Positions 1 through 64,000 of a stretch of DNA of 64,000 bases are shown here, piece after piece; positions within the stretch are counted from its first letter, which is position 1, and every line of letters starts with the position of its first letter. The notes below the pieces were generated by a model. The model saw only the letters and a program-made list of their open reading frames with translations. It was not told where the DNA came from and ran no database searches. The DNA is from a bacterium. GTDB lineage: Bacteria > JACRDZ01 > JAQUKH01. The DNA lies in NCBI GenBank assembly GCA_040754625.1, contig JBFMCF010000096.1, forward strand, positions 1,651 to 65,650. Direction: 5' to 3'. A program made the translations under genes and the position numbers.

Positions 1-11
1 TGAAGCCCTGT

Positions 12-287
12 TTATACGGCTCCAGCTAATTTGAATTTATTAAAATCCTCAAACACCCAATCGTTTTTCAGGGTGCGGTAAATTATTGTGAGAAATTTTC
101 TCGCCGCAGCGATGATCGCTTTGCCACTGCCTTTTCTTGCTTTTATCTTAAAGTAAAATTTCCTCAAATATGGATTGTATTTTATCGCTATCAGATAAGA
201 AGCCAGTTTTTTGTCGTCCTTGAAATCATTCACATTACCAATGGTATTCAAAAGAATCGTTGCCGATATGTCTCCGATTCCTGTCAT
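12..287 (-). pseudogene. IS110-family transposase C-terminal fragment (Transposase_20-like); degenerate remnant
   Basis: The 91-aa ORF has GIGDISAT...NDFKDDKKLASY and NPYLRKFYFKIKARKGSGKAIIAAARKFL, which resemble the conserved C-terminal region of IS110 (DEDD) transposases. The middle section looks deleted and there is no N-terminal catalytic domain. Confidence 0.4.
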
Positions 288-319
288 CGATGTCAGATTC
301 TCCTTTCTATTTTGAACAA

Positions 320-583
320 TTAAGTGGTCGGGTTTGTCAAGACCAATTCTCTGCCACAGTTAAGATGGAAAACGTTTGTCATTAAAGGCCGGCCTTTTTG
401 GCCTTCAATGTTGCCCTGGGAATAAACCTGCCAAGGTGTCCTGTTATCAAGAGACTGATGAAACCTTTCCTTGTTGTAAAACTCGAAATATTCCGTTAAT
501 CCAAGTCTGGCTTCCGGGATCGTCCGATAGTCCCGCAGATACACATTTTCGTATTTAACCGTCCGCCAGAGCCGCTCAATCAC
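320..583 (-). pseudogene. IS3-family OrfB (rve integrase core) C-terminal fragment
   Basis: ERLWRTVKYENVYLRDYRTIPEARLGLTEYFEFYNKERFHQSLDNRTPWQVY matches the C-terminal end of IS3-type DDE transposases (ERFNRTLK...YN.ERPH.SL...TP). The upstream catalytic part is absent. Confidence 0.55.
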
Positions 584-848
584 CTCTTTTACTATTGACC
601 TTTTGAACCAAATCCAAAATATATTTTTGTATCATACCTCCCCCCAAGCAATTTGTCAAGAAAAATTTTAGACTTGTCAACCCAATTTAGAAATGTCCGG
701 TTTTTACTGTTTTTTGTTTTTCTCTTTTCTTTTCAAATTTTAGATAGATAATCATATTTGTGGAGAGTGTGGGTAACTGCGGAGCGGTTATCCAAGTGAT
801 GGGGATAACATCTTTTCGTTATCCCCAGAACGGCACTATCCACAAATA

Positions 849-2159
849 TCAAGCGGCTTTCTTTTCTTTCTCAAACATCGCATTTATTGTTCGCCGCCAT
901 GAATAATCAACCGGCATTTTAAGCTGCTGGACAATTTTCTTTTCAGGCTTTACCCGTTGTTTGACTTTTACCGCTTCTTTTTTTACAGGAAAAATCTCTT
1001 TGTATCTCAGTCTTTTCCCTTTACTTGTTATCGAAACTGAACCGTCCACGCGCTCATTTACCGTGACTTTTCTGGCAGGGATACAATCCAGTATCTGATA
1101 GAATTTTTTGTCGTGATTTACTGTGAAGTCATTCCTGACTGCTCTTTCTGTTTTTACGCAAAGAATATCGTCTAAATTGAAACCTTTGGGTATATTACGA
1201 TGTAAATCTGTCTCTTTTTCAGCTTCTACCGAGAATTTTTTGTTGAATTTAGGCATATATTTTCTTAAGAATTCGTTCGCTTCTTCCATTGAACTTATAT
1301 TTTCCAGTCGCATTTCTTTTATCAACCGATCCTGCAGGGTATTAAATAACCTTTCCACTCTTCCTTTTGCCTGCGGGCTGTTTGCGTGTATCACTTTTAT
1401 CTCGAGTCCCTTCAATGCCCGTTCATACTGGCTTAACAGCGCCTGTTTACCCGCCAATTCATCTTCTATGCTTAATTTCCCGGTCGATTTATACGTTGAA
1501 TGCCTGTCTAAATAAACGCTGCGGGGAATCCCGTACCGCTTTATATATCTTTTCATTAAGTCCATCGCTGGTATCGTTCCTTCGTATTCATAAAATCTGC
1601 AAAATATTTCTCCCTTTGCGTCGTCTATAAAGGCCATCAATACCATCTTTGGCCCTCTGCCTTCAAGCCAATCATGATGAGATCCATCCATCTGTATCAT
1701 CTCCCCAAAATATTCTTTCCGTTCCCTCCATTGCCTGTGTTTCCTGCCTTTTCGACGCCCTTTGTATTCTATACCTTCTTTTACAAACCATTTTCTAAGG
1801 GTTTCATCGCTTATTTTTATTTCATCTCTTTCACTTAGTTTTTCCATGCATAACGTCGGCCCAAAACCAACATATTTTTCTCTGCATTTATCAAGTATCT
1901 TTCCTCTCCATTCCCTCGAAAATTCCCTGTTTGACTCTCTGCCCCGTGATTTATGTATTAAACCTTTTTCCCCTTCTTCTTTTACCCTTTGCACTAATCT
2001 TCTTATCTGACGATCGCTTATTTCTATCTTTCCTGCCGCTTCTTTTTGGGTTAGATGTTTTTTCATTACCTCATGTATTATCTTGACCCGTTTTAACTCT
2101 TTTTGGCTCATTATGATATTGTCCTTTCCTGCCATCAATGTCCTCCTTCCTGGAGGCAT
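849..2159 (-). mobile_element. DDE transposase with N-terminal HTH and rve integrase core (IS481/ISNCY-like), apparently intact
   Basis: 436 aa. The N-terminal HTH is KKHLTQKEAAGKIEISDRQIRRLVQRVKEEG. The DDE core has QMDGSHHDW...YLDRHSTY...QAKGRVERLFNTLQDRL. Structured inverted repeats lie just downstream of the stop (756-847), and near-identical 15-20-bp direct motifs (aaaaattttagactt) lie at about 661 and about 2202. Confidence 0.7.
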
Positions 2160-2293
2160 TTTAGCACCTTCTTATTAGGACATTATCATATTGGTATTAC
2201 AGAAAAATTTTAGACTTTGCCAAACTCTTAGTTGTATCCATTTTTTTTGGGGGGGCCCTGACTCGTCAGTAATTTAACCGTCAATTGGAATGG

Positions 2294-3631
2294 CTAATTA
2301 TAAGTTTCTGAGTTTTTGGTAAGCTTACTATTTACAAGAAGTATAATGTATAATCCAAGTCCATTTAGAAACATGTATCTCGCCAAAAATACGCTAAAGA
2401 GATATGACGTTACTATAAAAACTATTGATGTAATGAATACAACAGACGCAAGCCGTGAGTTTTGTCGTGAAAGAAGTCTATAGAAAAATGCATGCACTAC
2501 CAGTCCAAAACAAAAGATAAATATAAAAGACCCAAGCCCTCCGAAATCATATATTAAGCCGCGAAAAATTGTAAAAATATTCGTTTCAAATACATTATCA
2601 AAGTGGCCCGTTTCCATATATATTCCGGGCGAGAAGACCCTGGTAATTCCAAACGTGTTAAAGATAGACGCAAATGTGTAATATCCAAACGAGTTGAAAT
2701 CGTCCAAAAAAGTAGAAACCGATTCCATCCCAACATAAAACGAAAAGAAATCTGAAAAAGCATATATTTCCCCGAGCGTGTATGAAGTTATCGCAAATCT
2801 TAACAGACCAATGGTTCTACTCAAATTACCGGAATCAAAATACCCCTCTCGAGAAATAAATGATATCAATACAAGCGGGAGTAATAAAAATATAATACCG
2901 ATACTTTTCGGCATATAGGAAATTTTAAACAAATTAGTCTTGCCAGCATATATTTTCATTAAAAGAATTGATGCCAAATATAATGAGCTGGCAACAAACA
3001 AAACAAGTTTTGATGATTGTGTAACCATGATGTACAAAGCCGGAGTCAATGAAAGAGCAAGAAAAACCATTTTCCATGAGCGTGTTTTTTGAGAATAAGA
3101 AACAAAACCACCAAGGACTGGTGCTATATAGGTAAAAAACACACTTAAAGTACCTATGATTCCATACTCTAAACCCTTAGTTCCACGCATCGCAGCGAAG
3201 CGACCACTCGTAGCGATGGGATCAAAAAATATTGATTTAAGGTCATACCCGTTCAGAACCATACTGTAAGTTGAAAACACAATCGATAACACAATAGAAA
3301 TATATAAACAGCAGCGAATAAATTTACTGTCCAGTTGAGGTTCACATACAGATTTTTTAGTTTCATTCGCCTTGAATGCGTTCGACCAATTGAATGGTAA
3401 TGCGCTCAGCGAAAATGCCAACGTGCAGAGAAATATATATAAAATAGAAAATGGATTAATAGGTACATTAAATAATATAACTAATGGGAAAAATGTATAT
3501 ACGAACCATGCAAGTGAAAATATAGCGGCAGGGATAATGTACGTACCAACAGCAAGCCTTATAACAAATGCCTGCACAAGCATCATTACGCTGAATACTA
3601 TAGCCAACAGTTTATACTCAAATCCATACAT
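2294..3631 (-). CDS. Polytopic membrane protein, putative oligosaccharide repeat-unit polymerase (Wzy-like)
   Basis: 445 aa, more than 10 predicted hydrophobic spans, no catalytic soluble domains. It is the last gene of the polysaccharide array. Confidence 0.4.
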   Translation of the reverse strand: MYGFEYKLLAIVFSVMMLVQAFVIRLAVGTYIIPAAIFSLAWFVYTFFPLVILFNVPINPFSILYIFLCTLAFSLSALPFNWSNAFKANETKKSVCEPQLDSKFIRCCLYISIVLSIVFSTYSMVLNGYDLKSIFFDPIATSGRFAAMRGTKGLEYGIIGTLSVFFTYIAPVLGGFVSYSQKTRSWKMVFLALSLTPALYIMVTQSSKLVLFVASSLYLASILLMKIYAGKTNLFKISYMPKSIGIIFLLLPLVLISFISREGYFDSGNLSRTIGLLRFAITSYTLGEIYAFSDFFSFYVGMESVSTFLDDFNSFGYYTFASIFNTFGITRVFSPGIYMETGHFDNVFETNIFTIFRGLIYDFGGLGSFIFIFCFGLVVHAFFYRLLSRQNSRLASVVFITSIVFIVTSYLFSVFLARYMFLNGLGLYIILLVNSKLTKNSETYN

Positions 3632-3663
3632 GTTGATTTACCTATCACTAACCGCGATTGTTA

Positions 3664-3797
3664 TATTTCCACAAATCCCGATTTTGCCTGTAACTGGACA
3701 AATAAACCAGGAGCCTTGAAAAATTATAGAACCTGTTTGGGCCAATCAAACGCAAAACGACCCGCATTACCGAGTATATAATTTTAAATTTATTTTC
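3664..3797. repeat. About 135-bp direct repeat, copy 1 (flanks the TA insertion)
   Basis: About 90% identical to 4553..4693 (tatttccacaaatcccgatt[t/c]tgcctgtaactgga[c/t]aaataaacca...cgcattaccgagtatataattttaaattt). Confidence 0.85.
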
Positions 3798-3851
3798 TCC
3801 CGTTTCGCAAGCTGGTTGTTATCCCCCAAATTTACAATCCTTATACTTAAT

Positions 3852-4142
3852 TTACGCCGCCTTAAAACTAATAACCACTTCTTTCCCTAAAGCATGCGCG
3901 ATTTTATGCAATAATTTCAACGAAGGCACCCTTGTATCCGTGCCTTTTTCTAATCTGGCAATTACCGGCTGGCTGGTCCTGGCTTTTTGGGCAAGTTCTT
4001 TTTGGGTTATACCCTCTTTCTGCCTGATTTTCATAACAGCTTTTGCGATTCTATTTTTTATCAATTCGTCTTCGTAATAAATTCTGAATTCTTCATCTTT
4101 TATTTTTTCTTTAATTACGTCATCCAATAAAAGCGTTTTCAT
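3852..4142 (-). CDS. HTH XRE-family antitoxin (HigA-like)
   Basis: 96 aa; GITQKELAQKARTSQPVIARLEKG is a helix-turn-helix. It overlaps the upstream toxin gene by 23 bp, a toxin-first order as in HigBA. Confidence 0.6.
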   Translation of the reverse strand: MKTLLLDDVIKEKIKDEEFRIYYEDELIKNRIAKAVMKIRQKEGITQKELAQKARTSQPVIARLEKGTDTRVPSLKLLHKIAHALGKEVVISFKAA

Positions 4143-4473
4143 TTTTTAATACCTCCATTAAGCGTTTTGCCGCTACTTTTATTTCTTTATCCGGCGCCTT
4201 TTGCGATTGTTTTTTGTAAGAATGCAGCAAAACCATTATATTCTTTTTAATTGTTACATAAAATATTCTATATCCTCCGCCAATACTTCTTATTTTTATT
4301 TCCCAAAGTTTACCATCTATTTGTCGGAATTGAACTCTCGGAGATTCAAGTCCCAATTCCTGTATATTTTCCAAACACCCTAATATTTTTGCCTGATCAG
4401 TTTTTTCTAAACTATTAATAAATTCTAAAACAGGAGATTTCCCATTTGCACTTAAGAAAAATTTTATTTTCAT
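4120..4473 (-). CDS. Type II toxin, RelE/ParE superfamily (HigB/Gp49-like mRNA interferase)
   Basis: 117 aa. Size, the LWEIKIRSIGGGYRIFYV motif and pairing with the downstream XRE antitoxin fit RelE/HigB-family toxins. Confidence 0.5.
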   Translation of the reverse strand: MKIKFFLSANGKSPVLEFINSLEKTDQAKILGCLENIQELGLESPRVQFRQIDGKLWEIKIRSIGGGYRIFYVTIKKNIMVLLHSYKKQSQKAPDKEIKVAAKRLMEVLKNENAFIG

Positions 4474-4548
4474 ATCTTCTATTTTTTCTATATATTATAC
4501 CCATTTGGATATATTTGCAACTCTTATTTTAAAACACATGCAAAATAT

Positions 4549-5778
4549 TTAGTATTTCCACAAATCCCGATTCTGCCTGTAACTGGATAAATAAACCAGA
4601 AGCCTCGAAAAATCATAGAACCTGTTGGGGCCGATCAAACGCAAAATTGTCCGCATTACCGAGTATATAATTTTAAATTTAAATTTATTTTCTGATATCT
4701 TGGAATAGCCGCTTGGTTTATACGCAGATGAATGGCCTTTCTTTTCAAACAGGAAATTCTTCCTCGCGAAGCTGCCGACAACGCCGTTTGAGTCGAACGG
4801 ATCGTGGCCGGGAGGCAGTTCTTTTAAAATACACGCGTAAGCGCGGCGAAGCGTCGGGGATATATATTCCCCGCCGGACATATAATCAAACCCGTATTTT
4901 ATCGATTCCGCTCCTGTTTTTTTCGCGGAAAGCTTTTCCCCGTAGGCAGTGCCCAATTCTAAAAGGTCCGGCCGTTTTACATTTTTTTCGTATAAGGACC
5001 TTTTATTCAAATATTCCGGATCCGCGCCGTCAAAATTACTGAAGTGAAAAAAAATGAGAGGATAAATTTTATTTACAAGATAACGGCCTTCACTATCCTT
5101 TGTTATAAACCTCTCATATGAATTCCACGCGGCAGTATTATAACCTAAATTAAATGAAATATATATATCCTTGAATAAACAAGGCGCGATAGTAACCCAC
5201 TTCTGGTCCGTGGACAACCCGAATTGGGACTCCATAAAACTGAACTGCAGGCACCTGTTAGACCACCACTTTAAAAAAGATACTCCTTCCAGGGAATTTT
5301 TTACCGCGTAAAAACCCAGGTTAAACGAACCAAATCTCATCATAGCCATATCGCTTTCTGAAAAATTGTCGGATTGAGGTGTTGTATAGTGAGGGGTTAA
5401 GACTACTGAATGACCGTCTAAATCACATAAAACAGGTTCAACTGAATCATATAAACATGTATCAGCATCTAAAAATATTACCTTTTTAAATCTTTCAAAT
5501 AATTTTAAGGTAAGATACGGCTTAAGGCTGGTACTCAATTCTATGATATCATATTTAAACGCCAGCTCATAAAAGTCCGGAATGCCGACATCTTCAATCC
5601 AGACTATATTGGCTTCAACAGCAGAAAGATCAATAGTTGCCTTCTTATCAATAAGATATATTATTAACTTTATATTATTAAATTTTAATACCGATTCAGC
5701 AAGCACAAGCGCTTTAGGCATATAAGCTAAATTACAAACTGTAAAAATCGCATATTCCTGTTTTTTATCCGGAATCAC
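4549..5778 (-). CDS. Putative glycosyltransferase (GT-A-like, DxD motif)
   Basis: 409 aa, soluble, with the acidic motif FLDADTCLYDS. It lies in the glycosyltransferase block of the locus. Confidence 0.35.
   Translation of the reverse strand: MIPDKKQEYAIFTVCNLAYMPKALVLAESVLKFNNIKLIIYLIDKKATIDLSAVEANIVWIEDVGIPDFYELAFKYDIIELSTSLKPYLTLKLFERFKKVIFLDADTCLYDSVEPVLCDLDGHSVVLTPHYTTPQSDNFSESDMAMMRFGSFNLGFYAVKNSLEGVSFLKWWSNRCLQFSFMESQFGLSTDQKWVTIAPCLFKDIYISFNLGYNTAAWNSYERFITKDSEGRYLVNKIYPLIFFHFSNFDGADPEYLNKRSLYEKNVKRPDLLELGTAYGEKLSAKKTGAESIKYGFDYMSGGEYISPTLRRAYACILKELPPGHDPFDSNGVVGSFARKNFLFEKKGHSSAYKPSGYSKISENKFKFKIIYSVMRTILRLIGPNRFYDFSRLLVYLSSYRQNRDLWKY
4553..4693. repeat. About 135-bp direct repeat, copy 2 (overlaps the 3' end of the glycosyltransferase gene 4549..5778)
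   Basis: Near-identical to 3664..3797; contains an extra aaattt duplication. Confidence 0.85.
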
Positions 5779-6608
5779 TTTAATATCCTTTTTTTGGGCC
5801 CAAAAACATTAATTACCCTGACCAAAATTTGCCAGTAAATATACCCCGCGAATGAACGAATAACCGCGTAAGAGAATAAGATGTTCCCGCTTTTAATTGA
5901 GGCAAACAGCAATCTTATGCTTGCAAACGTGGTATCAAAAATCCGGTTAAAAGAATACTCGCGTAACAGCCTTTCCTTTCCAAAGATGACATACTTAGCA
6001 TCAGGCTGTTCCGACTCATGGTCAAAACCCGGAGTTTTTGAACACTCGCCGATCCTTAAATTATTATTATTTGATCGAAGGCAAAATTCATAATCCACGC
6101 AATCAACAAAATATTTTTCATTATGCCAGTTTATTCTTTTTAGGTTTTCGAGAAAAAATAAACTCCCGCTGCTTCTTGCCAGCAAAACATCTTTAAACAT
6201 AAATCTGTTCCCGGTAACTAAATCCCCATTTTTTTGTGTACCAAACACAATCGCGCTGTAACCGGATATTAAATTGGTGTTGTTAATATAAAAATCTTCA
6301 ACAAAATCCAAAGTATTACAATCAAATACCGTGTCCTGATCAAAAAATATTAAAGCAGGATATGAATCATAATACGCCTGGGCGCAAACAGATGAAATTC
6401 CAAAACCTAAACCCGCGTTTTTCCCACAAGTAATATATTTGGGAGTATTCGCATTGAATTTCCGGCAAAATTGCCTTATCAATTCATCTTCCGGGCTGTT
6501 ATCAAAAATATATATTGAAAACCCTGATGTTATCGCGCTTTGTAATCTGAGCGTCAGGTCTATATTTGGTTTGTAAGTAACCATTCCTATCGCAATTTTT
6601 CTATTCAC
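5775..6608 (-). CDS. GT2-family glycosyltransferase (WbbL-like rhamnosyltransferase type)
   Basis: IAIGMVTYKPNIDLTLRL...IFDNSPED...FFDQDT is the typical GT2 N-terminal signature. 4-bp overlap with the downstream gene. Confidence 0.55.
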   Translation of the reverse strand: MNRKIAIGMVTYKPNIDLTLRLQSAITSGFSIYIFDNSPEDELIRQFCRKFNANTPKYITCGKNAGLGFGISSVCAQAYYDSYPALIFFDQDTVFDCNTLDFVEDFYINNTNLISGYSAIVFGTQKNGDLVTGNRFMFKDVLLARSSGSLFFLENLKRINWHNEKYFVDCVDYEFCLRSNNNNLRIGECSKTPGFDHESEQPDAKYVIFGKERLLREYSFNRIFDTTFASIRLLFASIKSGNILFSYAVIRSFAGYIYWQILVRVINVFGPKKRILK

Positions 6609-6624
6609 TCTTATTCCCTTTAAA

Positions 6625-7896
6625 TTACAGTGACGTATATTTTTTCGCGTACATAAGTAAAATCATCAAATCGGCACCGGCCCTTATAACCCAGATGACC
6701 GCGGCTCCCGGCAATCCAAAATACTTTAAAAACATAAATAAAAGGGGAAAATAAAATACAAATTCTCCTAAATGTAAAATTGTGGTCATCTTGGCATTTC
6801 CTGCCGCTTGAACCGCGGCATAGGGGATTTGAGCTATGCCATTAAAAAATAATCCAACCGACAGAATAGAGGCAATTTTCCAGGAGTGTTGAGAAAAATC
6901 CCTTCCTAACCAAAGTGTTAAACCCCAATATGACCCGACAGCAATACTCAGGCATATCGCAAACATAGTAAGAGATGTTATTTTCAGGCTCTTTTTATAT
7001 ACGTTCTCAGCTCCCCTTTGATCCGCGCTCATCATAGAAGAAAGCCTTGGAAACAAAGCCGCTGCCAACGCACCGGGAATAATCAGAATACGAATTAAAA
7101 AATCAGAAGGCACAGTGTAATACGCGATTAAACCGGCACCTATCACGGATGAAATAATAAACCTGTCTGCCACCACCATTAAAGGGCTTACAATATTAGA
7201 CAAAGTCATCCAGGCACCAAATGAAAGCAGGTTGGATATCTCTTTCTCACTGCACTTTACCTTAATCCAGTTTATAGGCAACTTTTTATGCACTAAACAT
7301 ATATGCGCGCCTAATATCATAAACCTGGCTGCGATTAAACTGAACACTATCATATTAAGCGATGGTCCAAAAGCCATAACGCTTAAGACAGGTAACCCGA
7401 AATTAGCAAGCCCGAATAACAACCGCAGCAGATTAACTGTTTTAAAGTCTTCGAATGCTTCCAATACGCCTTTTAGCCCTGTTGTGAGAGTAACCATCGG
7501 GATACCAAATGCCACGATCAACAGGGAGTCAACTGTGTTTTGCTGCAGCGCCGCGCTGACATTCAGCCACTTAAAACCAAGCGGATTTGCCGCAACTGCT
7601 AATAAAACACCCCCAAAAGCCCCAGTAACTAACGTAAACAGCATCCCTGTCTTAACTAAACCAGATAATTTCTCAATTTGTTCTAACGCGCGATTAGCCG
7701 CGACTTGTTGAGTAAGCGCGCGGCCAAGCCCGAAATCAAAGAGGCTAAAATATCCAATTAAAGTCCATACAAGCGTAAGAATGCCGAATGCCTCTACTCC
7801 AATTTTATTTAACAAATACGGGATAGTGACAACACCCAGCAGGAATGGAATACCAGCCCCTGATATATTCCACAGCGTATTACGTTTCAATGACAT
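6625..7896 (-). CDS. wzx: Wzx-type polysaccharide flippase (MOP superfamily)
   Basis: 423 aa, about 12 TM. The N-terminus LWNISGAGIPFLLGVVTIPYLLNKIGVEAFGILTLVWTLIGYFSLFDFGLGRALTQ is the classic Wzx/PST start. Confidence 0.7.
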   Translation of the reverse strand: MSLKRNTLWNISGAGIPFLLGVVTIPYLLNKIGVEAFGILTLVWTLIGYFSLFDFGLGRALTQQVAANRALEQIEKLSGLVKTGMLFTLVTGAFGGVLLAVAANPLGFKWLNVSAALQQNTVDSLLIVAFGIPMVTLTTGLKGVLEAFEDFKTVNLLRLLFGLANFGLPVLSVMAFGPSLNMIVFSLIAARFMILGAHICLVHKKLPINWIKVKCSEKEISNLLSFGAWMTLSNIVSPLMVVADRFIISSVIGAGLIAYYTVPSDFLIRILIIPGALAAALFPRLSSMMSADQRGAENVYKKSLKITSLTMFAICLSIAVGSYWGLTLWLGRDFSQHSWKIASILSVGLFFNGIAQIPYAAVQAAGNAKMTTILHLGEFVFYFPLLFMFLKYFGLPGAAVIWVIRAGADLMILLMYAKKYTSL

Positions 7897-8018
7897 TTAA
7901 ATGCTCTCAAAAGTGTGATAATGATTTACCTTAATAACGCGGAGATGTTAACATAAAAAGGCTATTTATGTCTATTTAAAAATTGAAGATTCTTCATAAA
8001 AAAAACATAATTAACTGA

Positions 8019-8119
8019 GCCATCGGGGATTTTTTTTATTTCCCGAAGGCTCACATTTGTTTTAGACCCTTCGTCGCTTTGCTCCTCAGGGTGAGTGGTC
8101 GAAACACACCGACCCCTCA
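8019..8119. repeat. MITE-like imperfect palindromic element, copy A (half element)
   Basis: About 85% identical over about 60 bp to the reverse complement of 39859..39920 (tgaggggtcgg.gtgtttcgaccactca.cctgagga..aa...gacgaagg.tctaaaa). It provides the last 11 codons and the stop of ORF 8086..9399. Confidence 0.6.
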
Positions 8120-9399
8120 TTTAATTCCTCTTGTTTTTTAACAATATTTTCAATAATAAATATTAAAGCGATATTAAACCATAAAAACATTGAAATTTTT
8201 TCGTTTTTATTATGGTTAGCAAAAAATATTGTAGTCTGTGAACAAAAAAAGTATCCAACCAAACTCAGCATTATGCCATCAAGTAAATTCTTTAGTTTAA
8301 TATCTTCTATTTTATTCCTCAACTCAAAACACTTTCTAAAAGAAATAACAATAATTATCAAAAAACTAACCAGGCCAATTATTCCGTTTTCCGGAGCGAT
8401 ATGCAAAAATATATTATGCGCGTGCCAGCCGCGCGGCCATTCTTCTTTCACCTCAACTCCTTTATACTTCTGAACAACAACATCATATGTGCCCGGTCCT
8501 GTTCCAAAAAATGGAAAATCTTTAATCATTTTTAAAGAGCTTCCCCATGTAGGGAGCCTGTCTCCAATACTGTCTTGTTTAAAATTTGCAATAGATATAA
8601 TTCTCGTTTTAATACTCGCGGGTAATATTAAATATAATAATACGACAGTCAATAAAATTAAAAGGAAAAATTTCCAATTTTTTAACACCCTGTTGTTAAG
8701 AATAATTAAAAATAAAAAAACGCCCGTAAAACCTATCCAGCTGCCGCGGGAATAACTAATTATTAAACCCATAATTAAAATAATTAATCCCAGTATAAAA
8801 AAAATCGAGGCGGCTGTTTTTTTACGGTAATTCATAAGAAAACTGATTAAAATAGGTATCAGGAGCACTGTCACGGCCCCAAATTCAGCACGGCCGCCAA
8901 AACTATAATAATTACGATTCCAGTAACTTAATTGCATTTTTATATGGTGATAAATACCACGGCTGACTGAATAAAGAACAGCTATTATTAAAATAAACAG
9001 TATTGCCTCCAGTTTGTTTTTATTATCAATATTATTTATTAATAAATAAGCCATGCCTATGTGAAGAAGAAAATCCCGAAAATATAAAAAACTGACCTTT
9101 GGCTGGGAAGAAAAAATTGAGGCGGATATAAATGTTATTAAATAAATTAAGACAGGAAAATCTAAATCGGTCTTTTGAAATTTAATTTCTTTATCAATAG
9201 CTTTTCTAATAAACCAGAATAATATTGCGGCAACTAAAATATTTTTCAAACTATGAAGGCTTATCATTTTACTGCCGACAGCAAAATCAAAGCCAATCCC
9301 GCCCATTACACTTATAAGCAATATGATTAAACTTAAAACCAAAATATCAAGAAATGTTTTAAAATTAATTGAAGGCATCATCATTAAAATACCCAACAA
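8086..9399 (-). CDS. O-antigen ligase/polymerase family membrane protein (Wzy_C domain), paralog A
   Basis: 437 aa polytopic. SRGSWIGF motif in a large periplasmic loop; G..PGT..D; WHAHNIFL. Close paralog of 14582..15853. Confidence 0.6.
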   Translation of the reverse strand: MLGILMMMPSINFKTFLDILVLSLIILLISVMGGIGFDFAVGSKMISLHSLKNILVAAILFWFIRKAIDKEIKFQKTDLDFPVLIYLITFISASIFSSQPKVSFLYFRDFLLHIGMAYLLINNIDNKNKLEAILFILIIAVLYSVSRGIYHHIKMQLSYWNRNYYSFGGRAEFGAVTVLLIPILISFLMNYRKKTAASIFFILGLIILIMGLIISYSRGSWIGFTGVFLFLIILNNRVLKNWKFFLLILLTVVLLYLILPASIKTRIISIANFKQDSIGDRLPTWGSSLKMIKDFPFFGTGPGTYDVVVQKYKGVEVKEEWPRGWHAHNIFLHIAPENGIIGLVSFLIIIVISFRKCFELRNKIEDIKLKNLLDGIMLSLVGYFFCSQTTIFFANHNKNEKISMFLWFNIALIFIIENIVKKQEELNEGSVCFDHSP

Positions 9400-9402
9400 A
9401 TT

Positions 9403-10182
9403 CTATCTACCCGGTTTTGTCTTTTCCCAATTTTCAGCCAAAAGAGCATAAGATATGCCGGCCATTAATGCCACAAAACACGAAAATACAATTATTGGTA
9501 CTTTTTTTGGAGAAACCGGATATTTTGATTTAACAGGGCCGTCAATTAATTTAAACTCTTTATTAACAACTAATTGTGTTTCCAATTGAAATTTTTGAAA
9601 TAACAAGTCTCTAATCTGCACCTTATCATCGGGATAAGCCAGGGGCGATACATTTTCCCTTTTAGCTAACGCGTTTTTATCCGCGCTAAGTTTGGTTTTT
9701 TCAATCAGGTTTTCAACTTGATAAATCTGATTTCTTATTAAATCAGTTTGTCTATTATAATTTGAATTCCCATATTCAATATAAACACTGACTATTTCCT
9801 TGCATAAAGAATATGCAATATCATTATCTTTTAACCTGACCTTTAACATAAATAAATTACTTTCTTTAATATTTTCTAATAAAATCATTTTTTTTATTTC
9901 ATGTTCTTGTGGAATTCTTAAGCCTATTTTTTCAAAAATCGGATTTAAAAAAAGTCCCGACCTTATTAGTGTTGACGCTTCCGGATAAGTTATAATCGGC
10001 ACATTTATATAACCATTTTGTATAGTTGCTTTTACCTCATAAGTTTTGGGAATAATAAATATTATAATACTCGCTAAAACCATTGCAACAAGAGCTGTAC
10101 TTAAAATAAAAGTTTTTCGTTTATTAATAATCTGAATAAAATCTATAAGGCCGATTTCTTCATTATATTTTGGATTTAACAT
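9403..10182 (-). CDS. Wzz-like chain-length determinant (polysaccharide co-polymerase, short form)
   Basis: 259 aa with an N-terminal TM (FILSTALVAMVLASIIIFIIP), a coiled-coil periplasmic segment and a C-terminal TM (VPIIVFSCFVALMAGISYALL). Confidence 0.5.
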   Translation of the reverse strand: MLNPKYNEEIGLIDFIQIINKRKTFILSTALVAMVLASIIIFIIPKTYEVKATIQNGYINVPIITYPEASTLIRSGLFLNPIFEKIGLRIPQEHEIKKMILLENIKESNLFMLKVRLKDNDIAYSLCKEIVSVYIEYGNSNYNRQTDLIRNQIYQVENLIEKTKLSADKNALAKRENVSPLAYPDDKVQIRDLLFQKFQLETQLVVNKEFKLIDGPVKSKYPVSPKKVPIIVFSCFVALMAGISYALLAENWEKTKPGR

Positions 10183-10259
10183 TTATTAATTACCTCCTTT
10201 TTCAAAAGTCACATCTTGCAAGTTTTAGATTTATACTTATAATAACCAATTTTTGTTTT

Positions 10260-11324
10260 TTATTTACTTATATAATATTCGTAAGTCTTTTTGATTCCAT
10301 CCGACAAGCTAATTTCCGGTTTCCACCCTAAAGATTTAATTTTTGAACTATCAAGAAGTTTTCTTGGAATACCGTCAGGTTTTGAAAAATCAAATTTTAT
10401 TTCTCCGACAAAACCCACTATATCTTTTATCAACTTTGCTATATCTTTTATTTTTATTTCCTCACCGCTCCCGGTGTTAATAAATTCACCTATATTTTTA
10501 TATTCATAATTTTCCATCAAAAATAAACATGCATCAGCCATATCATCCACATATAAAAATTCCCTATAAGGTTCACCGCTGCCCCAAAGAGTAACATATT
10601 CCGGAGTTATACCCAGTTTTTCCAGGCTTAAATCATCAACGGCATCTGAATTCAGCCTGAAGTTAAACCCTATAGGATAAGTTTCTATGTCTTTTTTTAC
10701 CTCGTTATACTTTTTTTGGCTCAAAAGTTTTGCGAGATGAAACTTTCTTATCAAAGCCGCCGGGAGATGAGCTGTTTCTAAATTATAATTATCTCCCCGG
10801 CCATAAAGATTTGTAGGCATACCGGAAATAAAATTTGTCCCATATTGCTCATTGTAATATTGGCATAATTTTATCGCGGCTATTTTTGCTATCGCATACG
10901 GTTCATTAGTCGGTTCCAAAATCCCTATAAGGAGATGCTCTTCTTTCATCGGTTGAGGCGCGTTTCTTGGATAAATACAAGATGAACCAAGATTAAGAAG
11001 TTTTCCCACACCGTATTTATAAGCGGAATTTATAACATTGGCACCTATTATAATATTATCATATATAAACTCCGCTTTATATGTGCTGTTTGCAAGAATT
11101 CCGCCGACTTTTGCTGCTGCCAGGAACACATACTCGGGTTTTTCTTTTTCAAAAAAATCTTCAACTTCAGCCTGCTTTCTCAAATCAAGTTCTTTGCTTG
11201 TTTTGACAACTACATTTGTATATCCTGAGGCTTGAACTTTTCTTAGTAAAGCAGACCCTACTAATCCTTTATGTCCTGCGATATAAATTTTTGAACTTTT
11301 GTCCATCTGTTTACTTTTTCCCAT
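10260..11324 (-). CDS. fcl: GDP-L-fucose synthase (GDP-4-keto-6-deoxy-D-mannose 3,5-epimerase/4-reductase)
   Basis: KIYIAGHKGLVGSALLRKV...FLAAAKVGGI..N..YPA.F...N......N...A......KLL.LGSSCIYP: full Fcl/WcaG signature. Confidence 0.8.
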   Translation of the reverse strand: MGKSKQMDKSSKIYIAGHKGLVGSALLRKVQASGYTNVVVKTSKELDLRKQAEVEDFFEKEKPEYVFLAAAKVGGILANSTYKAEFIYDNIIIGANVINSAYKYGVGKLLNLGSSCIYPRNAPQPMKEEHLLIGILEPTNEPYAIAKIAAIKLCQYYNEQYGTNFISGMPTNLYGRGDNYNLETAHLPAALIRKFHLAKLLSQKKYNEVKKDIETYPIGFNFRLNSDAVDDLSLEKLGITPEYVTLWGSGEPYREFLYVDDMADACLFLMENYEYKNIGEFINTGSGEEIKIKDIAKLIKDIVGFVGEIKFDFSKPDGIPRKLLDSSKIKSLGWKPEISLSDGIKKTYEYYISK

Positions 11325-11865
11325 TTTTTTGCCGTTTTCTTACAGTGTGCTTAAATTTCAACACAGCAAAATTCAATTCGATAGTTGTCTCATTCTCGTT
11401 AGACACCAAACTATCATCCAGAATTTCGGCAATAATCCCGCCGCTTTTTTGAAGCAAGTTCTGTTTTTGGCTCTCGTCATGTACGTTTGATATCGCTTTA
11501 ATATTTCGTGTAAGGTTTCTAATTTTCGCGAATGTCTCAATAATGGCTATTGTCGTTTGGGCAGCTTGCTGACTCTTTAATATCGTTGCCAGCATATACA
11601 AGCCTTTTTCAGAAAAAGCTTTGGGCAAAACTCTTATCTTTGAAAATTTTGCGGTGGAAAATTTCCACCGCAAACCTTCAAACTCCGTTCTATTAAGCTC
11701 AAGAATATAACCATCAGGAAATTTGCCGGGATTATTTTTGACTGCTTTGTTTATATCCCTTGTTTCAACTCTATAAAGTTCTGCTATATCAGTATCAAGA
11801 ATAACTTTTTGGTTTCTCAATTCAAGTATTTTGCTTTCAATTTTTTCAAACGCAACTATATCCAT
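11311..11865 (-). CDS. ORF6N (KilA-N-like) domain protein, phage/mobile-element-associated DNA-binding protein
   Basis: 184 aa. N-terminal ILELRNQKVILDTDIAELYRVETRDINKAVKNNPGKFPDGY resembles the ORF6N domain of phage antirepressors. It overlaps the fcl start by 14 nt. Confidence 0.45.
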   Translation of the reverse strand: MDIVAFEKIESKILELRNQKVILDTDIAELYRVETRDINKAVKNNPGKFPDGYILELNRTEFEGLRWKFSTAKFSKIRVLPKAFSEKGLYMLATILKSQQAAQTTIAIIETFAKIRNLTRNIKAISNVHDESQKQNLLQKSGGIIAEILDDSLVSNENETTIELNFAVLKFKHTVRKRQKNGKK

Positions 11866-11880
11866 TTAAACCTCCAAATA

Positions 11881-13071
11881 TTAATGGCCTTTTACCGCTG
11901 CGCAATAAATTTTTTCATAAAAGGCAAAATCATGATTTGTATATTCAAACCCTTTTTTCTTTGAAATTTCTATCCCTTCACCCGGCGCATCCAGCCCGAT
12001 TAATCTTAAATCATAATCAACCATTATTTTTATCAGTTCTTGAAAATTTACCCTCGCCTGCCATTTTAATTTCTTTTTTGCCTTTGTCACATCTGCTTTG
12101 AGATAATCCACTTCTGTAGGCCTGAAATAACGCGGGTCTATTTCAATTAAAACGTCTCCCTTTTTAATGCTGGAGGTTGGAGGCTGGAGGCTGGAGGTTA
12201 AGGAATGAATGATACCTTTTTCGTTTACACCTTTTCCTTCCCATGCGATTTCAATACCGGCGTATTTAAAAGCAGTCTCAACAAATTCACGGACTTTATA
12301 ACTTTCCCCCGTACCAACGACATAATCATCCGGTTCAGACTGCTGAAGCATAAGCCACATCATTTCTACATATTCAGGGGCAAATCCCCAGTCACGTTTG
12401 GCATCGAGATTTCCCAGATAAAGCTTATCCTGCTTTCCTGCCAATATATTTGCTAAAGCTCTTGTGATTTTTCTTGTTACAAAAGTTTCTCCGCGCCGCG
12501 GGCTTTCGTGATTAAAAAGAATACCGTTGCAGGCAAACATATTATATCCGTCACGGTAATTTTTAGCCATCCAGTAAGAATACAATTTTGCGCAGGCGTA
12601 AGGACTTCTTGGTTCAAAAGGGGTATTTTCAGACTGGGGCGGTTTTGCAGAACCAAATATCTCCGATGACGAGGCTTGATAGAATTTTGTTTGGACGCCG
12701 CTTCTTCTTACCGCTTCCAGCAATCTTACCGTCCCCAGAGCAGTAACATTACTGGTATATTCCGGAATATCAAAACTGACACGTACATGGCTTTGAGCAC
12801 CCAGATGGTATATTTCCTGAGGTTTAATACTATAAATTAAACTGTTTATCTGCTCGGCATCTGATAAATCCCCGTAATGCAGAAAAAGCTTTGCACCGGG
12901 GGAATGAATATCGACATAAATATGATCAATCCTGCCTGTATTAAAGGTACTGGCTCGGCGTATAATACCGTGTACTTCATATCCCCTGGACAAGAGAAAT
13001 TCGGCAAGATAAGAACCATCCTGGCCGGTTATTCCCGTAATTAACGCTTTTTTCGCATTTTTACGCGGCAT
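11881..13071 (-). CDS. gmd: GDP-mannose 4,6-dehydratase
   Basis: [28 protein letters not shown]...[28 protein letters not shown]: canonical Gmd. Carries an unusual loop insert encoded by a 7-bp x4 tandem repeat. Confidence 0.9.
12170..12197. repeat. Heptanucleotide tandem repeat (YTGGAGG x4) inside the gmd coding sequence
   Basis: ctggagg ttggagg ctggagg ctggagg; encodes SSLQPPTSS in a Gmd surface loop. Confidence 0.8.
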
Positions 13072-13145
13072 TTATTGAAATCTCCTTTTCTATTTTTAAA
13101 TTATTTATTATAACATTATTATTATTTTATACAAAATATTTTATG

Positions 13146-14585
13146 CTACCTTCCATATATATCATCAATTCTCTCGATATCATCTTCCCCTAAATATTCA
13201 CCGTTCTGGACCTCTATTATTTCTAAAGATGTTTCCCCTTGGTTTTCCAGCCGGTGAACGGCAGTTTTTGGAATATAGGCGGATTCGTTTTCACGGACAA
13301 TCAATTCTTTTTCTCCAATCGTAACTTTTGCAATTCCTTTTATAACCACCCAGTGTTCTGAACGATGTTTATGCCTCTGGAGGCTTAATTTAGCATTTTT
13401 ATTTACGATTATTCTCTTAATTTTATACCGGCCACCTTCCTCAAGCACAGTATAACTTCCCCAGGGCCTGTAAGTACAAGTATGTTCTACCGCTTCTTTG
13501 CGGTTATCTTTTTCTAATTTTCCAATAACATCCCTGACTTTCTGGGAACATCCCTTTTTTGCTATAAGCGTGGCATCAGCAGTATCAACCACAAGACAAT
13601 CTTCCAAACCTACCGTGGCTATTAATCTTTTGTCACCAATAATAAGACAATTTTTTGTGTCTGTAGTTAAAATATCACCTATCTTCGCGTTACCCGATTC
13701 ATCTTTTTCGAGTATTTCAAAAAAAGAATCCCATGACCCGATATCGTTCCAATATAAATCCATTGGAATGACCGCGACTTTGTCCGATTTTTCCATCACG
13801 GCGTAATCAATTGAAAGAGAAGGCATTCTACCAAATTCTTTCAGCATATCATCAAAATTTTTATCGAGAAATTCACCAATTTGAGGGGCATGTTTATTTA
13901 ATTCTTTAATAGCTGTCCCAATGGTAAAGGCAAACATTCCCGAGTTCCAGTAATAATCCCCGGAATCAACATATTTCTGCGCGGTCTCTCTATCCGGCTT
14001 CTCAACAAACTTTTCCACCTTTAAATAATTAATTTCTTCTGCTTTCTTCCTTCTGCCTTCTTCCTTCAGTCTTCTGACTTTAATATATCCATACCCCGTT
14101 TCAGGTTTCAAAGGTTTTATACCAAAAGTTGCCATATAGTTATCTTTAGCAACCTCTTCCGCATATTTCATATATTTTTTAAACATATCTTCATCTTCAT
14201 TTTTTATCATCTGGTCTGATGGCAAAACATAAATTAACTCATCCAGCCCGCAGCCAAGTTTTTCAATACAGTATTTCACACCTAATGCTATTGCAGGAGC
14301 GGTATTTTTACTCATAGGCTCAAGAATTATATGAGCAGGCGTATTCGCCTGCTCATCCTGAGTACAACGAAGGATCTCAGAAATATCGGATTTCACATGG
14401 AATTGATATTTATCGTTAGTTATAAAAATAATATCTTTTAATGATACCAAACCTGAAAGCCTTGCTATGGTCTGCTGCAAAAAAGATTTACCATTGTTTA
14501 TTTTTAAAAACTGTTTCGGGTAATTGCGCCTGCTCATCGGCCATAACCGCGTCCCTGAGCCGCCCGCCAAAATAAATGTTTTCAC
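13146..14585 (-). CDS. manC: Mannose-1-phosphate guanylyltransferase / mannose-6-phosphate isomerase (bifunctional, cupin C-terminus)
   Basis: LAGGSGTRLWPMSRRNYPKQFL at the N-terminus; C-terminal cupin HRLEN.GE....IEVQNGEYLGEDDIERIDDIYGR. Confidence 0.85.
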   Translation of the reverse strand: MKTFILAGGSGTRLWPMSRRNYPKQFLKINNGKSFLQQTIARLSGLVSLKDIIFITNDKYQFHVKSDISEILRCTQDEQANTPAHIILEPMSKNTAPAIALGVKYCIEKLGCGLDELIYVLPSDQMIKNEDEDMFKKYMKYAEEVAKDNYMATFGIKPLKPETGYGYIKVRRLKEEGRRKKAEEINYLKVEKFVEKPDRETAQKYVDSGDYYWNSGMFAFTIGTAIKELNKHAPQIGEFLDKNFDDMLKEFGRMPSLSIDYAVMEKSDKVAVIPMDLYWNDIGSWDSFFEILEKDESGNAKIGDILTTDTKNCLIIGDKRLIATVGLEDCLVVDTADATLIAKKGCSQKVRDVIGKLEKDNRKEAVEHTCTYRPWGSYTVLEEGGRYKIKRIIVNKNAKLSLQRHKHRSEHWVVIKGIAKVTIGEKELIVRENESAYIPKTAVHRLENQGETSLEIIEVQNGEYLGEDDIERIDDIYGR

Positions 14586-15853
14586 ACCGCCCTTCCTTTT
14601 TCATCTTGCTTTTTGGCAATATTTTCAATAATAAATATTAAAGCTATGTCAAACCATAAAAACATGGATATCTTTTCATTTTTGTTATGATTAGCGAAAA
14701 ATACTGTTGTTTGAGAGCAAACCAGATAGCCCCCTAAACTTGCCATGGTTCCATTTAACAGATTTTTAAGATGAATATCATTAATTTTTTCTTGTAATTC
14801 AAAATACTTTTTGAAGGAAATAAAAATAATCAACAAAAAACTGAATAATCCAATTAACCCATTCTCTGAAGTAACATGCAAAAAGATATTATGCGCGTGC
14901 CAGCCACGCGTCCAATCTTCTTTAGCATCATTCCCTTTATACTGCTGGGCAATAACATCATATGTCCCCGGGCCTATTCCCAAAAAAGGAAAATCTTTAA
15001 TCATAGCTAAAGAACTTTTCCATGCAGAAATTCTATCTCCTGTAGTATTTTTAAAATCAGCTATGGAAATCATTCTCTGCTTTAAACTGGAGGGTATGAT
15101 TAAAAATAAAAAAACAAGTGTTAGAAAAGTTAAAACAAAAAATCTCCAATTTTTTAATATATGCACATACATCAAAATAAAAAATAAAATAACAGCGATA
15201 AATCCTATCCAGCTCCCGCGTGAATAACTAACTACCATCCCTGTAATTAAAATAATTAATCCTGACACAAAAAAGATTGAAAATGTCAAATTCTTCCTAT
15301 AATTAAGAAGAAATCCAGCTAAAACCGGTATAGTAAGCACAGCAGCAGCTCCAAATTCAGCACGGCCACCAAAGCTATAATAATTTCCATCATCATAGCC
15401 AAGTCTTGAATTTACATGTTGAATAGTCCCTCTGGCTGATGTATAAATAACAGAAATTAAAAAAATAAACAATATTGCTTCCAGTTTATTTTTATTATCA
15501 ATATTATTTATTAATAAAAAAACCATACTTGTATAAAGAATAAAATCCCGAAAATATAAAAAACTGACTTTTGGCTGTGAAGAAAAAACCACAGCAATTA
15601 AAAATGTTATTAAATAAATTAAAACAGGCAAATTCAAGCTGGTTTTAATAAAGCTGCTTTCCTTATAAATGATTTTTTTAATAATCCAAAATAAAATTGT
15701 TGCTATTAAAACATTTTTTAAGCTGTGCAGGCTTACCATTCTATTACCAACAGCGAAGTCAAATCCAACACCGCCCATTATACTAACGAGTAATGGAATT
15801 AAACTTAAAATTAGAACATCAAGAAAGGTTTTAAAAGCAATTGGAGATATCAT
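14582..15853 (-). CDS. O-antigen ligase/polymerase family membrane protein (Wzy_C domain), paralog B
   Basis: 423 aa with the same motifs as paralog A (SRGSWIGF, WHAHNIFLH, ISMFLWF.IALIFIIENI). Internal DNA stretches are about 90% identical to 8086..9399. Confidence 0.6.
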   Translation of the reverse strand: MISPIAFKTFLDVLILSLIPLLVSIMGGVGFDFAVGNRMVSLHSLKNVLIATILFWIIKKIIYKESSFIKTSLNLPVLIYLITFLIAVVFSSQPKVSFLYFRDFILYTSMVFLLINNIDNKNKLEAILFIFLISVIYTSARGTIQHVNSRLGYDDGNYYSFGGRAEFGAAAVLTIPVLAGFLLNYRKNLTFSIFFVSGLIILITGMVVSYSRGSWIGFIAVILFFILMYVHILKNWRFFVLTFLTLVFLFLIIPSSLKQRMISIADFKNTTGDRISAWKSSLAMIKDFPFLGIGPGTYDVIAQQYKGNDAKEDWTRGWHAHNIFLHVTSENGLIGLFSFLLIIFISFKKYFELQEKINDIHLKNLLNGTMASLGGYLVCSQTTVFFANHNKNEKISMFLWFDIALIFIIENIAKKQDEKGRAV

Positions 15854-15883
15854 TATTTTACTATTTATGACTAAGCGGATTTA

Positions 15884-17722
15884 TTAGTCACCATTCGATG
15901 AAATTATATTTTGCATACTTTGAATAATACTGTTTTCATCCATTATATTCGCAAGTTTTTGCAGATTTTTAACCTGAGTGCGCAATTTTATAGTATCAAA
16001 CAACTCAGATTGACTGATATAAATTTTGTTATGTTTTGTAACTCTATCTTTTTCTTTATCTAAAAGAAGCTCTTCAGAAAGCTTCTCACCGGGCCTTAAC
16101 CCGATGAATTTAAAAGAAATATCTTTATCAAGAACTAAACCTGATAATGCAACCAGATTCTTTGCTATATCCACTAGCTTTATCTGTTCACCCATATCCA
16201 GGATAAAAAGTTCCCCGCCCTTGCCTATCGCCCCGGCCTGTAACACAAGAAGAGCCGCCTCTTTTACACTCATGAAATATCTTTCAGTGTCTTTATGAGT
16301 TATAGTTATCGGCCCGCCTGATTCTATCTGTTTTTTAAATAAAGGAACCACGCTCCCGTTCGAACCGATTACATTTCCAAAACGTACCGCCATAAATTTT
16401 GTCTTACTGTTTCTAGCCTTCGACTGTAAAATCATTTCCGCTATCCGCTTGCTCATTCCCATGACATTAATGGGATTTACCGCCTTGTCCGTTGAAATAG
16501 CAACAAATCTTTCAACTTTATAGTGACTAGCCGCATAGATAAGATTGCGGCTTCCGATTATATTATTTTTAACCGCGGCTGTTGGATTTTCTTCCATTAA
16601 CGGCACATGTTTATGAGCGGCGGCGTGAAAAACAATCTGGGGAGAATAGCGGGAAAAAGTTTGTTTTAATAAACCGATATCACTGATATCTCCTATAACC
16701 GTTTTTATTTTTATATGAGGATATTTTGTTTTAAATTCCACCAATAAAAAATAAACATCATTTTCATTATGGTCAAAAAGTATAATCTTTTTTGGCGAAA
16801 AATTTACTATCTGCCTGCAGAGTTCAGATCCTATCGACCCGCCGGCCCCGGTAACAAGAATTTTCTTATCAAAAATATAATTGCCTATTTCTGTTTCATC
16901 TATTTTAAACGTATCTCTTCCTAGAAGATCTTCCGGCCTTACTTCTCTCGGTTTTATTTCTAATTCCCCGCTTAAAAATTTTTGGAATTTAGGGATAATT
17001 TTAATTTTCACTTTTGATACAGGGCAATGAGAAATTATTTCCCTAATCACTTCACCTCTTGCTGAAGGAATTGCCAAAATTATCTCATCAATATCATAAT
17101 CTTCTGCCACTTTAGAAATATGCTCTTTCCCTCCTAAAATTTTTTTGCCATAAATAGTCCCGTGATGTTTTACTTTATCATCATCAACGAAACCAATAAT
17201 TTCTCCGCTGCCCGGATTATTGCGATATTCTTTTAACGCTAAAATTCCCGCTTCTCCCGCTCCTACGATAAGGATTTTTTTTTGTTTTTTTGAGTTATCT
17301 GCCCGGTACCTTTCCCTGAACAAACGGACAAAAAAACGTATCCCCGCGACCATACCAGTACAAATGGCAAAATCAATAATAAAAACAGACCGGGGAAAAT
17401 CTTTCAGACCATAAATAAAAACTTCGCCTAAAATAAAAACAACAACCGCTAAAGCGTTTGCTTTAAGTATCTGCGCCAAATCACTCATACTGACATACCG
17501 CCAGAGGCCTTCAAATACTCCAAAATAATAGAAAATAAAAAATTTAATTATAATCAATAGCGGAAGAGTTTCCCAAAAAACACTTAAGTATGGTTCGGAC
17601 AGGCTAAAATCGAAACGTGTGTAAAAAGAAAAATAATAAGCCCATGTTATTAAAATCAGGTGGGTAATTATTATAAATAACCTGCGATATTTCAAAATAA
17701 ATTCTTTATATTTTGTTATCAT
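15884..17722 (-). CDS. Membrane-anchored UDP-GlcNAc 4,6-dehydratase (CapD/WbpM/PglF family)
   Basis: 612 aa. N-terminal TM segments followed by two Rossmann regions (ILIVGAGEAG; ILVTGAGGSIGSEL). Domain order is typical of CapD. Confidence 0.8.
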   Translation of the reverse strand: MITKYKEFILKYRRLFIIITHLILITWAYYFSFYTRFDFSLSEPYLSVFWETLPLLIIIKFFIFYYFGVFEGLWRYVSMSDLAQILKANALAVVVFILGEVFIYGLKDFPRSVFIIDFAICTGMVAGIRFFVRLFRERYRADNSKKQKKILIVGAGEAGILALKEYRNNPGSGEIIGFVDDDKVKHHGTIYGKKILGGKEHISKVAEDYDIDEIILAIPSARGEVIREIISHCPVSKVKIKIIPKFQKFLSGELEIKPREVRPEDLLGRDTFKIDETEIGNYIFDKKILVTGAGGSIGSELCRQIVNFSPKKIILFDHNENDVYFLLVEFKTKYPHIKIKTVIGDISDIGLLKQTFSRYSPQIVFHAAAHKHVPLMEENPTAAVKNNIIGSRNLIYAASHYKVERFVAISTDKAVNPINVMGMSKRIAEMILQSKARNSKTKFMAVRFGNVIGSNGSVVPLFKKQIESGGPITITHKDTERYFMSVKEAALLVLQAGAIGKGGELFILDMGEQIKLVDIAKNLVALSGLVLDKDISFKFIGLRPGEKLSEELLLDKEKDRVTKHNKIYISQSELFDTIKLRTQVKNLQKLANIMDENSIIQSMQNIISSNGD

Positions 17723-17802
17723 AATATTAATATTCCTGAATAATAAATTATTATATAATATTAATTTAAAATAGGCAATTGTTTAAATCGAATTATATTT
17801 TA

Positions 17803-18363
17803 TCAGTGTTTAATACCTTCTTTATTAACAACCTTTATAACAGTCATGAATAATATTTTCAGATCAAAAATAAAGGAATTGTTTTTAAGATAAAACTCAT
17901 CAAATTCCACTTTTACCGGTATCGGTAATTCATCTCTTCCATTTATCTGCGCCCAGCCTGTAATACCCGGTTTAAGTTTATGGATATTTTTTTCTGTTCT
18001 TAATCCAATGAGGTCATATTGATTAAATAACGCCGGGCGCGGGCCAACAAAGCTCATATCCCCTCTTATCACATTCAATAACTGCGGTAATTCATCAAGG
18101 CTTGTTTTTCTCAAAAATTTTCCGACTGAAGTTAAATAAATATCTGGATCTTTCAAAAGATGCGTCGCTACCGGAGGCGTATTTATTTTCATCGTCCGGA
18201 ATTTAGCCATTTTAAAAATATTATTGTTAACTCCAATTCTGTCGGACCAATATAAAACCGGGCCAATAGAAGTAAGTTTTATTATTATACTGATAAATAA
18301 CATTGGAACAAAAAATATTATTAAAAACAAACAGGCAAAAAAAATATCAAAAATGCGTTTCAT
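17803..18363 (-). CDS. Initiating phosphoglycosyltransferase, small bacterial sugar transferase (PglC/WbaP-C/Cap5M type)
   Basis: 186 aa with a single N-terminal TM, then GP.LY...R.G.....F...KFRTM......P.....D...[25 protein letters not shown]. Confidence 0.8.
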
Positions 18364-19276
18364 AATGTATATAATGGTCGATGGTTTCTTTTATACCTTC
18401 TTCAAGTGTAAACGGCGGTTTCCAACTAAGTAAATTCCTGATTTTACTGCTGTCTACAGTAAGAGATCCCACCAATTTTCCCACTTCTTCACCCTTTCCT
18501 GCAATTTTACACAGCGTCATCAAGATACCCGTGGATAAAGGAAACAAAAGAGGCCTCTTACCCAAGGCAAAAGCGATCATCTTTATTAAATCTGGAGTGG
18601 AAATATCCTGTCCATCACTTAACATAAAAATTTCTCCTGCCGCTAAAGGATGATTAACACAAGTAATAATTGCATCAAGTAAATTGCCAAGATAAATTAA
18701 ACTGCGCCGGTTAGTAACATTCTTAAATGGTAAAGGCACACCTGAGTTGACAAGTTTAATCAAATTTCTAAAATTAGCCTTTACTCCCGGACCATAAACC
18801 AAAGGTAGCCGTAAAATTACCACTTGAAGCCCAGTCTCAGCAGCTATGCAAACTAATGAATTTTCGGCTTCCTGCTTACTGGCACCATAAGGATCTTTCC
18901 CATTTGCTTTAATTGAGCTGATAAAAATGAACCGTTTTATCCCGCTTTTTACCGCCTGCTCTGCCAATCGTTTGGTACCCATAGCATTAATTCGATGATA
19001 TACATAATCAGGGTCACTTTCTTGTTCACGCATTACATGAGCCCGTCCAGCCAAATGGACAACAAAATCAACATCACAAAGGGCATTACTCCAATCAGTT
19101 AACTCGCTTATGTCCCCGACTTGAATATATTCATCAGCCTCAGAAACATTATGCGCATTATTACGTACAGCACCTCTAACAAAACAGCCCTTTTCTTTTA
19201 AAAAAGTGCATAGACTGCAGCCGATAAATCCATTCGCACCTGTAACAAGTATTTTTCTTTTTTTATTTATCTCCAT
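18347..19276 (-). CDS. NAD-dependent epimerase/dehydratase family protein (Cap5N-like)
   Basis: ILVTGANGFIGCSL Rossmann motif; 309 aa. It follows the CapD-like and CapM-like genes as in staphylococcal cap loci. Confidence 0.55.
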   Translation of the reverse strand: MEINKKRKILVTGANGFIGCSLCTFLKEKGCFVRGAVRNNAHNVSEADEYIQVGDISELTDWSNALCDVDFVVHLAGRAHVMREQESDPDYVYHRINAMGTKRLAEQAVKSGIKRFIFISSIKANGKDPYGASKQEAENSLVCIAAETGLQVVILRLPLVYGPGVKANFRNLIKLVNSGVPLPFKNVTNRRSLIYLGNLLDAIITCVNHPLAAGEIFMLSDGQDISTPDLIKMIAFALGKRPLLFPLSTGILMTLCKIAGKGEEVGKLVGSLTVDSSKIRNLLSWKPPFTLEEGIKETIDHYIHYETHF

Positions 19277-19297
19277 ATATCTTGACTAAACATATAG

Positions 19298-20563
19298 CTA
19301 TTTAGATGCATTTTTAATCAGTTTAGAAATAACCGAATTATATTTTTCTGCACTGGCTTGTTTTGAATAATGCTCAAGAACAAATAACCTGCCCTTTATC
19401 CCTTCATCTTCAAGTAAATATTTTTCATTGAAAGCTTTTAACACCGCATCACAAAAAGCCTCATGGTTTTCAGGAAGAACCATCCTGCCACAGCCTGAAG
19501 TTTTTATTAATTGCTCCATTTCAGAATCTTTATAAGCAGAAATAATAACAGTCTTTGCGCTGGCAAAGCTTGTATATATTTTTGATGGGAACCCGTCTCT
19601 TATTCCTACCTGAGTCATTGGGATCATGATTATGTCGACACTGGCGTTAATCAAAGGCATTATATGATTGGATTGATATGGAATTAAAACAATATTGCCA
19701 AGATTTAATTCTTTAATTCTATCTCCCAGCCAGTTACGACAGATTCCATCTCCAACAATAACGAATTTTATCGGATAATCAGACAAATGCTCCGCTGCAA
19801 AAACAACAGATTCCCAATCCTGCATAAGTCCAATATTGCCGGCATATAAAACAATAAAATATCCCACTAAACCATTTGCTTCGAGAAACGTATTGTTTTT
19901 CTGAAGGGGACGATAGAATTCACAGTCAACCCCATTGGGGATAAATGATATTTTTTCAGGAAATATTCCGCGAGTGGATATAATTTTCTTAAATTGTTCA
20001 GTAATAGTCACAATGTGCGTGTTCCAGCGATACACCAGCTTTTCTAAATATTTCATCAAATTAATAAGGACTTTCCATTTGATTAAACCCCGGCTGATTA
20101 CAATATCCGGATATAATTCTTGTACTACATATACTGACGCCGCTTTCCATCGTAATGCAAGAAAATACCCGATAATACCAATGGTTAAAGGCGGAGAGTT
20201 TGAAATAACTATATCCTGCTTCTCTAATAAAAATAAATTCACGAGCAATGAAAAAAAATGAAACTTTACGTAATCCACCGCCCTCAGCCACAATCTATTG
20301 CCTTTTATAGGAATCTTTATATGCCAAACAGGAATTCCGTCACACTGGCCGTAATATAAAAATCCCAGCCATTTTTTTTTAAGCGTGTAAGACTTTAGTG
20401 TTTTCTTATCAATATTGTAGTGAGGTGTCGTGGTTAGGATAGTGACGTTATGCCCAAAACGTTTGAGTTCAAGCGCAAGGTCAGTCACTATATAAGCAGT
20501 CGAAACTCTATCAGGAAAAAAAACTAAGGAATGCAAAAGAATGCGGCTCATTTTTCCTGCCAA
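19298..20563 (-). CDS. GT4 glycosyltransferase (WbuB/Cap5L-like, L-fucosamine-type transferase)
   Basis: 421 aa. GT-B fold with N-terminal FFPDRVSTAYIVTDLALELKRFGHNVTILT; positioned immediately downstream of the fnlC/fnlB homologs. Confidence 0.6.
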   Translation of the reverse strand: MAGKMSRILLHSLVFFPDRVSTAYIVTDLALELKRFGHNVTILTTTPHYNIDKKTLKSYTLKKKWLGFLYYGQCDGIPVWHIKIPIKGNRLWLRAVDYVKFHFFSLLVNLFLLEKQDIVISNSPPLTIGIIGYFLALRWKAASVYVVQELYPDIVISRGLIKWKVLINLMKYLEKLVYRWNTHIVTITEQFKKIISTRGIFPEKISFIPNGVDCEFYRPLQKNNTFLEANGLVGYFIVLYAGNIGLMQDWESVVFAAEHLSDYPIKFVIVGDGICRNWLGDRIKELNLGNIVLIPYQSNHIMPLINASVDIIMIPMTQVGIRDGFPSKIYTSFASAKTVIISAYKDSEMEQLIKTSGCGRMVLPENHEAFCDAVLKAFNEKYLLEDEGIKGRLFVLEHYSKQASAEKYNSVISKLIKNASK

Positions 20564-21669
20564 ACAACCCGACGGACAAAATCGGTATAACTTAAAATAA
20601 TTCTCATGACTTTCTCAGATACATTATCCACGGTGTAATCGTTAACTAGTTTTAACGATCTTTCTTCTCCTCTCTTCTGGTCATTCAAAACAGTTAACGC
20701 TTCAATTATTCGTTCCCAATTATACCCGACCATCATTACCGAGGCTTCCTCCATACCTTCAGGACGTTCATGGGACTGCCTTAAGTTTAAAGCCGGAAAA
20801 TTAAGAATTGATGATTCCTCGGTAATAGTCCCGCTATCAGAAAAGACGGCTTTGGCATTTATTTGCAATTTTACATAATCAAGAAAACCAAAAGGCTTCA
20901 TTATCTCTACCAACGGATTTAAATCAACCTTATCCCCTTCCATCCTCATTTTAGTTCTTGGATGAGTAGAAAAAATAATCCTTTTGCCATACTTTTTGGC
21001 CAAATTATTAAGCAAAATAACTAATTTACTAAATTGTTCCGGACAATCAATATTCTCTTCCCTATGAGAACTAAAAACAAAATAATCTAAACGGGTTAAT
21101 TTCATCCTTTTTAAAACATCGGATGACTCAATTTGAGGAAGATAATAATTCAGCACCTCAAACATCGGGCTTCCGGTTTTAATAATTCTATCTGCAGGCA
21201 ATCCTTCCCTAAGCAAGTTTTCTCTGGAAATCGAGGAATAGGGAAGATTAATGTCACTAATATGGTCAATTATCTTTCGGTTAATCTCTTCCGGTACGCG
21301 CTGGTCAAAACAACGGTTTCCCGCTTCCATGTGGAAGATAGGTATTTTTTGCTTTTTTGCCGCAATGGCAGATAGACAACTATTAGTATCGCCCAAAACC
21401 AGCAAGGCATCGGGATTGGTTTTTCTCAATACTTCATCCGAACCGGAAATAACTAAGCTGATAGTTTCAGCAGCAGTTTTACCCGCAGCCTCGAGAAAAA
21501 AATCAGGCTTACGTATGTTTAATTCTTTAAAGAAAATTTGATTGAGTTCATAATCATAATTCTGTCCCGTGTGAATAATTATGTGCTGAGTGAATTTATC
21601 CAACACAGCCATAACTCTGGACAACCTGATAATTTCGGGTCTTGTACCGATAATTGTAGCTATTTTCAT
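20548..21669 (-). CDS. UDP-N-acetylglucosamine 2-epimerase (non-hydrolysing; FnlC/Cap5G type)
   Basis: MKIATIIGTRPEIIRLSRV...IHTGQNYDYELNQIFF...LVLGDTNS: classic 2-epimerase motifs. Confidence 0.85.
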   Translation of the reverse strand: MKIATIIGTRPEIIRLSRVMAVLDKFTQHIIIHTGQNYDYELNQIFFKELNIRKPDFFLEAAGKTAAETISLVISGSDEVLRKTNPDALLVLGDTNSCLSAIAAKKQKIPIFHMEAGNRCFDQRVPEEINRKIIDHISDINLPYSSISRENLLREGLPADRIIKTGSPMFEVLNYYLPQIESSDVLKRMKLTRLDYFVFSSHREENIDCPEQFSKLVILLNNLAKKYGKRIIFSTHPRTKMRMEGDKVDLNPLVEIMKPFGFLDYVKLQINAKAVFSDSGTITEESSILNFPALNLRQSHERPEGMEEASVMMVGYNWERIIEALTVLNDQKRGEERSLKLVNDYTVDNVSEKVMRIILSYTDFVRRVVWQEK

Positions 21670-22823
21670 TAATATCCTTTCTTTTCCATTTTGTCCAAAA
21701 TTACATTCATTGGATATGTATCCGTATTACCGGGGTCGAGAATCTGGTTGGACCAAAACAATGTAACTAAATTTCCTGAGCCGGTATTTTTTATCGAATG
21801 GGCGTATCCGGGCGGAATATCAATAACCCGCAGGTCAGAACCACTAACTTTATATTCAATTATATCAGAACAAAATATATTGCGGAAGGCGATCACTGCC
21901 TCTCCCTCAACCACAAAAAACTTTTCTGTTTTAGTATTATGATAGTGGTTTCCACGAATGACTCCGGGCAAAGTATTTGAAACAAAAATTTGGCCAAACC
22001 CGCCGGCCTTTAAAAACTCGCCTAAATATCCCCGGTTATCTGATTTTTTCTCCAACGTATATGATAAGTTGCCCGAATCAAGATATGAAAGATATGTAGC
22101 ATAAAGTTTTCTTATAAACTCATCGGCAAAATCAGGAGATAAAAGATTTGAACGGAAACTTTTAAAATCCATCAGCGTTTGAGCTAATTTTCCAAGAGTT
22201 ATCGTATAATCAGGGAAAACTTCTTTATAAAAAAACCCACTTGTATGGAATGACTCGATTTCGTTTGTAAAATCTTTTACTACATCATCAATATAAACCA
22301 ATGTTAACTTAGCATCCATATCGGAGATCGACAATGGCAGATTATGAGCAATATTATAACAGAAAGTTGCCACAACAGAATTATAATTTGGTTTACACCA
22401 TTTACCAAAAACATTTTTTAGCCGGTAAACAGTCACTTTTGCATTTGTTTTTTCAGAATACTCCTTTAATAATGTTTCTGCATCTTTTTTACTTTGTCCA
22501 TAAGGATTTGTTAAATTCGCTTGTATTGAAGAAGAGAAAATAACAGGTATTTTCCGTTTATTTTTATAGAGTAATTCACACAGCTTTCTGGTAAAATCCA
22601 CATTACCGGTTTGAAACTCGCCTTCTTCCTTAGGCCGGTTTATACCGGCTAAATGAACTACTATATCCGCATCTTTCAAACAAGCTTCAAGTTCAGAATA
22701 ATTATTCCCTATGTCGAACTGAATAACATTATATTGTAATCTCTGAAGCAAAAAAGACACCAGATTCTTTCCAATAAAACCCTTTGCCCCAGTAATTAAA
22801 ACAGTTGATTTTTCATTAACCAT
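21669..22823 (-). CDS. CapF/FnlB-like bifunctional SDR reductase with C-terminal cupin (UDP-2-acetamido-2,6-dideoxy-L-talose dehydrogenase type)
   Basis: N-terminal LITGAKGFIGKNL Rossmann domain plus a C-terminal cupin region (GVIRGNHYHNTKTEKFFVVEGEAVI). The two-domain architecture is characteristic of Cap5F/FnlB. Confidence 0.7.
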   Translation of the reverse strand: MVNEKSTVLITGAKGFIGKNLVSFLLQRLQYNVIQFDIGNNYSELEACLKDADIVVHLAGINRPKEEGEFQTGNVDFTRKLCELLYKNKRKIPVIFSSSIQANLTNPYGQSKKDAETLLKEYSEKTNAKVTVYRLKNVFGKWCKPNYNSVVATFCYNIAHNLPLSISDMDAKLTLVYIDDVVKDFTNEIESFHTSGFFYKEVFPDYTITLGKLAQTLMDFKSFRSNLLSPDFADEFIRKLYATYLSYLDSGNLSYTLEKKSDNRGYLGEFLKAGGFGQIFVSNTLPGVIRGNHYHNTKTEKFFVVEGEAVIAFRNIFCSDIIEYKVSGSDLRVIDIPPGYAHSIKNTGSGNLVTLFWSNQILDPGNTDTYPMNVILDKMEKKGY

Positions 22824-22890
22824 TTTTGTATTCTTTTTACTCCTCTGCGGTATAATCCACTTTCATTAACATTTCTATCATCTCCAGCTC

Positions 22891-23688
22891 TTACAAAATA
22901 TGTGTATTATCAGAGTTATAATTGGCACGTATAAGATTATCTTTTTCTGCCCTGTTAGGATAATTAATAAGAACTGCTTTGTATACACCTTTGAATACAA
23001 ATAAACTACCGGCAGCCGCACCTATGATCCTGTGTTTATTAATTAGCTTGCCTATATCATTAAGCGATCTTGCGCCCCCAAGAACTGTTAACGGTATATT
23101 AACCGCCTCCCGGACTTTCTCAACTAAATCAAGATCATAGCCTTTCATAAGGCCGTCATTATCTATAGAATTTATCACTATCTCGCCTGCTCCAAGCCTT
23201 TCCATTTGCAGTGCCAATTCTGACGGGCATTTTCCGGTAGCCTTATGCCCATTGTGTGTCCAAATCTCATACTTACCATCTGCAAAATGTTTTTTTACAT
23301 CTAATACAACCACCACGCTCTGATTACCAACACATTCAGCCGCCTCAGTTACAAGACCAGGGTTTTCTATTGCGGCAGAACTTATTGCTACTTTTTCTAC
23401 ACCTGATTGAATAATTCTTTGTATCTGCCCAATAGTCTTTACACCGCCTCCATAGCAAAGAGGCATTCGACATTCCGCCGCTAAATGTTCAATCATATTA
23501 TAATCGGGTTCTCTTTTTTCAAGAGTCGCACTAATATCTAATACTATAAGTTCGTCCACTTCCTTCTCGTTGAAAATCTTTACAGCATTTATAGGGTCTC
23601 CTACATACTTCGGACTTTTAAAATTGACAGTCTTAACAAGGCCTTTGTCTTTAACCAATAAGCATGGAATAATCCGTGGATATAACAT
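22891..23688 (-). CDS. HisF-like cyclase subunit of imidazole-glycerol-phosphate-synthase-type amidotransferase (WbuZ-like)
   Basis: RIIPCLLVKDKGLVKTVNF......GDPINAVKIFNEKEVDELIVLDI: (beta/alpha)8 HisF family. It sits in an LPS/O-antigen context next to a HisH-like gene. Confidence 0.75.
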   Translation of the reverse strand: MLYPRIIPCLLVKDKGLVKTVNFKSPKYVGDPINAVKIFNEKEVDELIVLDISATLEKREPDYNMIEHLAAECRMPLCYGGGVKTIGQIQRIIQSGVEKVAISSAAIENPGLVTEAAECVGNQSVVVVLDVKKHFADGKYEIWTHNGHKATGKCPSELALQMERLGAGEIVINSIDNDGLMKGYDLDLVEKVREAVNIPLTVLGGARSLNDIGKLINKHRIIGAAAGSLFVFKGVYKAVLINYPNRAEKDNLIRANYNSDNTHIL

Positions 23689-23690
23689 CT

Positions 23691-24305
23691 TTACAGCTTT
23701 CCAAAATTTTCAAGGAGCCTAATACCCCATTGATGACTTTTTTCCGGATGAAATTGAACACCAAAAACATTTCCGGAATTCACTGCACAGGCAAATTCTC
23801 CGCCATAATCAGTTACAGCAATAACATTCCCGCTTTCACGGCTTTGAAAATAATATGAATGTAAAAAATAAAAGCGCGCGTTAATATCAAGACCCTGCAG
23901 CAAACCATTCATTTTTAATGGTTTGATATTGTTCCAGCCCATGTGAGGCACACACATTGAATATCCTGAAGAAGAAGGATTGAACCTTTTTATCTCCCCA
24001 TCTATCCACCCAAGACCAGGCAGGTTTCCCTCCTCGCTGGAACGTGCAAGTATCTGCATCCCAACACATATACCCAAAACTGGTATATGACGACTAAGCA
24101 CAATCTCATCAAGGAACTGCCGCATACCTGATTTTTGAAGCATCTGCATCGCATAATCAAAAGAGCCAACGCCCGGTAATATCACCTTACTGGCATTTTC
24201 TAAATCTTCGGGTTGCTTAACAATTTTAGCCGGTATATTTAATTTTTTATAGACATTAGCAAACGCTCTCACATTTCCCAATCCGTAATCAATTATTGAT
24301 ATCAT
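23691..24305 (-). CDS. HisH-like glutamine amidotransferase subunit (WbuY-like)
   Basis: IIDYGLGNVRAFANVYKKL...ILPGVGSF...PVLGICVGMQIL...HMGWN: class-I GATase triad motifs. Confidence 0.8.
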   Translation of the reverse strand: MISIIDYGLGNVRAFANVYKKLNIPAKIVKQPEDLENASKVILPGVGSFDYAMQMLQKSGMRQFLDEIVLSRHIPVLGICVGMQILARSSEEGNLPGLGWIDGEIKRFNPSSSGYSMCVPHMGWNNIKPLKMNGLLQGLDINARFYFLHSYYFQSRESGNVIAVTDYGGEFACAVNSGNVFGVQFHPEKSHQWGIRLLENFGKL

Positions 24306-25447
24306 CGGATTATTACCTTTTGTATCCTAAACATTCGCAAAATATTTGTTGCAAAACTGATTAAAGGCATGCTGGATTTGTAATCCCGGTAAGTCTTATT
24401 CTTACCGTTCATTATCTCCCGCAGTTCAGGCACAGTCAGACCCAGCTTTGTAGCTACATACTCGAAGTCCTGGATCATTGTCTGCTCATCATATGCTTTT
24501 TGTGCAATACGTTCAAGCGCTGCTTCGCGTGTCATTTGTTTGGTTAAAATTAAACTGGAAAAATGCGCTCGGCGCTTATCATATCCAAACTTTGTTGGAA
24601 GCCAATATCCTTCATAAAATCTTGTAAAACGCGATTCGTAATGCTTATGAGCGTATTTTTGCCAGCCAAATTTGTCCATCAACTCTTGCATGGCCTCTTC
24701 TTTAATATAAGAAACATAATTTAGCAGTTTTACTACCCTGACACCTTTAATATACCGGTAGTATAACTTATATTTAAAAATATCAGCTAATGGAAATGTT
24801 TTTAAAGGGCGGTGACCAAAACGGCGGTGAATATCTCTTATCTGACGTAAATCGGAAGCATGGTAATGCCATTCAAGCGGTTCGCGAACACATTCAGTAG
24901 AATAGTTCGCGCCTGTTAATACGTATCTGAAACCGTTCTTTGCCGCAAAATTATAAAGCGCGGCAAAAAATGCATGATCCTGCGGCGTGTCAATATGAGG
25001 AACCTGCGCTTTAAAAAAAGCTAACTGCAAATCCTTCATCTCAAGCCAATCAACAACCTCCGTATGTAAGTCAAGATTGAGTCCGTCGATCAACCTTTCA
25101 ATATTATTTACGCTTTCCTGCGAGTTCCAGCCGGCGTCGACATGAAACAACAACGGTCTTAAGCCAAATCTTTTTTTTGCAAGATATGCACAATATGAAC
25201 TGTCAACACCGCCGCTTATGCCGATAAGACAATCGTGGCCGCGCCCTTTTCCATCCTTCTTGATCCTCTCAACGAGAGGAGCAAGCATCTTTTCACCATT
25301 CTCATTTGGGTGCCAATTCGGCAAAATATTTTTATGGTAATTACGGCAATAGTCGCACCAGCCCCGCTCATCAAAAGTAATATTGGGGTCGGTAGTGTCC
25401 ATTATGCAGTTTGAGCATATTTGATACTTTGTTTTACTCATATTCAC
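24302..25447 (-). CDS. N-acetyl-sugar amidotransferase (WbuX/PP-loop ATP pyrophosphatase family)
   Basis: CSNCIMDTTDPNITFDERGWCDYC zinc ribbon plus the PP-loop GISGGVDSSY. Forms a wbuXYZ-like trio with the two downstream genes. Confidence 0.75.
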   Translation of the reverse strand: MNMSKTKYQICSNCIMDTTDPNITFDERGWCDYCRNYHKNILPNWHPNENGEKMLAPLVERIKKDGKGRGHDCLIGISGGVDSSYCAYLAKKRFGLRPLLFHVDAGWNSQESVNNIERLIDGLNLDLHTEVVDWLEMKDLQLAFFKAQVPHIDTPQDHAFFAALYNFAAKNGFRYVLTGANYSTECVREPLEWHYHASDLRQIRDIHRRFGHRPLKTFPLADIFKYKLYYRYIKGVRVVKLLNYVSYIKEEAMQELMDKFGWQKYAHKHYESRFTRFYEGYWLPTKFGYDKRRAHFSSLILTKQMTREAALERIAQKAYDEQTMIQDFEYVATKLGLTVPELREIMNGKNKTYRDYKSSMPLISFATNILRMFRIQKVIIR

Positions 25448-25509
25448 AGCTCCTCATATTAAAAAAACCTGGCCAGAAAAATGGTTATTCAAAAATATTT
25501 TCAACGCAA

Positions 25510-26685
25510 CTATTTCCCCTTAAAAAGCTGGCGATTCCCCTCCAATATAGTAGGATCTAATAAGCGCTCAATAATTTTAGCCTTAACAACAGCCCGTTTC
25601 TTTAAACGTTCATTATAGCTCAATAAGGCAAAATTCTCAATTGTTTTTACAAAAGAATCCATCTGAGTTAAATCTATATCCCAGCCTAATCCATCGGCCT
25701 GTAAATTACGCCAGGAAGTTTTGTTACTAATCAGTACCGGTGTCCCTGCTGTTAAAGATTCAATAATGACATGTCCGTAATTCTCTCCGGCTGTCGGAAG
25801 TAAAAAAAGATCGTACTGGCTAAAAACATGTCCAACTTCACCGGGGTTTACACTTCCGAAATAATTTACCTTCACGTTATCGGGCATCCTATTCATTAAT
25901 TCCTGGCATTCTTTCCAATAAACCGTATCTTCTGCAGGCCCATAGATATCAAAAATCACCTTTGTTTTAACTTTACTTAAAACATTTAAAGCATAATCTA
26001 ATCTCTTTTCCCGCGCAATTCGGGATAAAAATACAACTTTTAAATTTTCAAAATCAGATGATGGTTGCAAAGTTACTTCAGGATATTTATCAGAAATAAC
26101 TTTGTTTGGCAAATCACGCGCTATGCGGATTGTATCAGGTTTCACCTTCATAATCTTAATGATATCCTTTACTTCAAATTCACTAGATGCCTGCCATATA
26201 ACCTTATTATAAAATCCGAACAACCTGGCCATCTGAATATAAATGAACTTTTTTGGATATTTCAAACCTAATGACCCCCAGGCAAACTCTCCACGCGGTG
26301 CAACAATTATATGTTTAAATTTTGCAAAACCAAACTTGCGGATTAATAACACCTTTACGGTAAGAGGATCAAAAAAGCTATTTAGGTAAACTACATCATG
26401 TGGGGTATTTTTCAGCAAATTCAATATATCTTTTACAGTGCTCGTCTGCGGTTGCAAATAAAAAACCACTGCATTGCCAACCTTATTCCATTGATTAGGC
26501 TTTATGCAGGCGTAAGGAATATCTTCCCCCAAATCCCTGTCTCGCGTAACTATACGAAAGTCGAAATCATCACATAAATAATCAACAGTGTTGGCGATTG
26601 TGCGCAAGATACCTCCTGCTTTATAGCCGGGAAGATAATTGCCAATAAAAGTAAGAATAATTGGTTTATCATTAAAACTCTTCAT
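25510..26685 (-). CDS. GT4 glycosyltransferase
   Basis: 391 aa. GT-B fold with the C-terminal retaining-GT motif region (FLLPTAGENYGHVIIESLTAGTPVLIS). Confidence 0.65.
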   Translation of the reverse strand: MKSFNDKPIILTFIGNYLPGYKAGGILRTIANTVDYLCDDFDFRIVTRDRDLGEDIPYACIKPNQWNKVGNAVVFYLQPQTSTVKDILNLLKNTPHDVVYLNSFFDPLTVKVLLIRKFGFAKFKHIIVAPRGEFAWGSLGLKYPKKFIYIQMARLFGFYNKVIWQASSEFEVKDIIKIMKVKPDTIRIARDLPNKVISDKYPEVTLQPSSDFENLKVVFLSRIAREKRLDYALNVLSKVKTKVIFDIYGPAEDTVYWKECQELMNRMPDNVKVNYFGSVNPGEVGHVFSQYDLFLLPTAGENYGHVIIESLTAGTPVLISNKTSWRNLQADGLGWDIDLTQMDSFVKTIENFALLSYNERLKKRAVVKAKIIERLLDPTILEGNRQLFKGK

Positions 26686-26747
26686 TATTTTTCATTATTC
26701 CAAAACACTCATCTTATTTCAATGAGCAAAACTATCAATACTGTTCT

Positions 26748-28211
26748 TCAAATTCTTGCCAGCTTTTCCCGCAGATAGTTAAATCCCGACCAATGTGTAA
26801 CCCTTAAGAATAAAAAATTAAGAGTTATGCCGGACCGAACTTTGACCATAAAAGTTTGCATCAAAATCCACCAAAGCGGTTTATAACCTTTATAAACCTG
26901 ATAATTAAACCATGTATATGCTTTTTGAATTTGACGTTTAGAAAAATGAGGGAAATCAATCACAGGCTGTCTCCGTTCCAGCCGATAATCAATAGGTGGT
27001 TTTAGATAACCTTCCCGAATACACATGTTATATAATTCTGTGCCCGGATATGGGAAAAAAATCCCCGAATAATGAAAATCCGGCTGGCATTGACGATTTA
27101 CTAAAACTGTTTCCATATAATCATTGTAAGCCTCGCCGGGAAGGCCTATTATATTAAACACAAAGATTTTAAGCCCAGCTTTACGCGCCATAGCAGTAAC
27201 ATCCAAAAAATCCTTGTTTGAATAGTCCCGCTTGAGTATTTCCTTGCGAACCCGTTCACTTCCTGACTCAAGACCAATATTAATTTTATAAAAATGCGCT
27301 TTTTTGAGCGCAAATAATATGTCTTCATCTTTTGATTGCGGGGAAATTCGGAAATTACAGCCATACGAAATAAAATTATCAATTGTTGCGTTAAACCTTT
27401 CAAGCTGTTTACAAAATTCAAAAAGCCAAGCTTTATTCAAAGCTATAGATTCTACCTCGAAATATATTCTTGATTGTGTCGGATATGTTGTATGAAGAAA
27501 AGCAATTTCTTTGATAATATTTTCAGGAGAACGAAATCTCACATATTTTCCAGCAGCAACTTTTTTAAGAGCGTGGTTGCAACAATATGTACAACCGTGG
27601 GGACAGCCCCGCCCCAGCAATACAGCTAATTCAGCCCCCGACTGTTCTTTCATCCATGGTATCCATATTGCCCTATCCGGAAATGGCAAACTATCAATAT
27701 CTTGAAAAAAAGGACGGGTAGAATTCCTTTCAATATTTCCGTCCGAAGATTTTATCCATAGATTTTGAATCCCGTGGGGGACAGTACCCGCTTCTATCTG
27801 GCGGCATAATTCTAACATTGAATATTCTCCTTCCCCTATGCAAACAGCGTCAAAATGGCCGTTTATTACCTCGGAAGGATTCAAAGTAGCATGTACTCCA
27901 CCGATAATAAGATATTTATCAGGCCATTGACTTTTTATAAAACTTGCTATTTTTTCAATGAAAGGATACTGACTCGTTACGGCAGTAAAACAAATAACAT
28001 GAGGAAAAAACTTCTCTACAAACTTGTTTAACAGCTTTATGTTCTTTTCCCATGGATTACTGCTTCCTAATACTACAAGTTGAGTTTCGTAACCATTAAT
28101 TTTTAATACAGAAGAAATGTAAGAAATTCCAAACGATATGTCTGACCAGGACTGCAAAGGCCTTGAGATTGATTGAGCATCCTCTAACGAATAAATAAAC
28201 GCAATTTTCAT
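26748..28211 (-). CDS. Cobalamin(B12)-binding-domain radical SAM enzyme
   Basis: N-terminal B12-binding-like Rossmann region, then GRGCPHGCTYCCN (CxxxCxxC) and a radical-SAM TIM-barrel region; 487 aa. Confidence 0.7.
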   Translation of the reverse strand: MKIAFIYSLEDAQSISRPLQSWSDISFGISYISSVLKINGYETQLVVLGSSNPWEKNIKLLNKFVEKFFPHVICFTAVTSQYPFIEKIASFIKSQWPDKYLIIGGVHATLNPSEVINGHFDAVCIGEGEYSMLELCRQIEAGTVPHGIQNLWIKSSDGNIERNSTRPFFQDIDSLPFPDRAIWIPWMKEQSGAELAVLLGRGCPHGCTYCCNHALKKVAAGKYVRFRSPENIIKEIAFLHTTYPTQSRIYFEVESIALNKAWLFEFCKQLERFNATIDNFISYGCNFRISPQSKDEDILFALKKAHFYKINIGLESGSERVRKEILKRDYSNKDFLDVTAMARKAGLKIFVFNIIGLPGEAYNDYMETVLVNRQCQPDFHYSGIFFPYPGTELYNMCIREGYLKPPIDYRLERRQPVIDFPHFSKRQIQKAYTWFNYQVYKGYKPLWWILMQTFMVKVRSGITLNFLFLRVTHWSGFNYLREKLARI

Positions 28212-28270
28212 TGATAATTCCTTAAATTTACAATCAATTAATATAGTTTTGAGAACAGAAAATATTTTCT

Positions 28271-29050
28271 CTATTTCGCAATTGTTCCTGTATTCCTGTT
28301 TAAATAAACCACATTATCATGCCTGTCCTGTAAATAGAAACCGTGAATATCAATTAACTCTTTTAACATATCATCCACAGATACCGGAACTCCGGCATAC
28401 GTTGTATTATGTAATTCAAAAAAAATATGCTGGCAGTCACGCAACGCTTCTCTGTCTTGACGAATAATATAGACTTCTTCACCTTCTATATCCGCTATGA
28501 GCACAAAATCATTAATATGATAAGCGGATTTCAATTCAAATAAAGTAACCGCTTTAACCATAATAGAATTATGTTGCGGATTTCCACAAGTTAATCTTCC
28601 TGTCGTTGATAAATGGCCTGGTGTAAAAAAGACATTATTATTACTTTTTTTATTATAATTAATGGCCATATTGAGGCATTCTACATTATGATATAGACGG
28701 TTAAGATTTAAGTTTACAGGTATATGCCTACTCAATGCAGGGTGCGCTTCCACACAAATTAAACAGGCATTTTTATAGAGACGTTTTCTGATGAGTGAAG
28801 AAACAACTCCAATAGAACTGCCTAACTCAATAACATCGAACGACTCAGGCAAATACTTTTGAATAAAACGAATCTCTGCACTTTCATATATTTTCCAAAA
28901 AAGTTCAGCCTTAGTTGCTGGAGAAATCTCAGGAATTGAAGTATTAAATACCATACCCCTGAAAGGAATTTTATCATTATAGAAATAAGACAAAATTTTT
29001 CCTATCAGGGAGATAGTTAACATCCTGGCAATAAATATTTTTATTTTCAT
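28271..29050 (-). CDS. FkbM-family SAM-dependent methyltransferase
   Basis: VIELGSSIGVVSSLI...CVEAHPA matches the FkbM methyltransferase domain. Confidence 0.55.
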   Translation of the reverse strand: MKIKIFIARMLTISLIGKILSYFYNDKIPFRGMVFNTSIPEISPATKAELFWKIYESAEIRFIQKYLPESFDVIELGSSIGVVSSLIRKRLYKNACLICVEAHPALSRHIPVNLNLNRLYHNVECLNMAINYNKKSNNNVFFTPGHLSTTGRLTCGNPQHNSIMVKAVTLFELKSAYHINDFVLIADIEGEEVYIIRQDREALRDCQHIFFELHNTTYAGVPVSVDDMLKELIDIHGFYLQDRHDNVVYLNRNTGTIAK

Positions 29051-29067
29051 TATTTACATAATTTAGT

Positions 29068-30135
29068 TTAACTGCTTCTAATTTCCGATATAATTTGATG
29101 AAATTTTTCAGCCCAATGGGTATGCACGTAAAATGAACTTAACCGTTTGCTCTCGTTATAAACCTCATTTAATTTCCAACCAGGTAAGGAAGCAGCTTCT
29201 TTTAGTTTTTCTGATAACTCGTTAACCGATTTTGCTTTAAAAATAAATCCGTTCTTTTTATTTAAAAATTCATAGCGGTTTCCTACCCGATCGCTAAGAA
29301 TCAAACCACATCCTGTCAGAGCAGCCTCCGAGACAACCAATGGCCAGTGATCTTCTATACTGGGCAGCACTAAAAATCTCGACCGCTTTAAAGCATCGGC
29401 TATTTGAAGAGACTGCATAAATGGATGAACTATTACACCCGGACAACTTTCCAGAAGGTTTTTATATTCACCAGCACCATACACGAGGATTTTCCAATCA
29501 GGAAAATCCTGATGGAATATCTTGAATGCTTTTGCCAGGGTAGAAACCCCTTTTCGGGCAATAAACTGCCCGATAAAAATAAACTGCTTAGGCCTCTGAG
29601 TTAGAATAGGCCCAGGAGTAAAGCAATTAGAATCTGACCCATAAAGGCCCGTATATATCTGTGAAGAAGGCATGCCAAAAAAACGCATAAGGTGAACCGC
29701 TGATTCGCCGGGCACCCAAACTGCTGAAAACCATTTTTTATAAAAAAAACGAAATTTAACTGCTCCCATCCATTGCCGTATGTTGTTTTTCCAGCAATTA
29801 TCTATAAGACATATAACTTTTCCACCATTATCTCTGACTTCTCTCCCTAACTTATTAAATGAAGGAATAAACCAGCCTGCTTGAAAAAAAATATCCGGAA
29901 TAGATAAATCAATGTCATGCCATGAGTTCACATTTGATTTATCTATCCAGTAAATTTTTTGGCCGAGAAGTTCCTCCGAATCCTTGGTAGACATTTGCGG
30001 CATTGTTCCGATAACTATTACAGGATGCCCCAATCTCTTAATACCTTCCCGGATAAGACGGGCACCATAAGCAGGAATACCCGACCATGAAATAGCAATA
30101 TTAATTTTAGTTCCAGAAGTTTTTACAACATTCAC
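29068..30135 (-). CDS. GT4 glycosyltransferase
   Basis: FIFIGQFIARKGVSTLAKAF...ILVYGAGEY...LVLPSIEDHWPLVVSEAALTGCGLILSD: GT-B/GT4 C-terminal domain. Confidence 0.65.
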   Translation of the reverse strand: MNVVKTSGTKINIAISWSGIPAYGARLIREGIKRLGHPVIVIGTMPQMSTKDSEELLGQKIYWIDKSNVNSWHDIDLSIPDIFFQAGWFIPSFNKLGREVRDNGGKVICLIDNCWKNNIRQWMGAVKFRFFYKKWFSAVWVPGESAVHLMRFFGMPSSQIYTGLYGSDSNCFTPGPILTQRPKQFIFIGQFIARKGVSTLAKAFKIFHQDFPDWKILVYGAGEYKNLLESCPGVIVHPFMQSLQIADALKRSRFLVLPSIEDHWPLVVSEAALTGCGLILSDRVGNRYEFLNKKNGFIFKAKSVNELSEKLKEAASLPGWKLNEVYNESKRLSSFYVHTHWAEKFHQIISEIRSS

Positions 30136-31280
30136 AATATGTCATCCTGCAGCCAATTAATTAATCTATCAGCCTGGTAACTCCAAGTCTTTTTTTTCAA
30201 CAAAAAGTCCTTTATCTTCATAGAATTTTGGCCTATTCTATTATCAGGCCAATGCAACACATTTTCAATCGTTTTTGCTAAACAATCTTCGGTTTCTTCT
30301 TTCAATACTTCAAGCACATCACGATACTCAGGACTAAGTCCAGATGTCCATGTGCTAATAACCGGTTTCCCGTAACTCAAGTATTCTAAAATCTTTGAAG
30401 GGAAATTCATATTATTGCCGGGAACACGTGAAGGCCTCGGATTTACCAGAACAGATGCCTGCCTGCACATTTTCTGAAGCTGTGACTCAGGAACAAGGCC
30501 GAAAAAACGTATGCGGGAATCTTGCTTGAGAGCGGCCTTCAAATCTGAACTGCTTCCATGTCCACAAATCCAGAGCTCAATGTTAGTATCGCGAATCTGT
30601 TCAAAAGCCTTTAGTAAAAAACTGACCCCTCCCCAAACACTCATCATCCCTGTATATAGAACAATTTTTTTATTCTCCGATCCCTTGTTAGACTGTGTTT
30701 CCGGGTTAAATCGCAAGAGGCTGATTCCCCCATCTAAATGCAATTTTTTCGGAAAAGGACAATTTTGAAAAGCGTGATAGGACAAAAATACATGGCCTTT
30801 CGCCATATCAGCACCAGAAGGATACCGGGCCCAATTAGGACCAGGATCATATTGATCAGCGCATATATCTATCCATGGAACATGGTAATTTTTCTGCGCA
30901 TAAAGTCCAGCAGTTATACTCTCAGGGTTCGGGTTATAGGAAAATACTGCCAAAGGGTTTCCTCGCTTCTCACAGATTTCACAAATAGCCTTAATATATA
31001 CCCGGCGTAAACTGGCAACTCTCAATAATGGAATGTTCCAATAATGAACAAAGCGGCTATCAAAACCCGGATCAAGGTCACCAAAACTGCCTGGATTATA
31101 TTTCCCTCTCGGCCATATGGGTTCGGGTAAATGCGATATCAGAACAATGGAAAATCCCTGCTCACTTAAAGCCTTGATCAATCCTGCCTGCCAGCGGTTA
31201 GCGGCAGGACTGGTAGCAGGGTGTTTTACTAAAGAATCTTCACTAAAAATTCCACCCAACCATAACAACCACTTTGCCAA
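30132..31280 (-). CDS. GT4 glycosyltransferase
   Basis: IVLYTGMMSVWGGVSFLLKAFEQI...ELWICGHG...VLVNPRPS...NFPSKILEYLSYGKPVIST. Confidence 0.65.
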   Translation of the reverse strand: MAKWLLWLGGIFSEDSLVKHPATSPAANRWQAGLIKALSEQGFSIVLISHLPEPIWPRGKYNPGSFGDLDPGFDSRFVHYWNIPLLRVASLRRVYIKAICEICEKRGNPLAVFSYNPNPESITAGLYAQKNYHVPWIDICADQYDPGPNWARYPSGADMAKGHVFLSYHAFQNCPFPKKLHLDGGISLLRFNPETQSNKGSENKKIVLYTGMMSVWGGVSFLLKAFEQIRDTNIELWICGHGSSSDLKAALKQDSRIRFFGLVPESQLQKMCRQASVLVNPRPSRVPGNNMNFPSKILEYLSYGKPVISTWTSGLSPEYRDVLEVLKEETEDCLAKTIENVLHWPDNRIGQNSMKIKDFLLKKKTWSYQADRLINWLQDDIL

Positions 31281-31292
31281 TTAGACCTCCAT

Positions 31293-32762
31293 TTATCGTT
31301 TTAGTCCAGGTACTAAAGATTGACTTCGTTGAAAAGGCCGCAACTGCCTATTTTCAGATAAAGGGCTATCTTGCAGAAACAAACAATGACACAGCCCGGC
31401 CAAACTCCAAATCCAAAATCCCACAGTTTGGTCTGCCGGAAAATCACCCGTTGTCATTCCTACAATACCAACACCCAAAATACCCGCAGCCAAACTCTTA
31501 AGAACCGGATCGGTAGATTTCGTCAATACCAAAAGATTATTCTTCAAAGCAAGGAATAAAATAACAAGCATGATTGTCCCAGCGAATAATCCATCAAGCC
31601 GTAAAATTTCAAGAGCGGTGTTATGAGCGCCCACTACCCACTCATCGGGAAGACCAGGAGTTTCCAAAAGCAACGGCTTACCGGAAGGAATAACGAAATA
31701 AGGCCCTGAAATAATCTGTTTTAATGCTGCATGCCAGAAAGGTAACCGGTCAGACAGTAATTTGGCTTTAAACCTTTCCGCAAAGGTACCATAATAAGAA
31801 CCATGTGAAAGTGAAGGTTTATAGTCAGGATGATATCCCAGTAAACTGATACCAGCAGAAAAGAACAGAATCCCTAAAATTGCTATACCTCCAATAAATT
31901 TCGCAATACGATTACGAAAAATTGAGTTTGGTCTTTTTATTATAGAACCATAAGAAGTGTTGATAAGCGGCTTCTGTTTTTTTTCACCTAAATAAGATAA
32001 AAGGACAGATAGCGAAATAATTCCTATAGTAGTTATAGAACCTTTTATCGCATATTCTACTAATAAAAAAAACACCAATATCCCTAACAGACGATATTTA
32101 AGCGGCCGATTGTAAATCAAATAGATCGAAAAAGCCCCGCTCAAACCCATGAAAAGGAAACCGTGATGTGACCAATAAACTCCCAAGCACATCAATGAAA
32201 ACATAATAATAACAAATGGCAGAAGAATGGGAATTAAAATGTCATTTTTCTCCCTTGGCCAATGTTTGGCCAGAATATAGCCATAGAAATAACTTCCTGT
32301 AATCATTAAAAAACGTAGGCCGCGCGTCCAGTTAGGATTTCTCGTCTGGTAGGCTAAATAAAACCCGATCAAAACAGGCAAAAAAGCTGTTAACCAAAGT
32401 GATAAAAGAATTTTTGGAAATTGTGATTTAAAGGTTCTAGGTCGAACAAGTTTCTCCAGAAAAACCCGTAAACTAATAAAACCACAAGCCACTGTTTCGA
32501 CATTTATAGGTAATCCTGCCACAATAACATATTCTCTAAACTCATCAGGTATTGACCCATCATTGATATTATAAAAATAATAACGCGTTAAATACAGTAA
32601 AAACAGCCCCAAAATACCATCCGGCCTACCACGCATTATAAGCCAAAAAGATAGGCAAATGCCCAGAAAGGTTGACAGTGTAACACTAATAAAAGACAAC
32701 AAAAAACAAGAGAAACAAACAACAGTAATAGGAATAAACAAACTTGTTTTTAAATAATTCAT
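31293..32762 (-). CDS. Polytopic membrane protein, O-antigen ligase/polymerase-like (third Wzy_C-like candidate)
   Basis: 489 aa, more than 10 TM, with a large loop containing WHAALKQIISGPYFVIPSGKP. Not a paralog of the 8086/14582 pair. Confidence 0.4.
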   Translation of the reverse strand: MNYLKTSLFIPITVVCFSCFLLSFISVTLSTFLGICLSFWLIMRGRPDGILGLFLLYLTRYYFYNINDGSIPDEFREYVIVAGLPINVETVACGFISLRVFLEKLVRPRTFKSQFPKILLSLWLTAFLPVLIGFYLAYQTRNPNWTRGLRFLMITGSYFYGYILAKHWPREKNDILIPILLPFVIIMFSLMCLGVYWSHHGFLFMGLSGAFSIYLIYNRPLKYRLLGILVFFLLVEYAIKGSITTIGIISLSVLLSYLGEKKQKPLINTSYGSIIKRPNSIFRNRIAKFIGGIAILGILFFSAGISLLGYHPDYKPSLSHGSYYGTFAERFKAKLLSDRLPFWHAALKQIISGPYFVIPSGKPLLLETPGLPDEWVVGAHNTALEILRLDGLFAGTIMLVILFLALKNNLLVLTKSTDPVLKSLAAGILGVGIVGMTTGDFPADQTVGFWIWSLAGLCHCLFLQDSPLSENRQLRPFQRSQSLVPGLKR

Positions 32763-32780
32763 TACAAAATGTTAATCCTT

Positions 32781-34013
32781 TCAGCCAAGAATTGAATCAT
32801 AAATTCCGGTTATTTTGGCCATTTGCCGCTTAATATTAAAATCTATCCGCGCCTTATTAAAAGCATTTTCACCCAGTTCTCTCATTTTATCCGAATCTAA
32901 TAAAAGTTCCTCCAATGCCCCAGCTAAAGCATCCGGAGAATTGGGTTTAACTAAAAGACCAGTACGCCCATGTTCAATCAGCTCATTAATCCCACCCAAA
33001 TCCGACCCGATAGAAGGTTTCCCCATGGCTGCGGCCTCAATAACTGGCCGGGCAAAATGAGGCTGAGTAGCAGGGAAAACGATTATATGGCTTGCGGCAA
33101 TAAAAGGCGTAATATCTTCCTGAAAGGGCAAAAATTTCAAGTGGGATTGTATGCCCAACTCATGGACTTGTTTCTCCACTTTCTGCGCTAACACACCCGA
33201 TCCAAACAACGATAAAATTTTTCTTACCATCAACGAAACTAATCTCCCGGACGACAAAAGATTCGAACCGGCCAAAATACAGACAAAATTCGGAACTGAA
33301 TCGCGAACCAAACTTAGCGCGTTTAGAAGCACCTGTATCCCATTGATTTCTGAAACCCCTCCCAAAAATAATATTATTTTAGTATTTTCAGGTATCCCCA
33401 TTTTTATCTTTATGCCGTTAGGAGAAACATCCGGATTAAATTTTTTTAGATCAATAAAGTTGGCTATAACACATCCCCGCGATTTGCCTATCCAGTTTTC
33501 CCAATCATAGTGAGAAATAAATATCACCTCGTTACCGTATTTTTTAAGCAAAAACCTCATAAAATTTGTTCTCAGGCCAAAATATCCTTTCACCGAAGCT
33601 TCACGGACATGCCAAACAAAAGGAATACGACCTTTTGCCAAAGCCATGGCTGAAGGAACCAAAACAACAGAATTAAGATGAACTAAATCAGGTTTTACTT
33701 TTGCAACTAAATCCAAAGTAAGACGCATAGATTGTTTCCAATGGATAAAACTTTGTACCAAAGAAAGGCATCCTAAAGGAGAACTCAAACAGGCCCAAGA
33801 AGCAGTGGTATGCTCAAAAGTATAAATTCCAGGAGCAACTACTACTGTAAACCCTGCCTTTTCATAAAAATTAATTACTTCCATACAAGGACGGATAAGA
33901 GCAACGACGGGCTCAAATCGCGAAAGGTCGAGACCCTGTAATGTATAGAGCAGACTCATACACGAACCGCCCAAGCCGCCCGCATGTTGAATATAAAGAA
34001 TCTTTCTTTTCAT
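32781..34013 (-). CDS. GT4 glycosyltransferase
   Basis: ILYIQHAGGLGGSCMSLL...IILFLGGVSEINGIQ...VFPATQPHFARPVIEAAAMGKPSIGSDLGG. Confidence 0.65.
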   Translation of the reverse strand: MKRKILYIQHAGGLGGSCMSLLYTLQGLDLSRFEPVVALIRPCMEVINFYEKAGFTVVVAPGIYTFEHTTASWACLSSPLGCLSLVQSFIHWKQSMRLTLDLVAKVKPDLVHLNSVVLVPSAMALAKGRIPFVWHVREASVKGYFGLRTNFMRFLLKKYGNEVIFISHYDWENWIGKSRGCVIANFIDLKKFNPDVSPNGIKIKMGIPENTKIILFLGGVSEINGIQVLLNALSLVRDSVPNFVCILAGSNLLSSGRLVSLMVRKILSLFGSGVLAQKVEKQVHELGIQSHLKFLPFQEDITPFIAASHIIVFPATQPHFARPVIEAAAMGKPSIGSDLGGINELIEHGRTGLLVKPNSPDALAGALEELLLDSDKMRELGENAFNKARIDFNIKRQMAKITGIYDSILG

Positions 34014-34014
34014 T

Positions 34015-35886
34015 TTAATTCAATTTTATCCGTTTTTTCTCAAGCCATGAAAGCAAAATTCCCCATGCCCAAAGCGATCTTGGAGGTCTGTCTTTACGAA
34101 GCATGCTGTATAGGCTTCGAAGATAAACCGGACGAAATATTTTTTTTGCAGATTCGCTATTTAAAAGTTCTTCAAAACATGGTTTCAAATCGCCTTTCAT
34201 CCAGCTGATAAAAGGTAATTCAAATCCCATCTTAGGACGATCTCGTAATTTTTCTGGTAAAAATTCCGCTACAGCATTAATAAAAATTTTTTTTGTTTCT
34301 ATATCACTTAACTTGTGTGCCGCAGGCAGCGCATAAGCAAATTCAACCAGAGGATGATCCAGAAGCATTGGTCGAACCTCGAGACCGTGCGCCATACTCA
34401 TAACATCCCCATCCCGAAGCAAAGTGCTTAGTAAATAACCTTTCATCTCAGCATAACTGGTTTGTTGAACTTCATCCGCATCAGCCATTAACAATTTCTC
34501 TTGACCTTCTACAAGACGTTTACGAAAAGATTTGCACCATTCAGGTTGTACAGCATCTTCAAACTCAAAATTCTCCAGAATGCGCCGCAGCATTGTCAAA
34601 CGTTCGACTGAGCTTGCTAATTTGAAAAGCAAACGCAATGTAATAAAGTTCGGTCTCAGTTTATGTGTTTTTTCCAGAAGATTATATATAATCGGATTAG
34701 GATTGGATATCAATTTTTTATCTTCTGCAAGCCAGCGAAAATGTGTATACCCTGCAAAAAGCTCGTCTCCTCCAAGGCCGGATACGCAAACTTTAACATA
34801 ATACCGGGATGCATGAGAAATTATCCATGTGTTGGTCCCGTCGATACTTGGCTGATCAATAGCTGTTACTATTTTCTCAAATATTTTCGATGCATCATTT
34901 GAAGTTATTACTATTTCCTCATGTTCGCTTTTTAAATAATCAGCCGCTATACGGGCATATTTCCGTTCGTCAATGGCACTATGCGTATTCTCAAAACCTA
35001 CTGAAAAGGTCTTTATTTTTCTCCCGCTTACAGCACTCATTAATCCAACAACTGCAGTCGAATCGATTCCGCCGCTCAAAAACGCTCCTACCGGCACATC
35101 TGACACTAAATTATAGCGAGCGGCATCCTGAAGAAATATCTTCAATCTCTCGGATGCTTCATGGAAACAAACATTACGTAGTTCCTTTCTAAGTTCAGCA
35201 GTTTCTTCATGAAGGTCCCAATATTTAACAAACCGTTTCTTATTTTTACAAACCTCCATCCAATGTCCGGCTGGAATTGCCTTAATTCCTTTAATTATTG
35301 TCTTCGGCTGGAATACCGCTCCCACAGCTAAATAATCCAGCAAAGCATCCGGATCAATCTCCCGGTTTATCCATCCATTTTCCAAAAGGCCGCGCAATTC
35401 AGACGCAAAAAAAAGTTGGGAAGCATTTTCATAATATAGTAACGGTTTGATTCCCAATCTGTCCCGGACAAGTATCAGCTCAGGACAACCTGGAGAAGGA
35501 TATCTATCAACCAATGCAAAAGCAAACATGCCCCGCAGACGTTTAAAAGAATCCCTACCCCACTTTAAATATGCCGCAAGAATAACCTCTGTATCCGAGT
35601 TGGAATAGAACCGGCACCCAAGGGCTTCCAACTCAGACCTTAATTCTTTGAAATTATATATCTCTCCGTTAAAAGCAATCCATAATCGCCCGTTAGCGTA
35701 AGACATAGGCTGATGGCCTTCGGGTGATAAATCAATAATTGAGAGCCTGCAATGACCAAGTGTAACAGGAATCTCCTGATTGTTCCATATTCCACTTCCA
35801 TCCGGTCCGCGATGGGATTGGACATTTATCATCCTTCCAACTGTTGCTTCATCTGAAACTCCATATATACCGGCAATTCCACACAC
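34015..35886 (-). CDS. Asparagine-synthase-family glutamine amidotransferase (AsnB/WbpS-like), copy 1; probable GTG start
   Basis: The catalytic N-terminus CGIAGIY follows a GTG at 35886. This GTG is preceded by GAGGTG at a 7-nt spacing; the ORF-track start at 35901 is a TTG. PP-loop SGGIDST; 623 aa from the GTG start. Confidence 0.75.
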   Translation of the reverse strand: MCGIAGIYGVSDEATVGRMINVQSHRGPDGSGIWNNQEIPVTLGHCRLSIIDLSPEGHQPMSYANGRLWIAFNGEIYNFKELRSELEALGCRFYSNSDTEVILAAYLKWGRDSFKRLRGMFAFALVDRYPSPGCPELILVRDRLGIKPLLYYENASQLFFASELRGLLENGWINREIDPDALLDYLAVGAVFQPKTIIKGIKAIPAGHWMEVCKNKKRFVKYWDLHEETAELRKELRNVCFHEASERLKIFLQDAARYNLVSDVPVGAFLSGGIDSTAVVGLMSAVSGRKIKTFSVGFENTHSAIDERKYARIAADYLKSEHEEIVITSNDASKIFEKIVTAIDQPSIDGTNTWIISHASRYYVKVCVSGLGGDELFAGYTHFRWLAEDKKLISNPNPIIYNLLEKTHKLRPNFITLRLLFKLASSVERLTMLRRILENFEFEDAVQPEWCKSFRKRLVEGQEKLLMADADEVQQTSYAEMKGYLLSTLLRDGDVMSMAHGLEVRPMLLDHPLVEFAYALPAAHKLSDIETKKIFINAVAEFLPEKLRDRPKMGFELPFISWMKGDLKPCFEELLNSESAKKIFRPVYLRSLYSMLRKDRPPRSLWAWGILLSWLEKKRIKLN

Positions 35887-35947
35887 AATTATACACCTCA
35901 AATAATATTAAACGAACCTATTGCCACACAAAAAGATATGAGCGAAT

Positions 35948-36619
35948 TCACTGTTTACATGCAACAACGTGAACAGAGCTATCATTGAGTCGATACAATT
36001 TGCTCGGTGTTTCATTTTTATCAAGGATATTAAATCCAACATCCCGTAACTTTTTTGTCATCGAATATGAATCGTACATCAAGCGGTGTTGCAACCCAAA
36101 ACCTCCGAAAAATTCTAGCAATCGATACTTGAGAGAACCTCTTGATTCATTGCTAAGTAAAGTTGCCCTAATAAAATCGTCAGCGGCTCGAGATTCTGCA
36201 TCCCTATTTTTAAGTAGATACCGCTCTGCCTGCTCTTTGAGATCTGGGACGATGACGTGCAGCGTAGCCCCTGTCTTCATCACGCGATAAAAATCTCTAA
36301 TAATTCTCTCCATCTCAATAGGAAATACATGCTCCAAAAAATGCGAACATAGAATGTGGTCTACAGAATTATCAGGAAAAAATAAAGTAGTTCTGCAATC
36401 ATGCTTAATTAACAACACCTTTTTCATTGCTTCACAATACTGTTCGATAATCTCAGAATATTTTCGCGGCACAATTCTCTTGATTAACTTAAAATATTTT
36501 AATAAATACAGAAATATAGTGTTATCAAGATTGACAAACTCCTCCAGTACATAGGTTGATGATGCAATATTTAACCAGATTTCACCCTTCAAGTTTCTAT
36601 AATAGTCAACATTTCTCAC
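35948..36619 (-). CDS. Class I SAM-dependent methyltransferase
   Basis: HILCSHFLEHVFPIEMERIIRDFYRVMKTGATLHVIVPD is typical of Methyltransf_11-like domains. Confidence 0.5.
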   Translation of the reverse strand: MRNVDYYRNLKGEIWLNIASSTYVLEEFVNLDNTIFLYLLKYFKLIKRIVPRKYSEIIEQYCEAMKKVLLIKHDCRTTLFFPDNSVDHILCSHFLEHVFPIEMERIIRDFYRVMKTGATLHVIVPDLKEQAERYLLKNRDAESRAADDFIRATLLSNESRGSLKYRLLEFFGGFGLQHRLMYDSYSMTKKLRDVGFNILDKNETPSKLYRLNDSSVHVVACKQ

Positions 36620-36648
36620 TTCTTATTTACCTCCTATCACCTACATTT

Positions 36649-37806
36649 TCATAAAATCCTTTCAATAAATTCCCATAACCGCTTTGAGGATTCTCCATCC
36701 TTATAACGGTGATGAAGGTTTCTCATCCATGCGCGCTTCTCTCTATAGTAATCTTTTTCAGAAAGACAATATAAAATTTCCTTTTGCAGTGTATCTTGAT
36801 TAAATACCTTTGGCCCAGGAGCCCAATTTTCAAACGATTCTATAAGAAATCCTCTTGCAGCACTATACGAATCAACATCAACAGGCGCGAATATTATTGG
36901 TTTATCAAATAATAAATAGTCATAAAAAACAGAAGAATAATCTGTTATTAACATGTCAGACGCATTCAATAGCTCATATAAATCAAGGCTGTTCGCAACA
37001 AGATCCGAGTCTTTAAGTATAAGCATATTTTTTAAAGGATAATCACGAAAATAACTAATAATTAAAGCTTCTTCATGCGGGTGCGGTTTAAAAATTATTT
37101 TACATTTGTTTCCCTCTAAAAATTTATCAAAGCCCTCCGGGGAAAATTTTACAAAACCAAATGGATTATTATAGTTTTTATTCCCCTGATTTTTACCGTA
37201 ATAGTCTCTAAAAGTCGGCAGAAAAAAAACAAGTTTATCATCCTTTATTTTCTCACCGAATATTTTCTTTACATTGGACATTCCTTCTGAAACAAAAAGA
37301 AAGTCGTTCCTTGGTGCCCCCGTAATTATATACTTGTTTGAATTGGTAGGCATACATGCGTTTAAAAAAGTATTGCATGTTTCTGAATAAGACATTATAT
37401 AATCAACTTTAAGCCAGTCTTTTTGAGTTTTAAATACGCTGTCAGGTTTATTATCCAGCATAACTCCATTTTTTTTAACAAATACTCCGTGCCACAGTTG
37501 TAAATGTATATGTCTTTTGCTCGGCTTGTACGAGGCATGAGTAGTAACTATCAATTGCGCAGAGGATATTAATCTATACTTTTTAATAAAATGCGTAAAA
37601 CCTTTCCCGTCTAAAGCGGAATCCTGATATAGAATTATTTCATACTTCTTTTTCGTATCCTCACCGGCTAATTTCCATAATGCATAACTATTTGAACCCG
37701 ACCATGATTCCTGCATAAAAAGAATTCTATTCTTCTTACATTTTGTAATAACCGTAATAATATCACGGCCTATTTTTCTAATTATTTTTTTAAATAAATT
37801 ATTCAT
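36649..37806 (-). CDS. CDP-glycerol glycerophosphotransferase family protein (TagB/TagF-like)
   Basis: LQLWHGV...FLPTFRDY...KPHP motifs of the TagF family; directly downstream of tagD. Confidence 0.6.
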   Translation of the reverse strand: MNNLFKKIIRKIGRDIITVITKCKKNRILFMQESWSGSNSYALWKLAGEDTKKKYEIILYQDSALDGKGFTHFIKKYRLISSAQLIVTTHASYKPSKRHIHLQLWHGVFVKKNGVMLDNKPDSVFKTQKDWLKVDYIMSYSETCNTFLNACMPTNSNKYIITGAPRNDFLFVSEGMSNVKKIFGEKIKDDKLVFFLPTFRDYYGKNQGNKNYNNPFGFVKFSPEGFDKFLEGNKCKIIFKPHPHEEALIISYFRDYPLKNMLILKDSDLVANSLDLYELLNASDMLITDYSSVFYDYLLFDKPIIFAPVDVDSYSAARGFLIESFENWAPGPKVFNQDTLQKEILYCLSEKDYYREKRAWMRNLHHRYKDGESSKRLWEFIERIL

Positions 37807-38219
37807 CCTTTTCTCAAATTAATTAAAACCTCATTTATTAAGGTCGATGATGTTCCTTTTGTATAAGGGAAATAAACGATCTTTACTCCAACATCTTTAA
37901 ACCCAGCCTCCATTTTTTCCCATTTATTTTCTTTGTACCAATCATCTCCTACAAACATTATGTCAAACTTCAGTTTCTCCCAGGCCTCAAATTTATTCAT
38001 TGTCTCCTGTGGAATTACAGCATCTACATATCGAATACTGCGTATAATCTCCATGCGCTCTGTAAATGGGATAACTGCCTTTTTGGCCTTGTAGGATACC
38101 AACTCGTCAGTAGTAACTCCAACAATAAGTTTATCGCACATGGATTTTGCGTTTCGCAACAGGTTTAAATGCCCAATGTGGAACAGGTCGTAAACACCAG
38201 TCGTGTAACCAATAATCAT
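37803..38219 (-). CDS. tagD: Glycerol-3-phosphate cytidylyltransferase
   Basis: IIGYTTGVYDLFHIGHLNLLRNAK...VGVTTDE...R.EI...RYVD: HxGH cytidylyltransferase signature; 138 aa. Confidence 0.85.
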   Translation of the reverse strand: MIIGYTTGVYDLFHIGHLNLLRNAKSMCDKLIVGVTTDELVSYKAKKAVIPFTERMEIIRSIRYVDAVIPQETMNKFEAWEKLKFDIMFVGDDWYKENKWEKMEAGFKDVGVKIVYFPYTKGTSSTLINEVLINLRKG

Positions 38220-39790
38220 AGATTTACTCCTTTCAATTCGGTAAAGTTAATATCAGCACCAAATAGTTCCGACAAATTAAATTCAAGCCATTGGTCCACT
38301 GGAGTCGCGGCTTTCGGCAAACCAAATGAAATATTGTCTAGCGGAACGGGGAAACCAACCTTTTTGCGTCGAATAATCGGCTCTGGAATTAAATCCCGAA
38401 AGATGCGCTTTAACGGGCTTTTAATCTCACCGTCCTTCATACGATAACTAAACGCTACACCTGCCATACGTTCAATTAACGGATGACAATCCACAAAAGG
38501 AACACGCGCCTCCACTGAACATAGCATTGTCGAATTATCGAGCCGGCGCAGCAAACCGTGGAGATGCGCCACTTGAAAAAAATGTGCAACAATATCCAGC
38601 GGATTCTTTCGATGCATAAACGGACACAATGCATCTTCCACAATCTCCAGATCATTATGTGAACCATAGGCGTATAATTGGGTAAACTTCGCAACATCCC
38701 ATGTCTTCGCTTCAGACGCCCACCGAAAAATCCTGTCATACCCGAAAAAAAGTTCATCCGCACCTTCTCCGCTTAGAATAACAGTATTTTCTTTTTTGAC
38801 TTCGCTGGTCATTTTATATAGAAGAATTTCATTGGGCACTGACAATGGTTCACGCCGCTTTTTAATCATCCAGCGTCCCAGTGTGACAAATTCCTCGGAT
38901 GTAATTAACACCTCGTGGTGCTCACTATTAATATGTTTAGAAGCCAACCGAGCCCATTTAAATTCATTATTTTCAGTAAATCCAACTGTCCATGTATGCG
39001 GTTTTTGAGCCAATGCTGCTATAATAGTGCTATCCAAACCGCCGCTAAGATAAGAACCAACAGGCACATCTGAAATAAGTCTCTGTTGAACAGACTCAAT
39101 AATCAGCTGCCTTAGTTCATCATCTGTCGGCGGATCCTGATAAGTTTCGGGAAACTGCCAATAACGGTGTATATGCCCTGATAGCATATAACACCCTGCA
39201 GGAAACATCTCAACTCCCTCATATGCGGTCCTTCCATTAAAAAACGTTCGCAGTTTCAGATATTGACGCAGTCCAATCGGATCGGCTTTACTGCAACCAG
39301 TCAATTTTAATATGGGCGCTATCTCCGATGACAATACTAATTCCCCGTTTCTTCGATATATATAAAGCGGCTTTACACCAAGTCTATCCCGCGCCACAAA
39401 TATATCCTGTGTTATTGTATCCAGAATTATAAAGGCAAACATTCCATTAAGCCATTGCAAAAATTTTGGGCCATATTTAGCATATAATTCAACAATAACT
39501 TCCGTGTCGCTTGTGGTTTTCAAAGGAGTTATATTATGCTCACGGGCTAACTCCCTGTAATTATATATTTCACCATTAAAAATTATAACATGGCGTTCAT
39601 CACGGGAATAAAAAGGTTGATTACTACGATCTTCCATGTCCAAAATCTTCAGCCTCTTATGGCCTATTTGAATATTCGTAATTTTTACATAACCCATTGC
39701 ATCAGGGCCGCGATGATGAAGCAGTTCCAATGCAGATAAAAACTCCTTCTTGGAGTATTTATTATCGGAAGTTAATAAGATTCCACACAT
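38216..39790 (-). CDS. Asparagine-synthase-family glutamine amidotransferase, copy 2; start reassigned to the internal ATG
   Basis: MCGILL begins at 39790 with AGAGGT 6 nt upstream; the ORF-track start at 39811 has no RBS. HHRGPD, PP-loop LSGGLDST. Confidence 0.75.
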   Translation of the reverse strand: MCGILLTSDNKYSKKEFLSALELLHHRGPDAMGYVKITNIQIGHKRLKILDMEDRSNQPFYSRDERHVIIFNGEIYNYRELAREHNITPLKTTSDTEVIVELYAKYGPKFLQWLNGMFAFIILDTITQDIFVARDRLGVKPLYIYRRNGELVLSSEIAPILKLTGCSKADPIGLRQYLKLRTFFNGRTAYEGVEMFPAGCYMLSGHIHRYWQFPETYQDPPTDDELRQLIIESVQQRLISDVPVGSYLSGGLDSTIIAALAQKPHTWTVGFTENNEFKWARLASKHINSEHHEVLITSEEFVTLGRWMIKKRREPLSVPNEILLYKMTSEVKKENTVILSGEGADELFFGYDRIFRWASEAKTWDVAKFTQLYAYGSHNDLEIVEDALCPFMHRKNPLDIVAHFFQVAHLHGLLRRLDNSTMLCSVEARVPFVDCHPLIERMAGVAFSYRMKDGEIKSPLKRIFRDLIPEPIIRRKKVGFPVPLDNISFGLPKAATPVDQWLEFNLSELFGADINFTELKGVNL

Positions 39791-39858
39791 TATAACCTCT
39801 ATTTTCCTCATTTAGAAATAAAAACCATCCACAATGCTTATTTATCCATTTATTTATT

Positions 39859-39966
39859 TGAGGGGTCGGGGTGTTTCGACCACTCATCCTGAGGAACGAA
39901 GTGACGAAGGATCTAAAAATATACAAGAGCCCCTTCGCTTTGCTCAGGGTGAACAGTCGGGAAAAC
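39859..39966. repeat. MITE-like imperfect palindromic element, copy B (full element, inverted relative to copy A)
   Basis: The left arm matches the reverse complement of 8042..8119. The right arm (cccttcgctttgctcagggtgaacagtcggg) is an imperfect inverted copy of the left arm. Lies in the 180-bp intergenic gap. Confidence 0.6.
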
Positions 39967-39991
39967 TCCCCGCCTGCTCATTTACTTATCT

Positions 39992-40945
39992 TTATTTAAT
40001 AAACTCCCAATCATCATCTGGAGCACAAACAACTCTTCCCCACTTATTTTTTGGATCCGCCCACACCTCAAAGACATATCCCGCATCAATACAAGGCACA
40101 TTAAGCGGCTCCATTTGTACCATAATATTGGCCTTTCCAATCCCTGCGCCAACCAATGCCAAATCTACATTCCCAATGAAAGGGCCCATATCCACGGAAT
40201 CATATAATGACCTTTTCAAAGAAATCGAACACCACTGAACTTCTAACACTCCTTCCCGCTTCAAACCTTCTATTATTTTCTGCTTTTTTTCTCCTGTTTG
40301 TCCGTTCACAACCAGAACCCTGCGGTTTTTTAACAATTCACCGCGCCGTGGACCAGTGAGCAAAGCGTAAACAAAATAAAATGGGTAATAGTTATTATTA
40401 TTTATGATTATTTTTTTCCCCTTTAGCCACCGTTCAAGCGCTGGGAAATACCGTTCTTGAAATGGAACATTCGTGTAATTCAGATGAAGTGCTAATATTC
40501 CGTTTTCACTTATTTTACGTATCATTTGAGGATAATCCACACGTGCTTTGCGCCACTCATCAGCAGAATATTCTCCCGAATGATAATGTCCTTCAGTAAA
40601 CGGTCCAAGCCCGCCATTCAGAAGAATCCGGTGTTTAAACCGGCTAAGTTCCTGTTTTAATTTTTGAACAAACGGCAATCTTATATCGAAAGGTTGTTCC
40701 CCCAGTAAAAAAAGAAACTCGCCATCACTCATCCTGCAAACGGGCAGGAATTGGCGGCCGCACGCATTAACCAACTTATCTATAAACTCATTATACCACT
40801 CTTCGCAGCCACGTTTTTTTAACGCAAGTGTCTTACTGCTGCCCGGGACACAACTTCTTTCAAAACCGGGAATAACAAATTCGATACTCTCAGGAAACAT
40901 CTGCATTTGGTATTCCTTTGGCAATTTCACTGGTATCTGTTCCAT
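39992..40945 (-). CDS. Hypothetical protein, possibly GT-D (DUF1792)-like glycosyltransferase
   Basis: 317 aa, soluble. CRMSDGEFLFLLGE resembles the R.GDGE motif that I recall for GT-D domains; there is no other recognisable signature. Confidence 0.25.
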   Translation of the reverse strand: MEQIPVKLPKEYQMQMFPESIEFVIPGFERSCVPGSSKTLALKKRGCEEWYNEFIDKLVNACGRQFLPVCRMSDGEFLFLLGEQPFDIRLPFVQKLKQELSRFKHRILLNGGLGPFTEGHYHSGEYSADEWRKARVDYPQMIRKISENGILALHLNYTNVPFQERYFPALERWLKGKKIIINNNNYYPFYFVYALLTGPRRGELLKNRRVLVVNGQTGEKKQKIIEGLKREGVLEVQWCSISLKRSLYDSVDMGPFIGNVDLALVGAGIGKANIMVQMEPLNVPCIDAGYVFEVWADPKNKWGRVVCAPDDDWEFIK

Positions 40946-40989
40946 TTTTCTTGCTAATATCCTCCTGATATAATTATTTTAAAAATCAG

Positions 40990-41979
40990 CTATGTAGAAT
41001 AAAACACCAGATGAGATCCAAGATTTTCGAACCGGATGGGGACAAGAAGCAAGTCTTTTAATTTTTCTTTAACATTATCCTGCCTTTCAGGAGGAACAAA
41101 TAAAAGAATAAAACCTCCGCCTCCGGCTCCGCATAATTTTCCACCTATGGCCCCGGCATTAATTGCCGTTGTGTAAATATCATTTATATTCCCATTAGAA
41201 ATAAGTTTCGTGAGATTTCTTTTTAACATCCATGACTCGTTGAGCAATTTTCCAAATTCGTGGAACCGTTCAACAGGCCCACTAAGAATATTAATGGCCT
41301 CGTCCACCATTTCTTTCATCAAATTAAGTTCATTAATCTTCTGGGGGGTCTTTTCAATTTGCTCTTTAGCTAACTCGCTTGAATATCTCGGATACCCCGT
41401 GAAATAAAATAAAAGACAATGTTGAAGATATTCCAGTTTTTCTTCATTGACGGGAATGGTCTGGACAAAAATGTCATCTTTTTTGCACCCGAACTCAATT
41501 CGATTGAAGCCGCCAAAAGCAGCTGCAATCTGGTCCTGTGACCCTACCGGCTCGCCTATTAAATTTTGTTCAACATGGATAGCATCAAAAGCAAGCCTTC
41601 TTTTTGTAACTGCCTCTCCTTTCAATGCGTATAATGCATTCAGCAAACCTACGGTAAATGATGAACTTGACCCAATGCCGGACATGGCGGGAATATCACC
41701 GGTGTGCACAATTTCAACACCTCGTTCTATCCCCATATGTTTCAGGCATTCCCGAACAGAAGGATGAATAATTTCATCAATAGTTTGTGTTTCTTCTTTA
41801 TTCGTATATCTTATACGAAACTTATGATCAAAAAACGGGGGTAAATAACGGCACGTTATATAGCAATATTTATTGATGGTTGTACTTAAAACAACACCGC
41901 CATGTTTTCTGAAAAAAACAGGGTAATCTGTACCGCCGCCGAAGAAAGATATTCGAAACGGCGTTCTTGTTATTATCAT
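40990..41979 (-). CDS. GHMP-family sugar kinase (HddA/WcbL-like heptose-7-phosphate kinase type)
   Basis: MIITRTPFRISFFGGGTDYP N-terminus and the GHMP motif PAMSGIGSSSSF. Confidence 0.7.
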   Translation of the reverse strand: MIITRTPFRISFFGGGTDYPVFFRKHGGVVLSTTINKYCYITCRYLPPFFDHKFRIRYTNKEETQTIDEIIHPSVRECLKHMGIERGVEIVHTGDIPAMSGIGSSSSFTVGLLNALYALKGEAVTKRRLAFDAIHVEQNLIGEPVGSQDQIAAAFGGFNRIEFGCKKDDIFVQTIPVNEEKLEYLQHCLLFYFTGYPRYSSELAKEQIEKTPQKINELNLMKEMVDEAINILSGPVERFHEFGKLLNESWMLKRNLTKLISNGNINDIYTTAINAGAIGGKLCGAGGGGFILLFVPPERQDNVKEKLKDLLLVPIRFENLGSHLVFYST

Positions 41980-42003
41980 AATAAGTCAACTCCTTAACAA
42001 ATA

Positions 42004-42960
42004 TTATTCCATAATTTTTGTAATTGTTTCTATTATACTTTCTTCGTCAAGATTATTTATTTTATGCAGATATTCCCTGTCACCCACTTCAAACACATAA
42101 CCATCTCCAAAACCAAACGCATTCAATTCAGATGAAAATTTATTTCTTCTCAAAATATTCGATATTAATGAATCTAAACCGCCTTTATCAATAAATCCCT
42201 CTTCCATGGTAAAAATATATTTATATTTACTCATCACTTCGGAAAGCCTCTTTTCATCAAATGTCTTTAATAGAAAAAAATCAATATGGCCGGCATTAAT
42301 ATTTTTTTCCTTTAATATATTGACAACTTTGAGCGCTTTATGAGTCATATACCCTGTTGATATAATACAAACATCTTTCCCATTCTTTAATTCGTAAAAA
42401 CCTTTTTCTATAACTATCTCTTTTTCATTATTATATATGGAAGGTTGAGCCTTGCCGTCCAGCCGTATATATTTAGGTTTATTGGTATTAAGCGAAAATT
42501 CAACAAATTTTTCCGCCATAATGTGGTCACTCGGTGAAAACACAACAATATTAGGCAGAACCCTGATTATCGGTATATCTTCAAAACAATGATGAGTAGG
42601 GCCTGTCACATCATAACTTAATCCGGCGCCGACACTAATCATATTTACATTTAAATTTCTTATCTGAGACATCAGGGATAAATTTATTCTTATTTGCTCA
42701 TAACATCTCATGGACAAAAATGGCGCAATCGCATAGGCATAAACTATATAACCCTCTAATGCCAAACCGGTTGAAACATTTATAAGATTTTGTTCCGCGA
42801 TTCCCACATTAATGAATCTCTCTTTAAAATCTTTCCTTAATTTGTCCAAAACAGGAGAACCAAAATCAGCCGACACAAAAAATATTTTATCATTGTTGAA
42901 CATTCTTTCATATATTTTTTCTATCAAAGCATCACGCATTGTTTTTGGGTTATTATTCAT
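42004..42960 (-). CDS. Transketolase, C-terminal subunit (split transketolase)
   Basis: 318 aa with pyrimidine-binding and C-terminal transketolase domains (FINVGIAEQNLI...FEVGDREY). Confidence 0.8.
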   Translation of the reverse strand: MNNNPKTMRDALIEKIYERMFNNDKIFFVSADFGSPVLDKLRKDFKERFINVGIAEQNLINVSTGLALEGYIVYAYAIAPFLSMRCYEQIRINLSLMSQIRNLNVNMISVGAGLSYDVTGPTHHCFEDIPIIRVLPNIVVFSPSDHIMAEKFVEFSLNTNKPKYIRLDGKAQPSIYNNEKEIVIEKGFYELKNGKDVCIISTGYMTHKALKVVNILKEKNINAGHIDFFLLKTFDEKRLSEVMSKYKYIFTMEEGFIDKGGLDSLISNILRRNKFSSELNAFGFGDGYVFEVGDREYLHKINNLDEESIIETITKIME

Positions 42961-43772
42961 TATTTCTCCCGAAGCAATTTATCGATTTCCTCCGCTTTTA
43001 ACGCCTTTATATGGCATAAGGAATCTGTTTCCAATCTCGGAACACTCTTGCCTTTTATTGTATTTGCGATCAACACTTTAGGTTTATTGATTTCATCTTT
43101 TTTAAAAGATAGTAAACTATCATATAATTCTTTAATATTATGTCCGTCCACAATCTTTGTTTTCCAATTAAAAATCTCGAATTTTTTGTCCAATGGTTCT
43201 AAATTCAAAATTTTCGCACAATAATCAAGCATACATATTTTGTTGTTATCAATAATTAATATCAGATTATCTAGATTATGATGGGCTGCAAACATAACGG
43301 CCTCCCAAACAGAACCTTCATATAATTCGCCATCTCCGGATAAAACAACAACTTTTTCTTTCTTACCTTTCTTTTTTAGCGCCAAAGACATACCGCATGC
43401 CACCCCTAAACCATATCCTAAACTGCCATTAGCCGTTTCATAACCGGGTATTGAACAGTCCGGAATATCCCCTAAAATTGATCCTGGTTTACCTACCATT
43501 CTCAGATATTTTGAATCAAAATATCCGAGATCTGCAAGAATCGGATAAAACGAAACTGACCCATGCGCTTTACTGATAATAAATCTATCCCTGTTTTCAG
43601 AGTGAATGTCTTTCGGATCAAATTCTAATATTTCTCCGTAATACAATACTGTAAGAATTTCCACACAAGACAAGGCCGACGCCAATCTAATTCCGGGCGC
43701 TATTTTGTGAATCTTTAAAGTTTCTTTCCAAACCCAATCCGACTTTTCTCTTAAAAAATCAAAATTTACCAT
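42960..43772 (-). CDS. Transketolase, N-terminal ThDP-binding subunit (split transketolase)
   Basis: 270 aa. ThDP motif region GSLGYGLGVACGMSLA...VVLSGDGELYEGSVWEA (GDG...E). Confidence 0.8.
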   Translation of the reverse strand: MVNFDFLREKSDWVWKETLKIHKIAPGIRLASALSCVEILTVLYYGEILEFDPKDIHSENRDRFIISKAHGSVSFYPILADLGYFDSKYLRMVGKPGSILGDIPDCSIPGYETANGSLGYGLGVACGMSLALKKKGKKEKVVVLSGDGELYEGSVWEAVMFAAHHNLDNLILIIDNNKICMLDYCAKILNLEPLDKKFEIFNWKTKIVDGHNIKELYDSLLSFKKDEINKPKVLIANTIKGKSVPRLETDSLCHIKALKAEEIDKLLREK

Positions 43773-43789
43773 ATTTTTATATTAATTTA

Positions 43790-44764
43790 TTATTTATAAT
43801 ATTTCTTATACCATTCCATAGTCTTTTTAATTCCGGTCTTAACATCAGTTTTTATTTTAAAACCTAACAGCTTCGCTGCTTTTTCTGCATTAATAAGACG
43901 TATTGGAATCATTGACGGTTTGCTGGAATCATAGGTTACAACGGCATTTTTAAACCCTTCGACCTCAAGGCACATATTGATAATCTCTTTTACGCTGTAG
44001 CCTTTTCCATAGGCGATATTTACAGGCTCATAAGTTTCAATCTTTTCTGCCGATAAAATAAGCGCCTCTATAAAATCATCAATATATATTAAATCCCTGA
44101 CATCATCACCATTCCCCCATACGTTAATCGGATTCTGTCTTTCAATAATTTTTCTTATTGTCGCGGCCATCATATGGGAAGTGGCAAAATCAAAATCATC
44201 ATACGGCCCATAAATGTTTGACGGCCGCACCACTACCGTCGGCATAGGATTTTTTAATTTTGTTGAATACATTCTGCATAAAATCTCAGTATATCTTTTC
44301 ATCCACGCGACACCAAAATAGATATCATACGGATCCCCGTTAAACATTTCTTCTTCTTTCACATATCTATCATCAGACGGTGGATAAGCGGCATTGCTGC
44401 TCAGCCATATAAACTTTTTTACTTTCGCAAAATACGCAGCCTCAAGCATTTGAGAATTCATTATTATATTCGGAGTCACATGCACAAGCGGGGTTGATGC
44501 TATTACTGCTGCGCCGGAAGTATTCGCCGCACATAAAAAAACATAATCCATACCATCAACAACTTTTTTGCAATCATCCATATTCAGTAAATTACATTTA
44601 ACATACTCAATTCTTTTATCAATAATAACAGCATCTTTTCTGTACAACGTAGCCCTGACATTAGCACCTAAGGTTAATAATCTATTAATTAAATTTGCAC
44701 CAACAAAACCAGTTCCGCCTGCAACCAGTACTTCAGCATTTCTAAACATTTTCACTCCCTTCAT
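43790..44764 (-). CDS. NAD(P)-dependent epimerase/reductase (GDP-sugar reductase-like SDR)
   Basis: VLVAGGTGFVGANLINRLL Rossmann motif; 324 aa extended SDR. Confidence 0.6.
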   Translation of the reverse strand: MKGVKMFRNAEVLVAGGTGFVGANLINRLLTLGANVRATLYRKDAVIIDKRIEYVKCNLLNMDDCKKVVDGMDYVFLCAANTSGAAVIASTPLVHVTPNIIMNSQMLEAAYFAKVKKFIWLSSNAAYPPSDDRYVKEEEMFNGDPYDIYFGVAWMKRYTEILCRMYSTKLKNPMPTVVVRPSNIYGPYDDFDFATSHMMAATIRKIIERQNPINVWGNGDDVRDLIYIDDFIEALILSAEKIETYEPVNIAYGKGYSVKEIINMCLEVEGFKNAVVTYDSSKPSMIPIRLINAEKAAKLLGFKIKTDVKTGIKKTMEWYKKYYK

Positions 44765-45257
44765 CTCGCCTTGAAACCATAGGATTTTTTACTGGCCACC
44801 ATATATTTATTTTTGGATCATTCCATAATATAGTAAACTGCCCCGCCCTGTTGTAATTTGTAGACTGTTTATAATGAAACATGGCCTGTTCACTTAAAAC
44901 AAGATGCCCATTCCCGAATTTCGGAGGGACCAAAACCTGTAATCTGTTAGTTTCCGATAGAACAAAAGATTCCCATTTACCAAACTGAGGAGAACTCTTG
45001 TCCCAATTAATAACTACAAGATAAAATTTTCCATATAGACAAGAAACTAATTTATATGTATCATTATCTCCATGAATACCTCTAAGAACATGTTTTGAGG
45101 ATACTGAAATATCATCTTGCATAAAATTGACATTAATACCTGCTTTCCGATAAAGACCATCGTTATAAATTTCTATATAACTTCCCCTGAAATCTTCAAA
45201 AATAGTAGGCGGCTTTATAAGTAAAACCCCTTCAAGTTTTGTTTTGCTGACTTCCAT
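44742..45257 (-). CDS. dTDP-4-dehydrorhamnose 3,5-epimerase-like cupin (RmlC superfamily NDP-sugar epimerase)
   Basis: LEGVLLIKPPTIFEDFRGSYIE...RGIHGD......KLV.C..G: RmlC fold motifs; 171 aa. Confidence 0.7.
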   Translation of the reverse strand: MEVSKTKLEGVLLIKPPTIFEDFRGSYIEIYNDGLYRKAGINVNFMQDDISVSSKHVLRGIHGDNDTYKLVSCLYGKFYLVVINWDKSSPQFGKWESFVLSETNRLQVLVPPKFGNGHLVLSEQAMFHYKQSTNYNRAGQFTILWNDPKINIWWPVKNPMVSRRDEGSENV

Positions 45258-45259
45258 AA

Positions 45260-46246
45260 TTACTCCTTAAAATAATTTTTTTTATTCAAATATTCATTCT
45301 GATTTTTTAAAAACCAGTTCCATGTTTCTTTTAATCCATCCAGTAAAGAGGTTGTTGGGTTATAATCAATTAGCTCTGCTGCCAGAGAAATATCCATAAC
45401 CCGTTTGGGGAATCCCGAAGATTTTGTTGTATCAAACTTATAATTAAAGTCAATAAAGCTATTTAATGTTTCTACCAGTTCTTTAATAGTAACGCCTTTG
45501 CCACTGCCTAAATTAACAAAACCGGATTTTGTCCCGTGATAGAGCGCGAGAATAACACCTTCAGCCACATCTCTGCTATACGCAAAATCTCTTACCGCGG
45601 TTCCATCACCCCAAATTGTTACCGGATTTTCTTTATTATAAATTCTATACATCAAACTCGGTATTACCATTGCATTATCCGGATCAAAATTATCGCCCGG
45701 GCCGTATACGTTACAAGGCCTGACAATGGCAAAATTTTCCAGGCCGTATTGAATTTTATAAGCCTGGACCTGAAGTTCGGCCATTCTTTTCGCCCATCCT
45801 GGAAACATATCCATCGGCGGGCCTTCAAGATTTTCGTTTTCTTTAAATATTTCCGCGCTGGAGTAAGCGCCTATAGAACTTGTATAAACAACCTTTTGAA
45901 CTTTATTGATTCTGCTTGCCTCCAAAACATTAGTATTAAACATCAAAAGAGGAACAAAAAAACTTGCGGGTTTTGATTTTGTAACTTCGACAGAACCTTT
46001 TATTCCAGCCATATGGAAAACAAAATCCATATCTTTTGTCACTTCTTTGCAGAATTCAAAATTCGTAAGGTCTCCGAAAATATGTTCTGCTTTATCATTT
46101 ACATTAACCTTATCCAAGGAAACTATCTTTACGTACACCCCAGTATCGCACAAAAGATTAACAACCTGTCTTCCAATAAGGCCTGTTCCCCCTGTTATCA
46201 AAACACTTTTCCTTATAAAACTTTTCAATATATTGTCCCTTATCAT
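45260..46246 (-). CDS. NAD-dependent epimerase/dehydratase family protein
   Basis: VLITGGTGLIGRQVV Rossmann motif; YTSS...Y...K catalytic-like residues; 328 aa. Confidence 0.6.
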   Translation of the reverse strand: MIRDNILKSFIRKSVLITGGTGLIGRQVVNLLCDTGVYVKIVSLDKVNVNDKAEHIFGDLTNFEFCKEVTKDMDFVFHMAGIKGSVEVTKSKPASFFVPLLMFNTNVLEASRINKVQKVVYTSSIGAYSSAEIFKENENLEGPPMDMFPGWAKRMAELQVQAYKIQYGLENFAIVRPCNVYGPGDNFDPDNAMVIPSLMYRIYNKENPVTIWGDGTAVRDFAYSRDVAEGVILALYHGTKSGFVNLGSGKGVTIKELVETLNSFIDFNYKFDTTKSSGFPKRVMDISLAAELIDYNPTTSLLDGLKETWNWFLKNQNEYLNKKNYFKE

Positions 46247-46310
46247 TTAAATCTCCCATTAAAACATTTACTTTCTGCATGATCAACTGGAATTATGGAA
46301 CCAACAAAAC

Positions 46311-46886
46311 TTATATTTTTATGATTTTTCTGTTTATCAGATATTTAGCAATAATCGCAATCTGAAAGCCGATATAAATTTCACCTTCTGCAATCTTTTC
46401 AAGAATATCATTAAATGTAAAGCATTCAACGCTTACAATTTCATTGTCATGAACTCCCCTTGAGTCAAACTCCTGCCGTGTAAGGTGGATTTGGAAAATA
46501 TATGGAAGAACAGGACTACGCAACATGTGTATAAGCGGGGGCAGCATCTGGAATCTATTAAGATCAGAGATAAGAATTCCAGTTTCTTCAGCCAGTTCTC
46601 TGCCCGCTGTTTCAACAGGCAATTCGTTATCTTTCAAACCTCCCGCAGGGACCTCAAGAGTTCTATCGGCAACAACAGGCCTGTCAACCCTCACCATAAC
46701 TATCGAATTATTGTCCACGATTGGCAAAATAAGTACCTGCGGCATGTTGTATTCTACAGTAAAGTAACCTTTTCTATTGCGCACCGCAAACCATGGATTT
46801 TCATGTACTGTTTCCACCGGTATCAGTGAAAAACACTGAGCTTCCACCAGTCTTGGATCATTTAATAAATATTTTCTTCCGTCCAT
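46311..46886 (-). CDS. Nudix hydrolase (NDP-sugar / ADP-ribose pyrophosphatase type)
   Basis: Nudix box GGLKDNELPVETAGRELAEETGI. Confidence 0.7.
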   Translation of the reverse strand: MDGRKYLLNDPRLVEAQCFSLIPVETVHENPWFAVRNRKGYFTVEYNMPQVLILPIVDNNSIVMVRVDRPVVADRTLEVPAGGLKDNELPVETAGRELAEETGILISDLNRFQMLPPLIHMLRSPVLPYIFQIHLTRQEFDSRGVHDNEIVSVECFTFNDILEKIAEGEIYIGFQIAIIAKYLINRKIIKI

Positions 46887-46892
46887 CTTTTT

Positions 46893-47906
46893 CTATCTTG
46901 TCAGAAAAACTCTGCCTAATTTAAGCCTTTCCCTCCAATAATCAAGCAAATCCTGCATAGTTTTTTCGAAAGGTATTCTTGGTTTCCAGCCTGTGTGCCT
47001 TTCAAACTTGCTTGTATCCGGCACCTGAAGATCGGCATCTAAAGGACGAAACCTTGAAGCCTCAGTCTCAACTCTAATTATATTTTTATGAGTCGAAATC
47101 GAAATTAAATACTTAAGCATTTCTCCAACTGTACATGAAAAAGTCCCGCCAATATTATAGTACTCACCGGGTAACGGATTAACAGTGACCAGCATATAAT
47201 ATGCCCGAACAGCATCTCTGACATCCGACCATGTACGTAAAGAATCTAAATTACCGGTCTTTACTACGGGTGCAATCAACCCTTTCTCAATCATCGCAAT
47301 TTGTTTTGCAAAAGTGGATTCGGCAAATATATCTCCTCTGCGTGGCCCGGTGTGCGTAAACATCCTGGTTACAACAATTCTCTGGCCATAAGCTTCTGCA
47401 TGAAATCTGGCTATAAGATCAGTTCCTGTTTTGGATATCGCATAGGGAGATGCCGGATGAAATGAACATTCTTCATTAATCGGCAATTTATCTTTTTTTA
47501 CGCGTCCAAAAACTTCAGAAGATGAGCATACATGGATAACGGGGTCGATTCCTTTGCATTTTCTTAATGCTTCCAGCAATCTTTCAGCGCCTAGAATGTT
47601 TGTATCAAGTGTTTGTATGGGAGATGTAAAACTTGTACTCGGGTAACTCTGGGCGGCTAAATGAAAAACAAAATCCGGCCTGCTTTCTTCAACAACATTT
47701 TGCAGTGATATATAATCACATAAATCGCCATACATAAAACATAAACGGTCTTTTTTATTAGCTCTATTGAGAAGGTGTTCCACATTATCCATAGAACTGC
47801 GCCATCGGCACATCCCATAAATATCCCAATCTGTATTTTCAAGTAAAAAATCCGCCAAATGGGAACCAACCATACCGGTAATACCTGTAATCAACGCTTT
47901 TTTCAT
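46893..47906 (-). CDS. NDP-sugar 4,6-dehydratase/reductase of the Gmd/Rmd extended-SDR family (DmhA-like)
   Basis: [21 protein letters not shown]...FHLAAQS; 337 aa. Confidence 0.55.
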   Translation of the reverse strand: MKKALITGITGMVGSHLADFLLENTDWDIYGMCRWRSSMDNVEHLLNRANKKDRLCFMYGDLCDYISLQNVVEESRPDFVFHLAAQSYPSTSFTSPIQTLDTNILGAERLLEALRKCKGIDPVIHVCSSSEVFGRVKKDKLPINEECSFHPASPYAISKTGTDLIARFHAEAYGQRIVVTRMFTHTGPRRGDIFAESTFAKQIAMIEKGLIAPVVKTGNLDSLRTWSDVRDAVRAYYMLVTVNPLPGEYYNIGGTFSCTVGEMLKYLISISTHKNIIRVETEASRFRPLDADLQVPDTSKFERHTGWKPRIPFEKTMQDLLDYWRERLKLGRVFLTR

Positions 47907-48658
47907 TGTTCATTACTCCCAAATTTTTCAGCCTTAGTAAACCTTTTTACCTTTTTAAAAAAATTTTCTGCTTCCTTATACGAATCCGGTGTGCCTATAT
48001 CGATGAATTCTGCATCCTGCGGAAATGCAAACAATCCGTTACCAATCATTTTTGGGAAGAAATCTTTTTCAAATGAAATATTTTTCTTTTCCTGCATTGA
48101 TGCTATTAATTCACGGTTTATACAATATATTCCGCTATTGATCCACCCACTTCCTTTATTTGCTTTTTTCTCATCAAATGAAGTAATCATGTAACTTGAA
48201 TCAAAATTAACACAGCCGTACCTGCTCACATCCGGCACCTGAACTAACAAAAGCGTACATGATGCTTTTATTGCAGTATGCCATTCTAATAAAGTTTGCG
48301 GATTAATGTTGCAGTACGAATCCCCGTTAAAAATCATAATAGCGTCAGATTTTACCATACCCGCCGCGTTTCTCACTGCGCCTGCCGTACCTAAAGGCTC
48401 ATTTTCTTCTGAATAACGCAGGTAAAGTGTCTTGTATCTATCACCTAAAAGGTTTTTGACTTGCCCACTCATAAATCCCGTACATAAAATCACATCTTCA
48501 CCGCCGGCATTTGAAATCTGATCCAGAATAAATGTGATAAACGGGTTTCCCATGATATCGGCAAGAGCCTTTTGACGGTCAGATACTATTGGCCGCAGCC
48601 TTTTACCGAAGCCTCCACAGAGAATTAATGTGCTAATTTCAGAAAAAATATTTTTCAA
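47903..48658 (-). CDS. Sugar-1-phosphate nucleotidyltransferase (HddC/WcbM-like)
   Basis: ILCGGFGKRLRPIVSDRQKAL matches the G.G.R signature of NTP-transferases; 251 aa. Confidence 0.65.
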   Translation of the reverse strand: MKNIFSEISTLILCGGFGKRLRPIVSDRQKALADIMGNPFITFILDQISNAGGEDVILCTGFMSGQVKNLLGDRYKTLYLRYSEENEPLGTAGAVRNAAGMVKSDAIMIFNGDSYCNINPQTLLEWHTAIKASCTLLLVQVPDVSRYGCVNFDSSYMITSFDEKKANKGSGWINSGIYCINRELIASMQEKKNISFEKDFFPKMIGNGLFAFPQDAEFIDIGTPDSYKEAENFFKKVKRFTKAEKFGSNEQ

Positions 48659-48691
48659 GATTATAGACAGAAATTAAATAGCCGTGATATC

Positions 48692-49873
48692 TTAAACATC
48701 AAGCCATGCAGTATCCGAACAATCACGTATTTCTTTCGCATACGCATCCCACTCTGCCCTCCGTATCACATATTGTTCCAATTCTTCAGCCCCCAGCCCC
48801 CAATCATTGCCATTATAAACTATCTGGCGTTTCCCGTCTTTCATTTCATCTATTGCTTCCCAATATTCTTTATAACATCCTGAGCTGATTTCAGGTTTTT
48901 TATCCTTATTCTTTTCTTTTAATGTTTTTGGAGTAAGCTTACTCTTTAACTCCCCAAGCTTTAAAGCCCCGATGAAAAACATTAAACAGCTGGCAAGCTT
49001 ATCCGAAAAACAATAGAAAAGTATTTTATCGCACAATCCGGGAATCGTACTTCTCCACCGGGAATCGTGGTCAATATGATAAATACAGCATTCATCAGGA
49101 AGCATTTCTTCTTTAATCCCCTTTAAATAAGCCATATTGCAAAGCAAAATTTCCACCCCCAGACCCAAATTATCCCTTTCAGGAAAACCCCTCAAAGAAT
49201 GCCATGATTCCCTCGACATTAATAATAAATCTGCTCCATTAAGATGCAAATTGGGGAAATCCCGATTACCGGCATTGATATCAAGATTCCTACTTCTTAA
49301 GTGTTGTTTTTTTTTCCTCACTACTGGAATGCTAATGTTGCGAGTGTGAATCCAGATAACATTTTTCCTGCAGAATTCCAATAAATCAGCCGACGATACT
49401 TCCAATATATTTCTGTTTACATCCTGCCTGTCCGTCCTGTATATCTTATCAGCCTCAAGAATTTCTTTGGCAACAAACTCTATTAATTCATCGGAAAATA
49501 AAATATCAATGGATGTCATCAGAACAAACTTTCCCCGTGCCCTTTTAAGTCCCGCGTTTTGTGCCACACTGAAATTGTAAGGTGTTTTATCCGAATCCTT
49601 GAAGCGTGTGTGAATTGACGATGGAACAACCAAATACCTGATTGTGCAATATTTTGTCTCTTCAGGCCAGCATAATACATCTTTTAAAAGAGGTTTATGA
49701 GAAGGAGGATTATAATCCGTTAATATTACTTCCGATTTAAGTTTATATTTTTCAAGCTGGCCTATGACGGAACTAAGTGTTGTCTGTGTCCGTTTAAACA
49801 TATTGCCACCGTGATCATCATTTCTTGAGCTGGTAACAATGCTTAAATATGGAGACTCGTGAACATCATTCAT
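48692..49873 (-). CDS. GT2-like (GT-A fold) glycosyltransferase
   Basis: LSIVTSSRNDDHGGN...NFSVAQNAGLKRARGKFVLMTSIDILFSDE follows the GT2 pattern (IPTYN..., NxG..A.G......D.D). Confidence 0.4.
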   Translation of the reverse strand: MNDVHESPYLSIVTSSRNDDHGGNMFKRTQTTLSSVIGQLEKYKLKSEVILTDYNPPSHKPLLKDVLCWPEETKYCTIRYLVVPSSIHTRFKDSDKTPYNFSVAQNAGLKRARGKFVLMTSIDILFSDELIEFVAKEILEADKIYRTDRQDVNRNILEVSSADLLEFCRKNVIWIHTRNISIPVVRKKKQHLRSRNLDINAGNRDFPNLHLNGADLLLMSRESWHSLRGFPERDNLGLGVEILLCNMAYLKGIKEEMLPDECCIYHIDHDSRWRSTIPGLCDKILFYCFSDKLASCLMFFIGALKLGELKSKLTPKTLKEKNKDKKPEISSGCYKEYWEAIDEMKDGKRQIVYNGNDWGLGAEELEQYVIRRAEWDAYAKEIRDCSDTAWLDV

Positions 49874-50075
49874 ATCTATTACACATACTCCTTTATATCG
49901 CCATTCCTGCCCCTCCCTCGAGTGCCAGCAGAATTTTTACGCTCTAACAATTTGCCGAATCCCCTTCAAAACAGTTTTAACATTGTCAGGTACGGCGCTA
50001 CCTGCCTCATCAAATTATTCAAGACCAGATAATTTGTAAATCCTGGATTCGTATTTATGCTTTCCATTAACTCAT

Positions 50076-50648
50076 TTATCCTTTTATCGCTTCAACGTTA
50101 AGGGCAACAAATTTACCTTTAAACCATTCACTGTCAGGCAAAATTTTATTTTTTTTATCTCTGTAGGGCATGTAATTTAAACTCCAGTCACGCACTTGCG
50201 CGTGTTCTGTCTTATTACGGTCATACCGCCGCACATTTACAAACCCAACAGACAATAAATCTTTCTTAAGTGTTTTAAAATCCCAGCACCAATAATGATA
50301 ATTACCGGGATTATCCTGCCCTCCATATAATGCGCAGTACATTGTTTCCAAATCCTTTGTTTTCATATAGTATTCACATAGAGACTCAAAATCAGGCACA
50401 CTAAGCCTCAATATTCCGCCCTTTTTTAATAAATCATACCATCTTTTCAACGCCGGCATATATTCCCACCTGCCCAAATGTTCAAGCACATTACTGCCAT
50501 AAATTAAATCAACTGAGTTTTCTTCAAATTTTCTTAAATGCCTGACATTATCCACAGCATCAACATTGGGCAAATAATTTGAATCAATATTGATAAAACC
50601 ATCGATGCGAACATTGCCACAACCCAAATGCAATTTCAATTTATCCAT
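50076..50648 (-). CDS. Class I SAM-dependent methyltransferase
   Basis: LHLGCGNVRIDGFINID...VDLIYGSNVLEHL...KKGGILRLSVPD. Confidence 0.55.
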   Translation of the reverse strand: MDKLKLHLGCGNVRIDGFINIDSNYLPNVDAVDNVRHLRKFEENSVDLIYGSNVLEHLGRWEYMPALKRWYDLLKKGGILRLSVPDFESLCEYYMKTKDLETMYCALYGGQDNPGNYHYWCWDFKTLKKDLLSVGFVNVRRYDRNKTEHAQVRDWSLNYMPYRDKKNKILPDSEWFKGKFVALNVEAIKG

Positions 50649-50705
50649 TGTTTTCCCCTGGCTTTCTCTGTTCTAAGCAGGCAACATAGCCTAAAACAGG
50701 TTTTT

Positions 50706-51710
50706 TTATATGAAATTTACTTGATATTTCTTACTGTGTGTGCCGTCAAGAATGATATTTCCTATAATGGTATTAAGCCATTCTTTAGAGCAAAATTTGC
50801 ATTTTTTTGGATTTATGGAAGCTACTAAATCTTTATGTTTTTGAGAACCCCACAAATCATATAATTCCCGCCAATTGTTTCTAGTATAATCGTCCGTAAG
50901 AATATAGCCGGTTCTTACATCGCAACATAAATAAAATTTGTGATTCGCCCCGAAAGTTGCATAAAGTGGAGTCCCCCGGCACACTTCAAATTCATATTGA
51001 ATTGCAGAGTTCTTAGGCAAGGCATCTTTCAAAATATATTTGCATCCCAATGTCTTTGCCAATTGAGGAAGCATTTCGGCATCAGCGTAATTATCTTTTT
51101 GTCTGCATTGAGTTGTCTTTTTCTTGTCTCTGATTCCCATAGTTGGCGAAAGCTCTTTTCTCCCCAGATGAATTTCCTCACACCATCTGATGAATTTGAG
51201 GGAAATTTCCAGGTCCGGAACACTATCACGGATACGTTTGACGTTATTGATAATTCGATGGAAGTTTTTCTCCGAAGATCCTTTCAATTGGCTCCAGGTC
51301 CTTGCAGTGGCTGCATCTAAACTTATACCCAACCAGCTAAGTAAATGCAGATTTTTAACTTTATCAAGCAAAACCCCATTAGTAATCAATCCCATATGGA
51401 TACCGTTTTCATATCCGCTCTGAAAAAGATAATGTATGTCCGGATTCAACGTTGGCTCGCTATCTCCTGCTATCCTCCAGGATTTTATGCCCCATTTTTT
51501 ACAGAACGGTCCCATTTTTTTTATAGTTTCTATAGACATAAATGTTGATTCTTTCGTTTCCTGGCTTGCTCGCTGAGCGCACCATTCGCAATTCAAGTTA
51601 CATGCACCATTTACAGGATCCACATCCGCCATTATGGGTGGCAAAAATTCTCCGTCCAAAATACCTTTAACTCTATCATAGTATCGTAACAATTTTATTT
51701 TCGAATCCAT
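50706..51710 (-). CDS. Radical SAM enzyme with C-terminal Cys-rich (SPASM/twitch-like) region
   Basis: GACNLNCEWC (CxxxCxxC) near the N-terminus. Additional Cys clusters are present (YLCCD, KKCKFC). 334 aa. Confidence 0.65.
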   Translation of the reverse strand: MDSKIKLLRYYDRVKGILDGEFLPPIMADVDPVNGACNLNCEWCAQRASQETKESTFMSIETIKKMGPFCKKWGIKSWRIAGDSEPTLNPDIHYLFQSGYENGIHMGLITNGVLLDKVKNLHLLSWLGISLDAATARTWSQLKGSSEKNFHRIINNVKRIRDSVPDLEISLKFIRWCEEIHLGRKELSPTMGIRDKKKTTQCRQKDNYADAEMLPQLAKTLGCKYILKDALPKNSAIQYEFEVCRGTPLYATFGANHKFYLCCDVRTGYILTDDYTRNNWRELYDLWGSQKHKDLVASINPKKCKFCSKEWLNTIIGNIILDGTHSKKYQVNFI

Positions 51711-51751
51711 TTTCTAACTTTCCTCATAACTCACGGCCACATTTTTGGTGT

Positions 51752-52504
51752 TCAACGCGCGCCAGATACAGGAATAATCGAACCTGATACATAAGAAGCC
51801 TCATCGGATAACAACCAGGCTATTGTCCTCGCAACTTCTACCGGCTTACCCATACGGCCCGTCGGCAATGAATGTTTTAGCATTTCTCGCCTTTCTTTAG
51901 CAATACCTTTATGTACATCCGTGTCAATTACACCCGGGCTCACAGCGTTTACTCTGATGTTAAAAGGAGCTAATTCTTTCGCGAATCCTTTCGTGACAAT
52001 ATTTATCGCTGCCTTTGAAGCGGCGTAATGTGTAAGTTTGTTTCCACCGAATATAGCTGCTTCAGAAGAAACATTTACAATACCGCCTCTGCCAATTTTT
52101 TTCATGCGTTTTACTGCCTCTCTAATACAGATAAAAACACCAAATACGTTTAATGAAAAAACTGACGTAAGTGTATCCAAGGTTATTTCTTCACAAACTG
52201 AAAAACCTCCGATATCTCCTGCATTATTTACAAGTGCTGTAACAACCCCATAATTCCTATCTATATACTTAAATAGATTAAGAATATCTTTTTCCTTCCT
52301 AATGTCAGCTTGTATTTGAACTGCTCTGCCACCAGTTTTCAAAATTTCATCTACAACATTCTGGGCTAATTCTATATCTTTGAAATAGTTCACGCATACA
52401 AAATATCCCTTTTCCCCTAACAATTGTGCAGTCGCAGCACCAATACCTTTACTCGCACCTGTCACAAGAGCTATTTCATTGTTCATAGCATGGCCTTTAA
52501 GCAA
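51752..52504 (-). CDS. Short-chain dehydrogenase/reductase (FabG-like classical SDR)
   Basis: ALVTGASKGIGAATA...NNAG...S....Y..SKAA: classical SDR motifs. Confidence 0.75.
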   Translation of the reverse strand: MLKGHAMNNEIALVTGASKGIGAATAQLLGEKGYFVCVNYFKDIELAQNVVDEILKTGGRAVQIQADIRKEKDILNLFKYIDRNYGVVTALVNNAGDIGGFSVCEEITLDTLTSVFSLNVFGVFICIREAVKRMKKIGRGGIVNVSSEAAIFGGNKLTHYAASKAAINIVTKGFAKELAPFNIRVNAVSPGVIDTDVHKGIAKERREMLKHSLPTGRMGKPVEVARTIAWLLSDEASYVSGSIIPVSGAR

Positions 52505-52521
52505 TTCTAATGATAGAAAGC

Positions 52522-53631
52522 TTATTTATCAATAATTTTAGAAACAATTTTATACCACTTTTGATATTCAACAAAAAATTGCTTTATCATTTCTTTTTCA
52601 ACAGCACCACGTATTTTCATTTTTCCCAAATCTTGTTGGCAATTTTTAATTAATTCGCCAAGTGCTTCAAAATAAGTATTTTTTGTCAACTCAGCGTTCC
52701 GAAGCAATAAAACAAAGTCATCAGCCGCACGATTATTTATTAATTCTATGTCCAAATCATCCCATAAATCATGCATATTTCTTATTTGCCTTACTAAGGG
52801 TTGGCCAAAAGTTATAACATGACCAAAATGTCCGGCAAGTTTGTTAATTAAATATGCTGTCCATATATCTCCGTTCCTCAAAGTTGATAGTGGCCTATAA
52901 TATAAAGGTATTAATTCACGACATAAGGATGTGTTTTGATAATTAAACGGAGACCATGTTCCCGGGTAAAGACCAAACTGTTGATCAAAATCAGATTTCA
53001 TACCAGTGGCACGTATAGGCCAAAATAATCGTGAAATAGCATCTATATCGGGATCTTCGAGCACTAATCCCTGATTTGCAACCACTTTGACTTTTTTTGA
53101 ACTGTATGTTTTTTTACTTGCCTCAGGATTTCTTTGTTTCCATGGAAAACCTCTAGGATAAAAAGGAATATTATGTTCCTCTTCCAACGCACTATGGACA
53201 TTAAACCATCCCGAACTATTCTTAATCAACTTCAGATTGGCTTCTGTGCCGGTCACAGAATGAAATCCCACGAAATCATGTTCAGTTGTATAATTATCGT
53301 CATCAACTGCAATCAGCCTGTCACATCCTCTCATATAACTAAGCATACCGCCTAACATAATTCGATCGGGTGTATTGTATGGAAAAAGTTCCAGCAGGTC
53401 TTTATGTTTGAATAAAGCTTTTTTCTGACCTTCAATGCTTAAATATTCAATATCAAATTTGAATTTATCAGCTATTTTTTTGCAATATTCTTCAGTTTCA
53501 GCTGGTGTTTTAACATCGCCAATAACAAGAATTGAGACATCTAATCTATTATAATTTATTAAATTTTGACAAATTCCTTTTATAAATTCTGGAACATTTA
53601 TAGTAGTAATAGTTATCGCTGTCTTGCCCAT
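52522..53631 (-). CDS. GT75 / reversibly-glycosylated-polypeptide-like protein (UDP-L-arabinopyranose mutase family homolog)
   Basis: Blocks are collinear with the plant RGP proteins as I recall them: ITITTINVPEF vs LDIVIPTIRNLDF; LIAVDDDNY vs IFTIDDDCF; NQGLVLEDPDIDAISRL vs SHGLWLNIPDYDAPTQL; NGDIWTAYLINKLAGHFG vs YDDMWAGWCVKVICDHLG. A strong RBS (AAGGAG) precedes the start. Confidence 0.5.
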   Translation of the reverse strand: MGKTAITITTINVPEFIKGICQNLINYNRLDVSILVIGDVKTPAETEEYCKKIADKFKFDIEYLSIEGQKKALFKHKDLLELFPYNTPDRIMLGGMLSYMRGCDRLIAVDDDNYTTEHDFVGFHSVTGTEANLKLIKNSSGWFNVHSALEEEHNIPFYPRGFPWKQRNPEASKKTYSSKKVKVVANQGLVLEDPDIDAISRLFWPIRATGMKSDFDQQFGLYPGTWSPFNYQNTSLCRELIPLYYRPLSTLRNGDIWTAYLINKLAGHFGHVITFGQPLVRQIRNMHDLWDDLDIELINNRAADDFVLLLRNAELTKNTYFEALGELIKNCQQDLGKMKIRGAVEKEMIKQFFVEYQKWYKIVSKIIDK

Positions 53632-53919
53632 CTAAAAAATCTCCTTTTCAGTTTATTAATTATAAATTTATTTTACAATAACCAACTATGCAAATATTTT
53701 AATATTCTCCCCTCCTCCCATAATACATCTTCATAATTAACTTTCAACTGATTCGTTATAGCCAGTGCAATATAACAATTCTTTCATTCCTTGTCAACAG
53801 GAATTTTAAATGAAAGTATCCTCATTTTTAAAATAATGATTAGAATGGATAATATAATTTTTTTAATAAATCAGGAACCTTGTGAATATTTTATCGTTGA
53901 ATAATGATTAGCTTTTAAG

Positions 53920-55437
53920 TCAAGTTGGCAGTATACGCAGTTTCTGGATAACTCCCTTAATTTCACACCTGAAATTCATTGAAACCAAGTAAATAAGACA
54001 ACTATATAAAAAACAAAATACCGCCACCAGAGCGAAAAATCGAAACCAGTTTTCCGGGTAACACCATGAGAATCCCAAAGTTAAAGAAACCATAACGGCC
54101 AAAGCCAAAAAACCTTCATACATGATATTCTTACGATCTTGAACAGACAATTTAAGCAACCTGGAAAAAGTTCGGGAATAATACCAAGCTGAAACTGCAA
54201 GTATTGCGACTGATGGGGCAAGTACTGTGCCAAGCAAACCAAAATATTTAGTTCCAAAAATCACTAAAGGGATAAATACCAGTGACTGCACCAGACCTGC
54301 TAAACTGTTTCCTTTAATATTGCCAAGAGCCATACAAATGTTCCCAAAACAGTTTGCAGTAAAAGTAAAAATAAGTGACACACAAATTATCAGATTGATG
54401 GTTTTACCGGCAAACAGATACGGGCCAACCCAAAGCCTTACAAAATCATCGTTTAAGGCAATAAGGCCTCCAACAGTTAAACAAAGTATCCAAAGCAGCA
54501 TGTGTATTAAACGAATCAGGACTTTTCGCGCTTTGTCAATTTCACCCGAACCAGTCAAGTGAGAAATAGCAGGCATAAAAGCTACACTCGGCTGGTTGAC
54601 AAATTCCTTGCTATAATCAGGAGCTTTACGGGTCAGGGATAAAATTGTAACCGTCTCCGGACCCAGAAACCGGGAAACAACAAACAAATCCACGTTATTA
54701 GCAAGTATACCAGATACGCGTCCCAGAAATGTATACGATAAAAGTTTTGTTAAAGCAGAAATGTTATTAAACGAAAATTTAAATCCTATTTTTTCATCCG
54801 TCAATCTCCAAATAAGGTATGTGCCTTGTCCCAATGTATAGAATACTCCACCAAAGATCGAAGCAATAGCTATGGCAAGCAAGCCAAAACCTTTATAAAG
54901 CAAAACGGCAGTCAGAACAGTCATAAGTGCAGTGACAATAAAATTTGTAAGTCCAAATCCCAGACTGCTTTGAAAACCCTGGTTAATGGCAGAAATTGAA
55001 AAAGAGAAAACTGTTAGAGAAGTTCCAATCACCGCGATAGAAAATGCCTGTACTATTAACGATTTATCTATACCGGGAGGCAGGCTAAGAAACAACGGTA
55101 AATAGGGAGCAATGATAAAACCAATAGCAATTATGGAAATCGAAATAACGCCAGCAATAAACAACCCGCCTCCTAAAAGTTCGCGTATGGTTTGATAATC
55201 CCGTTTTCCATAAGCGGAACCTATTCGTTGCTGTAATACAACAGTCAGCCCAGGATCAAAAAACGAAAACCATATAAGAACATTCCCGCTGGCAAGCCAT
55301 GCTCCATAAACATCAGTTGGAATAAATTTGAGATAAAGAGGAACCATGATAACGCCCGAAACAATTGCCAATAGAATCGATCCGTATCGGATAAAAAGGT
55401 TCCATGTGGTAGTTTTTTTTCGGCTTCTAATATACAT
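53920..55437 (-). CDS. Second Wzx/polysaccharide-biosynthesis (MOP-family) flippase
   Basis: 505 aa, about 14 TM. N-terminus LFIRYGSILLAIVSGVIMVPLYLKFIPTDVYGAWLASGNVL is typical of PST/Wzx exporters. Confidence 0.6.
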   Translation of the reverse strand: MYIRSRKKTTTWNLFIRYGSILLAIVSGVIMVPLYLKFIPTDVYGAWLASGNVLIWFSFFDPGLTVVLQQRIGSAYGKRDYQTIRELLGGGLFIAGVISISIIAIGFIIAPYLPLFLSLPPGIDKSLIVQAFSIAVIGTSLTVFSFSISAINQGFQSSLGFGLTNFIVTALMTVLTAVLLYKGFGLLAIAIASIFGGVFYTLGQGTYLIWRLTDEKIGFKFSFNNISALTKLLSYTFLGRVSGILANNVDLFVVSRFLGPETVTILSLTRKAPDYSKEFVNQPSVAFMPAISHLTGSGEIDKARKVLIRLIHMLLWILCLTVGGLIALNDDFVRLWVGPYLFAGKTINLIICVSLIFTFTANCFGNICMALGNIKGNSLAGLVQSLVFIPLVIFGTKYFGLLGTVLAPSVAILAVSAWYYSRTFSRLLKLSVQDRKNIMYEGFLALAVMVSLTLGFSWCYPENWFRFFALVAVFCFLYSCLIYLVSMNFRCEIKGVIQKLRILPT

Positions 55438-55582
55438 ATAGTAATAATAAATGAGACGGCATTGTTATATTATTTTATTATTGATACTTACGAAATCCCC
55501 TGGTGCTTTTGTTTTTTTATAGTGCTTCGCCCTCTCAGTTACATTTCTGTAAACAGTAACCAACGATGGGCAATTTAAATTC

Positions 55583-56152
55583 TTAAATTTTTTCAACATC
55601 TGATGCATCTATTTTTAAAGACGCACCATGCATAAGCACGTCCACTGAAATTATTAGTATATGCTGTCCGGACCTTTTTGAAAGAACACCTTCGACTCCT
55701 GAAAGAGGGCCTTTTTTTATCCTCACTCTCTGTCCTTCTTTCAAATAAGGATACGGATCGAGGGGTTCCCGGCTTTCAACAATTCTTCTTAGAAAAATAA
55801 TTTGTTCCTCCGGTACAGGCTCCGGTTCACCATGTTTTATCCCAAGAAATTTCACTACACCCGTTGTCTTCAAAACATTTAACACATTTTGGGGATTTTT
55901 AAGCATATTAACAAAAAGATATCCCGGGAAGAGCGGAAACTTTACCAGTTTTTTTCTATCCTTCCATCTGTTTAGTTTCTCCACAACAGGGAGAAATGTG
56001 TTTATCCCGGTTTCTGTTAACCTCTCCAATACCTTAAACTCATGCCGGGACCTCACATGAATAACATACCAAAAAGCTTTATTAGAAAATTCGAATGGAG
56101 ATTTTCCACTAACAGAATAAAACTTTGAAACCACTCTATCCGATGGATTCAT
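55583..56152 (-). CDS. NusG-family transcription antiterminator paralog (RfaH/UpxY/LoaP-like); start trimmed to the internal Met
   Basis: NGN domain (WYVIHVRSRHEFKV...FPGYLFV) plus a C-terminal KOW (EGQRVRIKKGPLSGVEGVL). The ORF-track N-terminal 39 aa overlap kpsF and look non-coding. Confidence 0.6.
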   Translation of the reverse strand: MNPSDRVVSKFYSVSGKSPFEFSNKAFWYVIHVRSRHEFKVLERLTETGINTFLPVVEKLNRWKDRKKLVKFPLFPGYLFVNMLKNPQNVLNVLKTTGVVKFLGIKHGEPEPVPEEQIIFLRRIVESREPLDPYPYLKEGQRVRIKKGPLSGVEGVLSKRSGQHILIISVDVLMHGASLKIDASDVEKI

Positions 56153-56243
56153 AAAATTGGATAACTTTATTAGTTTTAAAAAATTTTCCGAAGATATATT
56201 AATTTCTTCGATTATAAATGTTAAGAGGTCAAGAATTTTTAAA

Positions 56244-57209
56244 TTATAAACCAATGCTGATAAGATCATGCATTCTGACCATACCTACAACAATTTTTTT
56301 CTTATTTATAACAGGCAAAATTGTTATTGGTTTTTCCCTTTTTTCCATCATTTCCAAAGCTGTAAAAGCTTTCTCATTTTCATAAATAAAAATTGGTTTT
56401 TTATTCATAATATCGTTGATTTTCAATTTAAAAATATCTTTCCCTTTTTCTAGAATTCTTCTTATGTCATAATCCGTTACAAGCCCAATTAATCTACTTT
56501 TTTTATCAATTACTGAAACGGCCCCTGCTTTTTTTTCTGTAATAACCATTAACATTTTGTGAATATTGTCGTATTCGTTAACAACCGGATTCTCCATACC
56601 GCATAACATAATATCCGAAACTAAAAGGTTAAGCCTTTTCCCCAAACGTCCGCCTGGATGAAAAAATGCGAATTCTTCAACCTTGAAATTTCTAAGCTTC
56701 ATTAGTACGACCGCAAATGCGTCCCCAATAACAATTGACACGGTAACGCTTGATGTAGGGGCAAGATTAAAAGGGCATGCTTCTTTAATATCTCCGATAT
56801 TTATTACAATGTCCGAAGTTCTTGCTAAAGGCGAGTTTTTATTGGAAGTTATTGATATAATTTTTACTTTGATTTTTTTAAGGAAAGGAAGCAGGGTGTT
56901 TAATTCGGAACTTTCACCGCTTTTCCCGATAGCAATCACGACATCAGACGAATTTACAATTCCAAGGTCCCCGTGCATAGCTTCCGAGGGATGCATAAAA
57001 ATAGCAGGTGTACCTGTGCTCGCCATTGTGGAAGCAATCTTTTTCGCGGCTATACCTGATTTCCCAATACCTGTTATTATTACCTTTCCCCTGCAATTTA
57101 AAATGGCATTAATCGCTTTTTCAAATTCCCTGCTTACTTCTTTTTTAATATCGGATAGCGCGTTTATTTCAATATCTATGACTTTTTTTATTTCGGCTTG
57201 AATATTCAC
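56244..57209 (-). CDS. kdsD: Arabinose-5-phosphate isomerase (KpsF/KdsD; SIS + tandem CBS)
   Basis: SIS domain GKVIITGIGKSGIAAKKIASTMASTGTPA plus two C-terminal CBS domains; 321 aa. Confidence 0.75.
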   Translation of the reverse strand: MNIQAEIKKVIDIEINALSDIKKEVSREFEKAINAILNCRGKVIITGIGKSGIAAKKIASTMASTGTPAIFMHPSEAMHGDLGIVNSSDVVIAIGKSGESSELNTLLPFLKKIKVKIISITSNKNSPLARTSDIVINIGDIKEACPFNLAPTSSVTVSIVIGDAFAVVLMKLRNFKVEEFAFFHPGGRLGKRLNLLVSDIMLCGMENPVVNEYDNIHKMLMVITEKKAGAVSVIDKKSRLIGLVTDYDIRRILEKGKDIFKLKINDIMNKKPIFIYENEKAFTALEMMEKREKPITILPVINKKKIVVGMVRMHDLISIGL

Positions 57210-57213
57210 AATT

Positions 57214-57738
57214 CTAAATTTTTTGTTTTATTTTGATGACAAAATCACAAAATTCTCTTACAGCGCCCTTCCCTCCGCGGGCTTTTGTAATATGCAGTGA
57301 TATTTTTTTAACTTCAGGATACGCGTCAGCCACACAAACAGGCAAACCAACAATCTGCAGACATTCGAGGTCATTTATATCATTTCCCACGTAAGCTGTT
57401 TTTTCCAAATCAATTCCTATTTTTTTCACTTCCCTTCTAAGAACTATGGCCTTGTGGTCTATTCCCTGTATACAAGGTATTCCTAGTTTTTTACAGCGGA
57501 CCGAAACAACGGGATTGACTTCCTTGGAAATGACAAGCATTTTAAGGCCGATATCTCTCAACATATTCAGCCCTAAACCGTCACTCCTGGAACATAAAAC
57601 ACCTTCTGAACCATCCTGCATAACTAAAACCCTGTTGTCAGTAAATACCCCATCAAAATCAAACACAATTAATTTTATCCCCGCAGCTATTTTCTCAATG
57701 TCTAACATGGATAGCGGTTTAAAATATTTTTTATTCAT
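57214..57738 (-). CDS. kdsC: HAD-IIIA phosphatase, Kdo-8-phosphate phosphatase type
   Basis: IVFDFDGVFTDNRV...NMLRDIGLKMLVISKEVNPVVSVRCKKLGI...YVGNDINDL...GLPVCVADA. Confidence 0.7.
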   Translation of the reverse strand: MNKKYFKPLSMLDIEKIAAGIKLIVFDFDGVFTDNRVLVMQDGSEGVLCSRSDGLGLNMLRDIGLKMLVISKEVNPVVSVRCKKLGIPCIQGIDHKAIVLRREVKKIGIDLEKTAYVGNDINDLECLQIVGLPVCVADAYPEVKKISLHITKARGGKGAVREFCDFVIKIKQKI

Positions 57739-58433
57739 TACTGTTTTTTTTCATTAAGATTTTTTAATCTATTTACTAAGTCATTCTTTTTAATATATTC
57801 AAAAATAAATACAAAAAAAACAGCAAAAACAAGACTGGATATTCCTGTTAAAATAGATTTCTTAATTAATCCTCTTGGCATTCTTGTTTCAGGTGGAACC
57901 GCGCGGTCAATCACCTGGACCAGGGAAATATTTGTGCTTAATTGAAGTTCCCTATTAAAATTATCTAATTTATCCAGATACGAGTTAGCAATTTTTGCAG
58001 ACAATTCCGGATCCTGAGTTATAACATCTAAGGTTATAACACTTCCTTTACCTAACGAAATTGTTGTTATACCTCTAAGCTTTATTCTTGTATCTTCTAA
58101 AAGAGTTTCATTCCATGTTGTTTTCAATTGCAACTCATTAATAATTTTATCCGCCATTTCCCTGCTTTTCAAAATTGAAATTATCAAATCTTCAAGAACC
58201 AATTTGGGTTTTAATACTTCTCCTGCCATATTTTCAGATTTATATTCCTTCACATTTAACGGGAAGAAAGTAACAGAAGCCTTATATTTAAACGGCTGTT
58301 TTAATATATTTATTGCGTTTAAACATACCGATATTAATACTATACCAATAACAATATTTCTATATTTATATATGACCTTAAAATATTCAAATAAATCTAT
58401 TTCCTCTTCTCTGCTGAATTCTTCAACCGGCAT
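57738..58433 (-). CDS. Wzz-like chain-length determinant / polysaccharide co-polymerase (second copy)
   Basis: 231 aa with an N-terminal TM (IVIGIVLISVCLNAI), a periplasmic coiled-coil and a C-terminal TM (ILTGISSLVFAVFFVFIF). Adjacent to wza. Confidence 0.5.
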   Translation of the reverse strand: MPVEEFSREEEIDLFEYFKVIYKYRNIVIGIVLISVCLNAINILKQPFKYKASVTFFPLNVKEYKSENMAGEVLKPKLVLEDLIISILKSREMADKIINELQLKTTWNETLLEDTRIKLRGITTISLGKGSVITLDVITQDPELSAKIANSYLDKLDNFNRELQLSTNISLVQVIDRAVPPETRMPRGLIKKSILTGISSLVFAVFFVFIFEYIKKNDLVNRLKNLNEKKQ

Positions 58434-58534
58434 AAAAATCCTTTTTATAATTTATAATAATCAATTATCTCAATTAAATAATTATCTATGTCAGTCAATC
58501 TATTTTTTAAAATATCTTTTTTAAAAGAATATTT

Positions 58535-58975
58535 TTATCTGCCATTTAAAGCTTCTTTCCTAATCGCTACAATCATGCCTTTCTGCATTTTTTTAAGTAA
58601 AAATTGATAATCCAGATATTGGACTATTGTTTTGCTTTTGAACAAAGATAATTTATCCCTGTCCCGTTCAAAAACCACTCTCCCGTTTTTAATTATCTGA
58701 TAAGACAAAATTTCCCCTGTCTCCTGGAAAATCACCAAATCTATTTCTTTATTCAACAATTTCGCAATATCATTCTTGAACTTAAGTCTGGACATAAAAC
58801 TCTCTTGTTTGTTTTTGTACGGTTCAGTAAGGACAGCTATATCAACATCACTCTCTGGCCTCTGTTTATCTTCAGCGTAAGATACAAAAAGATAAAGAGC
58901 AATTATCTCTTCATTACCCTGGCCGTATTCTTTTAAGATTTTTTCCATATCATTAATCATATTGTTATCTTTCAA
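58535..58975 (-). CDS. Minimal nucleotidyltransferase (MNT / Pol-beta superfamily, antitoxin-like)
   Basis: LFVSYAEDKQRPESDVDIAVL: G.S...D.D NTase motif. 146 aa; no HepT/HEPN partner seen. Confidence 0.5.
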   Translation of the reverse strand: MKDNNMINDMEKILKEYGQGNEEIIALYLFVSYAEDKQRPESDVDIAVLTEPYKNKQESFMSRLKFKNDIAKLLNKEIDLVIFQETGEILSYQIIKNGRVVFERDRDKLSLFKSKTIVQYLDYQFLLKKMQKGMIVAIRKEALNGR

Positions 58976-58978
58976 ATT

Positions 58979-60589
58979 TTATTTTTTGTTTTCTAAATCT
59001 TCTTCCTTTTCCGGGACAATGATAATGTCCCCGCGGGAAATAATTTCATCACCTTTTAATTTCGTGAGGACCTTTCCGCTTGCTTTAACAATATAAATCC
59101 CATTTACGTGCGCCCTTTCCGTAAGCCCCCCAACTATATCCAGGTAATAATTTATATTATTGCCTTCTTTGAAAATCACGGTCTCAGGGTTATAAACCGC
59201 CCCGCTTATCATTACCCATTCAGGGACAGGCGGTATATATAAACTATCGCCTTTTTCAAGGATTATATCATCTTCTCCATTGCTTATTTTAGAAAAATCA
59301 ATAATTATCCTGCCCCTGGGGGATTGGGCCGCGAATAATTGCAATGCCTTTTTTCTTTTATCTATTCCTGCCTGCCGGATTTCTCTTTCTTCCTTTAATA
59401 TCAGGGCTTCCGCCAAGCTTGCTTCTTCTTCCTGGATACCTATCTCTCTTGCCCTGATTTCCTTGTTAATTATTTCTTTTTGCTTTTCTATTAACACCTG
59501 CCTTGTCAAAATAATCCCTTCAGGGTAAGCCCATTCCGTCACCCCCTCGAACCGTTTAATTAAACTGCTGAGTTTCTCGCCGTCTTTAATTATATAGCTT
59601 CCCGGGTTAACCGCCTCACCTGTAACAGTGACAGTTTTCATCATATCTTTCCCGAAAGGAGTAAAATTATATTCCGGTGTAATAAGAATTGTGTCCATAT
59701 ACTCAATCCTTATATCATCTTTCGTGTTTATTATTTTTTCGAAATCGTCTGTTATAATTTCTTTCACGGCAATAATATTTTTAGTTTCATTATTAAAACG
59801 CATAACCTGTATTTTTTTATTAGATTTACCGGGAATAACGCCTGATGCTGTATTTATTACTGCCGACAGATTCGAATCTTTATTTATTTCATATATTCCG
59901 GGCCGGACAACATCCCCCCGGACTGCGGCTAAATTTTCTATAAGAGGGACAAAAATCTTGTCACCGTGCTGAAGCGTAATATTTTTTGAATCATCGCCTT
60001 TTAAAACAAACTGGTAAAAATCAAAAATACCTATAACCTTATTTCCCCTTACCAATCTTATATTTTTTAAGCTCCCGTTTTCAGCAGGCCCGCCGGTAAT
60101 TATCAATCCATCTAAAATTCTGGCAAAAGGGCTTATGGAGAACATCCCGGGCTTTCGGACACTTCCCAAAACTGAAATACGTATATCCTGGACATTCCCC
60201 AAACTTAAATCGAACTGGACATTTACATATTTCTGGTTTAACGCATTTTTTATCTTTTCCTTTACCTCTTCAAGGACACTACCTACCACATAAACCGACC
60301 CGATGCGGGGAATAAGAATTTTTCCGTCATTATCGATTACAAGTGTGTATTTTTCTTCTATCTTTCCCCAGAGATTAATCACCAGTGTATCCCCGACACC
60401 TAATTTAAAATCCGGCTCCAGACGGTAAATTTCGCCTTTAAAAGGCGTAGAAAAAGCCTTGGCAAATTCTGCGTTCCCTACGCGCTCTAAATCTCTGTTA
60501 AACTGGTAAAAAAGATCATCGGCAAGAGATGTTTTAACAAAAAATACCGTTAAAATAATTAATATGATGTTTTTAAGTAATCCGCGCAT
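58979..60589 (-). CDS. wza: Polysaccharide export outer-membrane protein (Wza-like; Poly_export + SLBB domains)
   Basis: Signal peptide, then a Poly_export motif region (YRLEPDFKLGVGDTLVINLWG) and repeated SLBB-like beta-grasp segments; 536 aa. Confidence 0.75.
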   Translation of the reverse strand: MRGLLKNIILIILTVFFVKTSLADDLFYQFNRDLERVGNAEFAKAFSTPFKGEIYRLEPDFKLGVGDTLVINLWGKIEEKYTLVIDNDGKILIPRIGSVYVVGSVLEEVKEKIKNALNQKYVNVQFDLSLGNVQDIRISVLGSVRKPGMFSISPFARILDGLIITGGPAENGSLKNIRLVRGNKVIGIFDFYQFVLKGDDSKNITLQHGDKIFVPLIENLAAVRGDVVRPGIYEINKDSNLSAVINTASGVIPGKSNKKIQVMRFNNETKNIIAVKEIITDDFEKIINTKDDIRIEYMDTILITPEYNFTPFGKDMMKTVTVTGEAVNPGSYIIKDGEKLSSLIKRFEGVTEWAYPEGIILTRQVLIEKQKEIINKEIRAREIGIQEEEASLAEALILKEEREIRQAGIDKRKKALQLFAAQSPRGRIIIDFSKISNGEDDIILEKGDSLYIPPVPEWVMISGAVYNPETVIFKEGNNINYYLDIVGGLTERAHVNGIYIVKASGKVLTKLKGDEIISRGDIIIVPEKEEDLENKK

Positions 60590-60672
60590 ATTTTCTCCAG
60601 TAAAATGAAATTGATATTATCATATAAAATAAAATTGTGTCAACTGATAAAACTATTTTTTATTATTTATTA

Positions 60673-61560
60673 TTATTCTTTATCCGGCAAATTGTTAATT
60701 TCGTCTTTATGGGCAAGAATAAATGATTCGAATTCAGTGCTGTCCATTAGATTAGACAGGCTTTTTATTATATCAGCCTGGATACTTTTATCCTGTTTTA
60801 AAAGGTCAACCATAGGTTCTATCGCGCGTTTGTCTTTTATTTTGCCCAGGGATTCCAGTATTGCCAAACGGACACCGCCCTCCTCAATCTTGAGGGCTTC
60901 AACCAGCGGACCTACCGCGCGGGTATCTTTGATATTGCCAAGTGCAATTACTACGCCGCATTGAAGGAACATATCATCCCGGAAATTCAGAAACCCTAAA
61001 AGGGTTTCGACTGCACGCTGGTCACCTATCCTGCCCAAAACTTCGGCCGCTTTTAATTTAACACCGGTATCCTCTTCATTTTTAAGTGTGTTAATAAGCG
61101 GTTCAACCGCGGGCCCGCCCATTTTGGCAAGTACATTCATTACTTCGTTATGCAGCGAACTGAAAGTATTTTTAAGTTCCGAAATAAGTAAATCCACTGA
61201 TGTGTCGCCCATACAACTCAAGGTTTTTACGGCCCCTTCACGTAAATTTTCGCTGTCGTCTCCAAGCGCCTCAATAAGGATTATTACCGCAGGTTTACCT
61301 ATCTTACATAACGCTTCTGATACCTCTTCACGAATATTTTCATTGCTGTCCTGGAATGTTTCAATAAGGCTTTTCACAGCGCGTCCGTCTCTTAATTCGC
61401 CTAAATCCATTACGGCCTTTTTGCGGATATTACTGTCGCGATTTTTAAGTAAATCAATAGTTTCCTGCATTTTTTCCGGGGTTGTCTGTGATTGAGAATC
61501 CCCCAGACCGAACAAAAACCCGAAAAATAAAGTTAGAATGAATATTTTCTTTGACTTCAC
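60673..61560 (-). CDS. Secreted HEAT/PBS-lyase-repeat protein
   Basis: Signal peptide MKSKKIFILTLFFGFLFGLG followed by about 8 HEAT-like repeats (D...R..A...LG.....AV..L...L.D). Confidence 0.5.
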   Translation of the reverse strand: MKSKKIFILTLFFGFLFGLGDSQSQTTPEKMQETIDLLKNRDSNIRKKAVMDLGELRDGRAVKSLIETFQDSNENIREEVSEALCKIGKPAVIILIEALGDDSENLREGAVKTLSCMGDTSVDLLISELKNTFSSLHNEVMNVLAKMGGPAVEPLINTLKNEEDTGVKLKAAEVLGRIGDQRAVETLLGFLNFRDDMFLQCGVVIALGNIKDTRAVGPLVEALKIEEGGVRLAILESLGKIKDKRAIEPMVDLLKQDKSIQADIIKSLSNLMDSTEFESFILAHKDEINNLPDKE

Positions 61561-61637
61561 GATCTTTTCCTTAGAGCTCTTGATACAGTTTTAACACTAT
61601 ATGATACCAGATTTTTGAAAATTTGTGAAAATTTTTT

Positions 61638-63284
61638 TCAGGTTTCTTTGAAGATACTCAAAAGATGCGGGGCCAACTGTTTTTTGCGGGACAAAACGCC
61701 TTTTAATTCGGCAATATGCGGTTCCAGTAAAGGGTAACCCAAACGGCGGCAGAGATTAACATCTCCGTCAAAAACCAATAAGCTGTTCGATACCGAAATA
61801 TCCGTTACGAGAAGGGCGGAAAAATTATATTTGCGGCTGCGCCTTATTTTTACAAGTTCTTCAGTAAGCCGGTGTTTAATTTTGTCAAATTCGCTAAAAC
61901 CGACTAATTCTATCTGGCCCACTCCAAAAGTAATTTTCCCTGTTTTATACTCCTTAAAATCAGAAAGTATAATTTCCTCGGGGCTGCGGCCCGCAATATT
62001 CACCCCTGATGCCAATAGTTTCGCGCTATAGATTTCTAAATCCAGTTTCGCGGTATTATTGAGCCTTTCCATCATCTCTTTATCCAATGCGGTTGTCGTA
62101 GGAGATTTTAAATTAACAGTATCCGATATTATTCCCGAAATCAAAAGCCCTGCAGTTTTCGGATCTATTTCGATATTTTTTTCAAAATAAAGCCTGGATA
62201 TTAAAGTGCATGTGCTTCCCACCGGCTGGTTAATGAACAATATAGGATGCAGGGTTTCACGGTTGGCGAGCCTATGATGGTCTATAATCTCCATAATCTC
62301 GCACTGGTCTGCCCCGTCCACTGATTGCGAAATTTCATTATGGTCTATTAAAATGAGCTTTGGTTTGGAGAATTTCAAAAAATCAGCCATGGTAATTATC
62401 CCGGTAATTTTATGCTCCTCGTTAAGCACCGCCATGCCCCTGTTATAAGCCTTCAGGATTTTTAGCTGTGCCTCTTCCAATAACTCATCCGCGGTAAATG
62501 TGCCGTCGTAATTTTGCGCCACACGGTAAGCCGGTGTACTCAGCCTGACAAATCCAAGTGTTGTAGCGGTATCATATGGTGAAACTAGGAGGTTTACATT
62601 ATGCTCAACCGCCATACGGCGTATTTCTTCGGAAATGGACAGCCCGCCTGTAACCACGAGTGCCCTTACCCCGTTTTCAATAGCAATCTCCTGGATTTCC
62701 TCCCTATCCCCGGTTATCACAATACATTTTTTATGGTCAAGCCCGGACAAAACCTTGCCAAAAGAAAGTTCCTGCATCGCGCCCACAAGAAAAATTCCCT
62801 GGAAAACGTCATCAGAATGGTAAGCGTTCAGCAATTTTCCTCCGAGAGCGGCATGTATATACTTGACTGATGTAAAAATTTCACGTGAGTTTAACGGTGT
62901 CACCTCGCGAAAAAGCCCGTGGGCGATATCAAATAAGCTTACTATCCCGCAGTAACAATCCCTTTCATCAACCAACGGTATTAAACGGATATTATTTTTT
63001 TCCATCACAGCCAGTAATTCTTTTAATGATGCGTTCTTATTGCAAAAAATCACCTCTTTACTCATCGCATGTCCCACGTTGGGCGTGATGTCCGGAAGGA
63101 ATAAAGGCGCGGGAACACCAAAATATGATAATACAAATTCCGTTTGCAGGTTAAGGTTCCCCGCCCTCGCGGGAACCACATTATTTTCCCCCTGGGATTG
63201 TTTGAGTTTCGCGTATGCAATTGCCGCGCATATTGAATCTGTATCGGGGTTTTTATGGCCGATTATGAATATATTACTAATCAT
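61638..63284 (-). CDS. CBS-domain-containing family-II (DHH/DHHA2) inorganic pyrophosphatase-like phosphoesterase
   Basis: N-terminal DHH motif (IIGHKNPDTDSICAAIAYA), internal CBS pair and DRTGG-like region, C-terminal DHHA2 (LIDHNE...GADQCEIMEIIDHH). 548 aa. Confidence 0.65.
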   Translation of the reverse strand: MISNIFIIGHKNPDTDSICAAIAYAKLKQSQGENNVVPARAGNLNLQTEFVLSYFGVPAPLFLPDITPNVGHAMSKEVIFCNKNASLKELLAVMEKNNIRLIPLVDERDCYCGIVSLFDIAHGLFREVTPLNSREIFTSVKYIHAALGGKLLNAYHSDDVFQGIFLVGAMQELSFGKVLSGLDHKKCIVITGDREEIQEIAIENGVRALVVTGGLSISEEIRRMAVEHNVNLLVSPYDTATTLGFVRLSTPAYRVAQNYDGTFTADELLEEAQLKILKAYNRGMAVLNEEHKITGIITMADFLKFSKPKLILIDHNEISQSVDGADQCEIMEIIDHHRLANRETLHPILFINQPVGSTCTLISRLYFEKNIEIDPKTAGLLISGIISDTVNLKSPTTTALDKEMMERLNNTAKLDLEIYSAKLLASGVNIAGRSPEEIILSDFKEYKTGKITFGVGQIELVGFSEFDKIKHRLTEELVKIRRSRKYNFSALLVTDISVSNSLLVFDGDVNLCRRLGYPLLEPHIAELKGVLSRKKQLAPHLLSIFKET

Positions 63285-63599
63285 AACTATCTCTTTTTAT
63301 TTGTCTTTCTCTTTTGGGGTGGCCTTTTCTATTAATTTGTTCATGTCTTTCTCCCAGGAACTCCCTTTTTGTTCTTCGTTACCTTTTCTCGGCCGGCTGC
63401 AGCCTAAAAAACCAATAATAAGAAAAAGGCTTAACATATATGATAATAATCTCCTGAAACCGGATTTTTTCATTTTTGCTCCTTTTATTTATCCCGATAG
63501 AAGCCTTTAACTCCCTCTATTTTCCAAAGCGGGAAATAACTTTTAACGGAATTTATTACTTATAATACTACCAGATTGGATTTTTTGGCAATAGATATT

Positions 63600-63995
63600 T
63601 TAATCCGCTTTTTTTATGTTTGAAATAAAATGCACCACCCCGCCGGCCAAACTAAACATCATACCCACGCTGAAATATAAAAGAGAAATAAAAATGGCCT
63701 CTTCGGAGGGAACATTGACTTTGTTAAACAAATATACAAATATACCTTCACGGACCCCTATTCCGCTCAAAGATATGGGGATTACTGTCGCGAGAAACAC
63801 AATCGGCACAAAAATAAAAAAGTAAAAAACGCTTAAATCAAGACCTGCCGCCCTCGCGACAAAATAACAGCTTATTATTGATAAAATCTGCATCAACAAC
63901 GAATAGAATAATACCTTGAGAAGGACCTTCCGGTGTGTGATAAAAAAATGCATTGCCTCATAAAAAATTATAATATACTGTTTTATTTTATCCAA
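63600..63995 (-). CDS. Membrane protein, flippase-like / LPG-synthase-TM (UPF0104) domain, C-terminal part; the N-terminus probably continues beyond the window edge
   Basis: FVPIVFLATVIPISLSGIGVREGIFVYLF is characteristic of the UPF0104 flippase-like domain. The ORF reaches the window end. Confidence 0.3.
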   Translation of the reverse strand: MDKIKQYIIIFYEAMHFFITHRKVLLKVLFYSLLMQILSIISCYFVARAAGLDLSVFYFFIFVPIVFLATVIPISLSGIGVREGIFVYLFNKVNVPSEEAIFISLLYFSVGMMFSLAGGVVHFISNIKKAD

Positions 63996-64000
63996 TGCCT

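Follow-up and report, generated by a model that had tools for sequence, protein, structure and literature searches.

A heptanucleotide tandem repeat in gmd occupies a hypervariable loop of GDP-mannose 4,6-dehydratase and is probably a tolerated microsatellite

A tandem array of 7-bp units inside gmd, the gene for GDP-mannose 4,6-dehydratase (Gmd), raises the question of whether the gene is switched on and off by gain and loss of units or whether the array is merely tolerated by the protein that it encodes. The array lies in a contiguous stretch of bacterial DNA of 64,000 nucleotides (hereafter the window), where a first-pass annotation had reported four 7-bp units at 12170–12197 inside gmd and proposed a phase-variation switch. 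The four units are confirmed by the letters themselves, by a TRF call and by simulations. The features on which the analysis depends are given below.

12170..12197, minus strand: heptanucleotide array, (CCTCCAG)(CCTCCAG)(CCTCCAA)(CCTCCAG) on the coding strand, gene nucleotides 875–902
11881..13071, minus strand: gmd, GDP-mannose 4,6-dehydratase, 396 aa (PF16363, TIGR01472, PDB 1DB3)
12154..12198, minus strand: hypervariable Gmd loop, residues 292–306 (alignment, loop-length survey, and AlphaFold model)
13146..14585, minus strand: manC, mannose-1-phosphate guanylyltransferase / mannose-6-phosphate isomerase, upstream of gmd (TIGR01479, 538.6 bits against a cut-off of 373)
10260..11324, minus strand: probable fcl, GDP-L-fucose synthase, downstream of gmd (NF047922, 440.8 bits against a cut-off of 500)

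On the forward strand, the units read CTGGAGG (12170–12176), TTGGAGG (12177–12183), CTGGAGG (12184–12190), and CTGGAGG (12191–12197), which on the gmd coding strand is (CCTCCAR)x4, beginning in codon 292 of 396. TRF places the array at 12169–12197 with a period of 7, 4.1 copies, 90% matches, and a score of 51. The array is interrupted by the TTGGAGG of unit 2, and its longest perfect period-7 stretch measures 20 bp, or 2.9 units. The period-7 run comprises 22 matched positions, whereas in 100 first-order Markov sequences modelled on the window such runs average 13.3 positions and never exceed 19, so that 0 of 100 are as long. Furthermore, tandem CCTCCAR pairs occur in the window as three overlapping matches, all of them at 12170–12197, against 0.07 expected, and the gmd tract is the sole non-triplet array with at least three units and at most two mismatches in 64 kb. 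The tract is thus a 7-nt tandem array longer than composition predicts, as in the class surveyed by Mrazek. As far as the 64-kb window shows, it does not belong to a genome-wide dispersed heptamer family of the TAACTGA or STRR type, no other tandem CCTCCAR being present there.

The gmd product is a full-length member of its family. It matches Pfam PF16363 with an E-value of 5.6e-146 and E. coli Gmd (PDB 1DB3) with an E-value of 1.1e-140, and against the TIGR01472 equivalog it scores 558.6 bits over a cut-off of 415, covering profile positions 1–341 of 342. In the AlphaFold model, which is mediocre overall (mean pLDDT 66.6) and served solely for loop placement, residues 292–306 form a coil between the β-strands 285–291 and 307–311, and the pLDDT is 65 at residues 291–300 versus 90–94 in the flanking blocks. 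The corresponding loop of E. coli Gmd (1DB3), SVTGHDAP---GVKPGD, is three residues shorter than that of the window. The span from the W to the E of RYFRPxE has 44 residues in the window; across 119 homologues of 72–100% identity, its mode is 41 (61 cases) and its range is 30–57. In the nearest relatives, P0002 and P0128 (83–86% identity), the loop is absent entirely, and anything from 0 to ~30 residues is tolerated there among the orthologues. The length survey, the loopless closest relative, and the model coil with its dip in confidence together point to an exposed loop that is tolerant of change. The tract had been described beforehand as an atypical SSLQPPTSS insertion where canonical Gmd proteins have a different short loop; this part of the description does not hold, the difference from E. 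coli being only three residues and lying inside the family range.

The earlier remark that the array is in frame only as a 28-bp block is loosely worded; the frame is indeed kept, since the array amounts to three units (21 bp) beyond one copy. The prediction that gain or loss of one unit would frameshift gmd is borne out in silico. Changes of one or two units in either direction bring a stop at residues 298–313, with the loss of ~90 C-terminal residues including the invariant DPRYFRP, and a change of three units retains the gmd frame. On paper, the tract is therefore a non-triplet unit inside an open reading frame, 7 bp long and placed at codon 292, of which gain or loss would switch expression.

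The gene is situated in the block manC–gmd–(ORF6N)–fcl, which belongs to a polysaccharide gene cluster spanning 55 kb or more. The Fcl of the window carries a ~45-aa insertion before VTLWGSG (10480–10760, minus strand), which splits the NF047922 match in two and explains the score under the cut-off. The Fcl loop equivalent to the site of this insertion is hypervariable across 56 orthologues. No heptamer array was found in the fcl of the window, the loop before VTLWGSG included.

Among named relatives, the best matches to the housekeeping pyrophosphatase of the window come from Thermodesulfobacteriota at ~63% identity; one further sister reaches 83%. The Gmd protein (MEW6088377.1) is a database singleton: an exact look-up of the protein found no second copy, metagenome contigs searched with the flanks as anchors and a variable gap between them gave no allele of 1–5 units, and a scan of genome contigs recovered no conspecific. 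The comparisons of unit number and frame that follow are comparisons among relatives, the species of the window being represented by one environmental assembly. The setting of host-associated contingency loci, which the first-pass annotation had brought in as a precedent, does not fit this source, an uncultured environmental lineage known from a metagenome-assembled genome (MAG) rather than a known host-associated pathogen.

Loop DNA was extracted from 58 of 80 orthologous loci. The peptide of the array, [LS][QS]PP[TA]S[SN], lies at an equal distance from the GD anchor in L005, L081, L083–85, and L086, of which the gmd genes have only 66–67% DNA identity to that of the window. In L005, L081, L083, and L086, CCTCCAR-related arrays are positionally equivalent and stand in various states of decay. 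Equal-length arrays that differ only by point substitutions are shared by L047, L068, L018, and L023, and likewise by L008 and L082. The raw identities had suggested an exceptional nucleotide conservation of the arrays, which was rejected by a sliding-window control, where array identity falls between the 3rd and the 61st percentile of equal-sized windows of the gene.

Within clusters of near-identical proteins, the unit number is stable. In the P0051 cluster, the repeat number is uniform in seven members that are 95–99% identical, and no whole-unit gain or loss (7 bp, or 7 aa in frame) is reported within eight 90% clusters comprising ~60 sequences. The loop differs by 2 aa in cluster 5 and by 1 aa in cluster 10. 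Differences in protein length within clusters were considered as unit changes and rejected, almost all of them being alternative N-terminal start calls. Out-of-frame alleles at the array number 0 of ~25 array-bearing gmd and fcl alleles. In the 80 gmd genome loci, no loop frameshift was found, and the two frameshifted loci are hit elsewhere than at the array, L061 after RYFR and L069 near residue 55. Neither of the truncated cluster members, P0350 and P0357, ends at the array. L061 (near 4924–4927) and P0350 are both frameshifted right after the RYFR of DPRYFRP; the frameshift of L061 is likely a sequencing error, given the long-read MAG from which it comes.

A change of unit number is seen between lineages. 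L207 carries (CCTCCAG)x5, exactly three units (7 aa) above L005 at 87% amino acid identity, and through homogenisation all five have G at position 7. P0331 has a loop allele 7 aa shorter than those of its 94%-identical cluster mates. The difference of three units between L207 and L005 indicates that slippage is real over evolutionary time and that only in-frame survivors remain. In these sequences, slippage at the loop shows only in comparisons of one lineage with another, and every case has kept the frame. Uniform repeat number across strains and conservation of the repeat as protein sequence across distant orthologues had been named in advance as observations that would speak against a switch; both are largely found in the relatives, in the form of the peptide match in distant orthologues and the uniform counts in ~60 sequences.

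The heptamer period is not peculiar to this gene. In 601 kb of gmd loci, the non-triplet arrays comprise 16 of period 7, three of period 6, and one of period 9, with none of periods 5, 8, 10, or 11. Of the 16 period-7 arrays, seven fall either within the Gmd loop or within a homologous loop of the neighbouring Fcl just before VEIWGTG. The two loops make up ~0.9% of the 601 kb, and heptamer arrays are concentrated in them ~47-fold compared with the remainder. Other lineages carry different units at the same site of the Gmd loop, namely ACTCAAC x4.9 (L008), TTACGAA x4.9 (L047), and CCTCCAA (L005), and a protein search seeded with L008 reveals at least five heptamer-derived peptide families in the Gmd loop, distributed over Syntrophorhabdaceae, Nitrospirota, and other deltaproteobacterial MAGs. 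In addition, one unit is found both in the Gmd loop and in the Fcl loop or beside fcl of the same genome in L005/L207, L007, L008, L047, and L023/L068; the same unit in gmd and fcl of one genome is not explained by local slippage alone. L207 and L208 contain 5–7 heptamer arrays per 10 kb.

Outside these genes, the unit of the window is common. An unbiased metagenome scan for (CCTCCAR)x3 at any position returned at least 80 loci, in many unrelated places, and at none of the 80 loci among the matches listed does the array lie inside a gmd, fcl, or manC homologue. Among the same matches, at least 46 arrays have three units, at least 24 have four, and at least 13 have 5–17, and many of the CCTCCAR arrays lie within runs of related heptamers or at gene ends. 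A specific tie of the CCTCCAR unit to gmd and fcl was rejected on this result (0/80 among the matches listed), and, on the same matches, CCTCCAR is a common environmental microsatellite rather than a gmd device. In 412 kb of independent metagenome loci, again among the matches listed, 27 further period-7 arrays were counted, versus 2, 7, and 1 for periods 5, 6, and 8. The Gmd and Fcl loops most likely owe their excess of arrays to being places where an array can persist in a conserved protein, together with inheritance of old arrays. Small PF05635-like genes show a further association: of 248 arrays, 10 are found 60 nt or less from an end of such a gene, versus ~1 expected.

Several heptanucleotide systems provide a standard against which the gmd tract can be placed. 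The closest is neuO, the O-acetyltransferase gene of the CUS-3 prophage of E. coli K1, which has 3–53 units in 64 genomes, with 20 the commonest number and 65.6% of genomes OFF; in a strain with 21 repeats, ~7% of cultured cells have one unit more or fewer (PMC13001214). Both cases have a 7-nt tandem unit in the coding region of a surface-polysaccharide enzyme, with one of three phases full-length, and the neuO array is read in all three frames with a peptide period of seven residues, as in the gmd tract (PMC13001214). However, the neuO array is situated at the 5' end, consists of perfect units, varies among strains and in culture, and is mostly OFF (PMC13001214), whereas the gmd tract, at codon 292 of 396, has four units, is interrupted, is not known to vary, and is chromosomal in an environmental MAG. 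The long, perfect, strain-variable array at the 5' end that characterizes the neuO type is accordingly not what is found at nucleotides 875–902 of the 1191 of gmd.

In H. influenzae, the promoters of hmw1A and hmw2A contain heptanucleotide SSRs of 13–38 copies, and the genes for TonB-dependent receptors contain 1–13 heptanucleotide copies with strain variation and frameshifted alleles (PMC2651432). The gmd tract resembles these SSRs in its heptanucleotide unit; in theirs, phase variation of surface proteins has been proven or inferred, and neither the 13–38 promoter copies nor the strain-variable counts nor the frameshifted alleles are seen at the gmd tract. The permissive threshold given by Power et al. 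2009 is at least three uninterrupted heptanucleotide units (PMC2651432), and the 2.9 perfect units of the gmd tract fall below it. Heptanucleotide tracts with proven switching mostly carry 13–53 units. According to Mrazek 2007 in the summary given in PMC4679880, heptanucleotides are the most abundant class of long SSRs in many prokaryotes, and a slippage preference of the polymerase is proposed for this abundance. The gmd tract is like the class so summarised in being a heptamer array beyond chance, and the same heptamer bias is present in the 601 kb of gmd loci and, among the matches listed, in the 412 kb of metagenome loci. The repeats of coding regions in that survey, to go by the same summary, are mostly multiples of three, whereas the gmd tract is a non-triplet repeat kept in frame in a conserved enzyme. 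The TAACTGA arrays of Beggiatoaceae, Cyanobacteria, and Bacteroidetes share a single unit across the genome and for the most part directly precede start codons (MacGregor 2015, PMC4679880). They share with the gmd tract a short length of 2–6 copies, and their rare intragenic copies are confined to tolerant parts of proteins; they differ in that the unit of the gmd tract forms just one array in the 64 kb of the window.

With a probability of roughly 0.68, the gmd tract is a heptanucleotide microsatellite that arose by slippage and that a permissive loop tolerates. Replication slippage in the exposed, sequence-tolerant hairpin loop of Gmd would have generated the array, kept as an in-frame insertion of the seven residues LQPPTSS, which three extra units would have added to an otherwise shorter loop. 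The S/T/L-rich coding sequence of the loop holds a proto-repeat, ACC TCC AGC CTC, which can be read as A-CCTCCAG-CCTC, and deleting three units in silico gives back a plausible short loop. Such arrays would emerge widely, and in proteins with an essential fold they would survive only where the peptide is unimportant and units have, on balance, been gained or lost in threes. A tract of just four units, one of which breaks the repeat, is expected to slip rarely, and gmd variants thrown out of frame would be ordinary loss-of-function mutants rather than an arm of a selected switch. Three points count against a tolerated microsatellite: the out-of-frame intermediates, the ~47-fold concentration in the Gmd and Fcl loops, and the unit shared by gmd and fcl. 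As to the first, a four-unit non-triplet array that arises by single-unit steps passes out of frame, which implies that loss of gmd is tolerated at least transiently.

These same intermediates, inferred to have been OFF, are among the arguments for a low-rate, neuO-like contingency switch with three phases in a tolerant loop, in which a gmd-OFF subpopulation would reversibly lack the fucosylated surface glycan and may thereby escape from phages or predators that use this glycan as their receptor. Its other arguments are the truncation of Gmd at residues 298–313 by one or two units with retention of the frame at three, the position of gmd inside a polysaccharide cluster of at least 55 kb, the recurrence of Gmd and Fcl loop arrays in several lineages together with the pair that differs by three units with homogenised units, and the precedent of neuO, where a heptanucleotide array in the coding region of a capsule-modifying enzyme permits expression in a single phase out of three (PMC13001214). 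The precedent also supplies numbers that lie far from the gmd tract, 20 units being the commonest and 65.6% of genomes being OFF (PMC13001214), and the tract itself has only four units, one interrupted, with 2.9 perfect. Such a switch is unlikely in view of the complete lack of OFF alleles among ~25, the lack of reported whole-unit changes in ~60 near-identical sequences, and the decay at constant length by point substitution in L047/L068/L018/L023 and L008/L082. CCTCCAR is, moreover, unassociated with gmd and fcl (0/80 among the matches listed), and no report of SSR-mediated switching of gmd was found in the literature searched. What stands of the switch proposed at the outset is the non-triplet repeat and the truncating frameshift; the atypical loop, the length of the tract, and the variation in relatives do not support it.

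In a third account, the array is an element acting at the nucleotide level, either a site for a DNA or mRNA factor that recognizes tandem heptamers or a remnant of a mobile-cassette boundary, common to the co-regulated GDP-fucose genes. It could explain the same unit in the Gmd and Fcl loops or beside fcl in L005/L207, L007, L008, L047, and L023/L068, as well as the 10 of 248 arrays within 60 nt of the ends of PF05635-like genes (~1 expected), some of them as inverted flanks. In the window, however, the tandem unit is confined to gmd, fcl has no array, and there is no PF05635-like gene; array conservation is unexceptional against the rest of the gene, and the units differ among lineages, so that they offer no common motif. 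This account is judged very improbable. A chance match or an assembly artefact, which the metagenome-assembled source and the singleton status of the protein might suggest, is hardly credible: none of 100 simulations reaches the observed run, the open reading frame is intact and full-length with an equivalog-level match, equivalent arrays exist in independent assemblies of relatives, and a 28-bp tract fits well inside one short read.

The preferred reading, a tolerated microsatellite, implies that on present evidence the label of phase-variable is unwarranted for the gmd of the window. The wider pattern is that one Gmd loop and one Fcl loop repeatedly hold in-frame heptanucleotide arrays in unrelated environmental lineages. 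These arrays document, in natural sequences, the entry of non-triplet microsatellites into conserved enzymes, their growth by steps of three units, and their decay. A more ambitious interpretation, in which the loop arrays of Gmd and Fcl, and perhaps of ManC, evolved repeatedly as slow three-phase switches that control the GDP-fucose-dependent surface glycans of free-living environmental anaerobes, with the tract of the window as a short example, is decidedly unlikely; under this interpretation, the loop may be hypervariable as a landing pad for arrays, and the unit shared by gmd and fcl may reflect common origin or control. If it were true, as length heterogeneity in reads would indicate, contingency loci would reach from host-adapted pathogens to free-living bacteria of sediment and groundwater. 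The leads of note are the recurrent arrays of the Gmd and Fcl loops and the link to the ends of PF05635 genes.

The arrays of the relatives are positioned as follows: in L005 at 4880–4930, 5497–5525, and 6305–6330; in L008 at 4863–4899 and 6389–6427; in L047 at 4893–4929 and 5994–6029; in L014 at 6054–6085; in L207 at 5893–5940 and 6618–6650, and in the fcl loop near 7313; and in L007 in the gmd and fcl loops. In L093, L099, L118, L148, and L161, CCTCCAR lies inside mosaics of kindred heptamers, for example CCTCCAG followed by CCTACAG, or AGCTATC followed by CCTCCAG. The mosaics suggest array-rich regions that diversify unit by unit.

PF05635 is the '23S_rRNA_IVP' family, a four-helix bundle. 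An array at 308–364 of L207 lies beside such a gene at 369–728, the array at 5497–5525 of L005 follows a gene at 5193–5492, and an array at 5532–5564 of L007 follows a gene at 5223–5498. Two arrays in inverted orientation flank the gene both in L208 (arrays 3911–3938 and 4304–4329, gene 3940–4305) and in L144 (arrays 63–126 and 505–537, gene 135–470). PF05635-like genes are often inserted beside gmd, as in L083, L086, L207, and L208. Heptamer arrays may mark the borders of cassettes.

Within the window, a second period-7 tract, degenerate and purine-rich, is located in manC at 14036–14080 (minus strand), where AGAAGGM x6 encodes RRLKEEGRRKKAEE. TRF describes it with a period of 7, 6.4 copies, and 73% matches, or with a period of 14, 2.9 copies, and 88% matches; it may be a decayed heptamer array or a mere Lys/Glu/Arg-rich segment. 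An antisense open reading frame at 12205–12456, whose start lies 7 nt past a GGAGG in the array, was considered and rejected, since an equally long antisense opening exists in 29 of 63 orthologues and all genes of the window are on the minus strand. Between gmd and fcl, an ORF6N-domain gene at 11311–11865 (minus strand; PF10543, E = 1.9e-27) overlaps the start of fcl by 14 nt. ORF6N genes are usually found in phage and antirepressor settings, and in relatives a PF05635 gene or a toxin–antitoxin-like gene often stands at this place. All 58 genuine-looking open reading frames of at least 150 aa in the window (1–64000) are on the minus strand, and the polysaccharide cluster, which takes up most of the window, contains two asparagine-synthase paralogues, a B12-binding radical SAM gene, two Wzy_C genes, Wzz, a flippase, and an export protein.

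Follow-up and report, generated by a model that had tools for sequence, protein, structure and literature searches.

The radical SAM protein (rSAM) encoded in the glycan locus described here belongs to a large family without characterised members, whose genes occur mainly in the cell-surface glycan loci of bacteria and archaea that are uncultured. The best overall explanation has an even chance of being right: a genuine class-B radical SAM enzyme in accessory glycan tailoring, independent of the adjacent FkbM methyltransferase, linked to the glycosyltransferase GT4c and likely C-methylating. C-methylation of a glycan sugar as the specific reaction is our best guess, held at slightly less than even confidence. 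No description of a B12/cobalamin radical SAM enzyme in a cell-surface glycan locus was found in the literature.

The radical SAM gene and its family

The window, that is, the whole stretch of 64,000 nucleotides analysed, carries a Wza/Wzx/Wzy-type glycan locus of ~50 kb. The rSAM and FkbM genes lie inside this locus, both on the minus strand, and are flanked by GT4 genes (Table 1). The initial annotation had located them there; its coordinates were exact, and ORFs and HMM matches confirmed the arrangement. Long ORFs, strong HMM matches and many homologues identify real genes rather than chance ORFs. The NCBI annotation of a MAG contig of 93 kb includes identical rSAM and FkbM proteins (P0001; P0121). 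The genes share a strand, are spaced by 59 and 62 nt and have an AAGGA ribosome-binding site, all of which fits one operon. Promoter and terminator scans around the rSAM and FkbM genes gave counts similar to those in shuffled sequence and are uninformative about transcription units.

Table 1. Positions of rSAM, FkbM and surrounding genes in the window.
Feature	Position	Strand	Evidence or context
WbuX / HisH / WbuZ(HisF2) acetamidino-sugar module, downstream of GT4c	22891..25447	-	TIGR03573 313 bits, TIGR01855 229 bits, NF038364 383 bits
GT4c glycosyltransferase, directly downstream of rSAM	25510..26685	-	PF00534 59.5 bits
Class-B (cobalamin-type) radical SAM enzyme (rSAM), 487 aa	26748..28211	-	PF02310, PF04055, CxxxCxxC
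FkbM-family SAM-dependent methyltransferase, 259 aa	28271..29050	-	PF05050, TIGR01444
GT4b glycosyltransferase, conserved core	29068..30135	-	PF00534 74.7 bits
GT4a glycosyltransferase, conserved core	30132..31280	-	PF13692 64.8 bits
Polytopic membrane protein, ~9 hydrophobic segments	31293..32762	-	Hydrophobicity scan
GT4 glycosyltransferase, conserved core	32781..34013	-	PF00534 109.8 bits
AsnB-type glutamine amidotransferase	34015..35901	-	PF00733 253 bits
Glyphos_transf gene	36649..37806		Same conserved block as TagD-like gene
TagD-like gene	37803..38219		Same conserved block as Glyphos_transf gene

The glycan-assembly setting proposed at first was borne out, and the locus contains further methyltransferases. 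All four flanking GT4 genes belong to the GT4 family, with PF00534 scores above the cutoff (59.5, 74.7, 53.3 and 109.8 bits). GT4b is 61–70% identical in the loci L083/84, L087, L088, L089 and L090, and its homologue lies directly downstream of rSAM in L087 and L088. GT4a is 60–70% identical in syntenic loci, and the third GT4 of the conserved core 48–72% in L087, L088, L089 and L090. The polytopic membrane protein had no significant Pfam or NCBIfam match and is 46–65% identical in syntenic loci; we infer that it is the Wzy-like polymerase of the sub-locus. The locus has two AsnB-type genes. The product of the one in Table 1, 63–65% identical in L087 and L089, would amidate a sugar carboxylate.

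The B12-binding model PF02310 matches residues 27–134 of rSAM with 53.0 bits (cutoff 32.1), and the Radical_SAM model PF04055 matches residues 199–369 with 75.5 bits (gathering cutoff 29.5). The CxxxCxxC cluster motif reads C203-PHG-C207-TY-C210, and all 94 relatives keep its three cysteines. This motif, the PF04055 score and the barrel fold place rSAM in the radical SAM superfamily. Class-B assignment was judged by a PF02310 score above the gathering score and by the cobalamin-contact motifs, scored as small-x-S/T after beta3, GG on beta4 and GE on alpha5 (PMC9204698); rSAM has both. The motifs are C74-F-T76, G104-G105 and G126-E127-G128-E129, and they are kept in 89–94 of the 94 relatives. 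C74-F-T76 pairs with A70-L-S72 of TokK in a local alignment that is weak (E 0.036) but in register with beta3 of the structural model. A TokK-like S80-x-Y82-x-F84 was considered as lower-face cobalamin motif and dropped, since this alignment and the model's beta3 point to C74-x-T76, four residues earlier.

The fold provided further support. The AF2 model (pLDDT 92) matches MgmA, TsrM, CysS, TokK and OxsB. MgmA/QCMT (PDB 9CCB), TsrM, CysS and TokK are structurally solved cobalamin-dependent methylases with 14–22% identity to rSAM and act on peptide, tryptophan or carrier-linked substrates. A C-terminal helical domain (residues ~400–487) is specific to the rSAM family in comparison to these four. 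The B12-type Rossmann domain claimed by the initial annotation is thus upheld by HMM, motifs and fold. It looks genuine, and cobalamin binding is predicted. A membrane anchor, which would suggest a lipid-linked substrate, was not found in rSAM; no segment reaches the hydrophobicity threshold.

Relatives of rSAM are widespread. The search gave 436 matches in species-representative genomes of many bacterial and archaeal phyla, almost all of them MAGs. At least 48 of the 80 best rSAM-relative loci are glycan loci. Some loci have several copies, and the 18 extra paralogous copies inside glycan loci resemble the behaviour of tailoring enzymes. The commonest immediate neighbours are GT4 (17/116) and GT2 (9/116) glycosyltransferases; deacetylases, aminotransferases and Wzy_C proteins come next. 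An Actinomycetota branch, 44–47% identical, is located beside thiolase and KAS-like genes, and one homologue stands alone. AsnB and FnlBC genes were considered as general partners and rejected, since outside the nearest loci they do not recur. A tblastn search of plasmids with rSAM detected distant relatives only (24–27% identity), in Solidesulfovibrio, in Lawsonia and as HpnJ of Burkholderia-group bacteria. The Solidesulfovibrio plasmid copy, surrounded by transposases, is uninformative.

Candidate reactions

rSAM probably modifies a sugar, with methylation as the likeliest reaction. It would be a soluble accessory tailoring enzyme of the Wza/Wzx/Wzy-type locus, with the cobalamin-type Rossmann domain followed by the [4Fe-4S]/SAM barrel. 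Reductive cleavage of SAM would yield a 5'-deoxyadenosyl radical, which may abstract hydrogen from an unactivated sugar carbon. The sugar attacked may belong to the undecaprenyl-diphosphate-linked repeat unit or be the one handled by GT4c. Methylcobalamin would donate a methyl group to the substrate radical, and a second SAM would regenerate methylcobalamin. Analogy with MoeK5, GenK and GenD1 predicts a sugar with a C-methyl branch as the product.

Characterised cobalamin-dependent radical SAM enzymes are mostly methylases, and those acting on sugars are GenK, GenD1 and MoeK5. MoeK5 of the moenomycin pathway and GenK and GenD1/GntE of the gentamicin pathway are sugar C-methylases with the class and architecture of rSAM. 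They share with it a sugar-tailoring setting among glycosyltransferases. The substrate of MoeK5 is a lipid-linked uronic acid, which is also amidated by AsnB-type amidotransferases. The three enzymes belong to actinomycete antibiotic pathways, whereas rSAM comes from an uncultured bacterium and from a cell-surface glycan locus of the Wzx/Wzy type.

A cobalamin-type enzyme whose radical chemistry alters a glycan sugar without methylating it is an unlikely alternative, and the most serious one. The reaction could be HpnJ-like, contracting the ring of a (deacetylated) hexosamine to give a carbocycle; it could be AprD4-like, with deoxygenation by dehydration of a diol; or it could oxidise or epimerise the sugar. 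The top matches of rSAM to curated families, all below threshold, are indeed the non-methylases HpnJ and BchE, with methylases close behind. The initial annotation had named grouping with non-methylating B12-rSAM families as a refutation, and on this point the matches are ambiguous. HpnJ, the hopanoid cyclitol-ether enzyme and the best curated match for the rSAM family as a whole, is of the same class and acts on a glycosylated lipid; its proposed reaction is a ring contraction rather than a methylation. A published sequence similarity network groups it with the methylases Fom3 and MoeK5 (PMC9204698; PMC12931638). AprD4 (PDB 6FD2), a radical SAM sugar 1,2-diol dehydratase, matches the fold of the rSAM model as well as the methylases do. 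AprD4 does not bind cobalamin, and a Rossmann-like domain alone is no proof of cobalamin (PMC12931638).

Several observations argue against a non-methylating reaction. Every score falls well short of its family cutoff, and rSAM reached no NCBIfam cutoff. The HpnJ model (TIGR03471) aligns over nearly the full length (residues 69–452) with 124.2 bits, compared to a cutoff of 577.6; rSAM is 24–27% identical to annotated true HpnJ, and no hpn genes or other hopanoid context were found within the window. BchE (TIGR02026) scores 115.6 bits (cutoff 481) and the AprD4 family NF033070 55.1 bits (cutoff 500), which places rSAM outside both families. The AprD4 model aligns only with the barrel (residues 201–404). 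In contrast, the models of the genuine cobalamin families BchE, PhpK, HpnR, KedN5 and MgmA align with the N-terminal domain, and the cobalamin motifs, useless to AprD4, are strictly conserved in the rSAM family. No deacetylase was found within the window, and the YdjC gene of L087/88 is located 6 kb off in an N-acyl exchange module of ACP, KAS III and acyltransferase. Methylases have no sequence signature that sets them apart from other class-B enzymes; the sub-threshold matches mix both kinds.

FkbM, GT4c and the substrate

The FkbM methyltransferase of the initial annotation is real. It scores 24.8 bits with PF05050 (cutoff 22.7) and 47.0 bits with TIGR01444 (cutoff 37.7) and has a visible glycine-rich SAM motif, VIELGSSIG. 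FkbM-family methyltransferases are known from glycan loci, for example RfbT of V. cholerae and rhizobial NoeI. The window FkbM shares with them the domain and the glycan locus and differs by an N-terminal hydrophobic segment (residues 5–23) and by having only 34 homologues found. The enzyme is probably membrane-anchored, and the gene probably serves O-methylating decoration. The annotation had regarded methylated sugars as unusual for O-antigens or capsules. This holds for C-methyl sugars; O-methyl sugars are not unusual there.

A functional pair of rSAM and FkbM for a C- and O-methylated sugar, proposed at first after the model of antibiotic sugar tailoring, has little probability. The genes do adjoin on the same strand with the 59-nt gap, each of the four near-relative loci examined has an FkbM-family gene somewhere (L083/84 and L088) or a fragment of one (L087), and such genes lie within 6 kb of the rSAM family in 10 of the 80 wider loci. 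Yet direct adjacency is limited to 4 of these 80 loci, tblastn with the window FkbM found no match in any of the 80, and co-occurrence and adjacency across related loci did not reveal a conserved pair. L089, colinear with the window at 65–80% identity, keeps FkbM (70% identity, same position) without any rSAM. Four loci (L083/84, L087 and L088) have rSAM without FkbM beside it; an O-acyltransferase or unknown ORFs occupy the slot. In L083/84 and L088, FkbM is of a different, RfbT-like type that matches the RfbT model and lies 4–5 kb from rSAM. L090 keeps the FkbM of the window, and 3.6 kb from it lies a B12-rSAM of another family (24% identity). Judged by this distribution, FkbM is an accessory tailoring gene that appears independent of rSAM, with no mechanistic coupling predicted.

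GT4c is the likely partner of rSAM. Homologues with 44% identity are located directly downstream of rSAM in L033 and L038. In L089, an unrelated GT4 stands in place of GT4c, which is replaced together with rSAM. The two genes likely form a cassette.

A lipid or a nucleotide-activated small alcohol as substrate, in place of a repeat-unit sugar, is similarly improbable. An example would be a CDP-glycerol or glycerophosphate substituent, methylated as Fom3 methylates cytidylyl-hydroxyethylphosphonate; the TagD-like and Glyphos_transf genes of one conserved block (64% identity in L087), the co-clustering of Fom3, MoeK5 and HpnJ (PMC9204698), the Actinomycetota branch and the solitary homologue would fit, but Glyphos_transf homologues had no tblastn match in the 80 wider loci, GT4 and GT2 dominate as neighbours, and the lipid-context branch has only the low identity given above and a context that never overlaps the glycan context.

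Possible consequences for cell-envelope glycans

From the window alone, rSAM remains an uncharacterised tailoring enzyme of known class in an otherwise ordinary large polysaccharide locus. A wider reading is tentative and somewhat under an even chance: the first cobalamin-dependent radical SAM family dedicated to cell-envelope polysaccharides. It would introduce a C-methyl branch or another radical rearrangement, for example carbocycle formation as by HpnJ, on a lipid-linked sugar of the repeat unit, together with a dedicated GT4, and would have spread by gene transfer among Planctomycetota, Nitrospirota, Omnitrophota, CPR bacteria and DPANN/Asgard archaea.

The function of rSAM is directly testable with natural locus variants that have the rSAM-GT4 cassette, as in the window, or are without it, as L089. 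If the enzyme does use cobalamin-dependent radical chemistry on surface glycans, enzymologists would gain a large sugar-directed class-B family to mine, and many uncultured phyla, including CPR bacteria and DPANN archaea, would commonly have envelope sugars that are C-branched or otherwise rearranged by radicals. CPR bacteria and DPANN archaea are for the most part not known to make B12. The structure of surface glycans would then be tied to corrinoid availability.

A cobalamin-type radical SAM protein

The initial annotation had placed a cobalamin-dependent radical SAM enzyme beside an FkbM methyltransferase at 26748..29050. Both ORFs were confirmed on the minus strand with exactly these limits, and identical proteins are annotated on a 93-kb NCBI contig described as 'MAG: bacterium'. 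The first protein (rSAM) belongs to the radical SAM superfamily. Residues 199-369 match PF04055 (75.5 bits, Pfam gathering threshold 29.5) and include the cluster motif C203-PHG-C207-TY-C210. Residues 27-134 match the B12-binding domain PF02310 (53.0 bits, threshold 32.1). NCBIfam models of the true cobalamin families BchE, PhpK, HpnR, KedN5 and MgmA/MJ_0865 align from residues ~25-75 onwards; the aligned stretch with the model of AprD4, which is cobalamin-free (PMC12931638), is limited to residues 201-404. Cobalamin contacts in solved class B enzymes are a small-x-Ser/Thr motif after beta3, GG on beta4 and GE on alpha5 (PMC9204698). In rSAM, a weak local alignment (E 0.036) places C74-F-T76 on A70-L-S72 of TokK, in a register that agrees with beta3 of the structural model (residues 72-76). 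G104-G105 and G126-E-G-E129 are also present, and the motif positions are kept in 89 to 94 of 94 relatives. A hydrophobicity scan found no transmembrane segment. The B12 domain, on whose genuineness the initial annotation depended, looks genuine at the HMM, motif and fold levels. By every testable criterion of sequence and fold, rSAM is of the cobalamin-type class B, and cobalamin binding is predicted.

No curated family claimed rSAM at the NCBIfam cutoffs. Scores were 124 bits for HpnJ (cutoff 577.6), 116 for BchE (481), 102 for TIGR04013 (251), 90 for ApyD (750) and 78 for PhpK (600). Across the 78 close relatives tested the ranking was similar, and HpnJ came first (E 2e-40). True HpnJ proteins share only 24-27% identity with rSAM; a published similarity network grouped HpnJ with the methylases Fom3 and MoeK5 (PMC9204698). 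Judged by these scores, similarity to HpnJ and BchE is far too low for a shared function, and on sequence grounds rSAM is not HpnJ, BchE, AprD4 or another curated family. Its grouping with non-methylating families, which would have refuted the initial annotation, is therefore ambiguous: neither of the two nearest named families methylates, but both are too dissimilar and methylases follow close behind.

Genomic partners of the family

More than 100 rSAM homologues with 55-82% identity, nearly all metagenomic, are present in the protein database. Scanning species-representative genomes gave 436 relatives, of which the best 80 loci were surveyed (44-70% identity). All 80 are MAG-derived, from Planctomycetota, Nitrospirota, Omnitrophota, Chloroflexota, Bacteroidota, Desulfobacterota, CPR groups, Actinomycetota, DPANN and Asgard archaea. 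ORF clustering detected glycan-assembly genes in at least 48 of them. Eighteen additional paralogues raise the family to 98 members, with a maximum of four per locus; L042, L020, L024, L026, L078 and other glycan loci carry two to four paralogues within 13 kb. Pfam families among the 116 immediate neighbours were GT4 (17), GT2 (9), polysaccharide deacetylase (6), DegT aminotransferase (5), class-I methyltransferase (about 5), Radical SAM (4), Wzy_C (4), FkbM (3) and GT9 (3).

The family is not confined to glycan loci. The 70% identical homologue P0030 (ENA ERZ1426853) is solitary, between genes for UvrA-like and solute-binding proteins. An Actinomycetota branch (44-47% identity) comprises 11 MAG loci (L050, L051, L058, L062, L063, L065, L067, L068, L071, L074, L076) in which rSAM is followed by genes for a conserved ~113-aa protein, a protein resembling KAS III/ChsH2(DUF35) and a thiolase. 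Glycan genes are absent from all 11, so the function may differ at this identity. The neighbours suggest a lipid- or acyl-directed paralogue.

The FkbM assignment passed both cutoffs (TIGR01444, 47 bits against 37.7; PF05050, 24.8 against 22.7), but its pairing with rSAM did not hold. The window FkbM has just 34 detectable homologues, and tblastn found no match to it in the 80 rSAM loci. An iterated FkbM profile located family members within 6 kb of rSAM in 10 of the 80, adjoining it in four. The nearest syntenic loci (L083/84, L087, L088; rSAM 69-71% identical) share a core of Glyphos_transf, AsnB, GT4, membrane protein, GT4a, rSAM and GT4b at 48-71% identity. Directly upstream of rSAM, they have an Acyl_transf_3 O-acyltransferase or two uncharacterised ORFs; the FkbM genes of these loci are RfbT-like and placed several kb downstream. 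Conversely, the metagenomic locus L089, colinear with the window and 65-80% identical (AsnB 65%, GT4 72%, membrane protein 65%, GT4a 70%, GT4b 70%, FkbM 70%, WbuX 80%), lacks rSAM. In L090, with a 57% identical FkbM, a B12-rSAM of a different family (24% identity) is 3.6 kb away. Each gene thus occurs without the other in equivalent loci, and the pairing is incidental. FkbM has an N-terminal hydrophobic segment. It is probably an O-methyltransferase that acts on a sugar at the membrane without involvement of rSAM.

The link to GT4c is better supported. What sets the window apart from L089 is the two-gene unit rSAM-GT4c (25510..28211); between FkbM and WbuX, L089 has a single GT4 unrelated to GT4c. 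GT4c homologues (44% identity over ~350 residues) are directly downstream of rSAM in L033 (Nitrospirota) and L038 (Scalindua), whose rSAMs are 47-49% identical to that of the window. The stop of rSAM and the start of GT4b overlap in L087. In these arrangements, rSAM behaves like a tailoring gene travelling together with a glycosyltransferase. The window and L089 represent natural locus variants with and without the rSAM-GT4c cassette.

Proposed reaction

C-methylation of sugars at an unactivated carbon is the chemistry of MoeK5, GenK and GenD1. These are named among the class B enzymes (PMC9204698; PMC12931638). By analogy, C-methylation of an unactivated carbon is tentatively proposed as the most likely outcome for rSAM. 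The enzyme would combine cobalamin with SAM-derived 5'-deoxyadenosyl radical chemistry, and its target would be either a lipid-linked repeat-unit sugar or the one handled by GT4c. A less likely, non-methylating class B reaction on a sugar, with ring contraction as in HpnJ or dehydration as in AprD4, is favoured by the ranking of family matches and the recurrent deacetylase neighbours. Against it are the conserved cobalamin motifs and a window without deacetylase. A non-sugar substrate, for example CDP-glycerol/glycerophosphate or a lipid, is a further, unlikely alternative. The coupled C- plus O-methylation by rSAM and FkbM of the initial annotation is contradicted by L089 and other loci.

The surrounding glycan locus

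The window has a GC content of ~37%, and all of its large ORFs are on the minus strand. The region from ~60.6 kb down to ~4.5 kb (4549..60589) forms a single, very large cell-surface glycan locus that is probably composite, with multiple assembly genes, including three Wzy-like/polytopic proteins and two or three Wzx-like flippases. L087 retains the TagD-like and glycerophosphotransferase genes along with its GT4/rSAM core, hence the glycan probably carries glycerophosphate.

Features of the glycan locus, from its head downwards
Feature	Position	Remark
Wza-like exporter	58979..	locus head
KpsF-like SIS/CBS protein		after Wza-like exporter
NusG-family regulator	55583..	locus head
Wzx-like flippase	53920..	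after NusG-family regulator
ORF	52522..53631	no Pfam or NCBIfam match
NDP-sugar pathway		nucleotidyltransferase, 4,6-dehydratase, NUDIX, epimerases, RmlC-like enzyme, split transketolase, GHMP kinase
SDR	51752..52504	adjoins second radical SAM
Second radical SAM	50706..	non-B12, 334 aa
Class-I methyltransferase-like	50076..50648	short; adjoins second radical SAM
ORF	48692..49873	no Pfam or NCBIfam match
ORF	39992..40945	no Pfam or NCBIfam match
AsnB-type amidotransferases (two)		block before GT4 block
TagD-like glycerol-3-phosphate cytidylyltransferase	within 36649..38219	138 aa, HxGH motif
CDP-glycerol glycerophosphotransferase	within 36649..38219	before GT4 block
Class-I methyltransferase-like	35948..	
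GT4	32781..34013	
Wzy-like/polytopic	31293..	
GT4a	30132..31280	
GT4b	29068..30135	
FkbM	28271..29050	259 aa
rSAM	26748..28211	487 aa
GT4c	25510..26685	
WbuX/HisH/HisF2 acetamidino module		then WbcJ(FnlB)-like reductase, FnlC-like 2-epimerase
Bac_transf, PglF-like dehydratase, ManC/Gmd/Fcl		last part; initiating transferase (Bac_transf)
Wzy-like/polytopic	14582..	
gmd to GDP-fucose synthase	10260..13071	ORF6N between
ORF6N-domain gene	11311..11865	
Wzz	9403..	short Wzz-domain; last part, with two Wzy_C proteins
Wzy-like/polytopic	8086..	
Second flippase	6625..	Wzx-like
ORF	within 4549..6608	no Pfam match
Possible flippase	2294..	Wzx-like

The ORFs without a Pfam match encode 277-409 aa. The Fcl product (354 aa) gave a two-stretch NCBIfam match just under the cutoff (441 bits against 500), suggesting an insertion of ~40 residues. 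The second radical SAM protein (PF04055, 53 bits) had viperin and MoaA as top sub-threshold NCBIfam matches, and homologues occur in five of the 80 loci of the B12-rSAM family. Its position beside an SDR recalls the AprD4/AprD3 sugar-deoxygenation pair.

Full-text literature searches found no paper on an enzyme of this type from a cell-surface glycan locus. A distant analogue from a cultured organism is the 26% identical B12-rSAM on a Lawsonia intracellularis plasmid (L086, NZ_CP107057.1), whose GT2/GalE/SIS/HAD locus also encodes six class-I methyltransferases and a further rSAM. This is a cultured-pathogen example of rSAM and methyltransferases in a glycan locus. The rSAM family is large and of uncharacterised chemistry, with a class B architecture unaltered from known enzymes. 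Locus variants with and without rSAM provide a direct experimental handle on its function.

Follow-up and report, generated by a model that had tools for sequence, protein, structure and literature searches.

Between two genes of a polysaccharide-synthesis locus, in one of its few non-coding gaps, lies a long imperfect palindrome, and the question that it raises is whether it is a structure built for this place, such as a regulator, a small RNA or a recombination site, or a piece of DNA that has settled there. The locus belongs to a 64,000-nt stretch of DNA (hereafter, the window) with a G+C content of about 36%, in which polysaccharide-synthesis genes are abundant and all gene-like ORFs of at least 150 aa are on the minus strand. 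The initial annotation had placed a palindrome of about 110 bp in a 180-nt gap (39812-39991), and this is the length of the gap if the longest ORFs on either side (39992-40945 and 38216-39811, both on the minus strand) are taken at face value. The AsnB-like gene downstream has its longest-ORF start at 39811, but the database protein P0001 (524 aa, 100% identical) starts seven codons later, at 39790, with the N-terminus MCG that is typical of AsnB. Judging from this sequence signature, the gene probably starts with the MCG at 39790, which would make the real spacer probably 201 nt long (39791-39991). The upstream gene (39992-40945) is an uncharacterized partner of the block of AsnB, cytidylyltransferase and glycerophosphotransferase genes, and it is conserved in a related contig (L070). 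The coordinates of these features and of the repeat units described below are given in the table.

Table. Coordinates of the repeat units in the window and of the genes that flank the gap. R1 is the covariance model described in the text.
Feature	Position	Strand	Description
Inverted doublet	39859..39980	.	Units tail to tail, with their hairpin-2 ends facing and an A/T-rich spacer between them
Unit Br	39925..39980	-	Reads TGAGCAGGCGGGGAGTTTTCCCGACTGTTCACCCTGAGCAAAGCGAAGGGGCTC on the transcribed strand; R1 61.7 bits, E 1.4e-13
Unit Bl	39859..39917	+	Inverted with respect to Br; reads TGAGGGGTCGGGGTGTTTCGACCACTCATCCTGAGGAACGAAGTGACGAAGGATCT; R1 79.3 bits, E 5.9e-18
Unit A	8061..8119	-	Single unit, sense; R1 78.2 bits, E 1.1e-17
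Unit C	14332..14380	+	Compact; reads TGAGCAGGCGTATTCGCCTGCTCATCCTGAGTACAACGAAGGATCTCAG; R1 45.4 bits, E 1.5e-9
Gene 5' of the gap	39992..40945	-	317 aa, without a Pfam match; stop codon 12 nt before unit Br
AsnB-like gene 3' of the gap	38216..39790 (probable start)	-	Glutamine-hydrolysing asparagine synthase; Pfam Asn_synthase and GATase_7

The palindrome itself is present and slightly longer than first described (122 nt), and both of the arms that had been quoted for it could be located, the left at 39866-39911 and the right at 39932-39962. Folding of the 180-nt gap as RNA gave -53.4 kcal/mol for the minus strand (z -2.6) and -52.9 kcal/mol for the plus strand (z -3.0), in agreement with the structure that had been proposed. 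When a 125-nt element was folded as DNA, the z-scores were -4.1 and -4.3, and none of 200 shuffled sequences was as stable. The minimum-energy fold of the plus strand is the long hairpin, while on the minus strand four local hairpins are about equally stable. The palindrome had also been called copy B of an element, and a repeat search bears this out: a stretch at 8060-8124, oppositely oriented, is 88% identical to the left arm. The core pattern CCTGAG..CRAAGYGA..AGG occurs three times in the window, against 0.00 occurrences expected.

Alignment of these copies shows that the palindrome is an inverted doublet of dispersed repeat units of about 55 nt each and not a structure specific to this locus. 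Unit A, unit Bl and the reverse complement of unit Br align as versions of one unit, so that the palindrome consists of a unit, a short spacer and an inverted unit. The repeat unit is 47-90 nt long and is made up of two adjacent hairpins. Hairpin 1 has a stem of 9-13 bp beginning with TGAG (for example GAGGGGTCG / CGACCACTC), and this 5' start is found in seven of seven units. Hairpin 2 has the stem ATCCT / AGGAT or ACCCT / AGGGT, tolerates a variable apical insert, and contains in order GA, an optional G-GA, a mini-hairpin (ACGAAGT or GCAAAGC), an optional GA-C, and GA, which creates tandem G.A mismatches; in short, it is a CCTGAG...GAAGG stem with GA/GA mismatches and a G/A-rich GAA or AAA mini-hairpin inside. 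In unit Bl, positions 39860-39868 pair with 39877-39885 in hairpin 1, and in hairpin 2 ATCCT (39886-39890) and AGGAT (39908-39912) enclose GA-G-GA-ACGAAGT-GA-C-GA. Unit Br has TGAGCAGGCGGG / CCCGACTGTTCA as hairpin 1 and a short hairpin 2, CCCT-GA-GCAAAGC-GA-AGGG. Pairs were counted on six units, half of them from the window and half from elsewhere: 94% of the cells in the paired columns form pairs, with compensatory changes in 4 of 17 pairs; in a control in which the 3' partners were slid by 1-3 columns, pairing was only 32-47%. A covariance model built from these six units (R1) and run without filters over the whole window recovered four units, at 79.3, 78.2, 61.7 and 45.4 bits, the fourth of which (unit C) had not been used in training.

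The two arms of the doublet belong to different subtypes. Unit Bl resembles unit A (89% identity) and is 93-95% identical, over aligned positions, to the copies from an Omnitrophota single-cell genome, while unit Br shares its hairpin-1 arm, TGAGCAGGCG, with unit C. This suggests that the doublet arose by two separate insertions and not by transposition of a ready-made doublet, and it would explain why the palindrome is imperfect.

The two units elsewhere in the window lie in or over genes. A Wzy-like ORF (8086-9399) runs into unit A and ends ...KKQEELNEGSVCFDHSP before its stop, the unit providing ten C-terminal codons (EGSVCFDHSP) and, with the TGA of its CCTGAGG, the stop. No element is present at the paralog Wzy2, which ends ...KKQDEKGRAV. 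These two paralogs of the O-antigen polymerase or ligase family (8125-9238 and 14600-15710) lie 6.47 kb apart and share about 75% DNA identity (repeat families D1-D6); the repeat comes after one of them, and manC immediately after the other. At 8016-8053, 7 nt from unit A, there is a further hairpin, GAGCCATCGGGGA-TTTTTTTTA-TTTCCCGAAGGCTC, in a region that scores weakly with R1 (17.9 bits, E 0.011); this hairpin may be what is left of an inverted partner of unit A, or else a terminator-like structure with no relation to it.

Unit C, for which folding as DNA gave z-scores of -7 to -8, lies antisense and in frame within manC (13146-14585, minus strand). It encodes approximately residues 69-85 of ManC (EILRCTQDEQANTPA), in a variable surface loop, and the manC ORF is intact, with 479 aa and all expected Pfam domains. 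At the position of unit C, the window's ManC is 10 residues longer than the Thermotoga enzyme, and in a multiple alignment its closest relative (P0122, on contig L147; 83% identity) is shorter by 10 residues, or 30 nt, at exactly this point. The DNA of this ortholog is without 30 nt of unit C and retains CCTGCTCAT. In another ortholog (L149), hairpin 2 is lost and a stem resembling hairpin 1 is retained, in which a change is compensated (TGAGCAGCC...GGCTGCTCA). Apart from this remnant at the manC site, no units were found in L147 to L150. In L149, the spacer between Wzy and manC is 280 nt long (2993-3273) and holds what by eye is a seemingly decayed GIY-YIG-type ORF (KWYYVYLLISNKTSWIYTG, then a stop).

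Relatives of the locus show what the gap looks like without the palindrome. Contig L070 encodes orthologs of both flanking genes, with amino acid identities of 68% (the 317-aa protein) and 77% (AsnB), and the orthologous spacer is an A/T-rich sequence of 100 nt with no element; a search of the 21.5 kb of this contig with R1, at E-values of up to 1, found no match. The window's spacer minus the 122-nt element comes to about 79 nt, which is comparable. There is also no element in L071 to L073, which share the AsnB, cytidylyltransferase and glycerophosphotransferase block and have a different upstream gene. All of these differences in presence and absence rest on orthologs at about 70-83% protein identity. 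The flanks of the element are A/T-rich, and no consistent target-site duplication was found.

The gap had been described as lying exactly at a module boundary, and this does not hold: since the two flanking genes adjoin each other in L070 as well, the palindrome sits inside a conserved gene pair. The same finding bears on the proposal of a recombination site, at which modules of polysaccharide genes would be exchanged as they are at an integron attC or a Xer site. The element does look superficially attC-like, being an imperfect palindrome directly 3' of an ORF with conserved ends and a middle of variable length. However, a conserved flanking pair is no cassette boundary, the element occurs at only 3 of about 58 gene junctions with one copy within a gene, and neither R''/R' boxes (RYYYAAC / GTTRRRY) in the aligned units, read by eye, nor a recombinase-like domain in the 14 neighboring proteins scanned against Pfam could be found. 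Homologous recombination could use the repeated copies as substrates, but nothing marks this one as a dedicated site, and we regard site-specific recombination here as very improbable.

A role in RNA was the other set of possibilities raised for the gap. A terminator or attenuator is not indicated, as there is no T/U run after the hairpin on either strand (the sense strand continues 3' of it as ...CCCCTCAAATAAATAAATGG) and no terminator-like site in the gap; the only terminator calls, at 39742-39756, are within the AsnB coding sequence. No promoter-like sites were found in the gap on either strand. Rfam yielded no matches in the window at gathering thresholds, and for 39700-40100, with E-values of up to 10 allowed, the best scores were 12-20 bits against thresholds of 38-60, so that no family can be assigned to the window or to the gap. 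Among eight loci with copies of the family, Rfam matched only RNase P and a tRNA. We also considered reading CUGAGGA...GAC as a hammerhead, but stem II is followed by C where the core needs GAA, and there was no Rfam hammerhead match. Pfam and NCBIfam scans of the peptides encoded by the element returned no family, and full-text literature searches for its DNA, RNA or encoded-peptide strings returned nothing relevant. The compact and stable structure, in one of the few non-coding gaps, is what an independent small RNA gene might look like, but the missing promoter-like and terminator-like signals on both strands and the lack of an Rfam match argue against such a gene, as do the occurrence of the unit in both orientations and inside a coding sequence and its absence from the ortholog; of all the readings weighed here we give this one the least credence.

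Copies of the same subfamily in other genomes show a pattern of placement that has to be weighed in this context. The window's own contig is absent from both the genome set and the metagenome collection that were scanned. An exact 19-mer across the hairpin junction was found in only two contigs of the genome set (L032 and L033), both from the Candidatus Omnitrophota single-amplified genome (SAG) AM-311-C11, and a slightly shorter pattern hit 20 metagenome loci, of which only L050 is a real match. The exact-pattern scan for the subfamily in viral contigs gave zero hits, and blastn of the element against plasmids gave only a chance match in Serratia. In the copies from the SAG and L050, the apex of hairpin 2 is extended by an insert of 19-23 nt, bounded by CCTGAGGA(GC) and (GC)GACGAAGG; in L050 this insert is a perfect stem-loop. 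The full units of the subfamily outside manC (A, Br, L032, L033 and L050) are in the sense orientation and 0-12 nt from the upstream stop codon; only Bl, which is paired with Br in inverted orientation, departs from this. In L032 the stop codon is the TGA of TGAG, in L033 it precedes the unit by 3 nt, in L050 and copy A the ORF reads into the element, and in Br there is a gap of 12 nt. Two of the three sense frames of the unit contain a TGA. The sample is small, and the placement at stop codons could reflect a choice of target, tolerance at gene ends or a role in RNA. On L033, positions 1616-2172 match the bacterial RNase P RNA, with 557 nt against a model of 367 positions and large insertions; R1 found no repeat unit in this region.

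This placement, together with the covarying stem of hairpin 2, the stability of the sense-strand hairpins as RNA and the position inside a long one-strand gene array that is transcribed, would fit a selected cis-acting RNA element, in which hairpins after the stop codon shield the upstream cistron from 3' exonucleases or attenuate read-through into AsnB. REP and ERIC elements in enterobacterial operons have such mRNA-stabilizing or attenuating effects. We nevertheless consider a selected element of this kind unlikely, albeit less so than a recombination site or a small RNA gene. It is missing from the orthologous spacer of L070, it has no U tract, terminator call or Rfam match, unit C is antisense within a coding sequence, one arm of the doublet is necessarily antisense, and the wider family has no orientation bias.

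This wider family is defined by hairpin 2, which extends far beyond the subfamily of the window. An exact 21-mer, ATCCTGAGCGAAGCGAAGGAT, was found in 31 IMG/VR contigs, where it is embedded in GTCATCCTGAGCGAAGCGAAGGATCTC and often paired with an inverted copy beyond a variable spacer; in this family the 5' tag is GTCA. When three inner stem positions on each side were left free (GTCATNNNGAGCGAAGCGANNNATC), we retrieved 107 distinct copies, and the two triplets were fully complementary in 98 of them, over eight stem variants. This covariation is strong evidence for conservation of a folded single strand, be it DNA or RNA. The GGAGC...GCGAC variant of the window is also widespread. In all, hairpin 2 is present in more than 100 uncultivated viral contigs and on cyanobacterial and Bacteroidota plasmids (Planktothrix, Gloeothece, Hymenobacter and Phocaeicola), and a search of cultured phages with the canonical doublet gave no match. 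Single copies between co-directional ORFs were sense in 14 cases and antisense in 16, and thus without orientation bias, as far as crude ORF calls can tell. In Planktothrix, copies bordered by tandem partial copies lie within annotated and intact MmeI and PglX genes. The Planktothrix doublets are each bordered by tandem partial copies of their own outer end, and the MmeI and PglX genes that hold them are apparently unusually long. On Planktothrix plasmids (L151, 370-1190, and L145/L152), a gene for a 94-aa GIY-YIG nuclease lies between doublets of the canonical hairpin.

The breadth of this distribution, from Omnitrophota-like bacteria to Cyanobacteriota, Bacteroidota and many uncultivated phage-like contigs, allows a tentative reading, which we hold to be possible though doubtful, that hairpin 2 is a recognition module selected for its structure across phyla and used by a widespread trans-acting protein, with carriers that spread from genome to genome and can turn into coding sequence when inserted in frame. 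The module has the form stem / GA / GAA mini-hairpin / GA / stem, with GTCA or CTCA ahead of it, and an HUH transposase or a replication initiator may be the partner. In two contigs (L024, 10731-11625, and L025, 278-1248), a gene that weakly matches an HUH replication initiator (REP_ORF2-G2P, E 1e-4) has the canonical hairpin at a distance of about 120-190 nt, and there the hairpin might be origin-like.

Known systems of small palindromic repeats offer a framework for the element. REPs and REPINs, which are hairpin-forming doublets of REPs, are mobilized as folded single strands by RAYT transposases of the Y1/HUH type (Bertels & Rainey 2011, PMC3116915). In Nostoc punctiforme, the RAYT gene npun_f5543 is flanked by the palindrome gttgggttGAGGAACGAaacccaac (PMC3116915, Table S2), the loop of which is identical to the nine bases that open the loop of unit Bl, and this REP and hairpin 2 share the same design of stem / GAGGAACGA / stem (stem / GA / G-GAA-C / GA / stem). 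The element resembles REPs and REPINs in further respects: its palindromic units are short and are found singly or as inverted pairs, the pair at 39859-39980 folding into one long hairpin, they seem to lie mostly between genes of one operon, the sets of copies are specific to lineages, and the hairpin is kept by compensation. It also differs from them. The units carry TGAG as their 5' tag and copies of the wider family GTCA, and the GTAG or CGTC that forms the 5' foot of REPs is absent; the unit has two hairpins, and the arms of the doublet are of different subtypes; the core of hairpin 2 is common to several phyla, while REPs are usually specific to a species; and one copy, unit C, is in frame inside a gene. 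Of the four units in the 64 kb, two are in a spacer, one is over the 3' end of a gene and one is within a gene.

Our search for a partner enzyme did not yield a candidate. With a RAYT-like query, tblastn detected no Y1-transposase-like sequence within the window, and when the 732 ORFs near copies of the family were clustered, only phage structural proteins were found in common. The GIY-YIG gene was set aside as a partner, as it was seen at only 2 of 153 loci and does not generalize. Four RAYT-like genes were inspected (in L087, L094, Bernardetia and Chlorohelix), and each has REPs on its flanks that are unrelated to the element; only the Nostoc REP has a loop that resembles it. Those of L087 (1050-1950) and L094 (1200-1420) carry the motifs NHVH and FWQDESFDHW and are flanked by the palindrome GTGGCGCAGGCTTC.GCCTGTGGGG...CCACAGGCTG.AAGCCTGCGCCAC, which is unrelated to the element studied here, in a layout that resembles a textbook REPIN/RAYT arrangement. 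Because no partner enzyme was found and the tag is TGAG or GTCA, the best-supported statement is that the element works like a REPIN, which falls short of membership among REPs and REPINs.

Other families share single traits with it. Rickettsia palindromic elements (RPE), reportedly described by Ogata and colleagues in 2000, are said to be in-frame palindromic repeats that are tolerated as surface peptide segments. They are 100-150 bp long and confined to Rickettsia. Unit C in ManC and the family copies in MmeI and PglX of Planktothrix are likewise in-frame palindromic repeats, and unit C is inserted in frame in an intact gene, adding 10 residues relative to the closest ortholog; the units are, however, 47-90 nt long, unrelated in sequence and mostly located at gene ends or in spacers. 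The element thus has only its in-frame behavior in common with RPE and is not a member of that family. ERIC/IRU and Correia elements, which are MITE-like repeats of enterobacteria and neisseriae, are imperfect palindromes and measure about 100-150 bp. They are transcribed together with the operons in which they lie, and they can change the stability of the mRNA or the ends of genes. They have terminal inverted repeats and target duplications (TA in Correia elements), and each is restricted to one genus or family. Our element is also an imperfect palindrome within an operon, but each half of the doublet is itself a pair of hairpins, and no target duplication is defined. The small dispersed repeats (SDR) of filamentous cyanobacteria are said, in work by Elhai and colleagues in 2008, to be about 21-27 nt long, to occur in hairpin contexts and to be nested or arrayed. 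The copies in Planktothrix and Gloeothece are SDR-like in size, with tandem partial copies alongside, a likeness drawn from the description of SDR. Finally, the mini-hairpin d(GCGAAGC) is a very stable DNA structure of the form GCGNAGC (PMC13037366). The canonical apex of hairpin 2, GCGAAGC, fits this form, and none of the apices in the window (ACGAAGT, GCAAAGC and GTACAAC) does; d(GCGAAGC) is a structural motif and not a family of elements.

The repeat behaves as mobile repeats do: it occurs as singlets and as inverted doublets, its presence depends on the lineage, it is found in either orientation, it inserts at gene ends and in frame, and its hairpin is maintained by compensation. We therefore conclude, with a probability of roughly 70%, that two inverted units of a small, dispersed palindromic repeat make up the palindrome, and that this repeat is of the REP/REPIN or MITE kind and probably mobile. 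Its copies would spread as non-autonomous mobile DNA, with a trans-acting enzyme that may recognize the folded single strand in the way that HUH/Y1 (RAYT) transposases do with REPs, and the doublet at 39859-39980 would have formed when one unit was inserted beside another of a different subtype. At this position the element probably has no selected function and is most likely selfish DNA. Transcription of the operon runs through it, and its folding in the mRNA may, as a by-product, make the upstream cistron decay more slowly in the 3'-5' direction.

For the locus, the result is a deflationary one, in that no dedicated regulator of the polysaccharide operon sits in the gap, and the hairpin should not be annotated as a terminator or small RNA. 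At the same time, a single repeat accounts for three oddities of the annotation, namely the C-terminus of Wzy1, the extra loop of ManC and the long spacer before AsnB. Of wider interest is the core of the hairpin, which covaries and is found across phyla, and which has no name in the RNA and protein family libraries or the literature that we searched. In poorly known phyla, a repeat of this kind may break assemblies, create spurious small ORFs and alter the ends of genes.

Follow-up and report, generated by a model that had tools for sequence, protein, structure and literature searches.

Why a two-subunit transketolase should be encoded among genes for a nucleotide-activated heptose is the question raised by nine open reading frames at positions 40990-48658 on the minus strand of the 64-kb stretch of DNA analyzed here (the window). 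The nine genes are co-oriented, densely packed or overlapping, and all occur where the original prediction had placed them; their proteins all reach Pfam gathering scores. The split transketolase inside the cassette is also real. It consists of TktN (42960..43772, minus strand; Pfam Transketolase_N), the ThDP/Mg-binding subunit of an atypical transketolase-like enzyme, and TktC (42004..42960, minus strand; Transket_pyr and Transketolase_C), the pyrimidine-binding and C-terminal subunit, whose start codon overlaps the stop codon of TktN. For comparison, 80 loci anchored on orthologs of the cassette kinase, one per other species or genome, were scanned over +/-10 kb. The gene set, often in the order SDR2-TktN-TktC-kinase-NTP transferase, was found again in unrelated phyla, which indicates that the grouping did not arise by chance. 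It is best explained as a horizontally spread GDP-heptose tailoring cassette within a Wzx/Wzy-type polysaccharide locus.

Enzymes of the GDP-heptose cassette

The HddA-like GHMP kinase (40990..41979, minus strand; Pfam GHMP_kinases_N/C) falls on the heptokinase side rather than with galactokinases or fucokinases. Among the NCBIfam models HddA ranked first with 140 bits, well under its equivalog cutoff of 600, followed by fucokinase (93 bits) and galactokinase (60 bits). The closest structures were 3k85, 4usm/4usk (WcbL) and 4n3o (E 1e-38 to 1e-32), compared with E 1e-15 for fucokinase. Kinship to characterized HddA and WcbL is distant (115-134 bits). Orthologs with 53-86% identity occur in 80 species, and in 13 and 15 of the 80 loci they adjoin GmhA and GmhB, respectively, in Dehalococcoidia, Methanoperedens, Chloroflexota and Massilia/Herbaspirillum. 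Of the 13 loci with GmhA, 12 encode no GHMP kinase other than this ortholog within 10 kb, which suggests heptose-7-P as its substrate, and the protein is a probable D-glycero-D-manno-heptose-7-P 1-kinase. The nucleotidyltransferase (47903..48658, minus strand, TTG start; Pfam NTP_transferase, 125 bits) is likewise well under the equivalog cutoffs, with 149 bits for HddC (cutoff 300) and 166 bits for the Rv-type ManC (cutoff 440). Its best structural match is the Yersinia HddC (5xhw/6jq8, 'putative 6-deoxy-D-mannoheptose pathway protein') with 133 bits, against 99 bits for GDP-mannose pyrophosphorylases and 60 bits for RmlA. Thus it is regarded as an HddC-like guanylyltransferase that probably uses heptose-1-P.

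The dehydratase (46893..47906, minus strand; GDP_Man_Dehyd/Epimerase) has a canonical P-Y-x-x-x-K motif and shares 54% identity over 335 columns with the GDP-D-glycero-D-manno-heptose 4,6-dehydratase of C. jejuni (PDB 7us5; 381 bits, E 6e-113), whereas true GDP-mannose dehydratases in the PDB reached at most 150 bits. Only 30% identity was found with the Gmd at 11881-13071, which belongs to a canonical ManC-Gmd pair elsewhere in the window, distinct from the cassette. The cupin protein at 44742..45257 (minus strand; Pfam dTDP_sugar_isom, 159 bits) is a predicted RmlC-fold GDP-4-keto-heptose 3- or 3,5-epimerase; its top structures are all GDP-heptose epimerases of C. jejuni (7an4, 7ang, 8db5, 8dco and 7m14, E ~1e-35) and orthologs with 59-80% identity are present in 35 of the 80 loci. 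Two extended SDRs accompany these enzymes. SDR1 (45260..46246, minus strand; Pfam Epimerase) resembles GDP-fucose synthase (E. coli GFS, E 3e-31) and has orthologs with 58-85% identity across phyla. Its active-site motif F-P-G-W-A-K-R, which has no Tyr at K-4, is kept in 32 orthologs. SDR2 (43790..44764, minus strand) is akin to heptose C4 reductases (8ewu, 7m13, 7cxt and 7anc, E 1e-29 to 1e-24) and carries the motif Y-F-G-V-A-W-M-K-R with the Tyr at K-7 instead of K-4. Due to the lack of the canonical catalytic Tyr, the reductase roles assigned to both proteins are uncertain. A Nudix hydrolase (46311..46886, minus strand; Pfam NUDIX), presumably an NDP-sugar pyrophosphatase, matches ADP-ribose and ADP-sugar pyrophosphatase structures weakly; orthologs with 45-63% identity occur in 17 of the 80 loci, mostly directly after the dehydratase gene.

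The dehydratase identity, the heptokinase- and HddC-type rankings, the similarity of the epimerase and SDR2 to C. jejuni heptose enzymes, the GmhA and GmhB neighbors of orthologous kinases and the separate ManC-Gmd pair make synthesis of a GDP-activated 6-deoxyheptose-type sugar nearly certain. This part of the original interpretation stood, as did its remark that canonical GmhA and GmhB are not obvious: no such gene is present anywhere in the 64 kb. The suggestion that the KdsD-like (56244-57209) and KdsC-like (57214-57738) proteins encoded upstream of the cassette substitute for them found no support. The former scores 289 with the KpsF/GutQ arabinose-5-P isomerase model, above its cutoff of 203.7, and a KdsD-like gene accompanies the kinase in none of the 80 loci, a KdsC-like gene in one.

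Active-site residues of the split transketolase

Both subunits match the split transketolase of C. hydrogenoformans (TktN to 6yak, E 7e-46; TktC to 6yaj, E 1e-35). The Transketolase_N domain scores 108 bits, and TktN is 100% identical to an NCBI entry named 'MAG: thiamine pyrophosphate-dependent enzyme [bacterium]'. Their NCBIfam transketolase scores of 193 and 125 bits, taken together, are below the cutoff of 488 bits, and TktC scores about equally, far under either cutoff, with the transketolase (124.5 bits) and DXS (122.7 bits) models.

The window enzyme and the transketolases of the other cassettes were aligned with E. coli TktA, human TKT and the C. hydrogenoformans enzyme. The numbering was checked and follows E. 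coli, the human segments are consistent with the PDB alignments, and the residue roles are assigned in part from the general transketolase literature. The fold and the subunit split are shared with known enzymes. As in canonical transketolases and DXS, TktN retains the GDG...N motif, H66 and H261, and TktC retains the cofactor-activating E411 and H473; R358 is also kept. In contrast to these enzymes, H26 is replaced by Arg and H100 by Ile in TktN, and S385 by Pro, H461 by Gly, D469 by Thr and R520 by Gly in TktC. The ThDP machinery is intact in the alignment, but H26, H100, H461, D469 and R520, all five of which contact the substrate, are replaced, as is S385. The enzyme has thereby lost two catalytic histidines, the Asp that sets the stereochemistry and three of its four phosphate-binding residues. 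Enzymes of the window clade share H26R, H100I, S385P and H461G and vary at the two remaining positions (D469T/V/S, R520G/S/A). H461 and S385 are absent from all 25 aligned cassette transketolases, whereas H26, H100, D469 and R520 are present in some that are not of the window type (L034). The R26/I100 signature is invariant among the 120 nearest TktN homologs and limited to about 12 of the best 150 clusters at 50% identity, the remainder being mostly H/H. On sequence grounds, it marks a discrete clade beside the HHHH-type split transketolases. A Lys follows the R520 position in the window enzyme; together with the retained R358, some phosphate binding may remain.

In TKgst, an alkyl donor such as pyruvate is bound better once His102 has been exchanged for a non-polar residue, and the variant S385D/H462I/R521H accepts non-phosphorylated aldoses (PMC11997939). 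Engineered pyruvate-using transketolases also needed H474S (PMC11997939), whereas the window enzyme retains H473. The I100/R26 signature suggests a non-hydroxylated 2-oxo acid as donor. As residues required by a normal transketolase are absent, addition of a C2 unit to a sugar appears likelier than feeding of the pathway. We tentatively propose that the split transketolase is a ThDP-dependent C2-carboligase acting on a GDP-4-keto-6-deoxyheptose intermediate and not a transketolase of the pentose-phosphate type.

Gene neighborhood of the transketolase

An extended SDR flanks the window-type transketolase in all 11 loci that contain it and lies directly upstream in 10. In seven, the gene directly upstream of TktN is SDR2-like; in L025 and L092 it is a 4,6-dehydratase gene. 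The order SDR-transketolase-DegT aminotransferase occurs in L065 and L092, and L092 additionally encodes a ThDP enzyme of the ALS/YerE type along with another split transketolase. In sister cassettes an E1 alpha/beta pair replaces the other (type-1) transketolase after the Nudix gene; such pairs were found in 30 of the 80 sister cassettes but not in the window. A ThDP enzyme (transketolase or E1 alpha/beta) is present in 11/11 loci whose DmhA-like dehydratase is at least 70% identical, compared with 39/69 of the others (p = 0.005), and in 20/22 loci with SDR1 and RmlC compared with 30/58 (p = 0.0015), the loci being non-independent and covering +/-10 kb each.

These data bear on the original proposal that the enzyme could boost local sedoheptulose-7-P; it would then be a functional transketolase of the pentose-phosphate type, and the product would be an ordinary GDP-6-deoxyheptose. 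The intact ThDP machinery and the residues kept in L034 are compatible with it. In addition, GmhA-GmhB-kinase genes have transketolase genes next to them in Dehalococcoidia and in a single Methyloversatilis locus (L034, L052, L081), and a complete pentose-phosphate pathway may be absent from these lineages. However, the substrate residues are replaced in the window clade, the NCBIfam scores are low, the neighbors are sugar-nucleotide enzymes, and no association of transketolase with GmhA was found among the 80 loci (p = 0.33). Moreover, E1 alpha/beta, which cannot make sedoheptulose-7-P, occupies the type-1 transketolase position in sister cassettes, and some clusters encode two or three ThDP enzymes. 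Local supply of sedoheptulose-7-P is thus quite unlikely.

Alternatively, the transketolase might act before activation and build an unusual sugar skeleton from non-phosphorylated precursors. The highly conserved kinase and the nucleotidyltransferase would then activate this product, and the Nudix hydrolase may release the sugar needed for this step from a GDP-sugar. Loss of phosphate-binding residues would fit free sugars as substrates, and TktC directly adjoins the kinase in the window, L014, L090 and L095. GmhA and GmhB are absent from most cassettes, the kinase is distant from HddA/WcbL whereas the dehydratase shares as much as 54% identity with that of C. jejuni, and in L065 a TIM-barrel protein resembling xylose isomerase and a KdsC-like HAD protein are encoded next to the kinase and nucleotidyltransferase. 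Transketolase products are 2-ketoses, however, and unfit for an anomeric aldose kinase without an isomerase, of which none is encoded in the window; in addition, the GmhA loci point to heptose-7-P as kinase substrate, and DmhA-type dehydratases require a GDP-heptopyranose. This route is considered improbable. Very little probability is assigned to a third possibility, in which O- or N-acylation, or some other decoration without C-C bond formation, draws on an activated acetyl or glycolyl unit made by the enzyme, or the enzyme is a passenger without function in the sugar pathway. Transketolase-like enzymes deliver glycolaldehyde units to carrier proteins in natural-product pathways, and decorating enzymes are numerous in the surrounding locus. 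The cassette, however, has no lipoyl/E2, ACP or acyltransferase partner, and cross-phylum synteny with sugar-nucleotide SDRs speaks against a passenger.

Proposed pathway and related systems

In the pathway proposed for a C2-carboligase, GmhA encoded elsewhere would supply D-glycero-D-manno-heptose-7-P, which the kinase and guanylyltransferase would convert to GDP-D-glycero-alpha-D-manno-heptose, with a GmhB also encoded elsewhere taking off the 7-phosphate. The following two steps are predicted with good support, namely dehydration to GDP-6-deoxy-4-keto-D-lyxo-heptose by the DmhA-type enzyme and epimerization of the keto intermediate at C3 and/or C5 by the RmlC-fold enzyme. The split transketolase would form a ThDP-bound C2 carbanion. 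As Ile takes the place of the His that holds the C1-OH of the donor, and Arg that of the His facing donor C3, this carbanion is most likely hydroxyethyl-ThDP derived from pyruvate or a different 2-oxo acid. The enzyme would then attach the two carbons to the carbonyl at C4 (or C3) of the keto-sugar nucleotide. Reduction of the newly introduced acyl group, or of the ring, would fall to the adjacent SDR2. The resulting C-branched (or chain-extended) 6-deoxyheptose would be passed to a glycosyltransferase, and the Nudix protein probably hydrolyzes excess or off-pathway GDP-sugar.

The best solved relatives of the kinase, guanylyltransferase, dehydratase, epimerase and GFS-like SDR belong to the GDP-6-deoxy-heptose pathways of C. 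jejuni, Y. pseudotuberculosis and B. pseudomallei, which in C. jejuni comprises GmhA, HddA, GmhB, HddC, DdahA/DmhA, the epimerases DdahB/MlghB and the reductases DdahC/MlghC/Cj1428. Unlike these, the window cassette lacks GmhA and GmhB, contains a Nudix gene and a split transketolase, has a kinase and nucleotidyltransferase below the NCBIfam cutoffs, and has non-canonical motifs in both SDRs. No ThDP enzyme is known from the characterized C. jejuni, Yersinia or Burkholderia clusters. The lincosamide GDP-octose pathway, in which the transaldolase LmbR reportedly feeds LmbN/P/K/O (GmhA/HddA/GmhB/HddC-like), also embeds a C-C bond-forming enzyme among HddA/HddC-type activation enzymes, a logic that underlies both the sedoheptulose-7-P proposal and the free-precursor route. 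That transaldolase acts on phosphorylated sugars, and its pathway includes an isomerase and a phosphatase, both absent from the window cassette.

Branching of keto sugars is carried out by YerE-like and E1-type (alphaKADH2) enzymes. In yersiniose A formation, YerE transfers pyruvate-derived activated acetaldehyde to a 4-keto-deoxy sugar nucleotide, and ketoreduction by YerF follows; these and YerE-like O-antigen enzymes are encoded in LPS or polysaccharide loci similar to the setting of the window. YerE is, however, a single polypeptide of the decarboxylase/ALS-type superfamily acting on a CDP-3,6-dideoxyhexose, whereas the window enzyme, with its transketolase fold, is made up of two subunits and encoded among GDP-heptose genes. 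The alphaKADH2 enzymes of the aldgamycin, kibdelomycin (KbDH-alpha/beta), paulomycin, trioxacarcin and avilamycin pathways are two-subunit ThDP enzymes that attach pyruvate-derived C2 to C3 or C4 of keto sugars, after which the branch is reduced, methylated or transaminated, but they belong to another ThDP superfamily and are known only from secondary-metabolite clusters. Split-gene transketolases have only been proposed to move a hydroxyacetyl unit onto a keto sugar in miharamycin and amipurimycin biosynthesis, with 13 predicted sequences of this kind, all from Streptomycetes (PMC12247030). By description these systems resemble the window in having a two-subunit transketolase beside a keto-sugar-forming oxidoreductase, with a ketone as the proposed acceptor. 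They differ in their actinomycete antibiotic clusters, nucleoside-linked sugars and hydroxy-keto-acid or ketose donor, their role being putative, whereas the window enzyme is found in a polysaccharide locus of uncultured lineages with a GDP-heptose scaffold.

Upstream of the cassette, the gene at 48692..49873 (minus strand) may encode a dedicated GT-A-like glycosyltransferase. Its protein has no Pfam or NCBIfam match at normal thresholds and weak sub-threshold ones to Glyco_transf_49 (E 0.005) and Glycos_transf_2 (E 0.02); homologs adjoin the cassette in L023 (39%), L025 (32%) and L001 (25%). Further upstream lies a four-gene block (50076..53631, minus strand), assigned by Pfam and NCBIfam to a methyltransferase, a viperin/MoaA-like radical SAM protein of 334 aa, a FabG-like SDR and an unknown protein of 369 aa. 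The block is syntenic and 77-87% identical in L012, where it lies directly upstream of SDR1-RmlC-SDR2-kinase-NTP transferase, and may belong to the same pathway as the cassette. The 288-bp gap upstream of 53631 holds the strongest sigma70-like site of the region (11/12 matches, in a scan that overall performed no better than shuffles) and a Shine-Dalgarno sequence.

Putative GDP-6-deoxyheptose core

The window is a minus-strand polysaccharide super-locus of ~37% GC. All nine minus-strand ORFs originally predicted between 40990 and 48658 are present at those positions, with Pfam matches above gathering scores. They encode an NTP_transferase protein (47903-48658), a GDP_Man_Dehyd-type SDR (46893-47906), a NUDIX protein (46311-46886), the extended SDR termed SDR1 (45260-46246), a dTDP_sugar_isom cupin (44742-45257), a second extended SDR, SDR2 (43790-44764), the two subunits of a split transketolase-like enzyme (TK), TktN (Transketolase_N; 42960-43772) and TktC (Transket_pyr and Transketolase_C; 42004-42960), and a GHMP kinase (40990-41979). 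The genes abut or overlap, and the stop codon of TktN is overlapped by the start codon of TktC.

The dehydratase matches the GDP-D-glycero-D-manno-heptose 4,6-dehydratase 7us5 with 381 bits and 54% identity, whereas genuine GDP-mannose dehydratases score at most 150 bits and the canonical Gmd of the window (11881-13071, beside ManC) is only 30% identical. Its catalytic YxxxK motif is retained as P-Y-A-I-S-K. The top matches of the cupin are the GDP-heptose 3- and 3,5-epimerases of C. jejuni. Those of SDR2 in the PDB (8ewu, 7m13, 7cxt and 7anc) were deposited as GDP-L-fucose synthase (GFS), and we take them to be C. jejuni heptose C4 reductases. For the nucleotidyltransferase, the structures 5xhw/6jq8, titled "putative 6-deoxy-D-mannoheptose pathway protein", score 133 bits, compared with 99 for GDP-mannose pyrophosphorylases, at most 60 for RmlA and 44 for glucose-1-phosphate cytidylyltransferase; it thus ranks with HddC and not with the dTDP- or CDP-glucose types. 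With 166 bits (cutoff 440), the Rv-type ManC model lies slightly above the HddC model NF049965 (149 bits, cutoff 300). In the kinase, the domains PF00288 (52 bits) and PF08544 (41 bits) exceed their gathering scores. HddA is its top NCBIfam family with 140 bits, against 93 for fucokinase and 60 for galactokinase, and its PDB matches are led by 3k85, WcbL (4usk/4usm) and 4n3o (E 1e-38 to 1e-32), against E values of 1e-15 for fucokinase and 1e-12 for galactokinase. The kinase is therefore nearer to heptokinases than to either of these. Neither of the outcomes that the original prediction had named as refuting, a galactokinase- or fucokinase-type kinase and a nucleotidyltransferase of the dTDP/CDP-glucose type, was observed. 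Since kinase (140 bits against the HddA equivalog cutoff of 600, NF049969) and nucleotidyltransferase score far below the NCBIfam equivalog cutoffs, they are regarded as separate clades and not as members of the curated families.

Based on the nearest relatives of these five enzymes, the original reading as a GDP-(6-deoxy)heptose cassette holds, and a GDP-6-deoxyheptose core is very likely. The heptose cassette itself is a further member of a known pathway type.

The two extended SDRs, both GFS-like, deviate from the usual catalytic motif. SDR1 contains F-P-G-W-A-K-R, conserved as F[PA]GWAKR in 32 orthologues, and lacks the canonical tyrosine at K-4. In SDR2 (Y-F-G-V-A-W-M-K-R; 31 orthologues) the tyrosine is located at K-7 instead of K-4, a spacing that corresponds to that of FabI-type 'divergent' SDRs. 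In the same alignment P-Y-x-x-x-K is kept in four other SDRs of the window, in E. coli GFS and in GalE.

Distribution and provision of the heptose substrate

The kinase family is unusually conserved, with identities of 70-90% for proteins labelled as Desulfobacterales, Phycisphaerae, Nanoarchaeota, Solirubrobacterales and "Acetobacterium" MAG. A kinase scan with one genome per species yielded 80 loci (53-86% identity) spanning Desulfobacterota, Omnitrophota, Planctomycetota, CPR phyla, Dehalococcoidia, Methanoperedens, Betaproteobacteria and Nitrospira. Co-occurrence in these loci was assessed by tblastn with the proteins of the window, extra proteins of sister loci, and E. coli GmhA and GmhB sequences that served as probes only. 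The nucleotidyltransferase was detected in 65 of the 80 loci, followed by SDR2-like (55), SDR1-like (51), RmlC-like (35), DmhA-like (23) and Nudix (17) proteins. A split TK occurs in 25 loci and an E1 alpha/beta pair in 30; 50 loci contain at least one of the two.

GmhA and GmhB, described as not obvious in the original prediction, were not found by these probes within the 64-kb window, while an HddC-like gene is present in the cassette. Among the 80 loci, kinase orthologues (55-65% identity) lie beside GmhA in 13 cases and beside GmhB in 15, chiefly in Dehalococcoidia, Methanoperedens and Chloroflexota, in which heptose for LPS is not expected. In 12 of the 13 GmhA loci the cassette kinase clade provides the sole GHMP kinase within 10 kb. 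Together with the GmhA/GmhB linkage, this gives good contextual support for an HddA role of the clade, for which phosphorylation of heptose-7-phosphate at O1 is predicted. The linkage also suggests that cassettes without GmhA and GmhB use copies elsewhere in the genome.

It had been proposed that the KdsD-like and KdsC-like proteins of the window might replace GmhA and GmhB. This idea is unsupported and was rejected on family scores and on the absence of co-occurrence, as a KdsD-like gene was found in none of the 80 kinase loci and a KdsC-like gene in one. The KdsD-like protein scores 289 with the KpsF/GutQ model (cutoff 203.7) and, judged by this score, is a good arabinose-5-phosphate isomerase of that family; the KdsC-like protein, at 103.4, narrowly misses the YrbI cutoff (106.95). 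Both genes are located upstream of the apparent first gene of the locus, the UpxY-like gene.

The single KdsC-like gene, 49% identical to that of the window, belongs to a Wolfebacteria MAG (locus L065, 10001-15269). There, the genes after kinase and nucleotidyltransferase encode a xylose-isomerase-like TIM barrel, a class-III aminotransferase, the KdsC-like HAD phosphatase and an aldo-keto reductase. This gene set could represent a route to the kinase substrate that does not involve GmhA and GmhB. In Phycisphaerae-type contigs (L004 and L006-L009) a single protein of 4014 residues directly follows the kinase (from about 11050/11195 onward) and combines several GT2 domains with TPR and radical SAM/SPASM domains.

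The split transketolase-like enzyme

The cassette-linked TKs, 25 in all, were aligned with three references. For E. coli TktA, the length of 663 residues and 13 of 13 literature-numbered residues fell correctly; segments of human TKT were confirmed by HMMER output, and the split TK of C. hydrogenoformans was taken from HMMER output. The cofactor site of the window TK is retained, with the GDG...N motif and equivalents of D155, N185 and E411 (E. coli numbering). In transketolases H100 (yeast H103) holds the C1 hydroxyl of the donor and H26 (yeast H30) acts on its C3-OH, S385, H461, R520 and R358 bind the substrate phosphate, and D469 reads the C2-OH of the acceptor. Among the catalytic histidines of the window TK, H66, H261 and H473 are kept, but H26 is replaced by arginine and H100 by isoleucine. 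Of the phosphate-binding and stereo-determining residues R358 alone remains, next to the substitutions S385P, H461G, R520G and D469T. All 25 cassette TKs harbor a glycine at H461 and a residue other than serine at S385, and R520 is kept in only five. The curated transketolase model NF004559 assigns 193 bits to TktN and 125 bits to TktC, together under its cutoff of 488, and TktC scores DXS models as well as transketolase models. By these residues and scores, the window TK is not a normal transketolase.

The combination of H26R and H100I with D469T/V/S defines a subclade comprising the window and the loci L014, L025, L065 and L081, all of which keep GDG...N, E411, H66, H261, H473 and R358. Arginine and isoleucine occupy positions 26 and 100 in all 120 nearest homologues (66-100% identity). 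Among the best 150 cluster representatives from a search of 1.84 billion proteins clustered at 50% identity, the pattern R-H-I-H occurs only in about a dozen clusters at the top, beyond which H-H-H-H dominates (103/150). The R26/I100 split TKs thus form a discrete, widespread and uncharacterised clade, and its residues and neighbours suggest a role in C-C tailoring of sugar nucleotides rather than in central metabolism.

In NCBI, the protein "MAG: thiamine pyrophosphate-dependent enzyme [bacterium]" shows 100% identity to TktN. A homologue with 67% identity (P0224) carries the NCBI name 'Apulose-4-phosphate transketolase subunit A', and most others are named 'transketolase'. Due to the active-site substitutions these automatic names are doubted and are probably wrong; they would mislead the reconstruction of pentose-phosphate metabolism in MAGs.

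With window-type TktN homologues as starting points, the same cassette was found in Thermodesulfovibrionales (L090/L091), in two metagenome contigs (L093, L094) and in Ignavibacteriales (L095). In 10 of 11 loci an extended SDR lies directly upstream of TktN, within 91 bp (SDR2-like in seven, a 4,6-dehydratase in two, L025 and L092, and SDR1-like in one); the eleventh harbors an SDR2-like gene after TktC, so that an extended SDR flanks the TK in all 11. The Wolfebacteria locus shows the order SDR, window-type TK and DegT aminotransferase. In Margulisiibacteriota (L092, 9000-20900) a dehydratase-like SDR is followed by a window-type TK, a DegT aminotransferase, an ALS/YerE-type ThDP enzyme, a second split TK, an aldo-keto reductase and Nudix, and a kinase is absent within 10 kb. 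Locus L090 (1959-13504) contains two split TKs of different subtypes; the slot after Nudix, which its type-1 TK (H26 and H100 kept) occupies, harbors an E1 alpha/beta pair in many sister cassettes. After type-1 TKs, a weak TylF-like methyltransferase (about 244-253 aa) is regularly encoded.

Across the 80 kinase loci, which are phylogenetically non-independent and cut at +/-10 kb so that the numbers are indicative only, a ThDP enzyme accompanies a DmhA-like protein of at least 70% identity in 11/11 loci against 39/69 others (Fisher p = 0.005) and the pair SDR1 and RmlC in 20/22 against 30/58 (p = 0.0015), whereas TK and GmhA are not associated (6/13 against 19/67; p = 0.33). The original prediction had suggested the TK as a possible local source of sedoheptulose-7-phosphate. 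This role is unlikely, as catalytic and phosphate-binding residues are replaced and the association with GmhA is missing. Construction of the sugar skeleton by the TK before activation is likewise improbable. It is very improbable that the TK provides a C2 donor for acylation or is a passenger gene, and the latter was rejected on synteny. We slightly favor an action of the TK on the sugar nucleotide; as expected for ThDP enzymes that branch keto sugars, a generator of NDP-keto deoxy sugars, the DmhA-type dehydratase, is encoded in the same cassette. A GDP-keto-sugar as donor in a C-C cleavage was rejected on chemical grounds, because its carbonyl is internal and C5 bears the ring oxygen.

Three classes of ThDP enzymes are known or proposed to branch keto sugars (2025 review, PMC12247030). 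YerE-like enzymes of the decarboxylase type transfer pyruvate-derived activated acetaldehyde to CDP-3,6-dideoxy-4-keto-glucose in O-antigen pathways. Enzymes of the alphaKADH2 class (E1 alpha/beta), found in about 120 secondary-metabolite clusters, attach branches of two carbons to C3 or C4, with reduction, methylation or transamination as a later step. For split-gene TKs, such branching is only proposed, in miharamycin and amipurimycin formation, from 13 predicted sequences that "all originate from Streptomycetes", none of them characterised (PMC12247030). All three classes occur within the cassette family examined here. A full-text literature search returned no description of a transketolase in a GDP-heptose cluster.

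By homology, the heptose kinase/guanylyltransferase pair would make GDP-heptose, the DmhA-type dehydratase would convert it to GDP-6-deoxy-4-keto-heptose, and the cupin would act as C3/C5 epimerase. The TK-like enzyme may then form a two-carbon carbanion on ThDP, with pyruvate or another 2-oxo acid as the probable source; Ile100 would accommodate the methyl group and Arg26 would bind the carboxylate of the donor. The carbonyl at C4 (or C3) of the GDP-keto-heptose would receive the C2 unit; instead of branching, the chain might be extended at an aldehyde. SDR2 may reduce the new acyl branch, as YerF does, or the ring carbonyl. The combined reading, a GDP-6-deoxyheptose core with a TK-like C2-carboligase acting on GDP-keto-heptose, falls just short of probable. 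Its extension to all R26/I100 split TKs is tentative and on balance doubtful: they would form an unrecognised, wide class of 2-oxo-acid-dependent carboligases adding C2 to GDP-4-keto-(6-deoxy)heptose and yielding nine-carbon branched or extended heptose-derived surface sugars in many uncultured lineages of Desulfobacterota, Nitrospirota/Thermodesulfovibrionales, Ignavibacteriales, Margulisiibacteriota and CPR.

If the TK-like enzyme modifies a GDP-keto-heptose, this would be the first assignable sugar-nucleotide tailoring role for the transketolase fold, and a hidden family of nine-carbon heptose-derived sugars would decorate the cell surface in many uncultured bacteria. The substitutions that the window clade carries naturally fall on positions altered in an engineered S385D/H462I/R521H transketolase that works on non-phosphorylated aldoses (PMC11997939). 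They match changes by which engineers made transketolases take pyruvate and non-phosphorylated acceptors, so that the clade may offer ready-made biocatalysts for making tertiary alcohols or deoxy-ketoses.

Surrounding loci

Upstream of the cassette lie genes for an unknown 393-aa protein, a methyltransferase, a radical SAM protein, a FabG-like SDR, an unknown 369-aa protein, a Wzx-like flippase and an UpxY-family antiterminator (NCBIfam score 127.9, cutoff 100), with the KdsD-like, KdsC-like and Wzz-like genes beyond the latter. AsnB-type amidotransferases, a TagD/TagF-like pair and GT4 glycosyltransferases follow downstream. The block from the methyltransferase to the 369-aa protein (50076-53631) is syntenic and 77-87% identical to one in L012, where it is located directly upstream of SDR1-RmlC-SDR2-kinase. 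This arrangement suggests that the functional unit may reach as far upstream as 53631 and that the block may be part of the same sugar pathway, e.g. in radical deoxygenation or methylation. The best NCBIfam matches of its 334-aa radical SAM protein are viperin-like and MoaA, all far below cutoff. The 393-aa protein was considered as a dedicated glycosyltransferase. However, the unknown 407-aa protein encoded after the nucleotidyltransferase in L090 shows no homology to it, and no single dedicated glycosyltransferase can thus be claimed.

A scan of the region for promoters and terminators gave no excess over shuffled sequences (75 against 67.7 +/- 9.5 and 16 against 14 +/- 3.4), and for this reason no operon boundaries were drawn from it. 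The best sigma70-like match in the scan (TTGACA-17-TATATT, with a TG upstream of it; 53797-53769) is located in an AT-rich gap of 288 bp upstream of the 369-aa gene (53632-53919), in which a Shine-Dalgarno sequence, AAAGGAG, also precedes the ATG of that gene. The gap could be an internal promoter, in a scan that overall does not exceed shuffled expectation.

Judging by the stretches 1-40000 and 53900-60600, the 64 kb resemble two or more fused polysaccharide loci. Two Wzx-like flippases (6625-7896 and 53920-55437), two Wzy_C proteins (8086-9399 and 14582-15853), two Wzz-like proteins (9403-10182 and 57738-58433) and a Wza-like exporter (58979-60589) are encoded, as are a canonical ManC-Gmd pair with a GFS-like SDR (10260-14585), a WbpM-like dehydratase with a Bac_transf initiating transferase (15884-18363), a UDP-GlcNAc 2-epimerase/FnlB-like pair, a HisH/HisF-like pair (20548-24305), TagD/TagF-like genes (36649-38219) and two AsnB-type amidotransferases. 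Aligned with E. coli GFS, the GFS-like SDR beside the canonical Gmd (10260-11324) shows an insertion of some 35 residues; its Pfam Epimerase match is split in two, and between this SDR and Gmd sits a gene with an ORF6N domain (11311-11865). A B12-binding radical SAM protein (26748-28211) is encoded among glycosyltransferases. Related genes (20-27% identity) occur in 41 of the 80 kinase-anchored loci, and sister cassettes contain closer relatives, either between SDR1 and RmlC or ahead of the kinase, which hints at C-methylation of the sugar in these relatives.
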